Origin: Epithemia pelagica
Taxonomy: Eukaryota > Protista > Bacillariophyta
Direction: 5' to 3'
Assembly: GCA_946965045.2 (NCBI GenBank)
Contig: OX337232.1
Location: forward strand, 2,790,001-2,854,000
DNA: 64,000 nt
Shown: positions 1 to 64,000 of the stretch, one piece after another
Position numbering within the stretch: the first letter of the stretch is position 1
Layout: each line of letters opens with the position of its first letter
Position numbers and translations under genes: made by a program
Notes under the pieces: generated by a model
The model's database searches: none
What the model was told of the DNA's origin: nothing
Seen by the model: the letters and a program-made list of their open reading frames with translations, nothing else

Positions 1-205
1 TTGTTGCGCGTCGAACGGATTTTGTCAGGGGTGAAGCCCGACTGGCGCGAACGGCAGTCTCAACGGACATGACGAGCCGTCCGATCCATCTACGGGCCAA
101 CAAATTTGGCCAAATCTGGAATTATGATCACAAAATCTCTCTCTGGGCCGAAAGAGACATTGACGATAAAATCACGTCGTCTCGTGCACGAACGTTCATT
201 CTTCA

Positions 206-1753
206 TTGATACTCTCACCTTCTGTTGAAAACGTGCGCCTTGAGAAGCCGTCGACTTTCAACATGCTGTTCGACTCAGCCGTCTCCTTTCGCCGCAAGGA
301 AGATCCTCCAGGGAACTACTACCAAGATAATGAAACCGCTACCGCAACATCAAGTCCTTCTCAAACCATGACAAACTGTATCACGACGATGCAAAATCAA
401 ATAAAACAGACAACCATGGAAGGTTGTCCGGACATTACGTCCAAACTCGAGCCGACCAAATCACAGCTCACTTCTGCCTTTTGTCTGCGACCACCAAACC
501 CTTTTGTAATGGATGATGACGACGATGACGAAGATATCTTTTCTTTCGACTCGAATGAATCGGGTAGCAATGGTCCATCTGTTTCAGGGGGATTCGGAGC
601 TGCCGATATGTCACGATTCAACAAGCCTTCCCCTCCAGGTGTGGGTCCCTGGACGGCAGCTGCTCGGAGAGAGCAGTTGGCCATGGCACTGAGTCATTGT
701 ACTCAAGATGCTCCAAAATCTACCCAAAGTCAAATCAAGCAGGACACAAAACAAACCCCTCAGTCGAATCTTGAAGGCAACGTGGAATGCAAGAACTCCT
801 CGTTAGTTCTGTCGAATCAACAGATCAGGCTGAACAACGACCTGCCAGTGGAGGAACAAAAGATCTCTAACGGGGTCAATGATGAAAACTTGGAGGCAAA
901 CCAGACAGTGTCAGCGAAAGGAACGGAAAAAGTGATTCCATTGAATCATTTGCAAGAGCAAGGAAGGTCTTCGGCATCCAGCATTTGGAGAGCACATCAG
1001 GGAAAGAAGAAAGGGGAATCCCGCTTCAAGTTCCCATTAGCGAAGGATCTAGAACCTCTTCCAGTGTTGATTGAGGAAGAGTCCAGGGACGAAGCCATGG
1101 AACGGACTTTCTCGGAATCAACACTGTCAGAGGAATCTGCAGACAAAGGCCCCGGTGTACCTTCGCCTTCGTGGAGGAAACGTTTATTAGGGAGGAACTT
1201 TCGTGAGACTGGTACTCCATCGACGCCGATGCATTCCACTCTGTCTTCTTTTCGAGTCAAGTCTCTGTTTTCCAGAAAGAAACGTGAGTCTGTGCAGAAG
1301 ACTCATTTGCCAAAACCAGATGTGGTAGAGGTGGTCCACAACCTTCCTGCTCAGCAGTCGTCCACAGGTCCTGATCGAGCGCATTCCGAGGAAGAGGTCA
1401 TTTTCAGACGGCGTCAAAAAGATGGCTCATCCCGGAAACCGAAGCATATCACAAGAATTGTGGTTTCCCATATACCCTCGGAAGATGATACAATGGGGCC
1501 ACACCCGGTAGAACATACTGTACCTCCTCCACCGCCGATCGAGAACAAAACAGAGACAGTGAGAAATATATCTCGTTCAGAAGATGAAGATGTTCTCAAC
1601 AATGCTTCATCGTCGTCACAGTCCACCTATCCTGTTTTATTATCTCAGTGGATGAACCAAAACCATACCAGTAGTGAAAACCTGATTGGACTTTCGCATA
1701 TCACGCATTGCTTTGTCCCACCCTACGCTGCAACGTTGTTGGATGAAAACTAG
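206..1753 (+). CDS. Low-complexity Ser/Glu/Pro-rich hypothetical protein (first ATG ~264)
   Basis: 515-codon ORF with no recognisable domain; the ORF track starts at TTG. Confidence 0.6.
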   Translation: MILSPSVENVRLEKPSTFNMLFDSAVSFRRKEDPPGNYYQDNETATATSSPSQTMTNCITTMQNQIKQTTMEGCPDITSKLEPTKSQLTSAFCLRPPNPFVMDDDDDDEDIFSFDSNESGSNGPSVSGGFGAADMSRFNKPSPPGVGPWTAAARREQLAMALSHCTQDAPKSTQSQIKQDTKQTPQSNLEGNVECKNSSLVLSNQQIRLNNDLPVEEQKISNGVNDENLEANQTVSAKGTEKVIPLNHLQEQGRSSASSIWRAHQGKKKGESRFKFPLAKDLEPLPVLIEEESRDEAMERTFSESTLSEESADKGPGVPSPSWRKRLLGRNFRETGTPSTPMHSTLSSFRVKSLFSRKKRESVQKTHLPKPDVVEVVHNLPAQQSSTGPDRAHSEEEVIFRRRQKDGSSRKPKHITRIVVSHIPSEDDTMGPHPVEHTVPPPPPIENKTETVRNISRSEDEDVLNNASSSSQSTYPVLLSQWMNQNHTSSENLIGLSHITHCFVPPYAATLLDEN

Positions 1754-2194
1754 CCGAATTCCCTGTGTTACTTGTTGTGAAACCCTGTAGGTTAAGAGGC
1801 TAAGATTTCCGTTTATATATTATATGCTATGCCATTTTTCATGGATGATGGGGATTATTGATGCTTATCACAACTTGGGCTGGTACATCGAGAGTCAATC
1901 GTTTGGTGGGAAATTTGTTTTATCTCAATACTCCACGACAGTTCTTCTCGAAGATGTGATTAACTGTTTCGTTTGATATTATCTCACGTTTCCAATTCGT
2001 GGCAACCTGTTTGACCTTGTTTCATTGCATAGTTGACCAGGTTGCAAGTCTACACTGGAAGGGCTCATTACGTGTTTGATACCAAAGTTGTCGAGGTCTC
2101 GTTTCGCGTATATAGTGCTCGTGTCTACGTATAGTTGAGTTGGGCCCCAACTAGCTACAGTTACAATCTTGAGCTGAAATAAAGTTGTGTTTTT

Positions 2195-5100
2195 TCACAT
2201 ATGGACTGAGAAACTTTCATCGTCACTGGTGTAGTCCTGGGTAAGTTGAGGCGTACGTTCACCACCAAATATAGCTGACCATTCCATGTCAAATAATGCA
2301 TCAGTTACCATCCTGCCACCACATGAATAATATACATCCCTCATAAGAACTTCACCGGGATCTGGAATTTCTGTGACTGCTGATGGATTTGAAGATGCGG
2401 TTGATTTATCTTCTTTACCATCCTGACTGCGAGGGTCCAGATAATCGAAGAAGGAACTTTGTTTGTCGTCCAGGGTATTCAAAAGCTGATCTAAGGTCGA
2501 CGCCTCATCATCTAGCACCACAGGCTCATTGTCCCCTTTTCCCCCTTTTTTGGAACGTGATTTTGGGGTCGGACTAGGAGCTTTGTGTTCTTGTAACTCA
2601 AGGCGATCTTCATTCCAGGACATTTGCATTAGCAATACATTTTCTAAGGGTTCTTCCTCCTCTTTCCCAGGACTACGAGACCTTTTCTCATGCTTCAGCT
2701 TCTCCGGAGATTTGTTCGAGGGCTCGTCGTTCTCGGGTATGGGATTTTCATCCTGGATTTCAACACCAAGAATACTGATGTTGTCTGTCTCGTCTTCCCG
2801 ATCATAGTCTTGATCGTCTGTCGAAGGAATCGACGGGACAGGTTCTGAATCAGCTGCATATAATGGGCAAAGGTTCGTGGCAGCGTCAGATTGAGTTCAA
2901 TACGGAACTTCTGTTGGGACACAGCATACTATCTTACCTTTCTTATTCTTTCTTCGAACAAACTTTCCGAAGAAACTCGAACTCTTTGCTATTTCCTTTG
3001 TTTTCTTTGAGGGTTTCGCAGGGCGAGCACTTGAGCTTGATGTCACAGAACCAAATGTCCTGTCAATTTGGGCGGAAGCCTGAACTCTTGAACGACGACT
3101 ACTAGAACCAAGAGATATACCGACACTGGAACTTCGAGAACCTGAGTATTCACTATGGAAGCTTCCACTTCTCCCTAAACTGGAACTTCTGCTTCGTGAG
3201 AGTTCGCGGTAAGATGGTGACACGCTACGGTGTCTCCTGCGATTTTCAATTGCAACGCTTCTTTCGCTGCCCCTGCCAGATATTCGGTCTACATTTCCTT
3301 CAGTGGCAATGCTTAAGTTTTCATCATCGAAGGATTCGTCACGTTTCGTCTTCACATCAACTTTGGATTGCGAATATCCATGAGAATGGTTATCAATGGT
3401 GTCCTTCGGGCTGGTGGGCTCAGTTCCGGTCGACTCCATCGAAGTGTCCTGTGTCGTGTTTAAGGGGCTCTCTGGGAGACTCAAAAAGGGATCAACTATA
3501 TTTTTCAAAATGTCTTCTTCTTGGTCAGCGCTAGATGGACCAGCAGATTCCTTGTTCTCATTACTTGTACTTCGTCGAAACAATTTTGACAACATTGAAC
3601 TCCCAGTGCGTGCCGGGGCTTTGGGTGAAGATTTCACTCGGCCATCTTTCGCTGGATCTTTCCCTGAAACAATTGGTATTAAATCAATGAGTGGAGTTCG
3701 TTAACAACCGAGAGCTCAATGCAATTTGTACTCTTACCTGTTGGTTTTTTCTTCGGAACTGGAGGGGGCGTAGAACCTCTCAGGCTCTTTTTGGGAGGAC
3801 TTTTCTTAGCAGGGGAAGACCTACTATTTCGCTCCTGCGACGACTTTGAAACCCCTCCACTACGTCGGGTGTTGGGTAAGCTTTGAATATTTTTCTTGCT
3901 AACCCTGCCTTTCTCTCTAGACTGAACCGACCTGTTTGAGGGACTGGGAGGGTGCGTCGCACTGCCATTAGTCGACCCAGCGTCGCTTACACTTGCATGT
4001 TCTCCGGAAGTTCTCTGTGATTTGGAAATCCGGTCCTTGCCCTGATCAGCACCATTTTTTGAGGGCGTTCGAGGCTTTCTTTCAATTTCTGACCTATTTT
4101 TTGACTGCGTAGTAGGCTTTCTTTCCATCTCAGAACTATTCTTTGACTGCGTAGGAGGCTTTCTTTCCATCTCCGTGCTGCTCCTTGAAGGCGTAGGAGG
4201 GATAGGAGGCCTTCTTTCCATTTGAGGAACGTTTCTCGAGGGTGTATGAGGCTTTCTTTCCGTTTCAGAACTTTTTCTTGGAGGGGTAGGAGCCTTTTCC
4301 ATTTCGATTCCTTCTTCTTCTCTTTCCTGTTCAACGACGGCATTTGCAATGAATGGCTTCCGAGAAGAACTTGATTTGTTGTCATCGGTTTCGTCTTGTT
4401 TCTTGGTCTGCTTTTCCCCTTGCGATCCTGTCGGAGTCGCATGATCAAGTTTTGATGTTCCTGCCCTGATAGGATTCAACGGAACATCTTCTTCATTACC
4501 GTCACCATTACCTTTGCTCTTTTCGTCGGTTTTTGTTGACAAAGCTGGATGCCCCAGTGTTACGCCTTTTACGGACTTCTCGGTCGTTACCTTGTTTGTC
4601 CACTTGAGATTCAGGTAAAGTGTCGCTTGACGGAACGAGGTAAACTGGAGCAAGTCCCTGTCTGTTTTGATGGAGTGTTTTCGGTTGACAGAGTCGTCCA
4701 AAAAGTTGACATCGCCCTTGCTGGAGAATTCTGGAGAAAACCCATAGTCCGAAGAGGGGTTCAGAACCGTAAGATCCCAGGTTTTCGTGGGAATTCGAAT
4801 TATGGGGAAACGGTCCAAATCTTCCAGGACGTTCATCTTGAGTTTGACAACGGAGCTTGCTTTCGGTTCTTGTTTGTTTCCTGGAAAGGTGAGCCGTGTC
4901 CATGCGACGGGTAGAATCGCAGTAAAAGGCTCAGTCTCATTTCCTTTTCCAGAACGACGCCCTTTCGGTCGGTTATCATCTTTGTTTACTAAACCGAGTA
5001 TTACTCCCAAGTCTTGTGTTGAAAGAATGTCAACATTGGATTTTTGGGCCTTGGAGGAGGGAGTAGACGGCGAGGAGGTAGAGGACGAGAGACGGCAATC

Positions 5101-5727
5101 CAGTGCGATCGTGGTGGTATCTTGTTTCGCACCTCTACCGGCCTTGCGCCAGTCGGTAAGGAACGATTCTCCCCCCTTGGTCAACCCAGTCTTTTTCATG
5201 GCCTTGGACAGTTCAGACATGGCACGAAAATCGATGGTACCGGAACGAATATTGAAATTGTCGTCGTCGTCGGGCATACGAACAAAGGCCAAGACCATTC
5301 TCATGCCACGAGGAAGTGCTCCTGCGTTGGGTTCCCGAATAAACTGGACCTGATGTACTTCAGCTTCCACTTTGCCGTTCCATATGGAACGTGGTTTAGA
5401 AGTAGATGACACGGACACTGCTGATAACTTGGTTGTTTCTTTCTGAGCCACCTTGGCTGTTTCCTTCTCAGCCACCTTGGCTGTTTCCTTCTCAATCGCC
5501 TTGGTTGTTTCCTTCTCCGCTGCCTTTTCTTGCATCACGGCGGAGACATCGCTTTCTTGTATCGACTCGGCCTCATTAGCGGGTGGTGACAATGGCTTTG
5601 GCGCTTCCACTTCCACTTCCCCCATTTCCAGTTCTACCAGTTCACCGTCATCCTTCTTCTCTTCCTCTGGAGGGGGAGGATGAATGAACTCCTCATTCAC
5701 AGCGGGTCTTAGCTCAGCTGTTACCAT
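2195..5727 (-). CDS. Three-exon hypothetical protein (~1124 aa), mostly disordered, with a possible beta-rich globular segment and short peptide repeats
   Basis: Exons 5727-3738, 3663-2938 and 2853-2195 are joined by GT-AG introns (3664-3737, 2854-2937) and total 3375 nt in one frame. They link ORFs 3679..5727, 2897..3637 and 2195..2635. Repeats KETAKVAE-like (~5440-5520) and ERKPxTxSxN-like (~4070-4290). Confidence 0.75.
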
Positions 5728-6243
5728 TGATACTGTCCCGGTTGCTCTGAATGGTTTGTCTTAGAGGAGTGAGAATTTCAAAGACTTTGAACGGCAAGGA
5801 TGTAAGCGCGTGGTTTGGTCTATTGTTGGTGCCGATTGTTGTTACCAGATTGATTTTATTTCGCAAATTTTGCCTACACATACATATACACATTTACCAA
5901 TTCTTGGCATCAGTTTTTGTCTGTTGGCGCGCCTGATGTTGGGGCTCACCCTTTTGTGAGCCGACGAGGTGCAAAAATGGGAGAGGCTTACTTGGTAGCA
6001 ATAACAAATACATGCCGAGACATTGGCCGCCTCGCGAGAGTAACACTCTTGGATGACCAAAATTGGTACTTTACATAGAACTACTCGTATCTGTCTGGTT
6101 GACATACGCTCCAGCGTGTCTGATGAAGTCGCATGTGTGTCATAATTTTATTATTGAATACAATGGGCTTGAATCTTGAGCGTCATTTTAAAAGCGCTGA
6201 GGCTTAGGAGTGCGCTACTTTTCCTGCATTAGATGTCCTGTGT

Positions 6244-6988
6244 CTACCCCCCAGCGGGGGTGGCTTTGAGGGTGTAATTTCGTGTAGCCACCCCCATCTC
6301 TAAGAGCAAATAATAACCTATTTCTTGACGGTAGGCATATCTCATTTCCTCCACCACGATAACAACACGGGCCATGGTGTTGCACAGGTTGTTGTGCACC
6401 TATTTGGACTCTTGAAACCTGTCTTCCCAGTCATAGACCTCAAACCAATAGTGTAGAATGCATCTGCATCACCAAAATTTAAAGGTTAAGGCTATTATGC
6501 GTCAGACTCATAGGCGCCATGCCTCGTGGCACAGGCACGGAAGCGACGTCTAACAATTTTGAACGAAGCAACTCAAAGGGACAATATGGCTCTTATCTTG
6601 CATTGTTTGAGCACCTATTGATACACAATACACATAGCAGTAGTAGTTACGCACAGCATTGATAACAAAACATCAACTCTCATGTATTTTCATGCCATCA
6701 TTGTCTCGTATTGTGCCCGTATTACGCGTCACTGTATTGGTCATTTCCTAGAGTGGCCCGTATCCACTGTGTCCCTCACAATGTACTGCCATGGTACCAT
6801 TATGAAGTATATGATGGTCGGATCATGATGGGGTGGCCATTGGAGGTCACCAGCAACAACAAAGTTTGATTGTCGTGTTGTTATCGTGGTGGAGGAAATG
6901 AGATATGCCTACCGTCAAGATCCAGCGAAAAGAGAAGGGGGTGTTTCAACGAAATTACTCCCTCAAAAACACCTCCGCTGGGGGGTAG
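6244..6988. mobile_element. Non-autonomous TIR DNA transposon (MITE-like), ~745 bp
   Basis: Terminal inverted repeats CTACCCCCCAGCGG..GAGGGTGTAATTTCG and its complement at ~6950-6988. Perfect 47-bp subterminal IR at 6323-6369 / 6874-6920. Flanking direct repeat TCCTGTGT (8 bp), or GTCCTGTGTC (10 bp) if each TIR is 1 nt shorter. Confidence 0.9.
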
Positions 6989-7084
6989 TCCTGTGTCCTG
7001 TCATGTCTTTTCCTCTCCATCTCCACGACTGAGTGACCAATGTCCATGAAAGATTTAGGCCCTGCATCCAGCAAGCCGAGAATT

Positions 7085-8442
7085 CCCTCGGTATCAGTGT
7101 CCACTGCTTAGCTGTTTTTTGTCTGTGCCACCTTCACAGGTTCCCAAGTGGACACAGCCAGCATTTTATGTTTTTCGTCTGTCTGTCTACCCAATAAAAT
7201 TCCTCAGGGTTGGAGCAAGGCCAGCGTGCATGTGACAGTTGACGGTTGGTGGTTGTCCTCTGGTCACCACGATTCAAATTTTTTGGGCAACCCTCCCGTC
7301 CTCGTCTGTCACAAAACACCAAAAGCCGAGCCAAATGCTTGACCATGACGTGAGGTGAGAACAATGGATGCAACATGCTGGGCTGAACCTGAACTGCTTC
7401 TCACTTCTCACTACTGTGGCTTATTTCTAATCTTCTTGTTTCTTTTTCTTTCTTCTCACTCATCACTGCTGCAATCTTTCCTCTTGTTCATGCATGATCC
7501 TTTGGCTTGTCTCTTGTTGAACGAGTAGACTAGGAACAAGCCGCTTGATGTCAACTGGAGTATCTTACCCGTCTCATTTGTTGATGTAGGAGTAATTGTT
7601 TTGTTGTTTGATTGTTGGTTGGTTGCTTTCATGTCTTCTGTAGGATAGATGATTCACTATCGTCATAGGTCGTAGCATCATCTCATTTCTCAATGACCGA
7701 ACACTTTGTTGTTTTTGCTTCAAATAGATGGGAAGCCCTCTTGCTCTTGCCACACCCTACTTTCCATGTCTATCAGTTCATAGAGTCAAAAGTTGGAGCT
7801 GTAGCGTGTGAGAGCTGCTTGTGTTCATGGTGAAACTGAGAGACATTGCCATGCTCAAAACAGAAAAGAGATCTGCAACGAATTCAGAATGCACTGAACT
7901 CTACGAATGAATAGCACTTGAGTTCTATTTCTACTCCTAGTATATAAAGAAAACAATGTCTGCAGTCTGTTTATGAATCGAATGAAAGTTATCAAAAATC
8001 CGTCATTTCGACATGTAGAATGGCACGTAATGAGCTACCCAGAGACACAACAGATGATCGCCTCTCTTCCCATGAGCAGAGCAAACAAAAGTGACAAGTG
8101 TCAGTGATCAGTGAGCATGAGCTATGTAATTGTCATGGCAATTGGCAACGGATCACACTCACCTGGAATGCCATTCGTACGATGTGCTTCGGCAACAAGA
8201 GAAAAGAATTGTGTGCTTGTCATTATGAATTATGGAGCAACCAGCAGTTATCCACGCACGGCCGCTTGCTGGGCATGCGTCTGTTTCAAACTTTGAAAAC
8301 TCCAGCTGGGTATGCGTGCCAATTTGCCATTTGATCATTTCTATTTGTCTCAAAAGCAAAAAATGATGTCTGTGTCCACCTGGGAACCTAAAATGATGGC
8401 ACAGACAAAAAACAGCTAAGCAGTGGACACTGATACCGAGGG
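7085..8442. mobile_element. Second degenerate TIR element, ~1.36 kb, with a decayed interior
   Basis: ~80-bp inverted repeats at 7085-7167 and 8361-8442, with CCCTCGGTATCAGTGTCCACTGCTTAGCTGTTTTTTGTCTGTGCCA matching exactly. The interior is AT-rich and visibly CpG-poor with no long ORF. No TSD found. Confidence 0.75.
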
Positions 8443-8792
8443 TTCGCAGCATACACTACCAGGGATGTCTCACTTCCATCAGGCAATATAATTGAAGGAA
8501 GAAGCTATAGTATCCGAGTGAATTGCCCCAGACGGAGTGTTTCGTACGAGTAGACTATTATAGAAAGAATGAATCTCTCACATCATTGTGTTTGCTGTCA
8601 TTATTTTTTTCCTCAACTCCAACACCAAAATAATCGTCTGTCATTGTTGGTCTACAAGAATCGACGTAACGGAGAAAGAGGACAAAGAATGGATTCGAAA
8701 AAAGAAACTTCGTATTGTGACTTGCATCTTGCATGCGCATTGTGTCTCACATTATTTGAACGAGCTTCTCGACACCTTTTCCCCTTTCCAGA

Positions 8793-10094
8793 CTACTGGA
8801 AGTAGTAGTTACTTTGGGGTTCGGGGCGCTGTTTCAACTGCACCTGAATCCAGCGACGGACCACATCTCGTGAAGGACCACCAAACATGATTTGCAAGAT
8901 CATTTCCGAATGTTCGACGCCATCCAATAGAATGAGCTCACCAGCAGTGGACTTGGAGGCGCCGCGTCGTGGTGAGGTGGTCATTGTCTTTTCCAATGCC
9001 TTGTTCCAGGCTTCCACAAAAGCAACCGAGGAGGACATGGGGACTGTCGTATCGTGCGTTCCGTGACAAATTAAAATTGGCAGTTTCGATTTCTGAGCTT
9101 TCCAGTACTCGAGTTGTTGTTGCTTCAGTACGGCTTGCTGGTTTGGTCTTTTATTGTCGTCAATGGAGATTTTTGTAGACTTGAGCAACAGACGGGTTGG
9201 TGAATTGGATTTCCATGCGGACAGAGACTCTCCACACGCCATGGAGAGGGGTGATACGAGGTCCTCTCCTCGTTGAGTCTCATAGTTGTAGTGACTGGGA
9301 ATATCATAGACTCCTGCCATTCCAATAAAACCAATAATGTTGTCCATACCATTTTGTTCTGGTCGTAGTTGGCCCGTCACCAAGGCCAAGGACAAAATGT
9401 GAGCCCCACTGGAATGTCCCATTAGAATCATGGGAGCGTTGGGAAATTTCTCAACTAAACACGTCAAGGCTTGTTTAACGTCACTCACTTGTCCCGGTAC
9501 ACTGGCATCGGGGTAGGTGCGATAGCCGAGAATGGCAACCTGCTGTTGGTCTTGGACAAAGGGAGCTGCCACTAGACGATACATGGATGGAAATCCCGAG
9601 CCCCAGGCACCGCCATGGACAAAGACAATCAAGGGCATATTATTGGTCACGTCCTCCTCCTCTTGTGGTGATACCAAATCAATCACATTGCTGGCATGAT
9701 CTCCGTAGCGAAATTGTTGAAGCTGAACCTTGTCGTTGTTGTTCATGCGACGACTCGCATCGCTCTTTACTCCCGACAATCGCAAAAAGTCCTCGACAGC
9801 CGTCGGATATTCTTGGCAAATGGTGGGGAGCGAGAGTGGCAGCAAGATTGAGTCCACGAGGATCCGCAGAACTCCAGAATCTCGCATCCACGGTTGCAGG
9901 GGAACTGGAAGACTGTCACGCCATTTTCGAAATGAGGTATCCATGGGAGGAGGAGGAGGAGGAGCCAAAAAATTGTCATCGGAATCGATCCACGAGGGAC
10001 CGTCCTCCAACAAAGGCTCGTTCCTGGTGGTAGTGTTCTCCAAGTCTTGGAGGACTGTCATGGTGGTGTTGACAGTGGTTGTCGATTCCGCCAT
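8793..10094 (-). CDS. Alpha/beta hydrolase, isoprenylcysteine methylesterase (ICME)/BD-FAE-like
   Basis: Motifs FVHGGAWGSG, GYRTYPD, GHSSGAH (nucleophile elbow), HGTHDTTVP and VEHSE. Confidence 0.85.
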   Translation of the reverse strand: MAESTTTVNTTMTVLQDLENTTTRNEPLLEDGPSWIDSDDNFLAPPPPPPMDTSFRKWRDSLPVPLQPWMRDSGVLRILVDSILLPLSLPTICQEYPTAVEDFLRLSGVKSDASRRMNNNDKVQLQQFRYGDHASNVIDLVSPQEEEDVTNNMPLIVFVHGGAWGSGFPSMYRLVAAPFVQDQQQVAILGYRTYPDASVPGQVSDVKQALTCLVEKFPNAPMILMGHSSGAHILSLALVTGQLRPEQNGMDNIIGFIGMAGVYDIPSHYNYETQRGEDLVSPLSMACGESLSAWKSNSPTRLLLKSTKISIDDNKRPNQQAVLKQQQLEYWKAQKSKLPILICHGTHDTTVPMSSSVAFVEAWNKALEKTMTTSPRRGASKSTAGELILLDGVEHSEMILQIMFGGPSRDVVRRWIQVQLKQRPEPQSNYYFQ

Positions 10095-10690
10095 GACAGT
10101 CTAGTCCACCATCACCATGGAAACTGTAGTTCTCCTCCGTCGAACTCCACCAGAACAAAGAGTCCTCCTGGACGACACGTCCATGGGAGCCATCAGCCAG
10201 GCCCTCGTGGATGTCATAGTGGCCAAACACACGGCAATGACGACACCTCGGTTCCATTCTGTGTGGATCGCCACCATGATGAGAAATCACACCTTTGAAC
10301 CACCAAGAACAGGTTACCTTCCTCTCATCTTGTGATTGTGATGTGCTGTGCAAGTCTTCACTAGAAGAGAAACATGTGCATCATCCTTTCTTCCGCTGTT
10401 GCTGTTGTTCCCGTTGTTGGTTTCGTTCGTGTTTCCTGCGATCCAAACGCGTTGGATTGCGTTCTGTGTGCACCATGAGCGATAGAAAAGCGTTTGAACT
10501 CCATATATGCGATTAAATTTAAAAGGCTCGCAGGTTCGCCGGGCTTTGATGCAAGTCCTCTTCGGGTTCGAACGTGAACGTATGATCTTTCGCGTTCGTT
10601 GCACCACACCATGGATGCCATTCGTCGTCTTTGTGTTTATCACGAAAAGCATCTTGAGTATTCTGGAAGCATTGACTTGCTTCTTCTTCC

Positions 10691-12529
10691 ATGAAAGTTC
10701 CAGAATATAGTCTATCGGTAGACGAGCTTCGAGTCGCCCTCAGCTATTATTTTGGTCCCGACAACAACACCGAGACAACTGCAGCTGCAACCAAAAAGAC
10801 AAGCCCAGTCACTGCGACCGTTGACAAGACGACAGAGAAGACCAAGGAGCCAGTCATTGATCCTCGTCGCGCCAAACAATCCTCCTCGAGAACCATGTCA
10901 CCCTTTACCGCCGAACACATTGCCGAATGGGCCTCGTTTGGTCCCAAACTCAAGGGAAAACCCACACCCGAACAACAAGCGGCCGCCCAAGAACGCAAGG
11001 TGAAATGTGGAGCCATGAAAAAACGACTGGCAGAAGAACTCAATGATCCTACCAATTGGACGGAGAAAAAGATTGAAAAGGAATTGGATCGTTTGGTGGA
11101 AGAAAAAAATAGTGGGACAGTGACAATCACGGAACGACCCTCGTATTTGGATGCACCACAAGGAACGCGTGATTTTTATCCCCACGAAATGAAGATTCGC
11201 AATTGGTTGTTTGGATCCATGCGAGAAACCGCCTTGGCCTTTGGATTTTCCGAATACGATGCTCCCGTCTTGGAACATGTGGAATTGTACGAACGCAAGG
11301 CCGGCGAAGAAATTGTGACGCAAATGTATGCCTTTCGCGATCAAGAAAATGACCATGTAACCTTACGACCCGAAATGACACCCACCTTGGCCCGGTTGGT
11401 TTTGAACAAGACCAATTTACAAACGGGCGAAGTCCGGTTGACCTTACCACTCAAGTGGTTTTCCATTCCGCAGTGTTGGCGCTTTGAAACGACGCAACGA
11501 GGACGGAAACGAGAGCATTACCAATGGAATATGGACATTGTCGGTGTCGACCATGTCCATGCTGAATTGGAACTACTGGCGGCCGCCTGTGACTTTTTTA
11601 AACGCATTGGCATTGGACCAGATGTGGTGGGCATCAAGGTCAATTCACGGGCTGTGTTGGAAGCCCTCTTGGCCAAGTACGATATCACCAAGAACTCACC
11701 CACTGGCGGAGACGAGGGCGGAGACTTGTTTGCCAAGGCGTGTGTGATTATTGACAAATTGGACAAGATTGGTGGAGATGCCGTTGTGGAACTCTTGGGA
11801 GAGATTAATGTGCCCGAACAATCGTCTCGAGACATTCTCAAGGCCTTGGAGGCACCATCGATTGACGTGTTGGCGGATATGATTGGAAGTGAATCCGAAT
11901 CCATTACCGAATTAAAGCGTCTCTTTGTGTTGGCGCAGGACTATGGCTTTGCCGATTATCTTATTTTTGATGCCAGTGTCGTTCGAGGTTTGGCCTATTA
12001 CACGGGCATTGTGTGGGAAGCCTTTGATCGACGGGGGGAATTGCGAGCTATCATGGGTGGAGGTCGGTACGATCGATTGTTGGAATTGTACGGTGGTCCC
12101 AAATGTCAAATTTCCTGTGTGGGATTTGGGTTTGGCGATTGCGTCATTATGGAATTGTTGCAGGATTTGGGCAAGGTTCCCGATTTTTCCGAAGGCAATG
12201 TGGACTATGTCGTGTGTGCCCTTTCGGCCGATTTGTACGGCGCCGCCGCCAAGATTGCGGCCGGTTTGCGAAGCTTTGGGAACAATCGGGTCGATCTCAT
12301 GCCGACACCGAAAAAGAAGGTGGCCAATAGTTTTAAACATGCCGATCAAATTGGTGCTCGACGCATGGTCTTTGTGGCACCGGATGAAATTGCCAAGGGC
12401 GTGGTCCGCATCAAAGATTTGCGAACCAAGGTACAAGGGACGGGGGAAGCGGTCCAAGTCGATGTACCCTTGGATCAATTGGAGACCGTGGATGCACTCA
12501 TTGAACAAGCAGCTTCGACGAGTGCCTAG
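10691..12529 (+). CDS. hisS: Histidyl-tRNA synthetase (bacterial/plant-organellar type) with an N-terminal extension
   Basis: Motifs PQGTRDF, LRPEMTPTLAR, QCWRFE..QRGRKREHYQWNMD, VRGLAYYTG and GGGRYD, plus a C-terminal anticodon-binding domain. Confidence 0.95.
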   Translation: MKVPEYSLSVDELRVALSYYFGPDNNTETTAAATKKTSPVTATVDKTTEKTKEPVIDPRRAKQSSSRTMSPFTAEHIAEWASFGPKLKGKPTPEQQAAAQERKVKCGAMKKRLAEELNDPTNWTEKKIEKELDRLVEEKNSGTVTITERPSYLDAPQGTRDFYPHEMKIRNWLFGSMRETALAFGFSEYDAPVLEHVELYERKAGEEIVTQMYAFRDQENDHVTLRPEMTPTLARLVLNKTNLQTGEVRLTLPLKWFSIPQCWRFETTQRGRKREHYQWNMDIVGVDHVHAELELLAAACDFFKRIGIGPDVVGIKVNSRAVLEALLAKYDITKNSPTGGDEGGDLFAKACVIIDKLDKIGGDAVVELLGEINVPEQSSRDILKALEAPSIDVLADMIGSESESITELKRLFVLAQDYGFADYLIFDASVVRGLAYYTGIVWEAFDRRGELRAIMGGGRYDRLLELYGGPKCQISCVGFGFGDCVIMELLQDLGKVPDFSEGNVDYVVCALSADLYGAAAKIAAGLRSFGNNRVDLMPTPKKKVANSFKHADQIGARRMVFVAPDEIAKGVVRIKDLRTKVQGTGEAVQVDVPLDQLETVDALIEQAASTSA

Positions 12530-13011
12530 CAAAAGTGAAGAACGATTGCCAATAACAACCATCATGCCAGTTATCGATAGGTAGGGATCTAGTGTAACGT
12601 CACCATCATTCCTATCTTTACTCCAACTACATGTACCATTTCGAATAGCTGATTTCGAGGCTGGGTTGTCAAGTTGTAGGAGGACGAAACCTTGCCATGA
12701 GTTTTCATGTTTTTTGTGTGCGCAGAAATCTGAATTCGTCATCTATCCAAGACGCCGCCCTTGGATACCCACCACCATAACATGAGTTTGCAACGAATCA
12801 TGGGCGCGCGGATTGTGAACCATTCTGTCATTACAAATGGTAGTACTTCAACGTCACCATCCTTTGTGTGTTCCTCTCTTCCTGAATCGTGAATTGAAAT
12901 GTCCCAAGAACGGGAAGGAAAGAGGACTCTGCTTTTCCATTTTGCTCTCCGCATCCTCCTCAAGATAGTATGGGACTAAAAAGTCTGGACGAAACAATTC
13001 AATTCATTCCG

Positions 13012-13431
13012 TCAATCTAGCACCACGAATTCCGTTTCCGTCGTGTTGGACGGACGACGGAGACCGGTTGTATTGGAAATGATCAAAAACGGCCGGGTCT
13101 GATCCTCATCCCCAATCATCATACCACCATCCCCTCCTCCTGCAACAACATTGTTCCACCACAAAGCCTTCCAATTCACTTGGACGACAAAGGTGGGAGG
13201 AGGTTGGGACGATCCCGGGGTCCATCCCAATCCAAATCGACACAGCGCGTACAGGCCATACAAAAAGACCACCAAGGCCAACAAGTGATTGACCGCCATG
13301 CGCAAGAGTGCGTCGTCTTGTGGATTTCCTTCGTTGTCATTGCCGTCTAGGAGTCCTCCACCATTGGGGTTGTTGCGACGCACACGACGTCGCATCATCG
13401 TTTGGGTGGGTGTGAGAATGTGATCCATCAT
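13012..13431 (-). CDS. Small hypothetical membrane protein
   Basis: 139-aa ORF with one clear hydrophobic segment (LLALVVFLYGLYALCRFGLGW). Confidence 0.5.
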   Translation of the reverse strand: MMDHILTPTQTMMRRRVRRNNPNGGGLLDGNDNEGNPQDDALLRMAVNHLLALVVFLYGLYALCRFGLGWTPGSSQPPPTFVVQVNWKALWWNNVVAGGGDGGMMIGDEDQTRPFLIISNTTGLRRPSNTTETEFVVLD

Positions 13432-13498
13432 GGCCGGATGAGAGTTCGAAATGTGATGGATGACTCATCCAGCATTAAAACGATAGGTAGTTCATACT

Positions 13499-15265
13499 AT
13501 GTTTGCTTATACTAAGGTGAACTTGAACTCCCCATCACTTATCTCCTTGCTCCTTTCGAAACCCGTGTCATGCATTTTATCACTGACCACTCTGTCCTCA
13601 CGATCTAAGAAAGAAAATTGTCCGCCAACACCATGGTATTCGAGGACAACCATGTCCAGCTGTAGCATTCTCCGACAAAATCATGGCAACAACAACAACA
13701 ACAACGAGAAACGGTGGTCCATGTCGTATGATCGCATGATCCAGTCCTGGACCTATGGGATTCATCTTTGGGAACAAGAAGGAGCCTATTTGGAAGCCAT
13801 GCAACTGTGGGAGACGGCCCTTCTGGAACTCCCCTTGGTGGCACCCGAACTCTCCTCCTCCTCTGAAACACTTGACGATGAAAGGGTAGTAGCTCAACTG
13901 TTGGGAGATCGCAAGGAGCATGATTCGTGGGACGAGATTCCCTTGTTGCCTCCACGAGTCCATCGTGGCCAAAACGACCAAGATGACGACGACGAAGAAG
14001 AAGAAGCAGCAACCCGAATGGCGGATCGGGTGGCTCCCCTTCTCTTGTTTTTGGCTGGCTGTTTCATGGATGCTGGACAGTACTGCAAGGCACGGCAGTA
14101 TTGTCGTGCCACTTGGAAATTTGCACACTTGCGAAGAGGCCAGGAGCAAGAGACTCCAAACACCGAGTGGTTGTACGACAACAACAACAACAACACGTCG
14201 CCGTGGCAGGCCGATAGCTACAAGGGCATTCATGCGCACACAATTCTGGTCGAATACATGGCTGCCTGGGAAGAAGATCCAGACATTGCACACGCCTGGA
14301 GAATTTGTCGTCCCATTGTGCAACAAGCCTTCCAACAACAACAACAACAGTCGTCCAAAACGCCATGGTCCCTCGCGTGGCACTCTCCCTATCAACGACC
14401 TCCCTTTGTGTGGAATTTCCAAACAACAAATTCATCCGGGAGTCTCCCACCCGTGTGTCCCCGTGATCAACATCCGGCATGGTGTCGTGGATTGGAGGAC
14501 CAATACGCTGTCATTTGTCAAGAATTTCTCGACTTGTGTCATGGTCACAAGGGCCGATCGAATGGCCACACCAACAACAACAACAACAACAACAACAACA
14601 ACCATACATTTCCTTCTCATTGGCCCGTCGTGGGAGATGGCGCACATCGAGAGGGTGCCGGATCCCACGATGGATCCGTCGTTCGACGAGCTGTATCTGG
14701 TTCGGGTGTTGCCAGCAATGGGGAGGATGGTGGTGGTGTTGCCGAGTGGCGTGAATGGGTCTTGTTTGGATCCGGTGCCACTACGGGAGGAGCACCGCAA
14801 ACGCGCGCCTGGATTCAACAACACATTCCACAAGCTGTGGAATTGGCACAAGCGGGTGGTGGTGAAGTCATTTTTAGTGTGTTGGCTCCCAATACCCACA
14901 TTGCACCTCATTGTGCCAGTACCAATCTTCGATGGACGGCCCATTTGGGATTGGTTGTCGCGCAACCGGACGACACTAATGAGGACTCGAAGAAGAACGA
15001 TCCTACTACCGCCGTACACCGGATTCGTGTCGCCGATACGTGGTATACCTGGAAACCGGGTGGTGTCTTTGTCTTTGACGATTCCCACGAGCATGAAGTG
15101 TGGAATACCAGTATGACAGAGTATCGTGCCGTCTTGTTGTTGCGGTTTTGGCATCCCCATTTCGGTACGGTCCAAGAACAAACACGTGCCCTTCAACACG
15201 CCTTGGCCTGGAAACAACTCGATCAAGACAAACGTCAGTATCCGCCCCATCCACCCGTGATATGA
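13499..15265 (+). CDS. Aspartyl/asparaginyl beta-hydroxylase domain protein (Fe/2OG dioxygenase); true start probably a downstream ATG
   Basis: C-terminal FSVLAPNTHIAPHCASTNLRWTAHLGL and FDDSHEHEVWN...RAVLLLRFWHP motifs; poly-N and poly-Q tracts from (AAC)n. Confidence 0.85.
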   Translation: MFAYTKVNLNSPSLISLLLSKPVSCILSLTTLSSRSKKENCPPTPWYSRTTMSSCSILRQNHGNNNNNNEKRWSMSYDRMIQSWTYGIHLWEQEGAYLEAMQLWETALLELPLVAPELSSSSETLDDERVVAQLLGDRKEHDSWDEIPLLPPRVHRGQNDQDDDDEEEEAATRMADRVAPLLLFLAGCFMDAGQYCKARQYCRATWKFAHLRRGQEQETPNTEWLYDNNNNNTSPWQADSYKGIHAHTILVEYMAAWEEDPDIAHAWRICRPIVQQAFQQQQQQSSKTPWSLAWHSPYQRPPFVWNFQTTNSSGSLPPVCPRDQHPAWCRGLEDQYAVICQEFLDLCHGHKGRSNGHTNNNNNNNNNNHTFPSHWPVVGDGAHREGAGSHDGSVVRRAVSGSGVASNGEDGGGVAEWREWVLFGSGATTGGAPQTRAWIQQHIPQAVELAQAGGGEVIFSVLAPNTHIAPHCASTNLRWTAHLGLVVAQPDDTNEDSKKNDPTTAVHRIRVADTWYTWKPGGVFVFDDSHEHEVWNTSMTEYRAVLLLRFWHPHFGTVQEQTRALQHALAWKQLDQDKRQYPPHPPVI

Positions 15266-15705
15266 AAACACACACGCACGTATCCGTGTAGGTCTGGAGG
15301 ATGCATGGTTGGTCATGAAACCCTTTGGTCTCGTCGCGGTGGATTCTTTGTGTTGGTGGTTGGCAAAGCTGTCATGCGGCTCGATCCCTCCACGCTACAG
15401 GCAACACCCTTACTGGATGCTCTTCTGGTTACGGATTCACGCCGTGTGTTGGGATGATCGAGACCGAAGAAAAGCATACCACAACGAATTTATGCAATGA
15501 CAATTTTTTCTTGAAATACGGACAGACACAAACAGTCCGAGATGATGCCTTCTCTCTATAAAGTCCAAAGATATGGCCCGGTGCATTCTGGAGGACGAGG
15601 AAACACCTATACGCGACTGTCTTCGGAGAACTTGACGCAGATCATTCTAGTTTATAAATTTCAATAACTGATTCAAACAAGGAAGGATGAAGTAGATGCG
15701 ACGGA

Positions 15706-18700
15706 TCAAACATCAGCTTCTTGAATGCAGGACTTCACCACATGTGTTTTCTTCTTCTTTTTCATGTTGATTTTCTTAGACAGCTTGGTCATTGGCGTTT
15801 CTGTCCTCATAGTTTGAGACTGCACGCCAAGAGTCAAAGCCGTTTTCTCTGTGGCACCCTCCGCTCGCGCCCCGACCATCGCAGCTGCCTCTTGTTCCGC
15901 TGTCGAGTGTGCCTCATTTCGGTCACTCGTTGCGTTGGTGGTAGTTGTTTTATCGGTGTCTCCTGAATCTTCCGCGTTCGTGCTACCACTTCCTGGCCCT
16001 TTTCCCGTTGCTGCCTCATTTCCCTTCTTCAGAACAGCGCCTTCATATATCGCATTTGTGGTGGAGGCCTTCCTTTGCCCGGTACCATGCGCATAGTTAC
16101 CGATAATCGAGGCTGTTTCTTCTCCAGTTGCCGGTTCCACCTCATATCTCTCATTGGTTGCATTGGCAGCAGCTACTTCGTCTGCATCTCGTGCATTATC
16201 TACTTCCGTGGTGTCGTCTCCTGACCTTCCTTCCCTTGTCTCAACGCTTCCTTCGATCCCATGCGCCAAGGCATCGACTGTCGTAGCTATTTCTTGTTGA
16301 CCTGATGACTGTACATCATCTTTGTCTCCAAGTGAAGCGGCGGCAACACCTTCGTTTTCATCTCCTGTTTCCTCCACTTCCTTGTCGCGATCTCCTGATC
16401 CTTTTTCCGTTGTTTCCCCATTTTCCTCCTTTACAGCAACACCTCGGTTCAATCCATTTGGATTGCGAGCCTTTTGATGCCCGTATCCCTGAGCGATAGT
16501 CGCGGACGTTTCCTCATTTCTTTCATTGGTTACATTGGCAGCAGATGCTTCGTCTGGATGTCCCGAATTCTCCACTTCCCTGTTGTCATTGACCAAATCT
16601 TTTCTCATTGCTTCCAAATTTTCCTCCTTCACAACACTAACTCGAGTTGGCCTTTCACCGGCACCCTCTGCAGTGTAACTGATACTCGAGGCGGCTTCTT
16701 TTTCAGTTTCAGATTCTACTTCAGCTCTATTGGTGGTGACAGCTTGTTTTGTACCTGGCGATTCGTCCACTTCCATGTCCTCATCCCCTGATTCTTCCTC
16801 GTCCATATCACTAGGATGAAGGGCAGACTCGTTCTGATGTTTGTCGTTTGCTACACTGTCATGACTTTTTGCTGTTGCTGGCTTCTCGTGCTGGATTTCA
16901 CCAGACTCCGTGTTTTGATTCGCGCCAGTTTGAGTTGGAGCAGGTCTATTAGCATTGGGATCTCCTCGACTCATTGAGGATGTCACATTGTATTGAGCAG
17001 TCGATTGTTTCGCAGTTGCATCAATCCTGGCGGCCTTGGTGGCAACCTCTTTGTCGTTTACTTGCGCTCGTTGGTCCTCTTTCCTGTCCATGGAAGGAAC
17101 GGTAGTGCTCTTCCGTCCAACATGAGCATGGCTGTCCTCTGTGGGAGGTTGAGCTGGACTTGGCTCGTCCTTGACTACTGGTTTCTCTTCAGATTCTTGT
17201 GGTACCGTTTCGGACTTGGGTTTTTGATATGGAACAAAAACAACCTCCCCTTCGACCTTGATAGACGACGAGATCACAGCATCGGGACTTGCCGTACCAT
17301 TGGCACCCGTTGAGTTCGCCCCACTCGCCAATTCTGTCTTGTTGTCTACAGCGACATCAGATTCGTTTGCCTCTTGTGTCTTGTCCCCTCCGAGCTTGAA
17401 AGACCACGAGATCCGGGCCTTGGGAGTTGCCGCAGCTGTGCCACCCGTTGAGTTCGCCCCACTTGTCGACTGTTTCTTTTTGTCGTCTGCGGCATCAGAT
17501 TCGTTTGGCTCTTGTGCTGTGTCCTTGGAATTGGCACTGGCCTCTTTTGTTGTGTCCTTGGAATTGTCGCCGGATGAGTGAGGACGTGCACCATTTGGGA
17601 CCTGGTTCGCAGTTGGAGCTTCTTGGGGCGGGGCATCTGCAGCTGGAGCCTCATTTGGTGACTCGTCTGCAGTGGTTGTCGCAGCAGAGTTCGCCCCACC
17701 TATCGATTCTTTCTTGTGGTCCTCAGCGGCATCAGATTCGTTTGCCTCTTGTGCTTTGCTATTGGAAATGTCGTTGGAAAAGTCAGGATGGACCTGGTTC
17801 GCAGTTGGAGCTTCCTGGGGTGGGACATCTGCATCTGGGGCCTCATTTGGCGACTCGTCTGCAGTGGGCATTTCATTTTGCACGTCGCCAGCATTTGGGA
17901 ATATATTTGGCGAGTCGTCTGTCGTGGAGAATGTATCTGGCACGTCGTCTCCTGCAAAGACTGTATCCATGAAGTCATCTGGGGTGGGTGCTCGATCGAC
18001 CAAATCGTTGTAGGCATTCAGCCCAGTGTTGTCTTCCGGGGGTGGAAGGGACGCTTCTTCGGCTGGGAGCTCTGGCGTCTTCTCCCATTGAAATTGATAA
18101 AAAGGTTGCTGAGATGGTTGGTCGTCAATACCACCGACAAACTTGCCTTGTAGAGGCCGCAAGACATGTTCCAAGACCGGAATGCTACGTGCACTACCAA
18201 TCAAACGTTTCTTGTATTCTTCCGCTGTCAAACGCTCCGTGCTTCCTCGGGGGTACATTTGCAAGTAAAACTCCGGAGATCCTTGCCCATCATCCTGCAC
18301 GTCCAGGTGATAGGCATCTTTTCTGCCATGATATGCCCCTCGAAAGATGTAGAATCGACTGTCCAACTTGTTTCGCCAATGTTCTGAAAGGTCGGATCCA
18401 TCGGGGGACTGTGATAGCGGGAGACGGTTCTCGACCAAAATATCCATAATTGCCTTGTACAGTTCCTCAATTGGATTTAGATAATCCAAGGTAAAGCCCA
18501 TGAGCGCTGCGCGCTCCATCGCGGAAATGAATCGTTCTTGATAGCTTGGAGGATCGGTGTTTACTTTTTTGTAAACAGCCATGTTTTCGCTATCCAATGC
18601 CCGCTTCGATGACATGAGGGTTCGAACTTTGCCACCCACCATTTTAGGTTCATAAAACATGTAAGGAAGCAGGAACCTTTCTTCAGCATTGTTGTTCTGT

Positions 18701-20007
18701 TTTTCCAAATCTAGGCAACACGCTGGATCAGTCTCGGAGGTGGGCCCTGCAAAGTCAAAGGCATTCAGAGGAATGTTCGTGAAGTACGTGTTGCGGCGAA
18801 CGCAAGGCGAAAAATATTGGGCGTCCAACGTTACGTGCCACTGAAGATCGAGCGACTTGAGGATGACTTCACGATTGTCCTTTTCTTCTTCCAACTGAGC
18901 GGTATCTACTACGAATAAGAGGGGTGTCCCTTTTTGTTTGGGATGGTTCTTTATGTTTTGAACCATGCTTCCAACGCGTACCACGTAGGAACCTGTGAGA
19001 CCATGTACGCCATCTCGAGAAGGATCCAATCCAGGAGGAGAGGCTAACAAAAGGTCAATGGGACCATACTCTTCAATGACATGATCCAATCTCTGTTCTA
19101 CCTCTTCAAAGGTATCGTAATGAACAAAGTGCGGGCTTGTTGTTGAAGAAGAAACTCGCTGACCACATGAGGTACTCGTCTCCGCCTTCACATACTTGGC
19201 GTCGTGATTGGATCGGCACACATGCGTGGCGAGCTTGTCATGTTCGACATGAATTACTCTGGCAAGGGGGATTCCCAGTCTTTTCAATGCTAATTGCCCA
19301 CTTCCAATTCCTCCAAATAAATCTAAGACAACGGCCGACCGGTGAACAATTGGCAGTCTCTGAAACCATTCCCGATTTCGACAATATTCGGTATTTGCGT
19401 CCAGCAGAGTAATCGGATTGGAAGAACTGTTAGTAATGTCAAATTCAGACTCTTGTGGTCGACTGAGGAGGTATTTCTCGCGAACCTTGCCGTTTAAAAT
19501 CGTTCGAAGTTCCACACCAGGAAGTTCCATCTCACCAGTGAGAATGTCTGGACACAATTCATCAATGGTGTAATCCATTGGAAGCGCTGTTTCATACTCC
19601 ACTGTCCGAATAGAGTGACAACATTGCCGATGAAAGTAATGATCAGGCGAGGTTTGCATAAGTTGTGAATTGTCTGGACAGTTGCAGGTGCAAAAATCGC
19701 AACAAAAATGAATCCATTGGAGAAATTGTGCATCCGTCCAATTCTTAGCCTTATTTTCCGACTCAGAGGCTGCCTCCCGATGACTTCTATCAATTGTTCG
19801 TCGTTGTTTGTAACTGGGCAGTTTGCTGGTTTGGGAAGATGAGGCTTCGGCTGGAGGAGGACTGTCTGGTGACTCCTCCTCGTCGTCATCGCGTGATCTC
19901 CTTCGGGTTCTCCGAGAGGCGCTTGTTGACCTTCGACTCCGGGAAGACGGTCTACTGGACGAAGCGGAAGCGGTTGCTTTACGCTTGGGAGCCTTACTTC
20001 GTGCCAT
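15706..20007 (-). CDS. DNMT3-like C5 DNA methyltransferase-fold protein with degenerate catalytic motifs and a long disordered C-terminal tail
   Basis: Motif I VLDLFGGIGSG. YGPIDLLLASPPG aligns to DNMT3 WGPFDLVIGGSPC. DAQYFSPCVRRNTYFTNIP aligns to the motif VIII region. ERAALMGF. KRLIGSARSIPVLEHVLRPL aligns to motif X (RLLGRSWSVPVIRHLFAPL). The domain spans ~18150-19340. Confidence 0.8.
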   Translation of the reverse strand: MARSKAPKRKATASASSSRPSSRSRRSTSASRRTRRRSRDDDEEESPDSPPPAEASSSQTSKLPSYKQRRTIDRSHREAASESENKAKNWTDAQFLQWIHFCCDFCTCNCPDNSQLMQTSPDHYFHRQCCHSIRTVEYETALPMDYTIDELCPDILTGEMELPGVELRTILNGKVREKYLLSRPQESEFDITNSSSNPITLLDANTEYCRNREWFQRLPIVHRSAVVLDLFGGIGSGQLALKRLGIPLARVIHVEHDKLATHVCRSNHDAKYVKAETSTSCGQRVSSSTTSPHFVHYDTFEEVEQRLDHVIEEYGPIDLLLASPPGLDPSRDGVHGLTGSYVVRVGSMVQNIKNHPKQKGTPLLFVVDTAQLEEEKDNREVILKSLDLQWHVTLDAQYFSPCVRRNTYFTNIPLNAFDFAGPTSETDPACCLDLEKQNNNAEERFLLPYMFYEPKMVGGKVRTLMSSKRALDSENMAVYKKVNTDPPSYQERFISAMERAALMGFTLDYLNPIEELYKAIMDILVENRLPLSQSPDGSDLSEHWRNKLDSRFYIFRGAYHGRKDAYHLDVQDDGQGSPEFYLQMYPRGSTERLTAEEYKKRLIGSARSIPVLEHVLRPLQGKFVGGIDDQPSQQPFYQFQWEKTPELPAEEASLPPPEDNTGLNAYNDLVDRAPTPDDFMDTVFAGDDVPDTFSTTDDSPNIFPNAGDVQNEMPTADESPNEAPDADVPPQEAPTANQVHPDFSNDISNSKAQEANESDAAEDHKKESIGGANSAATTTADESPNEAPAADAPPQEAPTANQVPNGARPHSSGDNSKDTTKEASANSKDTAQEPNESDAADDKKKQSTSGANSTGGTAAATPKARISWSFKLGGDKTQEANESDVAVDNKTELASGANSTGANGTASPDAVISSSIKVEGEVVFVPYQKPKSETVPQESEEKPVVKDEPSPAQPPTEDSHAHVGRKSTTVPSMDRKEDQRAQVNDKEVATKAARIDATAKQSTAQYNVTSSMSRGDPNANRPAPTQTGANQNTESGEIQHEKPATAKSHDSVANDKHQNESALHPSDMDEEESGDEDMEVDESPGTKQAVTTNRAEVESETEKEAASSISYTAEGAGERPTRVSVVKEENLEAMRKDLVNDNREVENSGHPDEASAANVTNERNEETSATIAQGYGHQKARNPNGLNRGVAVKEENGETTEKGSGDRDKEVEETGDENEGVAAASLGDKDDVQSSGQQEIATTVDALAHGIEGSVETREGRSGDDTTEVDNARDADEVAAANATNERYEVEPATGEETASIIGNYAHGTGQRKASTTNAIYEGAVLKKGNEAATGKGPGSGSTNAEDSGDTDKTTTTNATSDRNEAHSTAEQEAAAMVGARAEGATEKTALTLGVQSQTMRTETPMTKLSKKINMKKKKKTHVVKSCIQEADV

Positions 20008-21354
20008 GGTCCAAACAAGTTATCTTTCTCCAGAATTTTGCATGACACCGCGTCGTGGGTTTTTGCGGGGAACAAGATCGCAAACGCAAACCGCTTTGAC
20101 TTTGAGTCACGGTGACATTCACACAGTGAGTGTAGTGACTGTGGTTCTAATTGCAACTCGTGACTCAACCCGGATGGAACACGTGGCGTCATGGACGTTT
20201 GCACCAAAATCTGAGACACAAAAATGAGCGGCAGAAAAAAATGCAACCCAACGGTATGACGACTCTCGTTGCTCATTGCTAACGGCTAGTATGACACTTG
20301 ACTTCAGAGACTTATGATGCTTTGGCACTCTTCGACACACACAAAGTTTTGTGCATCCGTGCATGTCGAGCCAGAAAGTTTGGTGATAACTGTCATGCAG
20401 AAATGCCAGTGCATGATGAGATTTTCGACATGAGACCACATCAAGGTCCGAATGATGGAACATTGTCTCGAAGAATTGCTCCTTTCCTCAATAACTTGAA
20501 CAAAACGAGCCGTCTGCTGAAAGTTCGAGCGAAGCAGAGAAGAAAAGCACCACACCAGAACTGGAAACCACGAGTATTTTACCAACGACGGAAAACCACG
20601 AGAACCGCTCAAAACTGCGTTCCCATGCTATATATCGGATCCGGTGATGGCAGTTCTCGAATAGGTTGTGGCCCGCCGTAGAAATTCTACTTCAGAATTC
20701 TCTGGAAAAAGTTTCTTGGAGGGACGATGAAACCTGGTTCAACGCAGTATCCACAAAGTACGAAACAAACCAAATGGATATTGGCGGCAACTGAGTGACT
20801 TGCTCGCCCCATCCAGCAAAGATCTCTGAGCGCAAACAAAATGTAATGGGTGGCCGATTCTTTATGGCTGCGATCTGGGACACAGAACCAGCACGCAAAA
20901 AGTTTTCTCGTAAAATTATCTTCAGCATGCAAAGGGCTACCTTCTCCGCAAACAAGGAAAGGGTTTGATGTGCGATCAAACGCTCTGACAAACACACTCA
21001 CACATTTGTCAATAGGGACTGCAGGTCGACTGAAACAGCACATTCTAACGATACCTCAAATTGACACAGGAAGCCTCGTGACAAGTGCCAAATCATACAA
21101 AAGAATTGCAATAAGCATATTCAGACGACTTTGTGTTGTGAGAAGCCAGTCAAAATGTAACCTACAAATGAAAAAAGCTCTTAAAGCGATAGCAAATGTT
21201 TTAGAGGTTCTCAAGGCGGTGATAGTAGCTATTTGTGTTCAAAATTGATAAAATTGCAAGGCTCAAGCTCAACAAAAATGATGGTGCCTTGGTAATCATA
21301 GGCATCAAAGGTGAGTGATGGCGTTGGCTAAATTCGGGTCGGCGAAATGATATA

Positions 21355-21903
21355 TTAGGCTGCTCGCGCACCATGTACACCATGCACCGAAGCAGTAATA
21401 TGAATGCACTTGAGCAGCTGCCCTTGATTCCGTGAACCGAGCTCGGTTTGCTGATGCCGCAGACATGCCATGACATTCTTGTCGAGCAATCGATTTCTCC
21501 AATGCGCCACCTTTGGCAAATTGCCAAGTTCCAAGAAGAGGGCACAAAGATTGGAACAGATGGCCAGAATGAGTGTTGCGATGGAATCGCTGGCTTTTTC
21601 CAGGGACATTTGCGTGAGAATTTCAAACGACAACTCGTAGTACTGAGCAGCTCGAAAGAGCTCACGCTCTGGGAGAAGCTTGTTCATGCATGCCAAGTGT
21701 CGTTGAAGTGCAAGGTTGAATAGACAGACAGCAAGACAAGGGGGTGCCGACTCGATATTCTCCTCTTTGTGTCCGACGCAAGTGCTTGGGGAGATGACGA
21801 AAAAATTCTGAAAAATGTCTTGACAAGGGCACCCATATCCAACAGGTACCAAGTCCACTGATATGGAGACAGGCCGTACGGTGGAGAAGCCCCAATTGAG
21901 CAA
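21355..21903 (-). CDS. Helical diatom-family hypothetical protein (5' end uncertain)
   Basis: Pattern LFNLALQRH...AAQYYELS...LAICSNL...C-terminal GARAA, recalled as typical of an expanded diatom TPR-like family. The ORF track starts at TTG. Confidence 0.55.
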   Translation of the reverse strand: MLNWGFSTVRPVSISVDLVPVGYGCPCQDIFQNFFVISPSTCVGHKEENIESAPPCLAVCLFNLALQRHLACMNKLLPERELFRAAQYYELSFEILTQMSLEKASDSIATLILAICSNLCALFLELGNLPKVAHWRNRLLDKNVMACLRHQQTELGSRNQGQLLKCIHITASVHGVHGARAA

Positions 21904-22492
21904 TCGGGTGCCACCATGTGTGAAAGAACACGACCCAGAAAAGACTCAGAAAGGAGGACAACTCAGAAAGGTAGAAACGGATCTTCATGCCTGCGTGGAT
22001 CTTACCACATTCGTTGTATCGGAACACGCACTTCCTTTTCCAACTGCTCGTCTGTGTTGGTCTGCTCTAACGGAACGGAGGAGATCCATGGTTGTCAGAG
22101 TGACCACTGTCGGGTCCGTGCGACATGCTTCTTCTTTCTTTTTCCTAATACGGTATTTCTCTCCGAATTTTGCAGCAATTGACTTCACGTGATCTCGTTC
22201 AGGTTCATGGCGATGACATGGGACGTGACAGTATGGGCAAAACAATTTCGCTGATACGCGTTAGGGTTAACGCTGGCTTGAATATACAACAGCCAAGGCA
22301 TGATTCCTTTTATTGTAGGCCATGGCAAATCCACCTCACCAAGGCCATCACATCGAACAGGTAGGTAATGGGTATGGTGATTCCATGGGCCGGCGACTGG
22401 TCATTCTCTTTTCCCAGGTCCATCATCTTCTTGTTCCCGTTGACGTCCAATAAATAAACTCGTAGGTAGTCCACAGGATCGTCCTTTTGGTT

Positions 22493-24262
22493 TCACTGCG
22501 CATGTCCCGTTGCGTCCACGTGTCGCGACAAGTCTTGACTGAGCCGGAACCGTTTGCGACACACGCGACATTGCCATTCCTTGGTTTCCTCCTGTTCCAA
22601 TGACTCGGTGGTATGACAGGAAGTGCTGCCGCCATAACGATTGTACAATTGCCGATCCATGGTAAAGAACCCTTGCAATCCGGGACACTGAATCAATTGA
22701 AACAAGCGGTCAATGTTGTGATTGGTAGAGACAGGTGGACCTTGAATCCAAGACGCGATTTCTCCCCCCGAACCTGTGTAGCTAGTGTTCTCGTTGGTCA
22801 AGGTGGCTTGTTGACAAAAACGAAGCAAGAACCTCACCCAAGCTTCGGCTTGAATCAATTCTTGTACTCCACCATGTTGTCGAAACTCAATGGTATCCGG
22901 TCGATTGGGTTGTATTAGATTCGTTAAATTCAATTTGTAGTATCGATCCGGACTGACCATGTGAACCAATTGCCGAATACTCGTCGTTTCTTGAATGGCT
23001 TCGTAAATTTGACGCGGTGACTTGGTTCCAAAGGCTAACAAATTGGATTGACAGTATCGGTTGTAATTGGCCGTACGACGATATCGCCGCCGTGGTGGAG
23101 GTGATGATGATGGGGATGACGAAGTGGCCGACCCCGCGACAATGGCATCAAAGGCTGTTTCCAACAAGACAAAGTATTGTGCTAATCGTTTCAAGTTGGA
23201 AACTTCTCCCAGTACCAGAGATGGTGCAGTGCTGCTGTCACCATTAATGGCGTCTGTGGATGATGCGTCTGTTGTTGTTGTTGTTGGTCCTGGTGTTGCC
23301 TTTGCAGCATTCACATGGACATGAAAGCCACACGATTCATGAATGGAAATGCCCAACGTACGAACGCTTTCAAAGGCATGTCGCATCGCCTCGAGGCCCT
23401 TTTGGCCACATAAAATAGGGGAAACCAATTCCACACACAAATCGTCGGTAGGGTTGGATGAGGACAAACTGGCATCGGTGACTACCTTCCATTCTCGTGT
23501 CGTTTCGTGCGTATAACCCTGATAAATGGTGGGAACTCCTCCTCGCTGCGTCATTTGTTGCGCCACCCATTCACAGGAATACCCATCTCGTTGTCCATTG
23601 GGAATAATGAGTTCCAATTCGACACCAAACGAAAGATCTGGCACAATCGGACAAAAGGCCAGAACATGACTTGGTGGTTCGGAGCGACACGCTTGACACT
23701 TGTAGTGATAGGGAGGATTGCGATAGGTACAGGCGGGACATTCCCACGATCCTTCCCAGCGTTCTTGTCCCTGCCGGTGTTGTCTTTCTTCCAATACGAC
23801 GGCCGCTTGGGCCGCTTGCAGTTCCTGTTCTTCCGTTTGGACCGCCACTTCGGTCCACTGGAGGTCCATGGCGAACTCCGAATCTTCTTCCTCCAGTTGC
23901 TCTCGGTGCAATTTAGAACGAGAAGCCTCCAAGGCTTCGTTCAATTCTCGCTCTTCTTTATAACGTTCCAAAATAGCAGCTGCCTGTTTTCGTCCTTCTT
24001 CTTGCTGTTGTTCGAGTAACGACTGCTTTTGTGCCAACCGTAACAGTGCATCATCATCGCCGTCATGGTCAGCAGCCGCACTCGAGATCATCATGGACTG
24101 TTCTTTTGCCAACCGTAATGCTTCATCCTCCTCCTCATCATCATCAGGGAATGGTGGGGATTGGTACCCATTAGGTACCTGGGCAGCCGCCGCGGATTCG
24201 TGGAGCGCAATTTGAAGTTCCCAATCCCCATCTTCCTCATGGTCCAAGGCCACCGTCGCCAT
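22493..24262 (-). CDS. Putative amidoligase (COOH-NH2 ligase type 2) fused to UIM-like repeats, an NZF/RanBP2 zinc finger and a C2H2 finger
   Basis: Amidoligase_2 motifs FGVELE, WKVVTDASL, ELVSPIL, SCGFHVHV, RYYKLNL and TIEFRQH. NZF WECPACTYRN..CQAC. UIM-like EEDEALRLAKEQS, DDALLRLAQKQS, ERELNEALEAS and DWELQIALHES. C-terminal CRVC..F.....L..H....H. Confidence 0.85.
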   Translation of the reverse strand: MATVALDHEEDGDWELQIALHESAAAAQVPNGYQSPPFPDDDEEEDEALRLAKEQSMMISSAAADHDGDDDALLRLAQKQSLLEQQQEEGRKQAAAILERYKEERELNEALEASRSKLHREQLEEEDSEFAMDLQWTEVAVQTEEQELQAAQAAVVLEERQHRQGQERWEGSWECPACTYRNPPYHYKCQACRSEPPSHVLAFCPIVPDLSFGVELELIIPNGQRDGYSCEWVAQQMTQRGGVPTIYQGYTHETTREWKVVTDASLSSSNPTDDLCVELVSPILCGQKGLEAMRHAFESVRTLGISIHESCGFHVHVNAAKATPGPTTTTTDASSTDAINGDSSTAPSLVLGEVSNLKRLAQYFVLLETAFDAIVAGSATSSSPSSSPPPRRRYRRTANYNRYCQSNLLAFGTKSPRQIYEAIQETTSIRQLVHMVSPDRYYKLNLTNLIQPNRPDTIEFRQHGGVQELIQAEAWVRFLLRFCQQATLTNENTSYTGSGGEIASWIQGPPVSTNHNIDRLFQLIQCPGLQGFFTMDRQLYNRYGGSTSCHTTESLEQEETKEWQCRVCRKRFRLSQDLSRHVDATGHAQ

Positions 24263-24518
24263 GGTCGTCGCGTTGGTGCGGGAGCAAGTTTGAGAGCGCG
24301 CGAGGCGCTTTGTCACGCATGTAGTCGCGGTTAGTGGTCGGTCGCTTTTGCCCGCAAGCGACCCACCATGGCGGCCGTGCTTCGTCCGCGTATTGCGAGA
24401 AAGGGAAAGAAACCACGCCGTGTTCTTGCTTGTTGTGAACCACTAAGGCACCGTTGTGTTGGTAATCCGTATCTCTCATTGTTGTCTGTATCACGCGTAA
24501 ACAATTTTCTCGTAAACC

Positions 24519-25614
24519 ATGTCGCATCGTCGAAGAGGAGTGGGCGTGGCTCGGTCCATGGCAACCAAAAAGTAAGTCCGTTGCGGCGTTGTGTTTGCTG
24601 TCTCCAGCACCTGGATGTCCGTTGCATTGCATTCGTGTAGAGGGATGATGACGATCCAATCAGGAGCAGAAGGGACCCATGAAAGCTGTCAACGGCATTT
24701 GATTTGCCTTTGGTTGTTGTTCTCCCATTCTCTCACTCATTGCCCTTTTGTCAATGTCAATGATACTGCTCCACACCCCTACCAGAAAAGCCCAGCAAAA
24801 GGCGGACGAAATGAAGGCCATATCCTTACAAAGTGCTTTGGATACCGTTGAATTGTTGGAAGTGAAATTATCAGACTTTGCCAAGAAACATCAATCCGAG
24901 ATCCAAAATGATCCAGTCTTTCGAGAACGGTACGTAGTTCGAGACCCTTTCACCTCGTCAAACACAGCGATGAATTCAACATTGATACCGTTGATGTACT
25001 TTCTCTATCACTTGCTATTTTACAGTTTCTTGCAAATGTGCGGTCCCTTGGGAGTGGATCCTCTGGCCTCGAAGAAATCGTTTTGGGGTCAATTGTTGGG
25101 AATGGGCGATTTTTATCATGAATTAGCCGTCAAGGTGGCCGAAGTCTGTCTGGCGGCCAAGGCACGGAATGGTGGTATCATGAGTTTGACCGAAGTCCAG
25201 ACGCTCTTGGCCAAACGGAAAACCAAATTGGGCATGGCCAAGAGTAGTAGTACACAAGTCGTGTCCAAATCGGATTTGCAAGTGGCCATTTCCAAGCTGA
25301 GTCAATTGGGAGGCGGCTTTCGGACCGTTCAAGTGGGTAAGTCCATTATGGTGATTTCGGTTCCCACGGAATTGGACAAGGATCACATGCAAATCATGAC
25401 GGCCGCCTCCGCCTTTGCCGAAACGGGCTTGACGGTAGACAATGTCATGCACACGACATATTGGTCGAGAGAACGAACGCAGCGGGCCTTGGATCTCTTG
25501 CTACAACAAGGAATGGCATGGCTGGATACCCACAAGGGAGAAGATATGTACTGGTTCCCCTCAATATGGCAAGAAAATCGTGGAGAGGATGGAGGTGGGG
25601 AACGACCGTTTTAG
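24519..25614 (+). CDS. SNF8: ESCRT-II subunit VPS22/SNF8 (EAP30), 3 exons, 261 aa
   Basis: Exons 24519-24571 (MSHRRRGVGVA...), 24786-24929 and 25026-25614 total 786 nt. Motifs FAKKH..EI..DPVFR.RFLQMC..LGVDPL.S.K.FW...LGMGDFYHELAV, NGG and LLQQGMAWLD. Confidence 0.93.
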
Positions 25615-25891
25615 TCAACGATCCTGGATGTGCTTGGCTTGTGGTACGGGATGTGGATCCGGAAATAATTTCTCTCAAAATCATTGTTCTTCTGAGGGTG
25701 GGAACGCGAAACTCGTAGTTGGTATCGCACCCACCATGGTTTGCGATCAATGGCACAAGGTCAAAGAGTCCCTTTTGGTTGTGATCTCTGTTGAGTGGCA
25801 CCCAGAATAATTCCGTACACTATTGTTGCATGGAAAAGCGCTGTTCCAACGAATCACAAAGAAAGCAATAGTTCTGCTAGGTTATGAAGAA

Positions 25892-26938
25892 TCATGAGAA
25901 CTCAAATCCCTTTGACTGTAGGAGCGTCAGTGCAACGATGATCACGAACGCATCGTATAACAAAATCATGGACGGAAGTTTCGACAATGTTGTTGTGAAC
26001 ATTGCTTCCTCCTCATCCTCGGATATAGAAGTTGCCGTTGCATCGTTACTGATGTTTGCAAGCGATTCCAATAGTTTGATCCAGTACAAGTACACGTACT
26101 CATTCATTTGTTGGACACAATAATGAATTGACGTATACCCGACAACCATAAACACAACGCTCAGAAAGTAACTGCTCCTGAAAAAGGCCAGTAGCTGTGT
26201 CAAACAGTCATGGTTTATTTGCGTGCTGTTGTGTCGTGAAAATGTGATGCATTTGTACAGGGATGGAGCGGTAAACCAATCAAAGGTTGAGGAGCACCGC
26301 AAGGCAGCCACTCCCACCACCAGGGACAGCCAGAGGGAACGTGCATAGCTCTCGGAACCCGTAATGAAATCAAAGACAAATGTCACGTACACGTTGTAGA
26401 TTCCTTCATATAGCTGCAAATACAAGAGCAAGTTCCCGAACCCATGACCCAATGTTTTGCACTCCAACCAAAACAGCGAGACGATCGAGTCATGACGGAC
26501 ACTCATTCTTGCAGTAGCAACGTCTGTAAAATCGAAATGCCTTTCCTCATTGTCCACGGCATCCCAAAAGGTATCCCCTTCTTCCTCCTGTCCCTGTGTC
26601 TTGTTATGCTTTGAGACCTTCTCGTCTTTGCATTGGTTGCGAACAGCCAAATTCTGGCTCACGTTTGTTCTCGTGCGCTCTTCTGCCCACTGATTCAATA
26701 AGGACGTCCGTTCCAACTGCCGTACGTGTCGTTCCTGGTTCCATAAATGCTGATAAATCAAATTGACAGTGGACCACGACGAATCATTTCTTGGTCGAAG
26801 AGAATTGGTGATTTGGTGCAAGGTTCGATTGCGAATGGAATACATTTGTTCCTTGGTATTCCAAAGTTGACGTAGAGCCACACCTGGTTGCCTCCGTCGT
26901 TTGGACCGTTTGTCGGTCATCAGGGTTCGAAGATCCAC
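25892..26938 (-). CDS. Hypothetical multi-pass membrane protein
   Basis: 348-aa ORF with several hydrophobic segments in the C-terminal half. Confidence 0.6.
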   Translation of the reverse strand: MDLRTLMTDKRSKRRRQPGVALRQLWNTKEQMYSIRNRTLHQITNSLRPRNDSSWSTVNLIYQHLWNQERHVRQLERTSLLNQWAEERTRTNVSQNLAVRNQCKDEKVSKHNKTQGQEEEGDTFWDAVDNEERHFDFTDVATARMSVRHDSIVSLFWLECKTLGHGFGNLLLYLQLYEGIYNVYVTFVFDFITGSESYARSLWLSLVVGVAALRCSSTFDWFTAPSLYKCITFSRHNSTQINHDCLTQLLAFFRSSYFLSVVFMVVGYTSIHYCVQQMNEYVYLYWIKLLESLANISNDATATSISEDEEEAMFTTTLSKLPSMILLYDAFVIIVALTLLQSKGFEFS

Positions 26939-27649
26939 AAGAGAGATCGATGCAATGGAAGGAATTTCTTCTTCTACACTGTATGTAGGTATGTATCGCT
27001 AGCCACTCTGCAGATGAAGAGCGCGTTCGGAGGAGATTCGCTGCCGATTCAATCCTTCTCACGTGATACTACGAGTTGTTCTGCAGTCTCATTCACGTTC
27101 ACGTTTCTTCCCTCCCACTCGGTTTGGAATGGGATCCATCATCATCTTGTTCTGGCAGACGTTGGGAGGAGACATTTTTTTGTTGATTTAGATTTAACGG
27201 GCTATGGTTTATGGAACTCCTAAGCGGTGAAACTGCAGAGGAGTGGGGCGTCCGGTCCTGGTGAGAGGAAATCATCGACAGTACCCTTCGGGATGGAACG
27301 TCTGAGTTCAACGATCACCCAAACATAAAAGGGCTCATAACCTACCACGCCAACCTGACCCACCCATACCTCCCATGACGGCTGGGGCTGGCGTCCCCAA
27401 TAAATCACAACCACCTCACCACGTCGGTCCACGTCAAAACAAGAAGTGGAAAGAGTAGATCAAAACAACCTGAAATCCACCCACTATGAGATGGGACTCT
27501 AAAGTTCCATAACAATCATGACTAGGAGAATAAATTAAATTTCAAGCGTAACATTATGCCATCCAAACCATACAGCAACACTCAAGACCCCTGTCTACCC
27601 GCTCACATGACCAAATCAATTTAACGAAAGAAACACAACAATGGATGCC

Positions 27650-28154
27650 CTGCCATCAACTTGACCATCATTTCAACATCCAAGGACAACTGCAATACCG
27701 CCGTCCAATTCTCTCCATAAATCGCTTGGATCACCGCTGCATCGTCATCTAATTCCGCACTCTATCCCGACTTTTTAAGAATCATAAAAGTTGGATCGAC
27801 CCCCAAAAACTTATACAACTCCGCTTTAACATGGCAAACCTTCCAATAACAGTTAATAATGACGGTGAACTCCCCTAATAATGCATTCGTAGCCACACGA
27901 CAAGACAGCCAATTAACCACATTTTCATGGAACGTGACCGGCCATTCGCGACCAGAAGGAATGGAACAATCATACCCACGCTCCCACTCATTCAACAGAT
28001 CAACATACAAATATGGTGTTGAGACCATTGAGCTCACGTGTGTTCCGTGGACACACTCCCTTGAACTGCCAGCGATCCGACAGACCAACCTGAACCTGAA
28101 ATTCCACTGACTTATCGCTTGTCTCAAAATCACAACTATCCAAGGACAATTCAA
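27650..28154 (-). pseudogene. Interrupted paralog of the 38576..39412 ubiquitin-like protein
   Basis: PSGREWPVTF..NWLSCRVATNALLGEFTV..AELYKFLGVDPTFMILKKSG matches the 38576 ORF. Similarity continues past an in-frame TAG at 27762-27764 (SAELDDDAAVIQAIYGENWTAVLQLSL). Confidence 0.7.
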
Positions 28155-28253
28155 TATAACGGCACATGATCTTGACTATTTAACCAACAACCCAACAGAA
28201 ATCTATCTCACTGAATTTATGAGACCAATGAAAGCCCGATTTGGCTGTCTGAT

Positions 28254-28455
28254 GACGGATGATAGAACCGGACTTCACGACTCAAATTTCTGACGGAAAT
28301 GGACTGTCAATCCAAAACCATCAATGCATGTTTGATTTGTACACAAACAATCGATTGGAACGGACAAGAAACGACGCAAGGCCGACGGATGATAGAACTG
28401 GGCCTCACGAATCAAATTTTTGACGGAAATGTACTGGTGTCAATCCAAAAACATC
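28254..28455. repeat. Two imperfect ~70-bp direct repeats just downstream of RepHel
   Basis: GACGGATGATAGAAC..TCACGA.TCAAATTT.TGACGGAAATG.ACTG..TCAATCCAAAA at ~28254 and ~28384 (130-bp spacing). Confidence 0.75.
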
Positions 28456-28465
28456 GAAAGCGGTA

Positions 28466-31400
28466 CTATCCCCTCTCCTCCTCAAACAGAACAACCTTTT
28501 CAGGTAGCTGTTTAGTCTCCCTGAACAACTCATAGAATCTCGCACACTCTTCCGAAATGCCTCTTGTTTTGTCCAAATTTAACGGCTGCCGCAAAAACAA
28601 ACCATTCAAAGTAGCACAACGAGACAAACACACATACACCCAATTATCCGTATAGTCCCATGAACTAATCACCAAATGACGCAACGACCTTCCCTGCAAT
28701 TTATGTCCTGTTCGTGCATTTGATACATTAATCGGAAACTGCTTCAGCCTCATAGTCTTCTTTATCCTCACATTCCTACCAAATTCCGGCAGAAGAAACT
28801 GAACAGTCGCTGTAACTTTTGTAGCCTCCAAATTCACTACGAAACCTTCAACACCATCTTGCATTGTCACTCTCAAACCCTGAACTTGTGACACACTGAC
28901 ACACCAAACAAAGTAGCCATCAATACATATCTTCTCCATATCACCAACTGTAACTCCTGGCATCAACACAACTTCACGGAAAGTGCACATTGCCCCATTA
29001 GCAACACACCTCTCAACATCGATATTGTCATTAATCATCAATGGACGACCATAGTAAAATTTCAACAATGGGTCGTAATGCTTATTATCTTTACTCTTAA
29101 CATGTCCTTCACCACAATACGCATATAACATGTCTTTACTGGCCGAATTAAAGTCCACATAGTCTCTTCTCGTCTTTGGCTTCTTCCAACGCAAGTCAGA
29201 CGCACGAACGCAAATCGTATGCAAAGGGGGGTCCCTTTCCGGATCCTTTGAATGTGTTTCTGCCAAATGTTTGCAAAAGATGGCATCGTTAATAGCCGCA
29301 CGATCAATGTTGGACTTTGTGGCATAATCTGCCGTAGACGGTATGTCGCTCTCACGTGGCCCCCTAGGACTACCAACAACACGTGTATTCAATGTATCCA
29401 GATCTATTGCATCAGGCCCAATATCTCTATACCTTGAAAGCAGTTCACCGTAATCTGGATCGTCGACGAATCTATGATTAGTTCGAAGCTCCATAAACGT
29501 ATGTACCCATTCATACCAATGTTCAAGATCCTTATACACAAACAAGGGGTATCCTTTCACGGGTTTCAACTGCGTAAAATCCCCAGCAAATAACACAGGA
29601 ATTCCTCCATATCGGGCAGTTGCATTTTCCTTGATCTCACGCAGTTTATGATGCAGACTTATAAGCACATCTTTGGATGCAAACGAAATTTCATCCACAA
29701 CCAACATATACGCATTTGTCCACTCCTCGACCTCTCCATCAACCTCTCGATTTATAGCACAGGCATTATGGGTTGTTTCACCATTTATACCAACAGCAGC
29801 TGCACCAGTAAGCGCGGTCACAACAATAGTCCGCTTGTCGTACTTAACACTCAAATTGCGGCACATGCTTTTGGCATATCGGACAACCGATTTTAAAACA
29901 TGGCTTTTCCCCGTACCACCTGCACCAGAAAGGAACGCGATGTATTGATGACCTCTATTCACTTTTTCCAATTCTTTTTTGCGTAAACTAAGAAACCTTG
30001 TATTCTGGTGGTTTGCCTCCAGTTCATCTTCGGAGTCGGCTGCTGCTTGTGTTCTATTTGCCTCCTTATATAATTCCAGCACAAACGCAGCTACTATTGA
30101 CTCAAAAGCTCTTTTTTGATCCACATCAGATCTAAAACACACATCCGCATACGCCCGAATATTCTCCAATGTCCCAGTTGCCTGCAGGTGACTGTTAGCA
30201 TCTACACCCATCACACGCTCACGAAAACGGACAGACAGTTCATGCAAACGTCTATAAGTGATTCTTCTTGATTCAAATACCTCCTCATCCACACTTGCAT
30301 GCTGTACAATGGTAGTACTGTCTGCTTGCTCATCAAAACTGACACGAAACACTGATGGCGACGAGTCAGGCAACTCCGGACAGACCACCAAGTTTTCACC
30401 ACATTTGTTTGTCCCACATGACCGAATAAACCTGCTATCAACTGCCAACAATCCATCAGCGTTTCTTAACAACGGCCGACTCACATCCAGGCACGAAATC
30501 AATTCATCAAAAACTGCATCCATGCCAGGGTCGATTCCTGTTTCGCACTCTTCCTCAGAATCACCTGCATCACCAACAACAAGCGATGGTTGCTCTGTCA
30601 CTCTTTCTAGAGAATCGCTCGGTCTCCCGCAATTAAGACTATTACGACAGTCTTGTATGTTTGAAAGAACCGTCAAATGCTGTTTTAAAATGATACCACC
30701 AGCCAAACCCTGCTGGAATTTCCCCAGATATCTCCCGTTCCCTGATCTAAGATCCCCTGTCTGCCGAAAGGGGTAAAAAAGAAGGCAGGCCTTCTTTGCA
30801 TAAGATTCCATGGCTGCCAAACCAGAATCAAGAACAACATCTCCCGATGCATCAACATTGTCAATTGACCGGTCCCCAAAAAATTTTGTATCAACAAAAT
30901 CCAGAAAGGAAATAAGTGGAATTTTGTCTTTCTTATTTTTTTTCAACACCAAATTACCCCGCGACGGATGCTCTGCTACCCACTCCATTCCACGGTTTTT
31001 AGAGGTCGCACGCCCAACAGAATAACTGCAGAGGAAGTCATAAAGACACACACCCTCTAAATCATGTGGCCTATATAAGTAATCAGCCACAGACGATTTC
31101 AGGAAAACCTCGCCGTCATAGGCATCACACGAAAACTTCTCAAGTTTGTCTGACTCAAAATCCCTGAGATCAACATATGCAAATTCATGCGAAAACCCAA
31201 AACGAGACTCATTCCTCAACAAAAACGCTGCCATTGGTGCACTGCATACGTGTGCCCCCGTAGAAAGCAAAACAGCACCAATTAGCCCACGCATACCGTG
31301 CAGGACTCTGTCATTATCAGTATCGGCAGTGTTATTCTCCCGATTCTCATTGTCCCCTAAATCGTTGCTTAAATACGTCTTCATTTTACAAACCATATGC

Positions 31401-34164
31401 TTCGCGGCAGAAGCAAAATGCTCATTGTCCTCATTCTGCGTATTCTTCGACACATAGCATGTCATATACACGACACTACCACCATCGACACCCGCAACCA
31501 CATTGGTGTTACAAGCAAACAGATTACTTGCCGCACGATTATGGATATTCATCATAACATCTGCTCTGGAACGCTTATGACCTACATGGAAAAGCTGTCG
31601 TGCACGGTTGTTCCCTTTCCAGTCGTACCAATTAGTGTAATGCTCATCAAAAACCGAAGTGGTTTTTTCAAAGGGAAGGTTGGGAATCTTCATCCGGCAT
31701 TCTCCCCCTTTTTTGAAACATGCTGTACAGTGATTCAAATTATGTAGGTTCCTCAAAGCTGCGACAAACCTTGCAGCTTGTTTATCGTCGAGGATCTTCG
31801 GAACAAACGGATGATTATGCCGCATCAATGCAAACTCCATAAGTAGCTGATATTTTGTGTGTTGTGAAGAAACATGTGGCCAAAACGGTTCATCGTCCCC
31901 CCCCTGCAGAGAAAACATTGGGTCAAGTAGGATTTTTACCAGATCCTCACTTGAGTAGCCTTTGTCACAAGTCCCACACTTCATAATTTGTTTCCCACCG
32001 AAAGCCGTCTTTCCAGCCCGTGTACGGAGATTTCGCAAGTCCTGCGCACTGCAGTGCTCCAAGACAGACCCAGAGCAGCCATCATTTGTGCACACCGGTT
32101 GACAATCGTTACCATGCAATTCCGCACTTGACACGGCTGACACATATTTCTCCATTTGCTTCTTGAACGTATCCCTGAGGCTTTCATCCGATAGCCCATT
32201 TAGCAATTTTGCCCAATCTTTCACCCACAGCAGAAAATGTGCATGTAGGGTTTTTCGTCCCTGTTCCTCAACTGCGTAACACCACGCACTTATGTCTCCA
32301 AATATTCGAAAGCAGGGTTTGTTTTTCTGTTCAGTTTCGTCCCACCCTATCAAATGTGCGATTGTAATCCGGAGTACATTCTCAAAATCAAATGCACACA
32401 GCCCTGGATTATCAACCCTAATTTCCTTACATTCCTTAGCATATTTTGCAAGTTCACTGAAATCACAAGTGAATGGATCGGGTGGTGGACGCTTGCCCGT
32501 CCCGTCCGTCGACATTACCCTGATTCTGTAGTTAATTGCATCCTCTGGTGTAATGGTAAACAACAAAGACGGCAAACCATGATGCGAAATCATCGAAAAC
32601 ATTCTCTGTCGGGCCCTTTTTGCCGCACCCGACGTATGGCCCATGGAAGAAGTAATCGCTCTCAACTTTTGAAGAAACATGTATCCCGGGGTGGAACATG
32701 ACACGTTGTCCTGCATCATCCGCAAGGCCTCCTCAATTGCCTCTGTCGAAATATCTGGAAACGACTGTGCTTGTGAATCAGACACCCTAAGGAAAGTATT
32801 GGCAACCATTCTTTGTCTCTCAAACATATTATGAAGGACACATATAAAGGCTGCCCCATGAAAACGTGATGGGGCTAACATAGACAAATGTTTCAGATAC
32901 CCAACCCCCTGCCGCGATTCACCCTCCGAATTACGACCGCCAATTCTGTAGGGAAACTGAAGGGGGAACGCACGAATCAAGTTGTCACCCTCATAATCAC
33001 GGAGTAGATGTGGGGTTGGCCGGGATATCAATGTTGCTTGCTTGTCAGACTCTGGTGTTACTAAATTTTCTACAGAAGCATTTCTGAACTCCTGCTGAGT
33101 CGCGAACCCACCATTACCTGTTTTGGGTTCATCAGAGTCCGGGAAAACCGCATTGATTTCAAAAACCAGCTCGACATTTGACGACGATTCAGGAACAATC
33201 TCTGCTTTGTCAAGGAAAATTGGTTTCAGCATTGCATCTGTTGGGAGATCATATTCTGCATATAGTGGGTTATTTGCTTTTAACCATACCAGTGCATTTT
33301 GCATTTTTTCCCATCTCACTTCGGTTTTCTCCCTAACTTTTGCACGCTGGGATGACGTAAACGGGCCGCACAATACCACCGCGATTGTAGGAATGTATAA
33401 CTTCTTTTCTGCGTTTTCTTCCCCACCCAAGCTATCATTGCTTTCTCCTTGCTGGTGTCGTCGTGTGGTTGCCTAATTACACCAATTAACAACGCCATTG
33501 ACGGCATCAAGGTCATTATAGTACAGCGAATGCCATCCCCTTATTGATTTATGGCTACCAGCGGTAAATGAAAAAATGTGTTTGTTTGTCCTAGCGGGCG
33601 CTATCATAGCCAATTCAACCTCATTAAGGTCTGTCAAACACACAGGAGGCTTTCCAATCGATAGGCCGTTAACAATGGCATAGCGTGGTGGGGTGCAGTC
33701 ACCTTTCTTGTTTTTCATGTTCTGAAGGTGCGAGTGACAAGCCCTACAGCATCCAAGGCCTTCTTTTGTGCCCTTTTGGCGGGGTATGATTTGGGGGACA
33801 AAACCAAATTGTTCAGAAACTTATACTCCTTTCGCCTAGTCGTATAACAGTGCTGTGTATAGTGCTTCTGGATAGCAACCTGCCCTTCCTGTTTAATCCC
33901 ATACTCCAACAAACCCAAGTTCTTCTTCGACAACACAGAACACAAACGTTTGTGACGGATGTCCTGTATGGTCAAGCATTTCTCATCACCGTATGGAATC
34001 AATGTGTCACAAACACAGCATATTTTTGCGTTTGAGTTGCCCTGTGCGTCTGTGTACAACAACCCATTGCGCGCAGATTCTGCATTTCTAATGCCCTGAG
34101 ATCTTGCCCTAAAATCTGCATTCATGACTAAAATGAAGCTAAAAATCAAATAAACAAAATGCAT
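28466..34164 (-). mobile_element. Helitron RepHel gene (Helitron2-like, no APE endonuclease), disrupted by one frameshift and one nonsense codon
   Basis: Rep motifs GLPSLLFTITP, VEEQGRKTLHAHFLLW and YMTCYVSK. Pif1 helicase motifs GAGGTGKS, DEIS, GDFTQL, HKLQGRSL and YVCLSR. The N-terminal Cys/DUF6570-like region is split over ORFs 33715..34164 and 33473..33718. Frameshift near 33770; in-frame TAG at 33473-33475. Confidence 0.92.
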
Positions 34165-34171
34165 GTCGCTG

Positions 34172-34398
<227 letters not shown>

Positions 34399-34697
34399 AT
34401 GTTACTCAGTGTAAGTCGCTGTAAGCACGAAAGCTGTGGCGGGAATTCCTTTGTTGTCAGAAACAACTATTGAGGAAGCCTCTTTTCCAACAGCCGCGTT
34501 GCCGTAGTACCCGACTAATTACGAAACGCGGGCCCCTCACACCGTAGTAATCCAGGTTGTCAGTATATCACAGACAATAATGTCACGTGACTGGCAGCTT
34601 CACCTGTTAGGGATCCACGCACTGAGCCTGTCCTTGTAGTCTTGATACTTGAGTCTTGCCCAATCACTGTGGGATCGCCAGTCCCTTGCCCGTACTC

Positions 34698-34850
34698 CAC
34701 ACGGCCGACGACAGACGGCGTCCTCGGTCAACCAAGATTCAGATTTCCGTTCAGATCGCGAATCAGTCGCCCTCTTCACACGGCCGACGACAGACGATGT
34801 CGTAAGACAACCGAGATTCAGTTTCGGTCCCGCGGAATCAGTCGCCCTGT
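34698..34850. repeat. Two-copy 79-bp tandem repeat
   Basis: CACGGCCGACGACAGACG...AACC.AGATTCAG...GAATCAGTCGCCCT, with ACGGCCGACG at 34701 and 34780. Confidence 0.8.
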
Positions 34851-35504
34851 CCGTGATGCAGAAAAGAGTACCGACTATGTGGCGAGCACAGCCGCGACAG
34901 ATGTTTCGTTAGTGCGCAATGATGTGCCGTAGCACGCGGAGTTGTACCTGTCGAGTACTTTAAACTCCGCCCCCCTGACGGTATCCAGCCGGTCTGGCAA
35001 GGATCGCCCTCTTTTCAACCTTTCGGTCTACTTGTACTCAAGGTACGGGATGGGGGTGTACAACAATCTCTAGGGATTGGAAATCCAGTTGCCGGTTGGA
35101 TTGGTTACCACCGATGGTTCCCCGGATTTTGTTAGCAAAGACACAGAACTCACACACGGAATCAAGCGACACACTTCCTTCCTCAGATCGTTTCACACAA
35201 ACACACGTGGTTACACGTGGTTACTCAGCCGCCACAAGAACACGCGGTTACACAACAATACGTGTGATAAACTTCGTTCCAAGTACCAACAACCAACCGA
35301 CAAATTATGCTGTGAGCTGTGAACTGTGAACCAGCACCGGAATACAAAATAATGAAAGCAAGAAATAATGAGACAAGATGGATGGAGTGGATGCTGATCA
35401 GTTCCAATCCGTAATGTACTAGAAAAACGTGGACGGCACACAACTAACACGCCGGACTACTACGTTAATCACCACGCTAGAATAGTACCACAGACTGTAC
35501 TAGT

Positions 35505-35980
35505 GTTGTGTTTCACGCTGCGGTCGTGTTTGATTGTTGAATATGTGTGGTGCTTGAAAGATCGTGGAAATAGACTGCACGCCGTGGGCTGGTGGGAACG
35601 GACTAGGTAGTTTGATTGCTGTGCATCGCGTTGTTGTGTCTCTGTCAGCATTGGCATCTCCCCCGGTACGGCGTGGTGTTTCACGCTCTTGTGTTCCACG
35701 GTCCTCTTGCGGTCGTGGTTGATTGTTGAATCTGTTGTTGTTTGTGGTGTCTCCGATTGCATTGGCACTTCGTCGGGTGGTTCACGCTGCTGCATTCGTG
35801 GTTGATTGTTGGGTATGTGTGTAAATTGTTGTCGGTTGTGTTCCACGGTCCTCTTGCGGTCGTGGTTGATTGTTGAATCTGTGTGCTGTTTGTGGTGTCT
35901 CCGAATGCATTGGCACTTCGCCCGGTGATTCACGCTGCTGCATTCGTGGTTGATTGTTGGGTATGTGTGTAAATTGTTGT
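35505..35980. repeat. 147-bp tandem repeat (two near-identical copies plus degenerate upstream parts)
   Basis: GTGTTCCACGGTCCTCTTGCGGTCGTGGTTGATTGTTGAATCTG... at 35691 and 35838. Confidence 0.85.
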
Positions 35981-36163
35981 GTGTCCTGATGATGACATAA
36001 ATGGACCGTTGCAGTCCACGGTACGACTCGACCTGGATTCGACGTTAATGGACTGATGGAGATGGCACGACAATCAACCATAACAGCATTCATTTCCTGT
36101 TGATCTCATAAATCCGGCTGAGAACAATTTGTGTCTTATCTGGAGAAAGTTGAGTAAGACAGC

Positions 36164-37044
36164 ATGGTGAGTTCCGTTCGTCGTGCAATAACCATGGTGC
36201 TTGGCCCGGCGCTTACTTACCGTCCCCATTTTTGCAGACCAACGCAACAGAAACATCCGATGTGTCCCAGGGTGCGCACAGAGTGGTTACTCCCGTTAAG
36301 CTCAAGAGGAGTCCATTTGCTTCGAAAGGGAAGAAGAAAGTGAAGGACGTCCGTGCATCTGCGGCTGGGCCGCAGGTGACGGAAGTTCACCTCGAACAGT
36401 GTGGTCCGAAGGGAGCGTTTATTGTTGGGTATCTTAAGCTTCAGAAGGCGGGTGTTGAAGAATCGGGATATCTGAAGCCAGTCACTGACGAAATTCTCAA
36501 TAGTGCGCAAGGCGAGCTCGAATCGTATGACATGCGCATCACGACCCTACACCGTCGTGTGTCGCGCAAAAAGAATCTTCCGTTGGTGAAGGGCCCCCCC
36601 AAGCCGAACCAAGGTGTTTTTTTCTGGCCATGTGTTGTCGCGTGCCCGCCTACCGAGCACGATCCGTTGGTTGATAACACTGCGCACGCGCAGCTCAAGA
36701 AAGAATTCGCGGAGAAGCTAATCGAGATTCTTGAGCGCGCGGACAATGAGAACCCCAATGTTACTTGGGAAAAGGACTATATTTACAAGGCGGAGTTCGA
36801 CCACACTCAAAGCCCGCCTCGCGCGCTTGATCATCTATTTACAGATGAGCACGTGGCGGAAATAATCGATAGCTACTTGGCCGAGGAAGGGAGTCCCACG
36901 ACGGATTTTTATTCCCAGTTTTTTGACGGTGGTGAAGGTGGTGAACACGTGGAACATGACTCGGTTTTCAGCGTCGACCGTAACGGTCGTTATTCGAATG
37001 TCGCGCGCTTCAAGTTTGGATATCCCGGCATGACTCAAGGCTGA
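36164..37044 (+). CDS. Orphan protein in the TE block, with an ATG-only first exon
   Basis: ATG at 36164-36166 is followed by GTGAGT. A 71-nt intron (36167-36237) has a CTTAC branch-like site and ends TTTGCAG, joining in frame to ORF 36232..37044, which has globular-looking composition. Confidence 0.7.
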
Positions 37045-37679
37045 GGTCTTGTATGGAGAGCACGGAGAGATGGGCCTTTGATTAGTTGTTGTAGTAATCT
37101 AATCTTTAAGTCTTAAGGCCGGCGCCGCAAGTGTTTCGTGCTTATAGGGTTGCATACAGATACAGGTGGTTGTCCTTCACTGCGATTCGCGGTGATTCTC
37201 CTACTTTCATTTTCCTCTCGCTCTGCACATGGGAGCGATGACGGATCTTTGGTTGGCACCATTGACAATTGACAAAGCGAGAGACAGAGAGACACCTACG
37301 TGGACATGGAAGAATACGAGACGTGCGTTTAGCGTTATTTGTTGACCATCCATCATCGACGACATGCTAAAGACCAAAGAAGCCTAATTGGCATCGGATT
37401 GTCCAAAATGATCGGGGAACAATGGCGATACGGCCAAATGGAGGCTCTCAAGGCTGCCGTTGTCCATTTGGCTCTCCCTCCCTATGGAAATGAACAAGAA
37501 GATCCCAACAAGAAGATCCCTATGGAAATGAACAAGAAGATGAATGCAAAAGAAACTACTGTCACCTAAATTGAGACGTGGTAAAGACGCAGACGGCGGA
37601 AAGGTACTCAATTTTTCACGTCAAAAAACAATGGTGTTTGGTTTCTTGATCCGCCGCAACTGGAGACGAGCCGCAACAA

Positions 37680-38480
37680 TCAGACATACGCCTCTTCAAC
37701 CAAACGCGACGATCGGCACGAGTCTCGCTTGCCTCCATTGCTCTCCATTTGTTCGTTCTTGTCAACCAACACAACGGAATCATCATCTTCTTCTGAATCA
37801 TCGTCCTCATGGTCTTGCCCGTCTTGTTTCTCTTCTTCTGAATCATCATCCTCATGGTCTTGCCCATCTAGCTCCTCTTCGGAATCGTCTTCCTCTTCCT
37901 CGTCGTCTTGCTCATTGTCGCTCTCCTGTTTGCATTCTGGTGTGGACGAAAGCGAAAAATTCTCGGGAAGGTAAGTCTCGCCGAAATCACGATGACTTCC
38001 CATCACCATAGCCAGTGTAATAGCACCGTTAGTGAGATCGCTGTCGTTTTCGTACACATATGCCTTCATAGCAATCCGTTTTCCGTTTTGCTTGGTTAGG
38101 CGAATGTCACATAGTGGAATCCGCATCTTTTTTGCAATGGTGCGTAAAACGTGAATTGCCGTGGAGTACTTTTTGACTACGCAGGTACGGAAGTCGACCG
38201 TATCACTCACACGCACGTAACAATCCACGGGTTGGAAGGAACAGCCGCCGTCGATCGTTGTGCGTGCACGATAACCAGGCATGCCTGGATGACGCAAAAA
38301 GCCGGCACGGTTACGGTAGATGGCACGACGAGGATACATGTGACAATACAATGGAACAACCAACGTAGCTTTATAGCCATGGCACGGTCCGTCGTCGAAA
38401 TGTGTTTGATTGTTGGGTGGGTTTTCGGTTGGTTGTCGTGTCGGTCGGTTTCTGTCCACCGTGACGAGTTTCCACGGCAC
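37680..38480 (-). CDS. Orphan protein with a possible ubiquitin-like fold and an acidic repeated tail
   Basis: 266-aa ORF. YVRVSDTVDFRTCVVKKYSTAIHVLRTIAKKMRIPLCDIRLT has a beta-grasp-like pattern; the tail repeats DGQDHEDDDSEE. Confidence 0.5.
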   Translation of the reverse strand: MPWKLVTVDRNRPTRQPTENPPNNQTHFDDGPCHGYKATLVVPLYCHMYPRRAIYRNRAGFLRHPGMPGYRARTTIDGGCSFQPVDCYVRVSDTVDFRTCVVKKYSTAIHVLRTIAKKMRIPLCDIRLTKQNGKRIAMKAYVYENDSDLTNGAITLAMVMGSHRDFGETYLPENFSLSSTPECKQESDNEQDDEEEEDDSEEELDGQDHEDDDSEEEKQDGQDHEDDDSEEDDDSVVLVDKNEQMESNGGKRDSCRSSRLVEEAYV

Positions 38481-38575
38481 GACCTCCGTGGAGGTGTGGT
38501 TACGGTTTGCGGGTGGGTTTTTTAGGTAACAGAATAGAAGAAAAGGTTAGAGACGAAGTTGTCTTATAAATTTTC

Positions 38576-39412
38576 GTGTCCACCACAGTCTGCTTTTGTG
38601 CACTTACCTCAGTTGTCAAGACTATGGTTCAGTTGGTTGTTTTGCCGTCGCGGCACTTCGTTGTTGGGGCCGACGACGAGATGGCGCAGTTTATTGTTAA
38701 AGTTTCGCCGACGTGGGGATTCGGTGCAATGTGCATGCAAGACACTCCACTCGACGTCATTCGGCTTCGCGTTTCCGAAGCGTTGGAGGTTCCGGAAACT
38801 TTGATTGGCTTGGCAGATGAAAAGACAAACCAGGTGATCGATGGTGGTGAGTCTCTTGGTCATGACGGACGAATCATGCGAGTTCGGTGGTCAGTGGATT
38901 CGAGTGAGGGACACAGCTGGGGATTGCCTACGGTTGAGCAAGATTTGGTATTGAAGGGTAGCTACAAGATCTATTTTCGTCCGCCTACTACGTCCAGGCC
39001 CTTTCCGATTGACAAGTTGTCGACGATTGAGGGAGGATTTTGTAATCGCTTTCCGTCTGGTATTCAACGCCCTGTCACGTTTGGTAGTCCGTCTCACGAC
39101 TGGCTCCCTTGCCGTGTCAAGACCAACAATTTGATGGGTGAGTTGATTGTTCATGTTAATCGTTTCTGGGAGATTCGCGATGTGATGGCTGAGTTGTACA
39201 AGACCTACCTACCGGGGGTTGACCCTGGTTTCATGATTCTCAAAAAATCGGGGACGAGCGACCAATTGGGCATTAATGCGACTGTGGTTGAAACAATTTT
39301 CGACGACAATGCTATCGTGACATTGGAGCTTGAATTTAACGTGGGATTGATGGATGCCGTTGTACAGGAACATCAGTACTTGAACTATTTTCCGCGTGTG
39401 GATCTCGTCTAA
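38576..39412 (+). CDS. Orphan protein with two putative ubiquitin-like domains
   Basis: 278-aa ORF with segments QFIVKV..DTPLDVIRLRVSEALEVP..LIGL and LPCRVKT..LIVHVNRFWEIRDVMAELYK..VDPGFMIL..LGINATV..IFDDNAIVTLEL. A paralog lies at 27.7-28.1 kb. Confidence 0.6.
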   Translation: MSTTVCFCALTSVVKTMVQLVVLPSRHFVVGADDEMAQFIVKVSPTWGFGAMCMQDTPLDVIRLRVSEALEVPETLIGLADEKTNQVIDGGESLGHDGRIMRVRWSVDSSEGHSWGLPTVEQDLVLKGSYKIYFRPPTTSRPFPIDKLSTIEGGFCNRFPSGIQRPVTFGSPSHDWLPCRVKTNNLMGELIVHVNRFWEIRDVMAELYKTYLPGVDPGFMILKKSGTSDQLGINATVVETIFDDNAIVTLELEFNVGLMDAVVQEHQYLNYFPRVDLV

Positions 39413-39708
39413 TCGGAAAGTACGAGGAACGGAGAGAGTGAATGGGTACGATCGGTTGTAGAAACGTAATCCCGCCTATATTCTAAAAAAACTTTAGTAT
39501 GCTAATACTGTACGATTTTTCGTCGGCACGCCAGATTCTTACTAAGAATGCCTATGTTTGGGGGGATCTTACTCCAATTTGTGTTGCCTTCGGATGCATT
39601 TCTACAAGTCTAGGTCTTCAGCTTCTATGTTTGGCTAGGTGTTAGTGACAAAGTTGCTAAAATCCTTATGGCGTGGGGGGATGTTTCGTGGGTTGGTTCG
39701 TTGGGCGT

Positions 39709-39825
39709 GATTCTGACGTGGAACAGCGTGGTGAAAAAATGAGTTTATTAATGGATTGATAAACAGACGAGATTCTGACGTGGAACAGCGTGGTGAAATG
39801 GTTTCTATTTAATGGATTGATAAAA
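39709..39825. repeat. Two-copy 62-bp tandem repeat
   Basis: GATTCTGACGTGGAACAGCGTGGTGAAA...AATGGATTGATAAA at 39709 and 39771. Confidence 0.85.
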
Positions 39826-40028
39826 CAATGGATGACCGTTCTTCGATCATTGTTTTTCATCGGGGCTGAATGGTTTTGAATAGGGGTTGGCCCTGCGTTT
39901 TCTGCCTAACGTGGGAAGCTTTTGGTGAAAAGTACTGAATTTCGACTCTTGAGCTAAAAAAATTCTATCTAGTCTTTGTTGTTTTCCCACCCCCAGACCC
40001 CCTTAGCCTGCCGGCTTACCCGACACGT

Positions 40029-43000
40029 TCATTCTGAACTCAGTCGAACAGGACGAGGGGAATAGATTGGTGTCACCGGGGCGAAATTCGGTCTTGCTAG
40101 GTTTGCCAGCTGGGTTGTGCGCGATCTTTGCGCAGATGTATGTGCTCTGTTGGCCGCAATTTGGTTGTTTGCATGTATCGCCAGGGACGAAACGATGGTG
40201 TGTGCCAGGGATGCTTTGGCGTAATGGGCGATTGTGTAGATGTTGGCTTCTGGATAGTGCAGTTTGGTGTCTTTGTTGGCTCGAGAGAGGATGTTGTCGG
40301 GAGCGTGTTCAACGTTCTGGTAAAGTGCGTATGCTGCTGGGTGTCGATTGCTTCGGGCGGCAGATTTGCCGAAGTGTGGATCGGTCCAGTCCGGCGGTTC
40401 AGCTGTGGAAAAGGGCAATGGGTGGTCGTGGTTGAAGAGAAGTCGGTTGGCAAAGTGGCCGAGCGATCCCAAGTGGTCCACTGTGAAGGGGATCAAGTAG
40501 ATACCATTCTGGAGTAAGTGTGTGGCGGTGTCCGGATCACGGCAGTATTTTGCCCTTGCCGCTTCGTGATGCGTCCTCGAGGCAACTTGTGCGATGAATT
40601 TGTGGTCGGACGGGTCTGGAAGGGGTGTTGGGGTCTGCGGAGGCGGAATTGTTACGTCAATGGCTACGTATCGGAACGGGTCATTTTGATGTGGTTGGGT
40701 GAGAAGCATGCCGACGTCGGCCGGGCGAATGTTGCGGCTGTGTTGTGGAGCCAAGCCCGGTGGCTCAAGGTGGACATCATGGAGTGAATCAACTGCTTTC
40801 GCGGCGGGCGCCGCATGGCGGAGGATGTCAAAAAGGGTGTCACGCACGGCGTTGGACAGTGCGGTTTTGGAGGCCTGGTTGCAATGAAAGAGGTGGTCGC
40901 CTGTTCGGTCAAGGGTCTTGCTGCAGCGGCATCGACTGTTGGTTTGGGTGTGGAGGAGTGGTAGCCGGAGTTTTCTACGTATTGCTGTCCGAAAGATTGG
41001 ATTGTCGAGTCGAAATCGTTCGGCGGGGCGTGGGAGGTGGAGTGCCATACTCGTCAACGGTGACAGGAGTGAAGGGAGGAATGCGCGTTGTGTGGGATCG
41101 GTGAGTTCGATCAGTCTGGGAATTACATGTTCTTTGAAGACATGGTTGAGTTGTCGGTTGTGGGTAGTATGATCGAAACGATCGGGGTCATGCAGTGTTT
41201 GGTCGGCGTATTCGGCATTGAAAAGTGACAGGCCTTTGCGGTAAGCTGTGATGGCCGGGTCTTCGCTATGTTCCCAGTTGATGTATTGTTGTTGGTGATG
41301 CGTTGGGACGGGGGAAGATTTGGACAGCGCCAGTTTGATTGCTCGTGCAGTTTGTGTAATGAGACGTGGGTATGCTGCTGCGGCGGCGTTGTGGTATCCC
41401 AGCCCTCCCAGTCGGTTGGGCAGGGAGGCAATGGTTGTTGTTTGTTCGGTTACGTCGGTTTCGACACACGAGGCGAGTGTGGACACAAACTTACCAATCA
41501 ACCGGTTGGTTGTTGCCGTGATTGGGCTTGTCCACAGGGTGGATCTCTGGTTGGCAGGTGGGTTGGCTTGGACGATATCGGCAGGTAGGAGGTGGAGAAT
41601 TGCCGGTATGAAGGAATACCGAAAAAGACTGCTTCTTGTTTGAAGGTCGTCTAGTTGGTTCAGTTTGTCTAGGTTGGTTTCCATCGTTTGGAGTCGTTCG
41701 CGGAGAAATTGTAGGGCAAATTGTGCCGAGCCGATGGGCTGTCCGAGGAAGCGGGTGCCTGAGGTCAGTTCTGGTGTATTTGGGTTGGCGGGACAGAGAA
41801 GGGTCAGTGCCTGTTGGAGGCATTGTTGGTGGTGGACGGGCAGTCTGTCCTTGGGGGATACCTGTGTGGTTGAGGTAAGAATCTTTGTTTTTGTGCCGTT
41901 GAGTTGGATTCCCATGGGCTCACCCAGCTGTTGAAACCGTTGAATGAACCAGTCGATATCCGGGTGGGGTAGGCAAATGGATGTATCATCCATAATCGAC
42001 GCCGTGTGCGCGATGCCGCCTTTGCCGTCGTCATAGTTATCGCCGTTGGCTGTTCTTGCCGCTGCCCTCGCGGCTTGTTCTTTGTTGATGCGATTTGTCA
42101 GTGCCAACAGAAGGAGGCATGAGAATAATGGGCTGAGAGGACAGCCCTGTGGGAATCCTTCCTCTTGGAGGAAGTAATCTGGATTGTGGTTTGCATCGAA
42201 GAACCATGATTGGCAAGGTTTGCCCGTGAGCAGGTCATAGAAGGGGACCAGTGGTGCGGTAGCTGGATCGTTGATGAGAATTTCGCGTGCTGCCGTCCTT
42301 GAAGTGTTGTTGAACATGTTGCAAAGGTCCAATAGGAGGAGGCTGCGTGATGGTAAGTTGTCTTCGTTGTCCCGGTGGATATATTTGTGGACGGCTGCCG
42401 TGGTGGTTTGGGCGACGAAATCCACGCCACCTGGAGTTTGAATTCTGTATTGTCCTCCCTTGAGGAGGATGGGCCGTACTGCATCAGTCATGTGTACTAA
42501 CGCTGTTTTTGCCGCGAGTCGTCGCAGGGCGATTCCGATGCCTATGGGCCGGAGTTTTTCCAAATTTGTCAGATCTTTGTGGAGGGCCAAGAAGTAGTTT
42601 CCCGCTAGGAGTGTTTGGATTGTTGTTGGTATTTGTCCCGTAACAATCAACTGGGTCAGTGCCATGAGGTTGGAGAAGTATGGTCTGGTGGCGTCAGGTG
42701 TGTTTGCTGTTTTATGCAACGCCATTGAGACGAGTGCGTCCGTGCAAGTGGCGTACGGGCCCGAGGCGGTTCCCGGTTTCATTTGGCGCAAGGACAGTTC
42801 GAAAAGGTCCTTGGTGAGTTGCAAGTGTTGTCTTGCTGGTGGCGGAGATTGCACAGTTCCTGTTGCTCTTGTTCCTGGTGGGGGGTTCCGCCGTTTCGGA
42901 AACAGTTCTTCTTGTATTCTTGCAATCCGTGGCGGGGTGAGTTTTGCTGTGGGCATATGCGACATCAAGCGCTTGTACGCTGTCGTGTAATTTCCGACGT

Positions 43001-43856
43001 TTGCTGCGTGTTGAGCAGACTTCAGTCTGTTCGGGGGCAGTTGTGTCGTCGTTTGTGGTTGTTGGTGGTGTCTTGACGGTTTCTTTGGTTTGTTTCTGTT
43101 GGTGTGCCGGTGGTTGGTCGGCAGTGGTTGTGGGTTCCAGGTCATTTCGTGTAATTCTTTGATCCGGCCATTCTTGAAGAGGCTTACTCGTGTGCGGAGG
43201 GCGTCGGAGTGTGTCCTGTGTACGGTTCCTTTGATAGGTGCGAGTAACAGGGGTTCAAGCAGCACCAGAAGTTTCCAAAACGGGGTGCTGTCATTGTTCC
43301 ATGCTGGTGGTTGGTCGTCGCGGAGGACAGAGGGGTGTAGTTCCGGGGTGGATTCCAGTACCCATGAAACGACGGTGTTGTAACAGACGAAAAACTCTCG
43401 ACGCAGTGGGTGCTTGAGTTTGTGCCAAGTGGTGCGGCGAAAGGGTGGTGGCTGGGGTTGGAGTTGGTGTAGCCAGGCTATGCTCTCTTTCCAGTGTGCT
43501 TGTGCCTGTGGGGATAGATGTCGGTAGGTGGTTGTAACTAGGTCGATGTTTGTTTTTTTCCTACTATGTTTTGTTGTTATATGTTGTTTGAGGTGCCTTG
43601 GTGTGGTGTAGATGGTGCTGGGAGTGTCGCAGTGGCGGCAAATGTGGAAACTGTGAGTTGTGCAGTATTCAGGGGTCATGTAGTCGGTTGGTGACGTTTC
43701 TTTGTGTTGGGTGATGAGGTGCTCTTTAAGAGCCGCCTGTGGTTTTCTGTTGATTGTTGGCACCTGCCAGTTGCAGTTGGGGACTGGGCAGTGCCGTATT
43801 CGTTGTGCCTGCCTACTCATTTGGCTCCTTGGCCCATGTATCATGCGGGACCACAT
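40029..43856 (-). CDS. Retrotransposon ORF2: zinc fingers, reverse transcriptase, CCHC and restriction-like endonuclease
   Basis: N-terminal C2H2-like fingers. RT motifs LRPIGIG..LRRL, QY.IQTPGG, LDLCNMFN, GFPQGCPLSP and IMDD. CRC...D..GDHLFHC, RPADV, AIDVT and PFTVDHLG are characteristic of the CRE clade. Confidence 0.93.
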   Translation of the reverse strand: MWSRMIHGPRSQMSRQAQRIRHCPVPNCNWQVPTINRKPQAALKEHLITQHKETSPTDYMTPEYCTTHSFHICRHCDTPSTIYTTPRHLKQHITTKHSRKKTNIDLVTTTYRHLSPQAQAHWKESIAWLHQLQPQPPPFRRTTWHKLKHPLRREFFVCYNTVVSWVLESTPELHPSVLRDDQPPAWNNDSTPFWKLLVLLEPLLLAPIKGTVHRTHSDALRTRVSLFKNGRIKELHEMTWNPQPLPTNHRHTNRNKPKKPSRHHQQPQTTTQLPPNRLKSAQHAANVGNYTTAYKRLMSHMPTAKLTPPRIARIQEELFPKRRNPPPGTRATGTVQSPPPARQHLQLTKDLFELSLRQMKPGTASGPYATCTDALVSMALHKTANTPDATRPYFSNLMALTQLIVTGQIPTTIQTLLAGNYFLALHKDLTNLEKLRPIGIGIALRRLAAKTALVHMTDAVRPILLKGGQYRIQTPGGVDFVAQTTTAAVHKYIHRDNEDNLPSRSLLLLDLCNMFNNTSRTAAREILINDPATAPLVPFYDLLTGKPCQSWFFDANHNPDYFLQEEGFPQGCPLSPLFSCLLLLALTNRINKEQAARAAARTANGDNYDDGKGGIAHTASIMDDTSICLPHPDIDWFIQRFQQLGEPMGIQLNGTKTKILTSTTQVSPKDRLPVHHQQCLQQALTLLCPANPNTPELTSGTRFLGQPIGSAQFALQFLRERLQTMETNLDKLNQLDDLQTRSSLFRYSFIPAILHLLPADIVQANPPANQRSTLWTSPITATTNRLIGKFVSTLASCVETDVTEQTTTIASLPNRLGGLGYHNAAAAAYPRLITQTARAIKLALSKSSPVPTHHQQQYINWEHSEDPAITAYRKGLSLFNAEYADQTLHDPDRFDHTTHNRQLNHVFKEHVIPRLIELTDPTQRAFLPSLLSPLTSMALHLPRPAERFRLDNPIFRTAIRRKLRLPLLHTQTNSRCRCSKTLDRTGDHLFHCNQASKTALSNAVRDTLFDILRHAAPAAKAVDSLHDVHLEPPGLAPQHSRNIRPADVGMLLTQPHQNDPFRYVAIDVTIPPPQTPTPLPDPSDHKFIAQVASRTHHEAARAKYCRDPDTATHLLQNGIYLIPFTVDHLGSLGHFANRLLFNHDHPLPFSTAEPPDWTDPHFGKSAARSNRHPAAYALYQNVEHAPDNILSRANKDTKLHYPEANIYTIAHYAKASLAHTIVSSLAIHANNQIAANRAHTSAQRSRTTQLANLARPNFAPVTPIYSPRPVRLSSE

Positions 43857-46800
43857 GGCCGGTGCGGGTGCCGGCGATGGTGGGAGGACCCGTCTCTACC
43901 AACGACTGGGCGTACTCCCACGCATCTTGCGCGTCTGTGTCCGTTGCAAAGGACCTTGTGTTTTCCAGATACCTCCTGATTTCTGGGAGGCGGGATGGGT
44001 TGTTTTCTCGGACGTACGAGAATATCATTGCGATTTCATCACCGGTCGGGGCGGATTGTCCGTTGTGGTGGTCGTCCTCTGGTGTAAGCAACGAGTGGGA
44101 GTGGTTGTCCCATTCGTCGGCGTCAGCCATCTCCTCGTCTTCGTCGTTGGAGTTGCGGCTTTGGTTGTGGTTGCTTTCGACGTTGTCGTCGTCGGACAGT
44201 TCGTCGGCCAAGTCGTCATATTGGTTTGCTCGTTTTTTGGCTTTTGGTTTTCCGTCGTCTGGGTGTGTTGGGTTCTGCAACTGTGGGGATTTGGCTATAA
44301 CAGTCTGCCAATCGGTACCGTCGTCGTATGGGTCCGATTTCTCGCTGTGGTCGCTGGAGTCGTGGTTTGGTGCTGCTCGTTTTGTTGGTGGTGGTGTTCC
44401 CGGGGGGCTTGCGCGATTTGTTTTTCCGCGGTTGGTAGGTTTCCGACGTAAGAGTCGGTCGGTGAACTCGAGAAGGCGTGAAGTGTGGCTCGACGGCGTT
44501 GAGTTGCCTTGTTGTTGGGTGGTGGACTCTGGGGAGGGGGGAGTCGCGGCAATTGCGGCCAGCGAAGGGAGAAGTATGTTGGTTGGGAATCCATTGTGCT
44601 GCCGAATGGTCGTTCCGTTCAGGTGGTGTGTGTCGGGAGTACGACGCAGATACAATGTGTACGCTTGGGGGGAGGGGTCTTCGTTGCAGAACTCAGGGAA
44701 GAGTGCAACGAATTCTTCCATGTCCTTAAGTTGTGCCCACTCGTCATCCGTTGCCTCGTGGTTGATGTGCCTAAGTTTTATTTTGATGCATGCGCCAAAA
44801 TATTGGTCGACATCCTTGAGTGCTTCCAGTGTTGTTGTCCTGGTGGTTTGGTTCTTTGGCATTGGAAGAAGTTGGATCGTGTTGTCTGTCCATTCCATTT
44901 CCATTCCTCGGTTCGATGCCCGAAAGGCGTTGTAGGAACGAAGCAGGGCTTCGAAGTTGCTGCGTGAGGACGCTGCTAGGTAGATGACTTGGACCTGTCC
45001 ACGTTGTTTGGACTTTAGGTCGCCACTAAAGGTGCCCCCTCGACATCCAATATGGTCGAAGAAGTCGTCGCCTTGTAGTTTTTTCGGTAGGTGGGGGTAG
45101 AGGCATTCACGGATGGCGAGGGCCAGGTCCATAAAGCCGCGTCGGTGTTTTACCGCCATCGCTGGAACACCGACGATGATGCCGAACGTGTCGCTGGTGC
45201 GGTTGTTGCATGCTGGGACATAAACGTGAATCTGGTCGTACCGGGGGTTGACCGTGGGGTTTGACTGCGCCGTACCAGGGCGGAGAATGTATTGGTACCC
45301 GTATTCGTCGAAGAGGAAGTCGGACTGGTGGTGGCGATGCCAGAGTTGGAGGGCAAAACGTAGCCCTTGTTCGGTGAAGACTTCGGTGTCGAATTGGTCG
45401 TTGGCGGGGGCGGGCGACAGGGTCATGTGGAAGGTGGATGTGTGTCCTCCTCGGGGACGGTTGGGACTTTCGTTTTGGTTGCGCCCGGTGGGGCGTCCTG
45501 ATTGTTTTGTTTCGATGAAATCCATCGAATGCACTTGCAACCACATTGGGTCTTCTCGTTTATTGTGGTGTTGGAACACGTGGTTGAAGTGTTCAGTGAG
45601 TGACTCTTCCGTCAGGCGGGGGAGCGTGGCTTCCACCTGTGGATTGGGGTTGTGATTCACCGCCACATGAAGGTGAATCAAGATTGCCGGCTCTTGGGCT
45701 GGCGGTTTCTTCGTTTTCGGGGCTGGCGACTTGCGGTACGGATTGTGGATGGGGGTGGTGGTTTCGTTGTTCGGCTCGCTGTTGGTTGGCCCGTTGTGGT
45801 TTTCTTCGTCGTTGGGTTCGTCGGTGGGGGGTTGGTTGGTCTCGGTGGAGTCCTTGTTGTCTTCGCCCCCTGTATTGGCGGCGATGTTGTAGTGGGTGGC
45901 TGGGATTGGCTGGGTGTGGTTGCCGGCGGAGTCTTTGGCTTGGTGTTTGTCGTCTTTGTGGGTGTTGGTGTTGTCGTTGGATTGATTTTTGTCATTTTTA
46001 TGGTTGTTGGTGTTTTCGTTGGTTTGGTTTTTGTCGTTTTTCTGGTTGGTTTGATGGGAGAGTTCGGTGCCGGTGTTGGTGTGTTGGTTGCTGCCGTCGT
46101 GGTGTTTGTGGGTGTTCTTCTCTGGGGTGATGGTGGTGGCGTCGGTGAGGTGTTGCTGCTCGGCGGCGGGGGGTTCCATGGTCGGAGAATGGTTGCGCGA
46201 GGGCTTTCCGGACGACTTGTAGGTGGGAGATCTCTTGGTTGTCACCGCAGGGGCGAGTTTGTTGCCGCGGTGGGCAGGCGGACGGCCAAGGGTAGGCTTG
46301 GAGTGGACGTGCATGGTGCTGGTGGGCGGGTCGGAGGACTGGGGACTGCGGGAGCAGGCTGGTAACTTGGGAAAGACTGGGTTTTCCAAAGTTGTGCGCT
46401 TGGTTTGTCGTCTCTTGGAGTCATTTGGTCGGTCATTTCGTTGGTGGCTTGGTGTTGGTGTCGCTGGTCCGCGTGGCTGCAGCAGGCGGGTGTCTGTTTG
46501 GGTAGTGGTTGATCTTGTTGGTTTCTGAGCACTTGGTGGCGCTTGTTGGTTAGGGTTGCTTCCGGGGAGTGTTGGGATGGCGAAGTGTACCGTGTCCATG
46601 GTGTCGGCATTCGGTTTGTCTGCCTTTTGGGTGGTGTGTTGGCCCGTGGCCTCGGTGTTTTGTTGTTCTGTGGTTTTCGGCGTGTGGACGAATTCGTGTT
46701 GGTCCGAGTGACCGTTCTGTCGTTTGGGCCTTTTGGGCCCGGCTGCGGCTGGTTGGGTTCTTTGGCCATGGGCCGGGTTGCCGTTCGGTGGTAGTTGGTT

Positions 46801-47136
46801 TTGTTTGGTTTTTCGCAGACGAGGTAGAAGTTCCATGACGAGTGGAAGAGTCGCCTTGCTTGCCCAGGCTGTCTCGGGACATGTGGGTTCGGTTTGGGGG
46901 ATTGATCGGCATTTCGGTCGTGGTTGAACCATAGGTCGTGCAGTTTGAGCCGAGTTTGACCATGGCGGGTCCGCGGGGCGCGCCGTTTGCGGCGCGGCCG
47001 TCATCCGCGGCAGGTTTAGGCAGGAAAGGGGCGGCGCAGTCTCGGCAAGGCGTTGATGTCGGCCCCAGAGTAGTTCACAGGATGGTTTCTTTGTTGTGTT
47101 CGGTTCAAAGTTCGGTTTTTTTTTTATTTTCCCCAA
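43813..47136 (-). CDS. Retrotransposon ORF1 (1107 aa; disordered termini, central globular region)
   Basis: Uninterrupted ORF upstream of ORF2 and overlapping it by 44 nt. The true start may be a downstream ATG. Confidence 0.8.
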   Translation of the reverse strand: MGKIKKKPNFEPNTTKKPSCELLWGRHQRLAETAPPLSCLNLPRMTAAPQTARPADPPWSNSAQTARPMVQPRPKCRSIPQTEPTCPETAWASKATLPLVMELLPRLRKTKQNQLPPNGNPAHGQRTQPAAAGPKRPKRQNGHSDQHEFVHTPKTTEQQNTEATGQHTTQKADKPNADTMDTVHFAIPTLPGSNPNQQAPPSAQKPTRSTTTQTDTRLLQPRGPATPTPSHQRNDRPNDSKRRQTKRTTLENPVFPKLPACSRSPQSSDPPTSTMHVHSKPTLGRPPAHRGNKLAPAVTTKRSPTYKSSGKPSRNHSPTMEPPAAEQQHLTDATTITPEKNTHKHHDGSNQHTNTGTELSHQTNQKNDKNQTNENTNNHKNDKNQSNDNTNTHKDDKHQAKDSAGNHTQPIPATHYNIAANTGGEDNKDSTETNQPPTDEPNDEENHNGPTNSEPNNETTTPIHNPYRKSPAPKTKKPPAQEPAILIHLHVAVNHNPNPQVEATLPRLTEESLTEHFNHVFQHHNKREDPMWLQVHSMDFIETKQSGRPTGRNQNESPNRPRGGHTSTFHMTLSPAPANDQFDTEVFTEQGLRFALQLWHRHHQSDFLFDEYGYQYILRPGTAQSNPTVNPRYDQIHVYVPACNNRTSDTFGIIVGVPAMAVKHRRGFMDLALAIRECLYPHLPKKLQGDDFFDHIGCRGGTFSGDLKSKQRGQVQVIYLAASSRSNFEALLRSYNAFRASNRGMEMEWTDNTIQLLPMPKNQTTRTTTLEALKDVDQYFGACIKIKLRHINHEATDDEWAQLKDMEEFVALFPEFCNEDPSPQAYTLYLRRTPDTHHLNGTTIRQHNGFPTNILLPSLAAIAATPPSPESTTQQQGNSTPSSHTSRLLEFTDRLLRRKPTNRGKTNRASPPGTPPPTKRAAPNHDSSDHSEKSDPYDDGTDWQTVIAKSPQLQNPTHPDDGKPKAKKRANQYDDLADELSDDDNVESNHNQSRNSNDEDEEMADADEWDNHSHSLLTPEDDHHNGQSAPTGDEIAMIFSYVRENNPSRLPEIRRYLENTRSFATDTDAQDAWEYAQSLVETGPPTIAGTRTGHVVPHDTWAKEPNE

Positions 47137-47397
47137 GAACGGATGTGGGGCTTGGGGCTTGGGTTCCTGATTTAGTCTTGGTCTTGTTTTGGTCTTGATA
47201 CCGCTGGGAGTGATCCGGTCATCGACTCAAACGCGACCAAAAGGAGTGGTCGATGACGTCACCTTAGGCTCATTTTTTTGTCACAAGGAGATCTTCATTA
47301 GACAACTGCATCTTGAGTCTTGACGTTAAGATTTAAGGTACCAGGCACTATCTCTTCGTTGCTCCAAGGACCACCAGTAAGATACTAACAACGTACC

Positions 47398-48908
47398 ATG
47401 TGTGAGCAAGAGAGAACGAGGTTTCCGCCGGATTCCATGCCACACCGTTCGGCCACACCGACGGAACGTCCGGACTACACAAGGGACGAGGTGAGGAAAC
47501 ACAAGACAGTCTCGGATGCGTGGGTGATTTACCGAAACAAGGTTTACAACATTTCGGAATGGTACGAGCATCCAGGGGGTGCCGTCATTTTCTCCTGTTC
47601 CGGTCAAGACATTACCGATGTGTTTCCAGCCATGCATTCCCCTGCCGCGTATGCGCGGATGGAGCCCTTGTGCATTGGGAATCTCGTCGAATCCAATGCC
47701 GTGACAAAAGGAACCAAGGAACATCGACAAATGGAATTTGAAAAGGCCTATCGCAAGTTGCGAAGTGACTTGGTCGCCATGGGCTTGTTCAAGCCCTTGC
47801 GATGGTATTATGTGTACAAAATGGCATCCACCTTTGCCTTGGGAGTAGTGGCTGTCTACTGTATTCTCTTCTTTGAGTCAGCGTGGATACATGTATTGGG
47901 TGCCACACTACTGGGACTTTACTTTCAACAGAGTGCTTGGATCTCGCACTTTTTGCTGCATCATCAGGTATTTACCAATCGTCGGTATGCCGATTACTGG
48001 GCTTTGATATGGGCCAATGTCATGGAGGGATATTCCATGCAATGGTGGAAAAACAAACATGCCGAACATCACGCTGTTACCAACATGGAAGATTCCTCTC
48101 CGGGTGCGCAAGATGGAGACCCCGATTTGGATACCATGCCCGTCTTGGCATGGAGTCTCTATCAAATTAAATTGTACTTTGACTCGCTGGCCAAGGATAC
48201 AACGACAGGTTCAGAGAATGAGACAGGGCAGACTCCATCTCCGCTGATTCAATTTCTGATCAAACACCAAGCCTACACTTTCTTCTTCGTATTGCTACTG
48301 GCTCGATTGTCATGGATGAATGAATCCTTCAAGGTAGCTTTTGAACTGGGAGGCCCTACCAACAATATGGTCTTGGAGATTCAAAGAATGGGCCTTCGAT
48401 ATCCACGGCTGGAAAAGGTGGGTATTCTGGCCCATTATCTATGGACGGCGTGTGTGGCAAGTCATTTTGGACAATGGTCGCTCTGGTCACGGCCTGGTTG
48501 TATCTTGTCATGACGGCCACCTGTGGCTTTTTTCTGGCCGTCACCTTTGTGTTGGGACACAATGCCATGGGCTTGTATCCCGCAGGTGCCTCACAACGAC
48601 CCGACTTTTGTACTCTCCAAGCCAATACCTGTCGCCATGTCAATACCGGTCGTGGGTTGGAAAAAGTGTGGTGGGATTGGTTCAATGGAGCCTTTCAAAA
48701 TCATATTGATCATCATCTGTTCCCACTCATGCCTCGACCCAATCTCGCCCGGGCGCATCCCTACATTCAAAGTTTTTGTCAGGAATGGAATGTGCCCTAT
48801 CATGAAACAACCATGATGGGTGGGATTCGAGAAATTTTGCACCATTTGAATCAAGTGGCCGGAGATTTTGTCCTGGAGTTTGTTCAAGAGGGTCCCGGTA
48901 TGATGTAG
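47398..48908 (+). pseudogene. Cytochrome-b5-fused front-end (Delta6-like) fatty acid desaturase with a 1-nt frameshift (pseudogene or assembly error)
   Basis: b5 motif HPGG; His boxes HFLLHH, HAEHH and HIDHH. ORF 47398..48513 and ORF 48441..48908 join if one base is restored near 48484. Confidence 0.85.
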
Positions 48909-49485
48909 GGACGACGAGAAGGTGGGAGCAATCATGCTTCCAAAACGATAGAGATAGAAAGGATAGAAATGATGTCTAAAGAGGATTATTCATGGTTGCT
49001 ACCATGAGACGAGAGTGGAGCTACTCTTACTTAACTTACTTACTCCTACTCCTAGCTGGCTAGGCTTGCATTTGTGTTGGATAGAGGACATAGCAACCTG
49101 TGCTTCATAGGTACGTCAGACAGCGACGAGACCGTGCGAACTGCAGACTGCAGAACGAACTCCAACGCGACATTCGCATGTGTGTCTTCGGCATTCGACA
49201 ATCGGCATTCAGTGCCATCTTGTCTTCCATTCAAAAGACACGCCAAAGGTTGTCATTTCATCGATCATACTGATTGTCGACGACAAACAGATTGTGTTAG
49301 ATATCCCTATTGAAAAGTCGTATCATCTCGATCTGTGATACCTCTTTAATTTGCACCAAGACCACACATTTGAGCTTGCTCTCGTCACAGCGTGATTGTG
49401 GGCTGTTCACAGGCCCTTCTCATCTCATATTATTTTATACAAGAAAGAACTGTTGTTTCATCGAGTCAAAACTCAACTTACCAAG

Positions 49486-50991
49486 ATGGGTCTGCTTCAC
49501 TGGAGTACAAGGATTCTATTCATGTGGTTCACCTGTTCGGTGACCACCTTTGCCTTTGAACCAAGTCAGGTTGGAGTGTCTTGGAAGCACCGCTCTCGAA
49601 TGCAACAACAACCCCCTTTTCGTCCAATCTTCCAATCGGCAGGTCCTCTCTTGGCGTCCAACGACATGGATCACCTGGCTTCGGAATGGGTCAATCTAAA
49701 CAAAGACTCGGATTCGTCCGATCCGTCTCCACCACCACCGGGCCCAACGCAAATGACGAGGCATAATTTGGTCCGTCAATCGGCCAATCCCTTGAAGCGA
49801 GGTACCACGACGCAACGACGACAATTGGGTACGACCCCTCAACCTCGCTTGATTCGAGCTTCGGCGACGGCGACGGCAACGACTGGCGAGGGACCTCAAA
49901 TTGCAACGCGATGGGACAGTGTCACTCGCCGGAGTCTGGCAGCCGATACGGGGACACGACGCTTGGCCTTGAACGAAGTGTTGCATTTGACACCCAATTT
50001 GGATCATCTTCCCCAAAAACAATCCAGTCGTCCCATTGCGGCCGATACGGGAACACGACGCATGCCCCTCAATGAAGTCAAGCAAATTGCGACACGGTGG
50101 GACAGTGTGCCACAAAAACAAAGCATTCGTCCCATTGCGGCCGACACTGGAACACGACGAATGCCCCTCAATGAAGTCAAGCAAATTTCGACGCGATGGG
50201 ACAGTGTCCCTCAGAAACAACGTCAACGTCCCATTGCCGCCGATACCGGTACACGACGCATGCCCCTCAATGAAGTCAAGCAAGTGGCCACGAAATGGGA
50301 CAGCGTTCCTTGGAAAAGTAGTAGTTCGTCGGTGAAACCACGAAGTGTTGCCGCCGATACCGGAACACGTCGCATGCCCCTCAATGAAGTTCAACAGATT
50401 TCCACTCGTTGGGACAGTGTGCCCCGTCGTCGGTCCAGTGCCACCGACACGGGGACCCGCCGCATGGCCCTCAATGAAGTCCGTCCCTCCAAGGTTCCTG
50501 CGATTACCTCCCAAAGCCGCAAAGTGATTGAATCCCATTCGGTGAATGCTCTCACGGCCGTACCGGACATGTCACAAGCATTGTATGACAAACGGAACCA
50601 ACAGGTTGTCGCAGCCGCAGAAGAATCGGCCGCTCAATCTCGATGGGGATCCTTGGAAACCGACAAGGCCGCCCAAGTATTGACGGGTGGAACCAATGTG
50701 GGAGCAGCTGCGCCACCACCACAAGTGTCTGTACCGCCTCCTGTGGGACCTGGTCATTTGGTGGTGGAAGATTCCTCCCCACCACCTTCCACATCGACAA
50801 GTATGGATCAGTTGGCATTGGAATGGAGTGCCCTCAACAAGGACCACGATGCACCATCAACCGCCGCCACCCCTCCTCCTCCTCCTTCACCAGCGACTCC
50901 CCCTCCTCCGCCACCTCCGTCGGCTGGTGGAACCACAATGGAACAATTGGCCAAGGAATGGGGTGCCATGAACAAGGATTCCGACAACTAA
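49486..50991 (+). CDS. Predicted plastid-targeted, Arg-rich tandem-repeat protein
   Basis: ATG 49486 gives a signal peptide ending VTTFA followed by FEP (ASAFAP-like). Six ADTGTRRxxLNEV and five [RK]WDSV repeats (~33-aa unit); three M.QLA.EW..[LM]NKD-like motifs. Confidence 0.8.
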   Translation: MGLLHWSTRILFMWFTCSVTTFAFEPSQVGVSWKHRSRMQQQPPFRPIFQSAGPLLASNDMDHLASEWVNLNKDSDSSDPSPPPPGPTQMTRHNLVRQSANPLKRGTTTQRRQLGTTPQPRLIRASATATATTGEGPQIATRWDSVTRRSLAADTGTRRLALNEVLHLTPNLDHLPQKQSSRPIAADTGTRRMPLNEVKQIATRWDSVPQKQSIRPIAADTGTRRMPLNEVKQISTRWDSVPQKQRQRPIAADTGTRRMPLNEVKQVATKWDSVPWKSSSSSVKPRSVAADTGTRRMPLNEVQQISTRWDSVPRRRSSATDTGTRRMALNEVRPSKVPAITSQSRKVIESHSVNALTAVPDMSQALYDKRNQQVVAAAEESAAQSRWGSLETDKAAQVLTGGTNVGAAAPPPQVSVPPPVGPGHLVVEDSSPPPSTSTSMDQLALEWSALNKDHDAPSTAATPPPPPSPATPPPPPPPSAGGTTMEQLAKEWGAMNKDSDN

Positions 50992-51552
50992 GAAACGGGG
51001 AGATAGCTGAATGAGAGAGAACGAAGGAGTCCTTGTGTAATCCACATGTGTAAAAACAAAGAAAAAGAAAATGCGTTTTTTTTTGCAGAGAGGAGATGAT
51101 TCTACCGTCTCATGTTTGATTTGAGCTGTGCATGGTTTCTTGGGATGAGAGAATTCATGTAAGAAAACGAGAAGATGACGCGAGTTGTTTGGTTTCTTAT
51201 GTATCGTTCTGCATCGCATCTCTCACCTCTTGTATGCTCCCTGTATACACTCTCTAGGCATCCCCTCATTTCGTGTATTGCGCTGGTAGAAGACACCTCC
51301 GATCCTGTTCCATGATAGCTAGTATTGTGATGCCATAACTTGCGAAAAGAGGTATTAGGAGTGTTGAATTGTGTGATGGACAAACCTCTAGCTAGACGTA
51401 TTCATGGCTCCATTCGTTTAGTTTCGAGGAGAATGGGCATAATGACTACCCCTGCTATTTCATCCTCTTCGATCAATGACGTCAGTCACGGATACCATGG
51501 ATTCAGGACTGGATCTTTCGTGTCTTTCTCTTGTTTCTGTCGTGTCAACACC

Positions 51553-52323
51553 ATGACGAAACGACGGGCATCGACCGACTCAAGGAAAACAAGCATGCAG
51601 TACTCAGACAAGCTCACGAATGGTAACAGCCGTAGTTTGAGCCATACACTAGGTGGATTCGCCGGCCTTGTGGTTTTGTGTCTCTGTTTGACATGGTGTC
51701 AAACAGAGGCATTTCCTGTGCGTTGGACTTCAACAACAAGATCAGCAACTAGTGGTCCTATCCACCTGAAAAGTATTACTGGATTCCGGTCGTCTCTTCC
51801 ATCATCATCCATATTGTTCATGTCGTCGTCGTCCTTGCAAGAGCAACCCAGCAGTGATTTGGACGGTGAACCACAACATCCAGCCGTCGTCTCATGGCCT
51901 GACAAGTACAAGGAATGTGGAGGTCTGTTCGAGTACACACATCCAGACACCAAAGCGGCAACGACGACACCAACAGCAACATTGTCGCCTCAATTGACGG
52001 GTCCTCGTCCCTTGCATTCCGATTTTGTCGTGATTCGGGCCTCCCCCAAGGCCTTGGAGGATTTGGATGTGGAACATTGGCCCGTATGGACGACGGGAGA
52101 CAAACCCAAATGGGCCGTTGGCAACCGTGTCTCCGACAAAATCATGCCGTATGGAGAATTGAGCTTTGTTCTGCAAGGGTCCCTCGAAATACAACCCACG
52201 ACTGGGAACAAGGACGAACCGTCGGTATTGATTGAACCTGGACACTTGGTCACCTTCCCACCGGGGTTTCAAGCATCGTGGACCGTAAAGGAAGAACTGA
52301 CATGGAAATATTATCTCTATTGA
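51553..52323 (+). CDS. Cupin_3 (DUF861)-like protein with a predicted bipartite plastid presequence
   Basis: Hydrophobic segment GLVVLCLCLTWCQTEA followed by FP and a Ser/Thr/Arg-rich transit region. C-terminal WPVW..ELSFVLQG..IEPGHLVTFPPGFQASW.V.E..KYY cupin. Start is 51553 or 51595. Confidence 0.8.
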   Translation: MTKRRASTDSRKTSMQYSDKLTNGNSRSLSHTLGGFAGLVVLCLCLTWCQTEAFPVRWTSTTRSATSGPIHLKSITGFRSSLPSSSILFMSSSSLQEQPSSDLDGEPQHPAVVSWPDKYKECGGLFEYTHPDTKAATTTPTATLSPQLTGPRPLHSDFVVIRASPKALEDLDVEHWPVWTTGDKPKWAVGNRVSDKIMPYGELSFVLQGSLEIQPTTGNKDEPSVLIEPGHLVTFPPGFQASWTVKEELTWKYYLY

Positions 52324-52609
52324 TGATTGTTCTGGTGAAAGGCAAACCGCAAGCCACAAATCGCTTGATGATGTTTCGGTCTGAAAGTCTTATTATGTAG
52401 GCACAACTTCAGTCATGTTGAGTTCTTGACATGCTCCACCTGCGTTTGGGCGACAGAGAAAGATGCCAAGCAAAACATAGCTTTAATAAGAGTGGCAATA
52501 GTTAACTACACCTCATAATATAGACACATGAACAAGGTCAGAGGTCTTGGAACTGCGAAGCAATAACGGTAACTCTCAATAGACAGGCTACATATCAAGC
52601 AACTGATCC

Positions 52610-55600
52610 TCATGTGAAGAGTGCTTTCATATCATCCACAGAAAGAGCTTTGAGCGACCCTGCATCACGTCCGACCGTACCATCAAACACGAGGCGCTTC
52701 TTTTCTTGGAGATGTAACACACGTTCTTCTACCGTGCCCTCACAAATGTACCGCGTGGCGCGAATGGGGCGGTACTGCCCCAGTCGATGAGTACGGTCAA
52801 TGGCTTGCATTTCCGCCGCAGGGTTCCACCAATTGTCGACCAAAAACACTTCGCTGGCGACCGTCAAGTTCAGTGCCACACCACCTGCCTTAAGCGACAT
52901 GAGAAGAACGCGGACATTGCTGTCCTCACGGAATTCTCGAATCGCCTGATCTCGACTCTTAATATCCATGCCTCCGTGAAGAATTCGGACACCCAATCCC
53001 ATATGGTTGAGACACGGGTCACTGTGCAATCGCCATCGAATGAGATCCAACATGTTGACAAACTGTGAAAACACAAGGGCTTTGCTACCGGGGCGTTTCT
53101 GTCGCATTTGAATCAAATCTTGAACAAAGACTTCAATTTTGGATGATGTCGCAAACTCGGCCAGATTAATTCGTCTCAAGATCGATCCGGACTGAACGTG
53201 TGACAAAGTCTTTAGCGCCGGTACTGTGGAAGAGTCGATCGATACGGCTGGTGTAGTCACGTCCTGACAAACAGGCTTTTGATTCAAATCAATGGCGAAC
53301 GGTCTGGCACAACTAGGACACGGTGTGCTTTCGCCTCCAGCAGCACCAATGTATTCCTCCACACAACTTTGACAAAAAGCAGACTGACAACAGGAACTCA
53401 CTATTCGATTCATGGGTGGTTCATGGCAGATATCACAATCAATCGAACCATTTGCAACCGCAGGACCAGGCGGTGCCAATCCCTTGATCTTTGCATTCTT
53501 GCTATAAACAATCAAATATGGGTGATCCACGGCTTGTCGCATTTTGGTGAGAAGATCCTGTGACAAACGAGAAATATGAGTTGCGTTTCAACATTCAGGA
53601 AAGACGAGGTGGCATCAACTTACAAAGATGTGAGCGTAGTTGTTAAGAAGAGTACCCTCTGCCACGTAGTCGTCGAAGCTCGCCCTCGTTTGCGTATAAA
53701 GAGAATTGTAAAAGTCCTCCTCAATCGGATGAAGTCGTAGCTTTCGGATTGAAACGATTCGAGGCGGTAAATTCATATCCTCCGCTCTGGTTTCTTTCGT
53801 GCGTCGTAAAAGACACTTATCCAGGACTTCATTCTTAAGCTTGAACATGGCTTGTCTCCCATCGCCGGAGTAGCCTTCGCGCTGAATCACATTGAGAATG
53901 TATCTATTAAAATGTGAATAATGCGAGAAGGCTCGGTGACCACAATCCTAAACGGAATACAAAGGAATACATAGAGATATGAGAGGAAGTCGGATCATCA
54001 TGTCGTGATAAGACAGCGCGAAAGCGATCTTACCTTGCATATTCCCTCTTTCATGCGATAGTGAACACTCTTACAATCGCAGCCTTTCATCCGGCAGAAG
54101 TAGTGGGCCATTGGATCGATCCGAAGAAAGCGAATCAGACTGTATAATTCTCCCACACGATTCTGAAGCGGAGTACCACTGCAGCACCACCGATGAACCG
54201 CCGTCAGCGAGAAGGCAGCTGCTGCGGTTTGACTGGATCTCGTTTTGATAAAGTGTGCCTACGAGAAGTGCGAATTAGAAGGTAGTCGATATCAGGAGTC
54301 TGAGATCAATGGTCAACTCACCTCATCAAGTACAACCCTCCACCAACAGAATGAATGCAAAACACTGAACTGAGCTCCTGACATGGCTTCCTCGGCTGGA
54401 AACAGGGGTGAGAGAACGTCTCTGAAACAACTTTGATATATCACAGCTCATTCGTACCTAGTTCGTTCATATCAATGCCATCAAGCGGGTCATCATCTTC
54501 ACCACTGTTATCACTATCATCGTCATCACTATCACTTGGCTTCTTTCCTTTTCCTTTCCCCTTCGTTTTCTTTTTTTGAGGTTTACCTCCCTTGCCCTTA
54601 CCCTTACCCTTCTTCGCCAATTTTGTTTTCGCCAGTGCCTTTCTTTGCTTCTCTGTGGCTCTCTGAACAGGATCATCTGAAGGAGGCGTCAGAGCATACT
54701 TCAAGTACCACAGGAAACACGGAATCTCAACTTGCACATACCTATTTCATCAGTTTCAGTACCATCATCATCACTATCAGCTGTATCACTTTGTATCTTT
54801 CCTTTTGCCTTTCCTTTCTTTTTCCCGCCTTTGGTCTTTTGCTTGCCCTTGGTCTTAGCAAGTGCCTTTCTTTGCTTTTCTTTGGCTCTTTCAACAGGAT
54901 CATCGCGTCCTTTCGTTTTGCCACTGGCGACACTCTTCTTCGTCGCTTTCGTGGGCTTGATTGTCCTTGTAAGGGAGGCCAGTGGAACTTCATCTTCACT
55001 CTCATCTGAGGATTCTGTTCCTGAACGAGATGACTCTTCATCATTATCGTCTCCACCACCATAACTGCTGTCATCGTCGCTCTCTTCTGTACGTCTTTTG
55101 CCACGCTCGTTGGATCCCCATTCCTTCACCGAGGCGGTTACTTTTGATGATGCTTTCTTCGCCGCTCTTCGAGAGGGTCTCTCTCCGCTGGAAGCCAAAT
55201 CAGTCGTTTCATCAATAGATAAGTCCGATTCAGAATCATTAAGTACCAATTTCTTTCGCTTCTTTGTATCAGTTTTGGCCACGGTCTTGGTGTCACCCTT
55301 TTTGGACTTTGTGCTTTTGCTATTTTTACCACCTGACGTACGCATGACTCGAGGGCCAGAAGGAGCTCTTTGTTCCGACGCCCTTCGCTGTCTTGCTTGA
55401 GCTTCTGTCCGTTGAGCCCCTTCCCCACAGAAATACTTGAGATGAACACGAAGCTTGTCAATCTTGAATTTGCCACCACAGTTGGGACAAGTCACTGAAT
55501 GAAAACAAATGTGAGGAGGGGCCAGAATAAAACAAATGAGTGCATTCGACTTTCTGTCGTACCTTTATTGGGGGAGATCATCTTTCGAAAGTCTTGCTCC

Positions 55601-57326
55601 AAGCACTGATAGGTCGTCAACACAACGTCATATTTACGCATAATTTCGGGCGTCATACTGGACCGATTTGGTCCATGATAAACACCGACGGTAAAGGTGG
55701 ATTCCTCTGTAAACTTTTCAATTTCCGATTTCCACTGAAGTAGAGCAATAACAGGACAAACGACAAGTGTTCCGGCTCTTCCGCCTGGAATGTTTTTCTT
55801 ACGTGGGAGCATTTTCTTGGGTATCTCATTCATTTTCATTTCGTGCTGCCATTCTTCCAGGGCTTGCTTCCACAGGGACTGTTCTCTCACGCGAGCTTCA
55901 AAGTCATGGGCATCCGGGGCGTGCTTGGATCCAACAGGACAATGCTGTAGAAGCGGCCGATTATCGCACATGGTTGCAATCGTTTGAACCGTTTTGCCCT
56001 GAAACAGAATATTAGTGCACTAGCTCCGAAAAATTTCAACGACGCATCTTTTCTACTTACCATTCCCATTTCATCGGCTAGCATGCCTCCGCGGCAAGCC
56101 CCCTCCTCTCCCGCTGCATCATTTACTTCTTGGTGTCGCATCCAGGAGAATCCCTCTACTTGAAAGGGCAAAAGATTCGCCGTCAAACCAGGTGGAGTAG
56201 GTCTCATTTCTCCCGAAAACGATGTTTGTACCAATTCATCGGGTTGGAGTTCCTTCTCTTCATCTTCTCGTTCCAGGGCAGCTTCTGCCACGCGGTCTTT
56301 GAGCTTTTGCAGATCGGCAGCCTTTAAGCGCTGCCAACCACGCACATCTCGTGCCCTTTGGATCGAATCGTCAAAGGGGGCGCACTGTAAATGGCGATAG
56401 ACAATAAAGCCTCGTTGTCCTCGAAACAGGGGACGATGACTCACACGAATATCACCCTTGAGAATGGTATTATCACACCGACGACAGACCGCCCGACCCG
56501 TGGGGGAATATTCGACAACAAACGGAAAATCGTCCGAATCGGAATCCTCGCTCTCTTGGTTATTTTGGGACTCTTGTTCGTTGGGTAATGCAACCGGTTG
56601 AACTTGTGGCTGTTCCTGAGCGGGCTGAACGGCAGTTCGCCCGATAGATCCTCGGCGAGTCGGTTCGCCCACATCCTCCTCATCCTCTGAACTAACTTGT
56701 CTTTTGGATACTTCCACTTTGCCTTTCTTGGAAGATGTGGGGCTCTGTTCCAGGCGTCGTTTGGAGGAACCCTGTGGCTTTGCTGAAAAAGCTTCATCGG
56801 AGGCGGTTTCTTCTTCTTGGAGTGGATGCGGAGAGGGAGTGACGGTAGAGCATTCTCGGCAAAAGTCGTTCATGATCATATCGTCCACAATCGCCGACCT
56901 GTCCTTCTTAGACAAAGTTGGTTTGACCTTTTTGGGATTTTTTGCCGAGGCGGATGCTGAATCCTTTCCATTCCTTGAAGAAGAGGACGAAGCGCCGCGC
57001 GACGATCGCCGCTTTCGTTGTCCTCCCAAAGCCTCGTTCTTCTTCTTCTCGTCGTCGTCAACCAACGCGCGAAGCTTTTCCGGATCACAAACTTCTCGAA
57101 TCTTGGACACATGAAACTTTACAAGAACACCATCGTTGCGAGCTTCCTTGTTTGTTGTTTCGTCGGCCGTTCTCGAAGAATCCTCGCTCTCATCACTGTC
57201 CGGGGTCCAGGACACATTGGTTTCCAATACCGTGGCCGGTTCTTCATGTACATTTCCAGTCAACACCCAGACCACATCGCCCGTCGAAAACGAAGTTTCT
57301 TCCTGTTCTGCTCTGGTTGCTGCCAT
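52610..57326 (-). CDS. RAD16: RAD16/RAD5-like SNF2 helicase with RING finger and N-terminal PARP-type zinc finger, 8 exons, ~1414 aa
   Basis: Exons 57326-56061, 55998-55563, 55494-54742, 54676-54458, 54395-54322, 54258-54034, 53947-53624 and 53557-52610 total 4245 nt in frame. Motifs LADEMGMGKT, VVLDEAH, SGTPLQN, LLRRTK, RING CDIC..CQSC..CPSC, SLKAGGVALNL and QAIDRTHRLGQ. zf-PARP VEYSPTGRAVCRRC..RHLQC. Confidence 0.92.
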
Positions 57327-57531
57327 GGTGGTGGAGTCCCCCGCCGCACCGCGGCTGATTCAATGATGAACTTGATTCCGAGAGAAAAATGTGTGTTTGT
57401 GTGCGGTGGTCGATCCCCGATGGGGGAACAACGAAGAAATGTGCCCTTTGATTCACTGACCACGACCAATGACAAAGGCGCTACGCAGGCTATGAGCTAT
57501 GAGCGGTAACGATGGTGGAGTCTCCTCCTCT

Positions 57532-57879
57532 CTAGTAATAAAACCTACCGGTGAAACCATAAGATATCTGTTTTAGGGAATGATTTGTCAAACTGACAAG
57601 GGCTAGGTTAGGACTGTGCAAGACCAGAGTGGAGAAAAGAGGGAGCATTTGTTCCACGGCGGGTGTCATTTCGAATGCCACCTCCACTACACCAGTAGTA
57701 TAGAGAGGGTGGATGCAAACCACGGCGGCGGCAAGGCCCTTGTATCGTATTACATAGGCGGACCATAACCATACTGCCACTGGGGTGATGAGGAAGATGA
57801 GGAAATTGGGTGGTGGTGGTTGTTCGGTGGACCCATTCTGTGTTTTATTAACACAAGGCTGGAACAACCAAAGGACCAA
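57532..57879 (-). CDS. Possible small membrane protein or 3' exon
   Basis: 115-aa hydrophobic ORF with no recognised domain. Confidence 0.3.
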   Translation of the reverse strand: MVLWLFQPCVNKTQNGSTEQPPPPNFLIFLITPVAVWLWSAYVIRYKGLAAAVVCIHPLYTTGVVEVAFEMTPAVEQMLPLFSTLVLHSPNLALVSLTNHSLKQISYGFTGRFYY

Positions 57880-57947
57880 ATGGTGGAGGGGAAAACGAAA
57901 CCAACTGCTGGTTCTATCCGTAATACCTGGTATCTCTGGTGTTCTCT

Positions 57948-60227
57948 CTATCGGCGTTCGAGAAAGACTTGATAGCGTTTTTTGGGTTTGGGGTGTGTTG
58001 GTGGTGACTCTTCTTCGTTGTGGGTATGATTTGTGGTATTGGTTGGCCGTGTTTCACCGTGTCCCTTCTTGTGGTGGTTCCTGGTCCGTGCCCAAGACTC
58101 TGCGATCCTCTGATACCGTCTCTTGGGTTTCTTGTTTGAAGAACGAGCGCTGCGGATAGTTTCCGTTGGTGTTGGTTCATTCCATGTCGAATGGATTCTA
58201 GGGCTGGTTCGGTTGACGTCGTTGACCCCTGTTTGTGGCTTCCAAATCGCGCAATAATACTCTGGAGGAGGAGGAGTATCAACATCCATCCAATCACCAT
58301 ACTCTTCTCCATATACAGCCTTCCAACGACTTTGAGTATGGTTCCTGCAAAACCACCAGTGTGGCATATTGTCTACCGAACGATCGTATACCGAGTCGTC
58401 ATGCACCAATGCCAATCCTCCTCGAAAGACCTTGCAATCATGGTTGTACTGTTCCATGCCCATGAGAATATGCGTTTGCCAGATCAAGGCAATCTGGTAC
58501 GTGGGAATCAAGGGTCGACGAGAACGGAATGCCTGGTAGGGTGACGACGAATCTGGAATGGAACTCAGAGCGACAAATTTCGTGTACTGCGAAACACCGT
58601 CTCGTAAAAAAGTCTAATGTCGAAACACGGGCTTTGCAATGTACCATAAAAAGTTGCGGTGCCGTTTGGTGCAGGCTACCAAATCGTCGATTGTCAATGA
58701 CCCGCTGCAAGTGTCCTTGGAGAATGAGTTGACATCCTCACTGGTATGGACAGTTTTTGGAGATTCGACAAAGTCAAAGGGTGCCTCACAATCAAGGATC
58801 CGGCCAAACCGTTTGTGACAATACGCTTGGTAGCGGTCTGGTGCCAGTCGATGACAATGCCACAACCAAGCAATATCGGGTGGAGGAATCAAAGGTTTAT
58901 TGGATCGGTCCTTCTGGTCGACCAAAGGAAGCCAGTAATTGAGATAGCGATCCAAGGCATGATCCGAAAGGTCTTGCAGTGTAACGCCAGTGGTATGAAG
59001 ACGCTGCAAAAAGTCAATGTATTTCAAAGCGTTGTGGACCAAGTCGGATTCCAGCCAGGGAGGAGACGAACCAGCCATGATTCGAATCCGAGCCGCGTTG
59101 TCCATATCCACACTGTTCTCAAGGTCGTTAGAGCATGCAACGTTTTGCTCGTCTCGTGAGTCATGGACTGTTGTCCCAGGGCAAGGTTTGTCGTGGTGGT
59201 GGTGATTGGTAAGGTTCCTGGACCGTGCACGGCGCCGCGGCATCCAGGAGCAACGATAATAGTCGGCCGGGGGAGACCTCCGCTCCATGTCTTGGTCTAC
59301 CCCATAGTCTTCGCCATAGATGGCCATCCAATGGCGTCGCGTGTCGTGGACAGACTTTGACCAGTGAGATTTGCTAGTGGCGCAACGATCGTAAACCAAA
59401 TCGTCCGGAACCGTTTGGTTGGATGCGCCTCGTTGAAGGATGCCGCAAGCACGATTGTATTGTGCAATCCCAATCAACATGTGCGTGTTCCAAATCAAGA
59501 GAATTGGATACGTGGGGACCAGAGGTGATTGGATGCTGGAACTCATGGCCACAAACTTTTTGTACTGCAAAACGGCATCTCGTACAACGTCCGTCTCCTT
59601 GTCCGGATCAATGGCTTGTCGAATGTGCCATAAAAAGTCCCGGTGTCGCCTTGTCGCAGTGATCAACTCGTTTGATTCCAAGGGGTATCTCGAAGCCTCG
59701 TCGACAGACCATGAGGTGTTGTCCGTGACGCTACTGTTGGAGGCGAAAAAGGGTTCGTAGGGATAGGTATTCCACCAAAAATCCCGCGCCAGATTGTTGT
59801 GCACTGTTTCTTGGACAACAAAATCAAAGGGCGCCTGGCATTCCAGAATGCGTCCAAATTGAGTTTGACAATAGGCCTCGTAACGGTGCAGGGCCAATCG
59901 ATGACAATGCCACAACCAGGCAATGTCTGCGGGAGGAATCAGGACTTGATCGGATGGATACTTGGCAACCAAGGGAAGCCAGTAATTGAGATACCGGCAC
60001 ATGGTGTGATGCGTAGGGTCCTGGAGTGTCACACCAGACGCATGCAGACGGTGCAAAAAGCCAATGTAGTTCAAGGTATGGGTGACCAACTCCGACTCGA
60101 TCCAGGGAGGAGACCATTCCGCGACAATTCGAACCCTGGCCGCTTTGTCCATGTCAACATTGCTCGGAAGAGGGTTGTCCATGGTTTCGTTTTCAAATCG
60201 ATTGTTGTTCAGGGTTGTTTTCGTCAT
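57948..60227 (-). CDS. GRDP/DUF1399-like protein made of two tandem units; the second unit is interrupted by an in-frame TAG at 58614-58616
   Basis: PP.DIAWLWHCHRL...RY..YC occurs twice and LVPTYPILLIWNTHML / LIPTYQIALIWQTHIL twice. ORFs 58614..60227 and 57948..58511 are in the same frame. Confidence 0.8.
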
Positions 60228-60840
60228 TGTCTTGTGCTATACATTGAGAGTTTGGGTTGTGTGGTTCGTATGGTCGGCGGTCTAAGGGTTCGCGTTTGGA
60301 AAGGAAATGAGAACCACCATGACACGGTGGACAGAATGGCTGGATGTCGTCGCGTTTCTCGCAGCATGAATATTCTGCCATTGAAAGCAAGACGAAAACC
60401 AAAATCCATTTCATCATTCATGCAGCATGAACTTGTTGTATCGTGCAGTCTCCAGCTTGTTTCGTCCAGTTGGCCATGGGGCTTGCCCTTTTGTGTTTGA
60501 TGAGTAGTGTAGTATTCGATGGATCGTAGGGTGTTCCACATCGCCCGACTCGTACACGCATGCCCAGCACACAGGGCGATCTGCGATTGCAGAGACAATG
60601 ATGAGGTGGTTTGATTCTGGATGGAAACAACGAGCCATGGACCAAGAATTGTTTGGGTTCTGTCCTCTGGTTGGCGTGGATTGTCGCGACATGCGGCGGT
60701 TCTCACAGAGAGAGAGAGATGCCCTCCGGCGTCCCGAACGAAAAACACTGGAACCAAAAAGAATAGTTTCTCATGCGGCCAGAATGTCAACTCTTCCCGT
60801 CTTGCAATCTTTGCGATAGACGCTGTCGTTTCCGCCTTTT

Positions 60841-60954
60841 CTAGTAGTACAAGGGCAACTCGATTGTTTCAATGGTGGCAATCGGTGTGGGCACCCACCA
60901 CCCATTGCTGTTGATGCCACCCAGGACCATGAGATGCATCGTCGTCGTCTTCTT

Positions 60955-60995
<41 letters not shown>

Positions 60996-62088
60996 GGTTG
61001 TTACTGGTGTGGGTTTTCCAGGACACGAGGGAACCATAGGATCTGGGAATGCTGCAACGAGAAGGAGGAATGTTGCCACCAAGCACAAGACCGTGTTGGT
61101 GCTCCAAATCCACCACGAGGCAATCATCCAGGGTCCGACCCGGGTCCGTTTGACCACCCACCAGCACGAGAAAGTGATCCACAACACTGGCGGCAAAGGC
61201 ATGTCGACCCATGGGAAGCGACAATTGGTGTAAAAGAGTCCACCCCGACGACGAAAAGGTGAGGGACGCCGAATCTGACGTAGTTGGATCGTTGTTGTGG
61301 TTGTTGTTGGAATGAAACGATAGCACTTCCATTGAACTGAGGCAACCCTGTGTATCATTCAATCCTCCCACGGCCCAAATGGAATCCTTCCACACCACGG
61401 CTCCCAATTGCGTTCGTGGAGTGGTCATGGAGGGTCCTTGGGACACTTTCACCAAAACACTGGTTGTGTCGTTCTTGTTCTTGTTGCAGGTGGTTGGTTG
61501 GGTGTCAACGATATCGACCGAGCCTGTTGTCTCCATGGCGTCATGATTGTAGCCTCCCAGGACAATCAGATATCGATTGTAGAGGGCCACGGCCGAGGCT
61601 CCAAAGCGTGGACCCGTGAGCCGTGTTGCCAACAGTTGCCACGACGATGAACCAGGAGTTGAAGGAGGAGCTGATTGCCGACAGGATTCGTGCTGGCAAA
61701 CACGGAGTGCGGAAAGGGGAATTCGTTCCATGGTATCATTGCGAATGCCACCTCCAATGGCATAGAGAAAGTCGTGGCACACGACGGCGGCCCGACACCA
61801 TCGTGCTTGGATCATGGGAGGACCATATTGCCACTGCGGGCGGCGGCGTTGGGGGGATACTGATACTGATGACGACGACGGATCCAACCTTAAGAGGAGA
61901 ACCGAATGAGTGGGAGACGATCCCAGATTCCACCACCAACCACTGGTTCGTCTTCCACCCAGCACCACCACGACACGGTCGTTGTCGTTGTTGGAATCCG
62001 TCGTCAAGACGACGGAAGCATGCGAGTGACGTCCACCATCGGGCAACAACGCAGAAACCATTTCACCAGTAGTAGACCACCGAGACAT
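60841..62088 (-). CDS. Kelch-repeat beta-propeller protein
   Basis: Repeated R..[AH]..V....LY.IGG / LIVLGG / IWAVGG / LVLVGG units with conserved W and P. Confidence 0.88.
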
Positions 62089-62577
62089 TCTCCTGTGGCC
62101 GCAGTCTCCTCTGCTGTCGTCGTTAGTCGTCCATTGCGGATCTGAGATCCACCATCATCATCATTGCGGTTTGGGATCCAAAGCAAGACTCGAGGTCGTC
62201 ACGGATGGGTGAGGCCGACGCTTGTTTTGGTCGTGATACCGGTTCGTCCTTTGTAGGGCGGACTTCCGATCCCGCAACCCGCATCCGCAGGGTGCGGGTC
62301 GAGCTTTCTCCATCCTTTTACACGCAACAAATCGTGCAAGACGCCACAAAGACAATCCATTGTCGCTACGGTACTGTGCATTTCTTTTGACCAGCAGCGA
62401 GACACAAAAAGGGTTGAGACGACACTACAAGAAGCATATCAGAGACGCGCAAGAGAAACGCGGACGGACGAGGTGAACTATTGGAGATTCTCCCAGTCCA
62501 CCAATACGGATAGGAAGCAGTCAACGACAGTCGCACAATTCTAAAAAGGCACAGTTCCAGAACAGCCGCAAGAGAGC

Positions 62578-63495
62578 ATGAATTCGATTCGCGGTATGGC
62601 CTCGGCCGTACGCCAACGGGTCTTTCGACGATCGGTCCGACACCAAACGAGAACCATGGATCCCGTCGTTCGAACGGCCTTGGCGGAAGACCTTGCCGAG
62701 GACGACACACGGTTGGAAGCCGAACTGGAACAAGTGGAACACGAATTGGAACAGGCCAAACGAACCTTGGAACAGGCCCAAGAAAAGGAAACCTTTTTAG
62801 GACAACGATCCCGACAATACCGAGTTGCCTTGGATGAACGAGCTCGGCAATTACGAAACGAACAAGCCGAACTAGATCGGGCACTGCAACAACAACAACA
62901 ACAACACGACAATGACAACGAGAATGGTGATGATAATGATGAAGAACATGCTCAATTGCGAGAACGATCCATTGAGTTGGAACAACGAACGGCCCAATGG
63001 GAACGGGACGAAACTGCCTTGGCCAGTGTGATCCAGACACACAAGAGTATCTTGGCCGACTGCGAACGGATGCGACGAAAAATCCACGAATTGGAAGACA
63101 AACGACGACGCTGTCGTTCCATGGCGGTGGAAGTGGACGATTTCTTGACCACGGCCGCGACCACGACCACGACCACGACGGTAGGTCCAACGCCAGAGGA
63201 TGACGACAATGACGACAACAATGACGCCAGGCCAACCACGGAAACGGAATTGTGTCACTTGGTATCCACCACCTCGTTGGCATCAGCCAGTACGAGAACC
63301 ATGGATCGTGGCAGCAGTAGCAGTCCTCCCCAACCGCATGACGCTGAGGCAACACCACCAACAAGAGATGTGGAAGAGGCCCCTCGTATGCGTGATAATC
63401 GGATTGCAGGCCCCATAACCACTGTCCAAACGACGACTGGTGCTACTGGCTTGGAGGAAGAATGTCAAGCAATGGTGCCACCCGAAGTAGCGTAG
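62578..63495 (+). CDS. Coiled-coil hypothetical protein
   Basis: 305-aa ORF with long E/Q/R heptad-rich helices and a disordered tail. Confidence 0.7.
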   Translation: MNSIRGMASAVRQRVFRRSVRHQTRTMDPVVRTALAEDLAEDDTRLEAELEQVEHELEQAKRTLEQAQEKETFLGQRSRQYRVALDERARQLRNEQAELDRALQQQQQQHDNDNENGDDNDEEHAQLRERSIELEQRTAQWERDETALASVIQTHKSILADCERMRRKIHELEDKRRRCRSMAVEVDDFLTTAATTTTTTTVGPTPEDDDNDDNNDARPTTETELCHLVSTTSLASASTRTMDRGSSSSPPQPHDAEATPPTRDVEEAPRMRDNRIAGPITTVQTTTGATGLEEECQAMVPPEVA

Positions 63496-64000
63496 CGCTT
63501 GTAATACTAATCCAAAGGCAATGGCCAACTTGGAGTAGCTCGTCAAGTAAACAAGCAAGCTACCTGGGATGGCGTGGAAGACAAGACAAAGCCGTTTTTG
63601 TCTCAAAACAAATCCTCCTCGAGTCTGCCGAGGTTTTCACAAGGTCGTTGCATAGTACTTCTATACGAATAGTGTGCTCTAAACTTGATACGGACAGCAC
63701 ACTTGCGAGAAAACCTCCCTACCCGTACCACATAGACTAGCTACACAAGAAAGAGTCTTGACTACTCCTACATAGGTAAGCATCTGGTAACAGCACCGAG
63801 ACATTTTTGTGGAGCCGAGAGCCGTTTTTTCAAAAAACAACTTATTGTCCAGCCTTGCAGACTGAAGCGTTACCAAAGTATCATTGTTGAACAAGAATGC
63901 TACGTTCAAGAGGCCTTGGGTCTTGGGTTGTTTGTCGTTTGTCTCGAGTCTCGATGGGAATCGAAGCGAGAGACACGAATCGGCCTCCATCCCAAAAATG

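Follow-up and report, generated by a model that had tools for sequence, protein, structure and literature searches.

Gene model and domain organization

The window, by which we mean the whole 64,000-nucleotide stretch of DNA analyzed here, carries on its reverse strand a long ORF whose product combines a Cys/His-rich N-terminal module, a degenerate DNA methyltransferase domain and a very long C-terminal tail (Table 1). An earlier note on this DNA had described the frame as intact, and it is: there are zero internal stops, compared with 42 and 76 stops in the two alternative frames across the same span. The public gene call for this ORF, P0001, places the start at M160. We favor the upstream ATG at 20007 because residues 36-160 of the predicted protein are homologous to P0002, a related protein. 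The span flagged earlier, 18150-19340, corresponds to residues of about 223-620 and runs from motif I through motif X.

Table 1. Features of the window ORF and its predicted product
Feature	Position in window	Strand	Description
Whole ORF	15706..20007	(-)	1433 codons plus stop; single exon as read
Ser/Arg/Lys-rich N-terminal stretch, residues 1-89	19741..20007	(-)	Composition S 25%, R 18%, K 8%
Cys/His cluster FCC-x2-C-x-C ... H-x2-CCH, residues 100-132, family-specific	19612..19710	(-)	Putative zinc-binding module
DNMT3-type methyltransferase-fold domain, residues about 222-622, catalytically degenerate	18142..19344	(-)	Identified by AF2, Foldseek and family profile
Motif I, DLFGGIGS, SAM pocket, retained	19300..19323	(-)	LFGGIG at residues 230-235; F231, G233 and G235 are family-invariant columns
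Motif II, HVEHDK, acidic E255 retained	19234..19251	(-)	Aligned with the Glu of 'ASEVCED' in a DNMT3A chain
Motif IV and catalytic loop, LLLASPPGLDPSRDGV	19006..19053	(-)	Catalytic Cys replaced by Gly326 (GGA, 19030-19032)
Motif VI, LFVVDTAQL	18892..18918	(-)	ENV replaced by D368-T369-A370 (GAT ACC GCT, 18898-18906)
Motif VIII, YFSPCVRRNTYFTNIP	18769..18816	(-)	R404-R405-N406: R404 preserves the first Arg; Asn (N406, 18790-18792) in place of the second
Motif IX, MERAALMGFTLDYL	18478..18519	(-)	Keeps E498, R499 and G504; Thr506 in place of the family Pro
Motif X, RLIGSARSIPVLEHVL / KRLIGSARSIPVLEH, retained	18166..18210	(-)	Family GN; window and P0002 GS
C-terminal tail, 793 residues, low-complexity, acidic, with internal repeats	15706..18087	(-)	153 D/E vs 77 K/R; 14% hydrophobic
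Tandem duplication of 138 bp inside the tail, 2 copies	17246..17524	(-)	79% identity; matching protein repeats present

Residues 1-89 probably form a nuclear localization region, judging from their Ser/Arg/Lys-rich makeup, and the N-terminus of P0002 is likewise basic. The Cys/His cluster that follows is defined as a family trait in the present analysis and is absent from Hoguin et al. 2023. Among 20 family members, C102, C103, C106, C108, H126, C129 and C130 are invariant and H131 is nearly so; the window protein retains every invariant Cys/His column, including all eight ligand candidates. The cluster had no Pfam match, and the module modeled in isolation (pLDDT 71) gave no PDB fold match. 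At the other end of the protein, the frame remains open through the entire tail, which is probably disordered. It shows no similarity to the tail of P0002 (about 300 aa), and alignments of the two proteins stop near residue 643.

Fold and family membership

The DNMT3-type fold proposed in the earlier note was borne out by structure prediction and by profile searches. An AlphaFold2 model of residues 90-640 reached a pLDDT of 89.5 and a pTM of 0.91, and the top Foldseek matches were DNMT3B, DNMT3A and DNMT3C (probability 1.00, TM up to 0.86 on the target), with identity to human DNMT3A/DNMT3B of about 17% in the best fold matches. The family profile ranked DNMT3A (E-value 8.5e-43) far ahead of DRM2 (1.8e-27), which in turn was far ahead of DNMT2 (about 1e-10), DNMT1 (6e-6) and DNMT5. 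An exhaustive profile search recovered 509 relatives. Those with names come from Phaeodactylum, Entomoneis, Epithemia and Nitzschia, in agreement with the diatom lineage suggested earlier, and XP_002180434/B7G088 of P. tricornutum falls in the P0013 cluster. In a tree limited to family sequences, the window protein nests inside the diatom DNMT3 family. These results establish that the window protein has a DNMT3 fold and is a member of this family.

The window domain alone scores 15.7 bits against Pfam PF00145 (DNA_methylase), below the 22-bit gathering cut-off, and PF00145 is absent among the Pfam matches for the full-length protein (E<=1). P0002 scores 26.6 bits, above the threshold. No Pfam match (E<=1) to PWWP, ADD/PHD, chromo, BAH or UBA domains was seen in the window protein. 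A published PF00145-based screen used a relaxed cut-off of e = 1 (PMC9998398), which could have retrieved sub-threshold proteins; its motif-based filtering may drop such proteins. The same study identifies the P. tricornutum DNMT3 as Phatr3_J47136 in its text and as Phatr3_J46156 in its supplement (Hoguin et al. 2023; PMC9998398).

Conserved motifs and loss of catalytic residues

Residue assignments agree across three alignments: phmmer alignments to tobacco DRM and human DNMT3B, a 33-sequence family alignment, and an alignment of the family profile with DNMT3A. The diatom family consensus reads GGPPC, ENV and SPCRRxR in motifs IV, VI and VIII, respectively. The earlier note had read PC as PG in motif IV, ENV as DTA in motif VI, and the second Arg of the motif VIII RxR as lost; all three alignments, and column counts over 184 family sequences, give the same result. 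Motif IV is LLASPPG in the window protein compared with GGPPC in the family and GGSPC in DNMT3A, and motif VIII is SPCVRRN compared with SPCRRxR and with SAAHRAR in DNMT3A. Just after motif IV, where the family reads xVNAx, 5 residues are deleted in frame from the catalytic loop, and no Cys aligns at any position of the loop. The motif IV column holds Cys in 117 of the 133 sequences that cover it, the motif VI column holds Glu in 143/146, and the second-Arg column of motif VIII holds Arg in 133/144. The window protein is the sole sequence of the 184 that lacks all three.

Motifs I and X are retained, as the earlier note had it, in both the family alignment and the profile comparison with DNMT3A. 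Overall, the window protein keeps 74 of 92 family-conserved positions, and the losses are concentrated in catalytic and target-contact segments, among them two conserved Arg residues of the target-recognition segment. Also conserved are the hydrophobic core and the C-terminal helix through which DNMT3 proteins dimerize. After motif VI the family sequence 'AFG' is replaced by 'SLD'.

The chance that PPG and DTA were produced by a sequencing or assembly artefact is negligible. The Cys to Gly replacement is a single-base change (TGY to GGA), as an error might be, but PPG occurs in four independently assembled sequences (the window, P0002, P0157 and a truncated copy of P0002 at locus L003) from two assemblies, and the loop deletion is in frame. 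Because the change from ENV to DTA requires substitutions in three codons and PPG is found in all four sequences, these residues are not a read error; the independent sequences agree on PPG and do not restore the Cys.

Relatives, history and selection

The partner P0002 is 43% identical to the window protein and comes from another assembly. It also has the Cys to Gly, Arg to Asn and N to S replacements, yet it keeps ENV, and P0002 and the window protein may thus be functionally non-equivalent. The clade (window protein,(P0002,P0006)) has support of 100/100, and its sister is the intact P0003/P0004/P0005 clade, at 100/99; the Cys-less clade is thin, with two species-level members known. The Cys to Gly and Arg to Asn changes predate the split between the window protein and P0002. 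Later, in the window lineage, ENV was lost, the catalytic loop became 5 residues shorter and the two target-recognition Arg residues disappeared. Within the family as a whole, the catalytic Cys has been lost at least four times.

Across 524 aligned domain codons, the window gene and P0002 differ by a dN of 0.42, with an omega of about 0.13 that is approximate because dS between them is saturated (ML 3.3; NG86 undefined). Measured from the common node, paths to the Cys-less pair are 0.87-1.08 long and those to the intact sisters 0.74-0.94. The omega value, these branch lengths and the 74/92 conserved columns support, at the sequence level, the action of purifying selection after the Cys was lost. 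The P0002/P0157 alleles differ at 5 non-synonymous and 4 synonymous sites, too few to inform on selection. The truncated P0002 duplicate in L003, which belongs to the P0002 assembly, has two in-frame stops, damaged Cys/His and motif I residues, and an omega of 0.72-0.87 at 8.5% nucleotide divergence. This duplicate represents real decay and serves as an internal control for the selected window protein.

A decaying pseudogene that remains open by chance would account for the loss of three catalytic signatures and for a DNA_methylase score under the cut-off, and the L003 copy demonstrates that a true pseudogene of P0002 exists. That copy, however, gained its two stops at low divergence, and the window gene has kept 1433 codons open where the other frames carry 42-76 stops. 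Its low omega was maintained over a saturated synonymous distance from a Cys-less partner, its branch length does not exceed that of intact relatives, and the conserved columns that it keeps include the eight Cys/His ligand candidates. The reading as a decaying pseudogene is largely refuted, and we consider it very improbable; the comparison with P0002 indicates constraint and no decay. The earlier suggestion of a selected pseudo-enzyme is upheld by these data, and the window protein is, with high probability, a selected and catalytically dead paralog.

Comparison with other DNMT3-type proteins

The window protein shares the whole architecture of the diatom DNMT3 family: the Cys/His cluster at the N-terminus, canonically ordered motifs I-X, a long insertion separating motif IX from motif X, and the lack of chromatin-reader domains; the family has been described as having no PWWP, ADD or other chromatin domains (PMC9998398). 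It differs from the family in lacking the catalytic Cys, ENV and the second Arg, in its shortened loop and its acidic tail, and in falling under the PF00145 threshold. Human DNMT3A and DNMT3B are the closest solved structures to the window domain and correspond to it clearly, motif by motif. Compared with them, the window protein lacks PWWP, ADD and the catalytic residues, and carries in addition the Cys/His module at its N-terminus and, between motifs IX and X, about 75 inserted positions.

Like the window protein, mammalian DNMT3L derives from the DNMT3 fold, is catalytically inactive and has lost the Pro-Cys of motif IV. DNMT3L is not known to keep motifs I and II of the SAM pocket, whereas the window protein has both and has no ADD/PHD. 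Descent from DNMT3L was considered and rejected: the window protein arises inside the diatom family, a separate origin, and has no ADD/PHD match. DNMT3L chains are absent among the best 60 of 66 PDB matches to the family profile and among the PDB sequence matches to the window protein. The likeness to DNMT3L is an analogy, and would be one of function only. In mammals, DNMT3L coexists with active DNMT3 enzymes and is required as their stimulating and targeting partner (PMC2965745).

Plant DRM3 is likewise of independent origin. DRM motifs are circularly permuted, with VI-X before I-V, whereas the order in the window protein is canonical; DRM proteins have UBA domains, and the window protein has none. 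In DRM3 the Glu of motif IX and the Gly of motif X are missing as well, and both are present in the window protein (E498, G604). The window pseudo-enzyme has thus originated independently of both DNMT3L and DRM3. A literature search found no published diatom equivalent, consistent with the earlier note, which knew of none.

Probable function of the window protein

The explanation that we favor, and regard as likely, is that the gene encodes a pseudo-enzyme, a diatom DNMT3 paralog unable to methylate cytosine C5 and held under purifying selection for a non-catalytic role. Methylation at C5 requires the motif IV thiolate and the Glu of ENV (PMC2965745). The nucleophilic Cys of motif IV was replaced by Gly, and the second motif VIII Arg by Asn, in the ancestor shared with P0002; the window lineage then dropped ENV, whose Glu protonates cytosine N3. 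Conservation of the SAM-pocket motifs I/II, motifs IX/X, the hydrophobic core and the Cys/His cluster persisted throughout. The protein is presumably nuclear, probably still folds and may still bind SAM.

The kept SAM-pocket motifs could instead signal surviving enzymatic activity. A neo-functionalised enzyme of this kind would bind SAM and act on another substrate (RNA, protein or a small molecule), or would use a chemistry without the motif IV Cys. Motifs I and II, together with the majority of Rossmann-core columns, have been conserved by selection, unlike the situation in mammalian DNMT3L, and the family-wide motif VIII Cys (SPC, C402) lies near the active site in sequence. C402, however, is just as conserved in every intact member and so is no replacement nucleophile. 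The two groups needed for C5 methylation are both gone, the DNA-entering loop is shorter, no newly conserved polar residues that would set the Cys-less clade apart were seen at the active site, and P0002 and the window protein differ at ENV. We judge such an enzyme to be quite unlikely.

As a pseudo-enzyme, the window protein is probably a non-enzymatic helper, by analogy with DNMT3L in mammals and DRM3 in plants. De novo methylation requires both of these paralogs, which are themselves catalytically mutated (PMC2965745). The protein would serve the DNA-methylation or chromatin machinery as a partner or adaptor, most likely by pairing with an intact DNMT3 paralog, as DNMT3L does with DNMT3A and DRM3 with DRM2, and its Cys/His module and long acidic tail would provide targeting or protein contacts. 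A suitable candidate is P0008, which has intact motifs (AGPPC, ENV, KRKR) and is encoded on ctg1210l, another contig of assembly ERZ21939226, to which the window also belongs. The tetranucleotide signature of P0008 correlates with that of the window at r=0.92-0.94, the same as one half of the window with the other; ERZ21939226 may contain more than one organism, and the matching composition agrees with one genome but does not prove it. A non-exhaustive search found no intact paralog in the assembly that holds P0002.

A non-catalytic role unrelated to DNA methylation, for example that of a chromatin or nucleic-acid binder in which the old fold is a scaffold for the Cys/His module and the tail, appears unlikely. 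It would fit the tails of the two PPG proteins, which are long, unrelated and lineage-specific (793 aa vs about 300 aa), and the drift of some helper-type positions, such as the change from 'AFG' to 'SLD'. Against it, those dead DNMT3-type paralogs that have been tested (Dnmt3L and DRM3) act in the methylation pathway, the same assembly contains an intact paralog, and the dimer-forming helix and motif X are conserved. For the favored pseudo-enzyme, a role specifically as a cofactor or targeting subunit of DNA methylation is a tentative proposal drawn from these analogies.

More speculatively, diatoms may have evolved DNMT3L/DRM3-like helpers independently and more than once, with the Cys-less paralog forming a heterodimer with an intact DNMT3 and its Cys/His module and acidic tail directing or licensing de novo DNA methylation. 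If so, the 'dead DNMT3 partner' solution would have arisen a third time by convergence, which would give a handle on methylation targeting where DNMT3s have no chromatin-reader domains.

Organization of the ORF and its protein

The gene is a single uninterrupted ORF of 1433 codons, as an earlier note had read it; over the same stretch, the remaining reading frames on this strand contain 42 and 76 stops. The layout of the encoded protein is given in the first table together with the coordinates of the other features discussed here. A second ORF, in another frame and overlapping the start of the gene, corresponds to a public gene call but has no Pfam match and is probably spurious.

Coordinates of the gene, its protein regions and associated features (positions are those of the window unless a contig stretch, L, is named)
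Feature	Location	Strand	Remarks
DNMT3-type gene	15706-20007	-	1433 codons
Ser/Arg/Lys-rich N-terminus	residues 1-89	-
Cys/His cluster	19612-19710	-	residues 100-132
Methyltransferase-like domain	18150-19340	-	residues about 222-622
Acidic low-complexity tail	last 793 residues	-	internal repeats
Overlapping ORF	19494-20276	-	260 aa; public gene call L002 9255-10037
Helitron-type transposon	28466-33430	-	1654-aa ORF; Helitron_like_N and PIF1 helicase domains; separated from the DNMT3-type gene by about 8.5 kb
Overlapping ORF pair	40029-47136	-	1275 and 1107 aa
Truncated copy of the P0002 gene	L003:5458-6627		ENA ERZ25042306 ctg3178l; codons 13-404
Reversed fragment abutting that copy	L001:21460-22169		second occurrence, downstream in L001
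DUF8418 and Plant_tran ORFs	L007:9261-10659		just downstream of P0157; compare L001 downstream of 12775
JmjC-domain gene	L011:13566-15743	opposite to P0008	ENA ERZ21939226 ctg1210l; Cupin_8/JmjC_2
DNMT3-family gene with Piwi ORF	L008:2001-3860 with 4490-4873	opposite strands
DNMT3-family gene with Piwi ORF	L009 and L010:489-2372 with 2697-3191 / 2685-3179	opposite strands

The whole window protein has no significant Pfam match. PF00145 becomes detectable once the domain is excised (15.7 bits, under the 22-bit cut-off) and is detectable in the relative P0002. A phmmer search of PDB sequences matched tobacco DRM (1.7e-6) and human DNMT3B (1e-4), and the family profile aligned best to DNMT3A (8.5e-43), followed by DRM2 (1.8e-27), DNMT2 (about 1e-10) and DNMT1 (about 6e-6). 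For residues 90-640, AlphaFold2 with a 68-sequence family alignment gave a confident model (pLDDT 89.5, pTM 0.91). The top PDB fold matches of this model were all catalytic domains of DNMT3B, DNMT3A and DNMT3C, with probability 1.00 and target TM values reaching 0.86. The domain is of the DNMT3 type, and the profile, model and fold matches agree with the DNMT3-like fold proposed earlier.

A word search with the full-length protein recovered one relative, P0002 (about 43% identity), owing to a length filter. Both a domain-only word search and an exhaustive profile search were needed to recover the wider family; the profile search yielded 509 proteins with E<=1e-3, of which 234 had E<=1e-10. Members with organism names are diatoms only, and these relatives put the source of the window among the raphid pennates: Phaeodactylum tricornutum (XP_002180434/B7G088, in the P0013 cluster), Entomoneis paludosa (P0004), Epithemia clementina (P0007) and Nitzschia sp. 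Nitz4 (P0011, P0022). This family is the "diatom DNMT3" of Hoguin et al. 2023 (PMC9998398). In the supplement of that paper the PF00145 match of the Phaeodactylum protein spans residues 242-475, which fits the position of motif I near residue 247 in P0013. The same paper names the P. tricornutum DNMT3 in two ways, as Phatr3_J47136 in the text and a supplementary figure and as Phatr3_J46156 in the data tables (Supplementary Data 1 and 4).

The diatom family has been described as having no extra domains, and its enzymes as having no recognisable chromatin-reader domains (PMC9998398). Across the window protein and 19 relatives (alignment A3), the N-terminal cluster has seven positions that never vary (six are Cys, one is His) and a further His that is nearly invariant. 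This module has no Pfam match and no match among PDB folds (best E = 7); a model of the isolated module was mediocre (pLDDT 71, pTM 0.37).

Loss of the catalytic residues

Motifs were read from the family alignment and from the profile-to-DNMT3A alignment, and the placement of active-site residues derives from these alignments. As the earlier note had proposed, motif IV has changed from PC to PG, motif VI from ENV to DTA and motif VIII from RxR to RRN, with motifs I and X retained; motifs II and IX are retained as well.

Conserved motifs of the family and their state in the window protein (lost columns are those at least 80% conserved among intact members)
Motif	Family	DNMT3A	Window protein	Columns lost
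N-terminal	FCC-x3-C-x-C ... H-RRCCH
I	LDLF[GAS]G[IV]G		retained
II			retained
IV	GGPPC-x-DYS-x-VNA-x-R-x-G	GGSPC	LLASPPG	G323, C326 (catalytic loop)
After IV	x-VNA-x		five residues gone	deleted Asn and Ala of VNA (catalytic loop)
VI	FFLAENV	ENV	DTA	ENV (3)
VIII	DA-x-Y-x-SPCRR-x-RHF-x-TNIP	SAAHRAR	SPCVRRN	second Arg
Between VIII and IX	FMAS-x2-R-x-DD-x-RM			A466, R470, R475
IX	ERE-x-LMGFP-x-GY		retained
X	RLLGN-x-FS-x-PV		retained	Asn

We aligned 184 family sequences to an HMM of the intact members and counted residues in the three catalytic columns. The motif IV column is Cys in 117 of 133 sequences, the motif VI column Glu in 143 of 146, and the column of the second motif VIII Arg is Arg in 133 of 144. 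Among all 184 sequences, only the window protein lacks all three. That the gene is an artefact, with PPG and DTA arising from assembly error, was ruled out because ENV to DTA comprises three codon changes and PPG is present in four sequences that were assembled independently.

C5 methylation requires the motif IV thiolate, which attacks C6, and the motif VI Glu, which protonates N3 (PMC2965745). Because the window protein has neither, and because its catalytic loop is shortened and the second Arg is gone, the alignments argue strongly that canonical C5 catalysis would be excluded.

Ancestry of the Cys-less gene and an intact paralog

In a maximum-likelihood tree of 36 family members, the window protein groups with P0002 and P0006 as (window,(P0002,P0006)), with support of 100/100. 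The sister of this clade, at 100/99, consists of P0005, P0003 and Entomoneis P0004, all of which have PPC, ENV and RxR. The window protein and P0002 share three substitutions, the Cys to Gly change, the motif VIII Arg to Asn change and a motif X Asn to Ser change, so that on the simplest reading their common ancestor would already have been inactive. P0002 retains ENV; its loss was therefore later and confined to the window lineage.

A further member, P0008, has intact motifs (AGPPC, ENV, KRKR) and lies on ctg1210l, another contig of the window's assembly accession, ERZ21939226. It forms a separate clade with Epithemia P0007 (100/100), which makes it an old paralog of the dead gene. Tetranucleotide correlations between the P0008 stretch and the window are 0.92-0.94, compared with 0.93 between the two halves of the window and 0.70-0.89 between the P0008 stretch and loci of the other assembly. 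These signatures are consistent with a single genome for P0008 and the window but are not proof of it, since the assembly may be metagenomic. Codon usage did not tell the assemblies apart, and no repeats of the window recurred in the contig stretch that holds P0008. The window and the P0002 locus have nothing in common apart from the gene itself, and when an intact paralog was sought, non-exhaustively, in the assembly of P0002, the only proteins recovered came from other samples.

Selection or decay

The earlier note had favored a selected pseudo-enzyme; the rival reading is a decaying pseudogene. Over 524 aligned domain codons, the window gene and P0002 have a dN of 0.42. Because of saturation at synonymous sites (ML dS 3.3, NG86 undefined), NG86 and YN00 fail for this pair, and omega, about 0.13, is an approximate value from the ML estimate only. 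Measured from the common node, the tree path is 1.08 to the window protein and 0.87 to P0002, compared with 0.74-0.94 for the intact sisters. Of 92 columns with at least 80% conservation in intact members, 74 survive in the window protein and 76 in P0002. The 18 lost from the window protein are concentrated in a few places, and none of the Cys/His ligand candidates or motif I and II residues is altered. The low omega, the retained columns and the ordinary branch lengths support selection rather than decay. The constraint covers the fold and the SAM-pocket motifs, the Cys/His module, and the C-terminal helix along with motif X.

A duplicate of the 5' part of P0002, on a different contig of its assembly (L003) and with 91.5% nucleotide identity, served as a control for decay. 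This copy breaks off downstream of motif VIII, contains two in-frame stops (read as X for codon comparison) and is broken at Cys/His and motif I residues; its omega is 0.72-0.87, and it is a genuine decaying pseudogene. The P0002 and P0157 alleles are 98.6% identical and have the same neighbor genes; their 9 codon differences in all are too few for dN/dS.

The truncated copy lies in a TE-rich stretch, with RVT_2 and Plant_tran ORFs nearby, and abuts a reversed fragment also present at the P0002 locus. ORFs of the DUF8418 and Plant_tran (Harbinger-type) kinds are found both beside P0157 and beside the truncated copy, which hints at a transposon-mediated partial duplication of the P0002 gene.

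Proposed role and comparison with known systems

Most likely, the window protein is non-catalytic and would act within the methylation or chromatin machinery. By analogy, the best-precedented form of such a role would be pairing with an active paralog, as in Dnmt3L-Dnmt3a and DRM3-DRM2 (PMC2965745). Less likely alternatives are that the protein has acquired a new SAM-dependent activity or that it is a scaffold with a role apart from methylation.

By descent and architecture the window protein belongs to the diatom DNMT3 family, although it lacks the catalytic features of an active C5 methyltransferase. Its likeness to DNMT3L and DRM3 is only that of a conserved dead paralog, and its descent is separate from both. 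Unlike DNMT3L, the window protein still has motifs I and II of the SAM pocket. Its motifs stand in a different order from those of DRM3, and, again unlike DRM3, it has both the Glu of motif IX and the Gly of motif X.

No catalytically dead diatom DNMT3 member has been described in the literature searched. Accessory "DNMT3-like" factors have been suggested as worth seeking in diatoms, and a DNMT3 mutant was not obtainable in Phaeodactylum (PMC9998398). A selectively kept dead paralog is a concrete candidate for such a factor. If this is true, it would join mammalian DNMT3L and plant DRM3 as a third, independent instance in which a de novo methyltransferase has gained an inactive partner paralog.

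Cys loss extends beyond this clade. The residue is missing in 16 of 133 family sequences, and the trait changes at least four times on the 36-row tree. In Nitzschia sp. Nitz4, intact P0011 has a degenerate sister, P0022 (support 100/97), with PPR, E-I in place of ENV and a branch twice as long. Other Cys-less members are P0070, P0085, P0087, P0147 and several fragments. DNMT inventories based on PF00145 matches or gene counts may thus overstate the number of active diatom enzymes; they may also overlook the most degenerate members.

Neighboring genes and elements

The possibility that the gene is a TE-borne DNMT was rejected: its neighbors are ordinary genes (Asp/Arg hydroxylase, HisRS and amidoligase), and the Helitron is more than 8 kb off. 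Elsewhere in the window, the first of two long overlapping ORFs has a weak reverse-transcriptase match. The stretch that holds them shows strong strand asymmetry (GC skew of +0.25 to +0.34, AT skew of -0.2 to -0.38) and a higher GC content (0.53-0.55), and the pair is probably a retroelement. The intact paralog P0008 has a JmjC-domain gene close by on the opposite strand. On metagenome contigs, a Piwi-domain (PF02171) ORF lies just downstream of two different intact DNMT3-family genes, P0181 and P0009, and a conserved linkage of DNMT3 and Argonaute/Piwi genes may exist in some diatoms.

What the first reader, a model, noticed from the sequence alone, without database searches (positions are those of the whole stretch)
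49486..50991. Candidate new pyrenoid/Rubisco linker: plastid-targeted disordered protein with tandem aromatic-basic sticker repeats
Seen directly: a signal peptide with an F at +1 (TFA-FEP), a disordered Arg/Thr/Ser/Pro-rich body, five Q[IV][AS]T[RK]WDSV and six ADTGTRR[ML][PA]LNEV motifs in ~33-aa units (49897-50481), and three separate helical motifs (MDHLASEWVNLNKD, MDQLALEWSALNKD, MEQLAKEWGAMNKD) flanked by poly-Pro. Established: known Rubisco condensers (Chlamydomonas EPYC1, Phaeodactylum PYCO1 with KWSP-type stickers) are plastid-targeted, disordered, repeat-built, use Trp plus basic stickers, and share no sequence homology across lineages. Inference: this is a lineage-specific multivalent plastid scaffold with two sticker classes, possibly for Rubisco and for a shell or membrane partner.
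Basis: partly seen in the sequence, partly recalled or inferred. Interest (0 to 1): 0.82.

Follow-up and report, generated by a model that had tools for sequence, protein, structure and literature searches.

The report
Diatom protein with Rubisco-gripping helices
A diatom gene encodes a chloroplast-addressed, mostly floppy protein with three copies of the short tryptophan helix that the known linker PYCO1 uses to grip Rubisco, plus six copies of a new repeat, so it is a good but untested candidate part of the CO2-fixing pyrenoid.

Summary

The three "separate helical motifs" fit the PYCO1 Rubisco large-subunit-binding helix (AAEWGSMNQ, Oh et al. 2023). A scoring matrix built only from other diatoms' copies gives the PYCO1 peptides and the window helices comparable scores.

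The protein also carries one "RWG" module (42 bits), found widely in chloroplast-addressed diatom proteins and of unknown function.

The six 33-residue Arg/Trp repeats are new. They occur only here and in an Epithemia orthologue, and are under strong purifying selection. Their binding partner is unknown.

The layout resembles PYCO1: lineage-specific Trp repeats followed by two C-terminal large-subunit helices. It lacks PYCO1's KWSP and GTGYNP stickers, so it is not a PYCO1 orthologue.

The scan had already found the same helix on other genes of this genome. I confirmed one of them: a protein with 17 helices lies 16 kb downstream, next to an iota-carbonic anhydrase with RWG modules.

Most likely this is an accessory linker or adaptor that docks on Rubisco, not the main condenser. 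Localisation and Rubisco binding are untested.

The parts
49486..50991 (+). Complete single-exon gene, 501 aa plus stop codon
   Evidence: ORF listing and translation. In-frame-only indels and an excess of synonymous variants in public runs. No joints in the laid contigs.
49486..49554 (+). Signal peptide, aa 1-23, ending TFA with F at +1 (diatom ER plus ASAFAP-type plastid signature)
   Evidence: It is the only hydrophobic segment of the protein. AlphaFold2 predicts a helix at aa 2-21 with pLDDT about 75. The Epithemia orthologue has GA|FAP. SignalP and ASAFind were not available.
49555..49659 (+). Transit-peptide-like region, aa 24-58: net +3, pI 11.7, one acidic residue
   Evidence: Composition. 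The stromal processing site is unknown, so this is an inference.
49660..49713 (+). Large-subunit-type helix 1 (NDMDHLASEWVNLNKDSD), aa 59-76
   Evidence: Scores 14.2 bits (E 1.5e-6) against an HMM built without the window rows and 33.7 bits on the 18-column PSSM. The Epithemia orthologue has a helix at the same position.
49753..49803 (+). Conserved N-terminal motif MTRHNLVRQSANPLKRG, aa 90-106
   Evidence: Also present in the Epithemia orthologue (RRMARHNLVRNAADPLKR) and in the 17-helix paralogue P0003 (TRHDLARRQVANPLLLGR).
49897..50481 (+). Arg/Trp repeat array, aa 138-332: five Q[IV][AS]T[RK]WDSVP and six A[AT]DTGTRR[ML][PA]LNEV half-motifs, period 33 aa in the core; net +17, pI 11.6
   Evidence: AlphaFold2 places a low-confidence helix over LNEVKQIATRWD in units 2-5. 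Found only here and in Epithemia P0001.
50515..50550 (+). Short conserved segment SRKVIESHSVNA, aa 344-355
   Evidence: Aligned to RRKAISSNSVKA in the Epithemia orthologue.
50572..50676 (+). RWG module, aa 363-397 (LYDKRNQQVVAAA..SRWGSLETDKAAQ)
   Evidence: Scores 42.3 bits, E 2e-15, against an HMM of 386 modules from other diatom proteins. Predicted helix at aa 362-401 with pLDDT 73-89.
50797..50850 (+). Large-subunit-type helix 2 (TSMDQLALEWSALNKDHD), aa 438-455
   Evidence: Scores 29.9 bits and 47.4 bits on the PSSM. Predicted helix at aa 440-455.
50851..50931 (+). Pro-rich spacer between the two C-terminal helices, aa 456-482
   Evidence: Read directly from the sequence. The same helix-spacer-helix order occurs in P0003, P0005, P0024 and P0026 and at the PYCO1 C-terminus.
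50932..50985 (+). Large-subunit-type helix 3 (TTMEQLAKEWGAMNKDSD), aa 483-500, at the extreme C-terminus
   Evidence: Scores 32.7 bits and 48.3 bits on the PSSM. Its 9-mer core scores 26.2 bits against 26.3 for PYCO1 AAEWGSMNQ. Predicted helix with pLDDT about 84.
50992..51135 (+). Possible 3' UTR
   Evidence: Contigs of run X3 cover only 49916-51135 and stop there, whereas the DNA-like runs X1 and X2 continue. This is suggestive only, because the run's type is not on record.

Best explanation
The gene encodes a nuclear-encoded, plastid-imported, intrinsically disordered basic protein built from short Trp-centred helical 'stickers' joined by flexible Pro/Ser/Thr-rich spacers.

Three stickers belong to the PYCO1 large-subunit-binding helix family (consensus M-x-x-L-A-x-E-W-x-x-M-N-x-D). 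One sits at the start of the mature protein and two at the extreme C-terminus. By analogy with the PYCO1-Rubisco cryo-EM structure, each inserts its Trp into the hydrophobic cleft between the two RbcL domains, and its Asn hydrogen-bonds RbcL Tyr89. Each contact is weak, so three copies give avidity and can bridge two Rubisco holoenzymes or dock the protein in the pyrenoid matrix.

The centre of the protein holds six copies of a new Arg/Trp repeat and one RWG module. Together these form a second multivalent interface whose partner is not known. Candidates are another Rubisco surface, the protein itself, the PyShell, or a carbonic anhydrase.

The protein therefore most likely works as an accessory linker or adaptor of the diatom pyrenoid, with a PYCO1-like layout but different central stickers.

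What is shown and what is inferred:
- Shown: gene integrity, selection, motif membership, predicted disorder and helices, the plastid-type presequence signature, and co-occurrence of the modules in other plastid-addressed diatom proteins.
- Inferred: import into the plastid, Rubisco binding, pyrenoid location, and function.
For: 1. Motif membership.
- In 32 aligned instances from at least 10 diatom proteins, A7, W10 and N14 are invariant.
- W and N are the two PYCO1 residues (W580, N584) that contact RbcL in the cryo-EM structure.
- A PSSM built from 29 instances, excluding the window and PYCO1, scores PYCO1 AAEWGSMNQ at 26.3 bits and ASEWASMNT at 23.5 bits. The window helices score 26.2, 20.0 and 11.4 bits. 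The best unrelated 9-mer among 98,283 in the six-frame window scores 9.5.
- With 18 columns, the PYCO1 peptides score 30-34 bits and the window helices 34-48, against a reference range of 21-49.
- An HMM built without the window rows gives 14.2, 29.9 and 32.7 bits.

2. Plastid address.
- The signal peptide is followed by F at +1. This is conserved as GA|FAP in Epithemia.
- About 13 full-length proteins sharing the modules also have A|F, A|W or A|Y.

3. Linker-like physics.
- Mean pLDDT is 43. With an alignment, only the RWG module and the large-subunit helices fold as helices.
- The mature protein has pI 10.4.
- 9 of its 10 tryptophans sit at the centre of a motif.

4. Composite C-terminal module.
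- The order RWG, spacer, helix, Pro-rich spacer, helix is shared with P0003, P0005, P0026 and the cluster of P. tricornutum B5Y3J5.
- The PYCO1 C-terminus has the same helix, P/A-rich spacer, helix arrangement.

5. Constraint.
- Repeat units 2-5 show pS 0.40-0.73 against pN 0.02-0.17.
- Both half-motifs are conserved almost letter for letter in Epithemia, although the proteins are only 43-49% identical overall.

6. Genomic context in the same genome.
- L002 is 100% identical to the window over 7,050 nt.
- A protein with 17 large-subunit helices and 5 RWG modules lies 16 kb downstream. An iota-carbonic anhydrase with two RWG modules lies 24 kb downstream.
- In Epithemia, the orthologue also sits next to a giant gene carrying large-subunit helices and RWG modules.

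7. Expression hints.
- Metatranscriptome contigs about 97% identical cover three parts of the gene, and run X3 shows transcript-like coverage.
Against: - No localisation, binding or expression-response data exist for this protein or its orthologue.
- Oh et al. found the large-subunit helix interaction 'relatively weak': a PYCO1 C-terminal fragment carrying both helices did not shift Rubisco on native PAGE.
- Helix 1 is the weakest match (14 bits).
- The Epithemia orthologue has only two large-subunit helices and no RWG module, so copy number is not conserved.
- SignalP and ASAFind were not run. There is a Glu at +2 after the cleavage site, which I believe is unusual.
- This organism's rbcL was not available, so conservation of the binding pocket is assumed.
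- The repeat helices in the AlphaFold2 model have pLDDT of only 30-45.
- The RNA evidence rests on contigs and on one run of unrecorded type.
Confidence: 0.55

Rival explanations
1. It is the main Rubisco condenser of this lineage, the functional replacement of PYCO1. The six Arg/Trp repeats would be high-affinity Rubisco stickers, for example on the small subunit, and the large-subunit helices would be auxiliary contacts, so the protein alone would phase-separate Rubisco.
For: - The layout parallels PYCO1: six central two-motif repeats with a basic residue next to Trp, followed by two C-terminal large-subunit helices; pI 10.4 against 10.03.
- It meets the generic linker criteria: disordered, repeated predicted helices, 33-aa spacing within the 20-120 range, pI above 8.
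- The repeats are under strong purifying selection.
- PYCO1 itself has no homologue outside Phaeodactylum.
Against: - The repeats match no known Rubisco sticker: KWSP and GTGYNP are absent, and the repeat helix scores only 1.9 bits on the large-subunit profile.
- The same genome encodes proteins with 17 and about 45-60 large-subunit helices. These are better candidates for the bulk scaffold.
- The Epithemia orthologue has only 3 W and 3 R half-motifs.
- Abundance is unknown.
Confidence: 0.17
2. It is a stromal or plastid protein whose LAxEWxxMN and RWG modules serve another shared partner, such as a chaperone, an import or sorting factor, or a thylakoid or envelope component. On this view the PYCO1-RbcL contact is incidental and the protein is not a pyrenoid component.
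For: - The large-subunit helix contact in PYCO1 is weak and not sufficient for a gel shift.
- The RWG module has no known function and no literature.
- The RWG-only family (P0012-like, with a coiled coil) has no established pyrenoid link.
- The location of the iota-carbonic anhydrase within the plastid is unsettled.
Against: - The helix was seen at 2.5 A in a defined RbcL cleft with specific W and N contacts, and those are the invariant residues of the family.
- Arrays of 17 to 45 or more copies on disordered spacers are typical of avidity-based condensate scaffolds.
- Oh et al. themselves proposed that the motif may be a general pyrenoid sticker.
Confidence: 0.15
3. It is a secreted or biosilica-associated repeat protein (cingulin- or silaffin-like). 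It would enter the ER through the signal peptide and never reach the plastid, and the Trp/basic repeats would act in cell-wall assembly.
For: - It has an N-terminal signal peptide, a Ser/Thr/Pro-rich basic body and Trp-containing repeats.
- UniProt labels the P. tricornutum motif relative B5Y3J5 'Secreted protein'. I take this to be an automatic label based on the signal peptide.
Against: - F at +1 of the cleavage site is conserved in the orthologue and in most module-sharing proteins.
- The protein is Arg-rich rather than Lys-rich (R 8.2%, K 3.8%), with no KxxK clusters.
- It carries the PYCO1 large-subunit helix, and PYCO1 is experimentally pyrenoid-localised.
Confidence: 0.05
4. It is a plastid nucleic-acid-binding protein. 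On this view, the Arg-rich repeat array (net +17) binds plastid RNA or DNA, and the terminal helices tether it.
For: The repeat region has a very basic pI of 11.6 with regularly spaced Arg pairs.
Against: - No known nucleic-acid-binding domain was found.
- High pI is equally typical of Rubisco linkers such as EPYC1, CsLinker and PYCO1.
- The module partners point to carbon fixation.
Confidence: 0.04

Closest known systems
PYCO1 (Phatr3_J49957) of Phaeodactylum tricornutum, Oh et al. 2023, PMC10288592
   Same: - Plastid-targeted, disordered and basic (pI about 10).
- Six central repeats, each with two short motifs, one of them a basic residue followed by Trp.
- Two C-terminal large-subunit-binding helices of the LAxEWxxMN family, separated by a Pro/Ala-rich spacer of about 30 residues.
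- A single RWG-like element: GARWGR near the PYCO1 N-terminus, SRWGS at aa 385-389 here.
   Different: - No KWSPRGGS small-subunit sticker and no GTGYNP self-association motif.
- No prion-like Gly/Ser/Tyr/Asn composition: there is one Tyr in the whole protein.
- The repeat period is 33 aa, shorter than I estimate for PYCO1 (not measured).
- There is an extra large-subunit helix at the mature N-terminus.
- The central repeats are unrelated in sequence. It is not an orthologue.
Same-genome paralogue 'gene A' (P0003, 1882 aa, 16 kb downstream) and giant P0002 (4133 aa)
   Same: - The same large-subunit helix and RWG modules.
- The same N-terminal TRH[ND]L.R...ANPL motif (P0003 only).
- The same A|F presequence (P0003 only).
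   Different: These carry 17 and about 45 large-subunit helices, against 3 here. They lack the Arg/Trp repeats entirely.
P. tricornutum XP_002185669.1 / B5Y3J5 (P0159), uncharacterised
   Same: A signal peptide ending VQA|F, then tandem basic Trp-centred repeats, then C-terminal large-subunit helices. The RWG-helix-helix part aligns to aa 362-500 of the window protein.
   Different: Its repeat is about 50 aa with ARWGRLDIDHASPSL, an RWG variant, not the Arg/Trp unit. It has 5 large-subunit helices. No experimental data were found.
Green-algal linkers and Rubisco-binding-motif networks: EPYC1, CsLinker, SUPA1; the Chlamydomonas motif-bearing proteins (SAGA1, RBMP1/2) are recalled, not from a call.
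   Same: The same design principle: disordered basic protein, short helical stickers spaced 20-120 residues apart, and one sticker shared among several pyrenoid proteins that organises the organelle.
   Different: No sequence relationship. Those proteins bind green-type form IB Rubisco, through RbcS for EPYC1, RbcL for CsLinker and both for SUPA1. This protein would bind red-type form ID RbcL.

Membership tests
Diatom proteins carrying the PYCO1-type RbcL-binding helix | Sequence motif LAxEWxxMN, with the Trp and Asn that contact RbcL (PYCO1 W580, N584) | tested here: met
   Three copies are present. A7, W10 and N14 are invariant in 32 instances. PSSM and HMM models built without the window give 11-26 bits (9-mer), 34-48 bits (18-mer) and 14-33 bits (HMM). 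The PYCO1 peptides quoted in the paper score 23-34 bits on the same models.
Diatom proteins carrying the PYCO1-type RbcL-binding helix | The motif adopts a helix flanked by disorder | tested here: met
   AlphaFold2 with a 12-sequence alignment predicts helices at aa 440-455 and 485-500 (pLDDT about 66-84) with disordered flanks. Helix 1 was not predicted as a helix in the single-sequence model. These are predictions only.
Diatom proteins carrying the PYCO1-type RbcL-binding helix | Plastid (stromal) targeting by a signal peptide plus an aromatic residue at +1 | tested here: met
   TFA|F here, GA|FAP in the orthologue, and A|F in most family members. This was judged by eye and by hydropathy. 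SignalP and ASAFind were not available.
Diatom proteins carrying the PYCO1-type RbcL-binding helix | Physical binding to the cleft between the RbcL domains of form ID Rubisco | not testable with these tools
   No multimer prediction or rbcL of this organism was available. The PDB copy holds no PYCO1 chain of 20 residues or more to compare against.
PYCO1 orthologues | KWSPRGGS small-subunit sticker repeats | tested here: not met
   No KWSP in the protein. The nearest is KWDSVP or RWDSVP, which lacks the GGS groove residues.
PYCO1 orthologues | GTGYNP tyrosine motif and prion-like Gly/Ser/Tyr/Asn-rich composition | tested here: not met
   No GTGYNP. Composition is Tyr 0.2% and Gly 4.6%; the protein is instead rich in Pro, Ser, Ala, Thr and Arg.
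Rubisco linker by FLIPPer-type criteria (Barrett et al. 2024; used with pI above 8 in the Ulva study) | Largely disordered, at least 3 repeats, repeat spacing 20-120 residues, pI above 8 | tested here: met
   392 of 501 residues have pLDDT below 50. There are six repeats with a 33-aa period. The mature protein has pI 10.4. Criteria are as stated. FLIPPer itself was not run.
Rubisco linker by FLIPPer-type criteria (Barrett et al. 2024; used with pI above 8 in the Ulva study) | Repeated structured (helical) element in each repeat | tested here: inconclusive
   AlphaFold2 places a 12-residue helix over LNEVKQIATRWD in units 2-5, but at pLDDT 30-45.
Rubisco linker by FLIPPer-type criteria (Barrett et al. 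2024; used with pI above 8 in the Ulva study) | High abundance, co-purification with Rubisco, and condensation of Rubisco in vitro | not testable with these tools
   This needs proteomics and biochemistry.
RWG-module proteins of diatoms (undescribed family) | Module of about 35 residues: LYDxRNxxVAAAxxAGxSRWGxxExxKA | tested here: met
   42.3 bits, E 2e-15, at aa 363-397 against an HMM of 386 modules from other proteins. The whole-library phmmer search reached E values down to 1.5e-17 on multi-copy members.
Cingulin- or silaffin-like biosilica proteins | ER signal peptide without plastid signature; Lys/Ser-rich KxxK domains | tested here: not met
   F at +1. K is 3.8% against R 8.2%, with no KxxK clusters. 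The definition of this family is from my own knowledge.

The most novel reading that the evidence does not exclude
The Arg/Trp unit (A-[AT]-D-T-G-T-R-R-M-P-L-N-E-V followed by Q-I-A-T-R-W-D-S-V-P) would be a previously unknown sticker for red-type Rubisco or for the PyShell. That would make this protein the PYCO1 replacement in a group of raphid diatoms. Together with the diatom-wide large-subunit helix and RWG modules, it would reveal a modular, mix-and-match 'sticker code' that addresses and organises diatom pyrenoid proteins, including an iota-carbonic anhydrase, partly encoded in a genomic cluster.
Probability: 0.2. Interest if true: 0.85.

Novelty: new variant of a known kind. Interest (0 to 1): 0.63.

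Why it matters
Diatoms fix about a fifth of global CO2 in pyrenoids. The only known diatom Rubisco linker, PYCO1, has no homologue outside Phaeodactylum. The large Thalassiosira study found no linker at all.

This gene shows that PYCO1's large-subunit helix is a portable module. It recurs on several plastid-addressed proteins across diatoms, combined with a second shared module (RWG) and with lineage-specific Trp repeats.

That gives concrete, short, mutable sequences to test as a general diatom Rubisco-binding and pyrenoid-targeting code. It also provides a compact 501-aa protein for in vitro condensation assays with form ID Rubisco. If the Arg/Trp repeat proves to be a new sticker, it widens the toolkit for engineering red-type Rubisco condensates.

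Tried and rejected
- **Family scans.** Pfam and NCBIfam scans of the protein found nothing significant.
- **Exact look-up.** The 501-aa product is not in the collection, although the genome is. I suspect a different gene call, but did not check.
- **Word-based searches.** The whole-protein search found only the Epithemia orthologue. A search restricted to aa 345-415 found nothing.
- **ESM Atlas.** A search with the repeat region gave no usable hit.
- **PDB sequence searches.** The C-terminus, the last 21 residues and the motif profile returned only poly-Pro or chance hits. No PYCO1 chain was retrieved. The PYCO1 comparison therefore rests on peptide strings quoted in the paper and its supplementary table.
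- **Arg/Trp helix as a diverged large-subunit helix or RWG module.** Rejected as undetectable: 1.9 bits on the large-subunit PSSM, no extra domain with the large-subunit or RWG HMMs, and the repeat HMM finds nothing in 174 motif-bearing diatom proteins.
- **RWG module as a CsoS2 N-peptide relative.** This was a lead from memory. It got no support from NCBIfam and was dropped.
- **CO2/cAMP-responsive TGACGT elements upstream.** There is one ACGTCA at 49113, which is chance level.
- **P. tricornutum relative B5Y3J5.** It is absent from all paper main texts and from the stored, truncated part of the Oh et al. Rubisco co-IP table.
- **Literature search.** I found no paper after 2023 that describes the large-subunit helix network or the RWG motif.
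- **Synteny with Epithemia.** The flanking housekeeping genes are not shared; only the linkage to a giant sticker gene is.
Full report
**1. Observation**

Window 49486-50991 (+) is one uninterrupted ORF of 501 codons starting at the first in-frame ATG.

A regex scan of all six frames of the 64 kb window found five [RK]WDSV, six TRR[ML][PA]LNEV and three EWxx[ML]N motifs, all in this ORF. Only one chance EWxxLN hit occurs elsewhere. Tandem Repeats Finder sees a 99-nt period at 50010-50310.

The N-terminus is the only hydrophobic stretch and ends TFA|FEP. The mature protein has pI 10.4 and net charge +16, and the repeat region alone is +17. Pfam and NCBIfam find nothing.

**2. It is a real, constrained gene**

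Public runs of the same organism were laid on the region.
- Every indel inside the ORF is a multiple of three: CAA after 49602, CCA after 50712, TGG after 50758. The two indels upstream of the ATG are single bases.
- Of 32 single-base variants in the ORF, 19 are synonymous. The 13 non-synonymous ones lie almost entirely in the signal or transit peptide and in spacers.
- Between repeat units 2-5, synonymous sites are nearly saturated (pS 0.40-0.73) while pN is 0.02-0.17. The repeated peptide is being maintained, not just recently copied.
- No splice-like joints were seen.
- One run (X3, type not recorded) covers only 49916-51135 and stops 144 nt after the stop codon. A metatranscriptome (X5) holds contigs about 97% identical over three parts of the gene. 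Both hint at transcription but do not prove it.

**3. Relatives**

The word search found one orthologue, Epithemia clementina ACA910_004019 (P0001, 493 aa). It shares:
- a signal peptide ending GA|FAP;
- a helix at the start of the mature protein (DSLAAAWMSMNQD);
- the RHNLVR..PLKR motif;
- three W and three R half-motifs, nearly letter-perfect;
- a C-terminal MEQLAREWGAVNQD.

The exhaustive representative search gave 33 hits. Only P0001 matches the repeat region. All the others match aa ~355-500. All hits that carry a taxon name come from diatoms: Entomoneis, Cyclotella, Phaeodactylum, Nitzschia, Skeletonema and Bacillariaceae.

**4. The three helices match PYCO1's Rubisco large-subunit sticker**

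Oh et al. 2023 modelled AAEWGSMNQ (PYCO1 577-585) as a helix in a hydrophobic cleft of RbcL. W580 sits in a pocket of F102, F104, L361, F366 and F482, and N584 hydrogen-bonds Y89. They noted a second copy, ASEWASMNT, and remarked that variations occur in other proteins.

I aligned 32 instances from the window and at least 10 other diatom proteins. The consensus is xxMxxLAxEWxxMNxDxD, and A7, W10 and N14 are invariant. W10 and N14 correspond to the two PYCO1 contact residues.

Scores on models built without the window or PYCO1:

| Peptide | 9-mer PSSM, 29 instances | 18-column PSSM | HMM without window rows |
|---|---|---|---|
| PYCO1 AAEWGSMNQ | 26.3 bits | 30.2 bits | not scored |
| PYCO1 ASEWASMNT | 23.5 bits | 33.7 bits | not scored |
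| Window helix 3 | 26.2 bits | 48.3 bits | 32.7 bits |
| Window helix 2 | 20.0 bits | 47.4 bits | 29.9 bits |
| Window helix 1 | 11.4 bits | 33.7 bits | 14.2 bits |
| Best unrelated 9-mer of 98,283 | 9.5 bits | not scored | not scored |

The extended PYCO1 strings for the 18-column test came from the paper's Table S1. The reference range on that matrix is 21-49 bits.

With a small alignment, AlphaFold2 folds helices 2 and 3 (pLDDT about 66-84) on disordered flanks.

The PDB copy has no usable PYCO1 chain, so this comparison rests on the published peptide strings.

**5. A second shared module**

Residues 363-397 match the "RWG" module (consensus SLYDKRNAKVAAAAAAGKSRWGDMEVERAKE). They score 42.3 bits, E 2e-15, against an HMM of 386 modules from other diatom proteins. 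AlphaFold2 predicts a helix there at pLDDT 73-89.

The module is undescribed: there is no Pfam family and no paper. Where it occurs:
- In tandem with large-subunit helices in P0003, P0005, P0006 and P0026.
- As an ARWGR variant in P. tricornutum B5Y3J5, and once near the PYCO1 N-terminus.
- In triplicate in a family with a coiled coil that is widespread across centric and pennate diatoms.

Most full-length carriers have a signal peptide ending in A|F. The order RWG, spacer, helix, Pro-rich spacer, helix is shared by several proteins.

**6. The Arg/Trp repeats are the new part**

- They are not detectable variants of the large-subunit helix (1.9 bits) or of the RWG module.
- A profile of the units finds nothing in 174 fetched motif-bearing diatom proteins.
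- They contain no KWSP or GTGYNP.
- The two half-motifs can occur apart. W1 has no preceding R half, and R1 and R6 have no following W half. The same is true in Epithemia. When the halves are adjacent, AlphaFold2 draws one low-confidence helix over LNEVKQIATRWD, capped by prolines.
- Nine of the ten tryptophans of the mature protein sit at the centre of one of the three motif classes.

**7. Genomic context**

Fetching the contig that encodes hit P0003 gave locus L002. Its first 7,050 nt are 100% identical to window 56951-64000. It is therefore the same genome (ENA ERZ21939226, contig ctg1348l), and it extends my view past the window's end.
- P0003 is the scan's "gene A". It has 17 large-subunit helices and 5 RWG modules and starts 16 kb downstream of this gene.
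- An iota-carbonic anhydrase (CaMKII_AD domain) lies 24 kb downstream. It has a signal peptide ending IQA|F, two RWG modules (39 and 43 bits, not in the training set) and five LP[KR]QWAALR motifs.
- In Epithemia, the orthologue lies 7 kb from a giant gene that also carries large-subunit helices and an RWG module.

This gene is thus part of a linked set of sticker-bearing genes.

**8. Mechanism and ranking**

Best reading (0.55): a stromal, disordered protein that docks on RbcL through three weak PYCO1-type helices at both ends of the chain. It presents a central array of six Arg/Trp units plus one RWG module as a second multivalent interface with an unknown partner. That makes it an accessory linker or adaptor of the pyrenoid.

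It meets generic linker criteria: disorder, 33-aa spacing and pI above 8. Its layout mirrors PYCO1. It fails PYCO1's defining stickers, so it is not an orthologue.

Rivals:
- Main condenser (0.17). Weakened by the 17- and ~45-helix paralogues.
- The modules serve a non-Rubisco partner (0.15). The large-subunit contact is weak in vitro.
- Secreted or biosilica protein (0.05).
- Nucleic-acid binder (0.04).

Nothing here tests localisation or binding.

**9. Novelty**

The helix is known from PYCO1, and its wider occurrence was mentioned in one sentence of that paper. The scan had already seen it on other genes of this genome.

New here:
- the Arg/Trp repeat family;
- recognition of the RWG module in this protein;
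- the PYCO1-like modular layout in a non-Phaeodactylum diatom;
- the verified linkage to gene A and an RWG-bearing iota-carbonic anhydrase.

I rate it a new variant of a known kind, interest about 0.63.

Noticed in passing
L002:17634-19862 (same genome; window-equivalent about 74584-76812) and L002:22098-25649: An iota-type carbonic anhydrase (CaMKII_AD/SnoaL_3 domains) with a signal peptide ending IQA|F. Its N-terminal arm carries two RWG modules (39 and 43 bits) and five copies of another Trp motif, LP[KR]QWAALR. The next large CaMKII_AD gene also has LPKQWAAVR and IPRQWAAMR.
   Followed up: partly
L002:10001-15649 (P0003; window-equivalent 66951-72599): This is the scan's 'gene A': 1882 aa, 17 large-subunit-type helices and 5 RWG modules, and an N-terminal TRHDLARRQVANPL motif like the one in this protein. 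The two look like paralogues that share their ends but have different middles.
   Followed up: partly
L001:1-2794 (-), Epithemia clementina contig JBGMNV010000373.1: The gene next to the Epithemia orthologue (2224-aa product, cut by the locus end) also contains large-subunit-type helices and an RWG module. This suggests conserved linkage between this gene family and a giant sticker protein.
   Followed up: partly
P0159 (P. tricornutum XP_002185669.1 / B5Y3J5, 640 aa): An uncharacterised Phaeodactylum protein with a signal peptide ending VQA|F, several tandem ~50-aa repeats containing ARWGRLDIDHASPSL and five YGNLAEEWSQMNKSRD helices. It is an obvious, experimentally tractable second candidate linker in the model diatom. 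PYCO1 itself has GARWGR near its N-terminus (supplementary Table S1 of Oh et al.).
   Followed up: partly
P0012 family (Cyclotella, Skeletonema, Thalassiosira, Pseudo-nitzschia, Fistulifera and others): A widespread diatom family, all annotated 'hypothetical': a signal peptide ending A|F, two coiled-coil segments, three RWG modules and a C-terminal LEDRVNLGA..LL motif. Whether it includes any of the Thalassiosira DPC pyrenoid proteins could not be checked.
   Followed up: no
window 47398-48908 (+): A front-end desaturase (cytochrome b5 plus FA_desaturase domains) is split over two overlapping frames (47398-48513 and 48441-48908). This could be a short intron or a frameshift.
   Followed up: no
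window 51340-52323 (+): The downstream neighbour encodes an EutQ-like cupin (Cupin_3). An internal Met is followed by a hydrophobic stretch ending TEA|FPV, so it may also be plastid-targeted.
   Followed up: no
window 40029-47136 (-): A 1275-aa ORF with a reverse-transcriptase domain (retroelement) and an adjoining 1107-aa ORF with no Pfam hit, in a stretch with very strong GC and AT skew (44000-47000).
   Followed up: no
window 49602, 50712, 50758: In-frame 3-nt length variants (an extra Gln, Pro or Trp/Gly codon) between alleles or strains in the Gln run and the Pro-rich spacers. The spacers tolerate length change while the motifs do not.
   Followed up: partly
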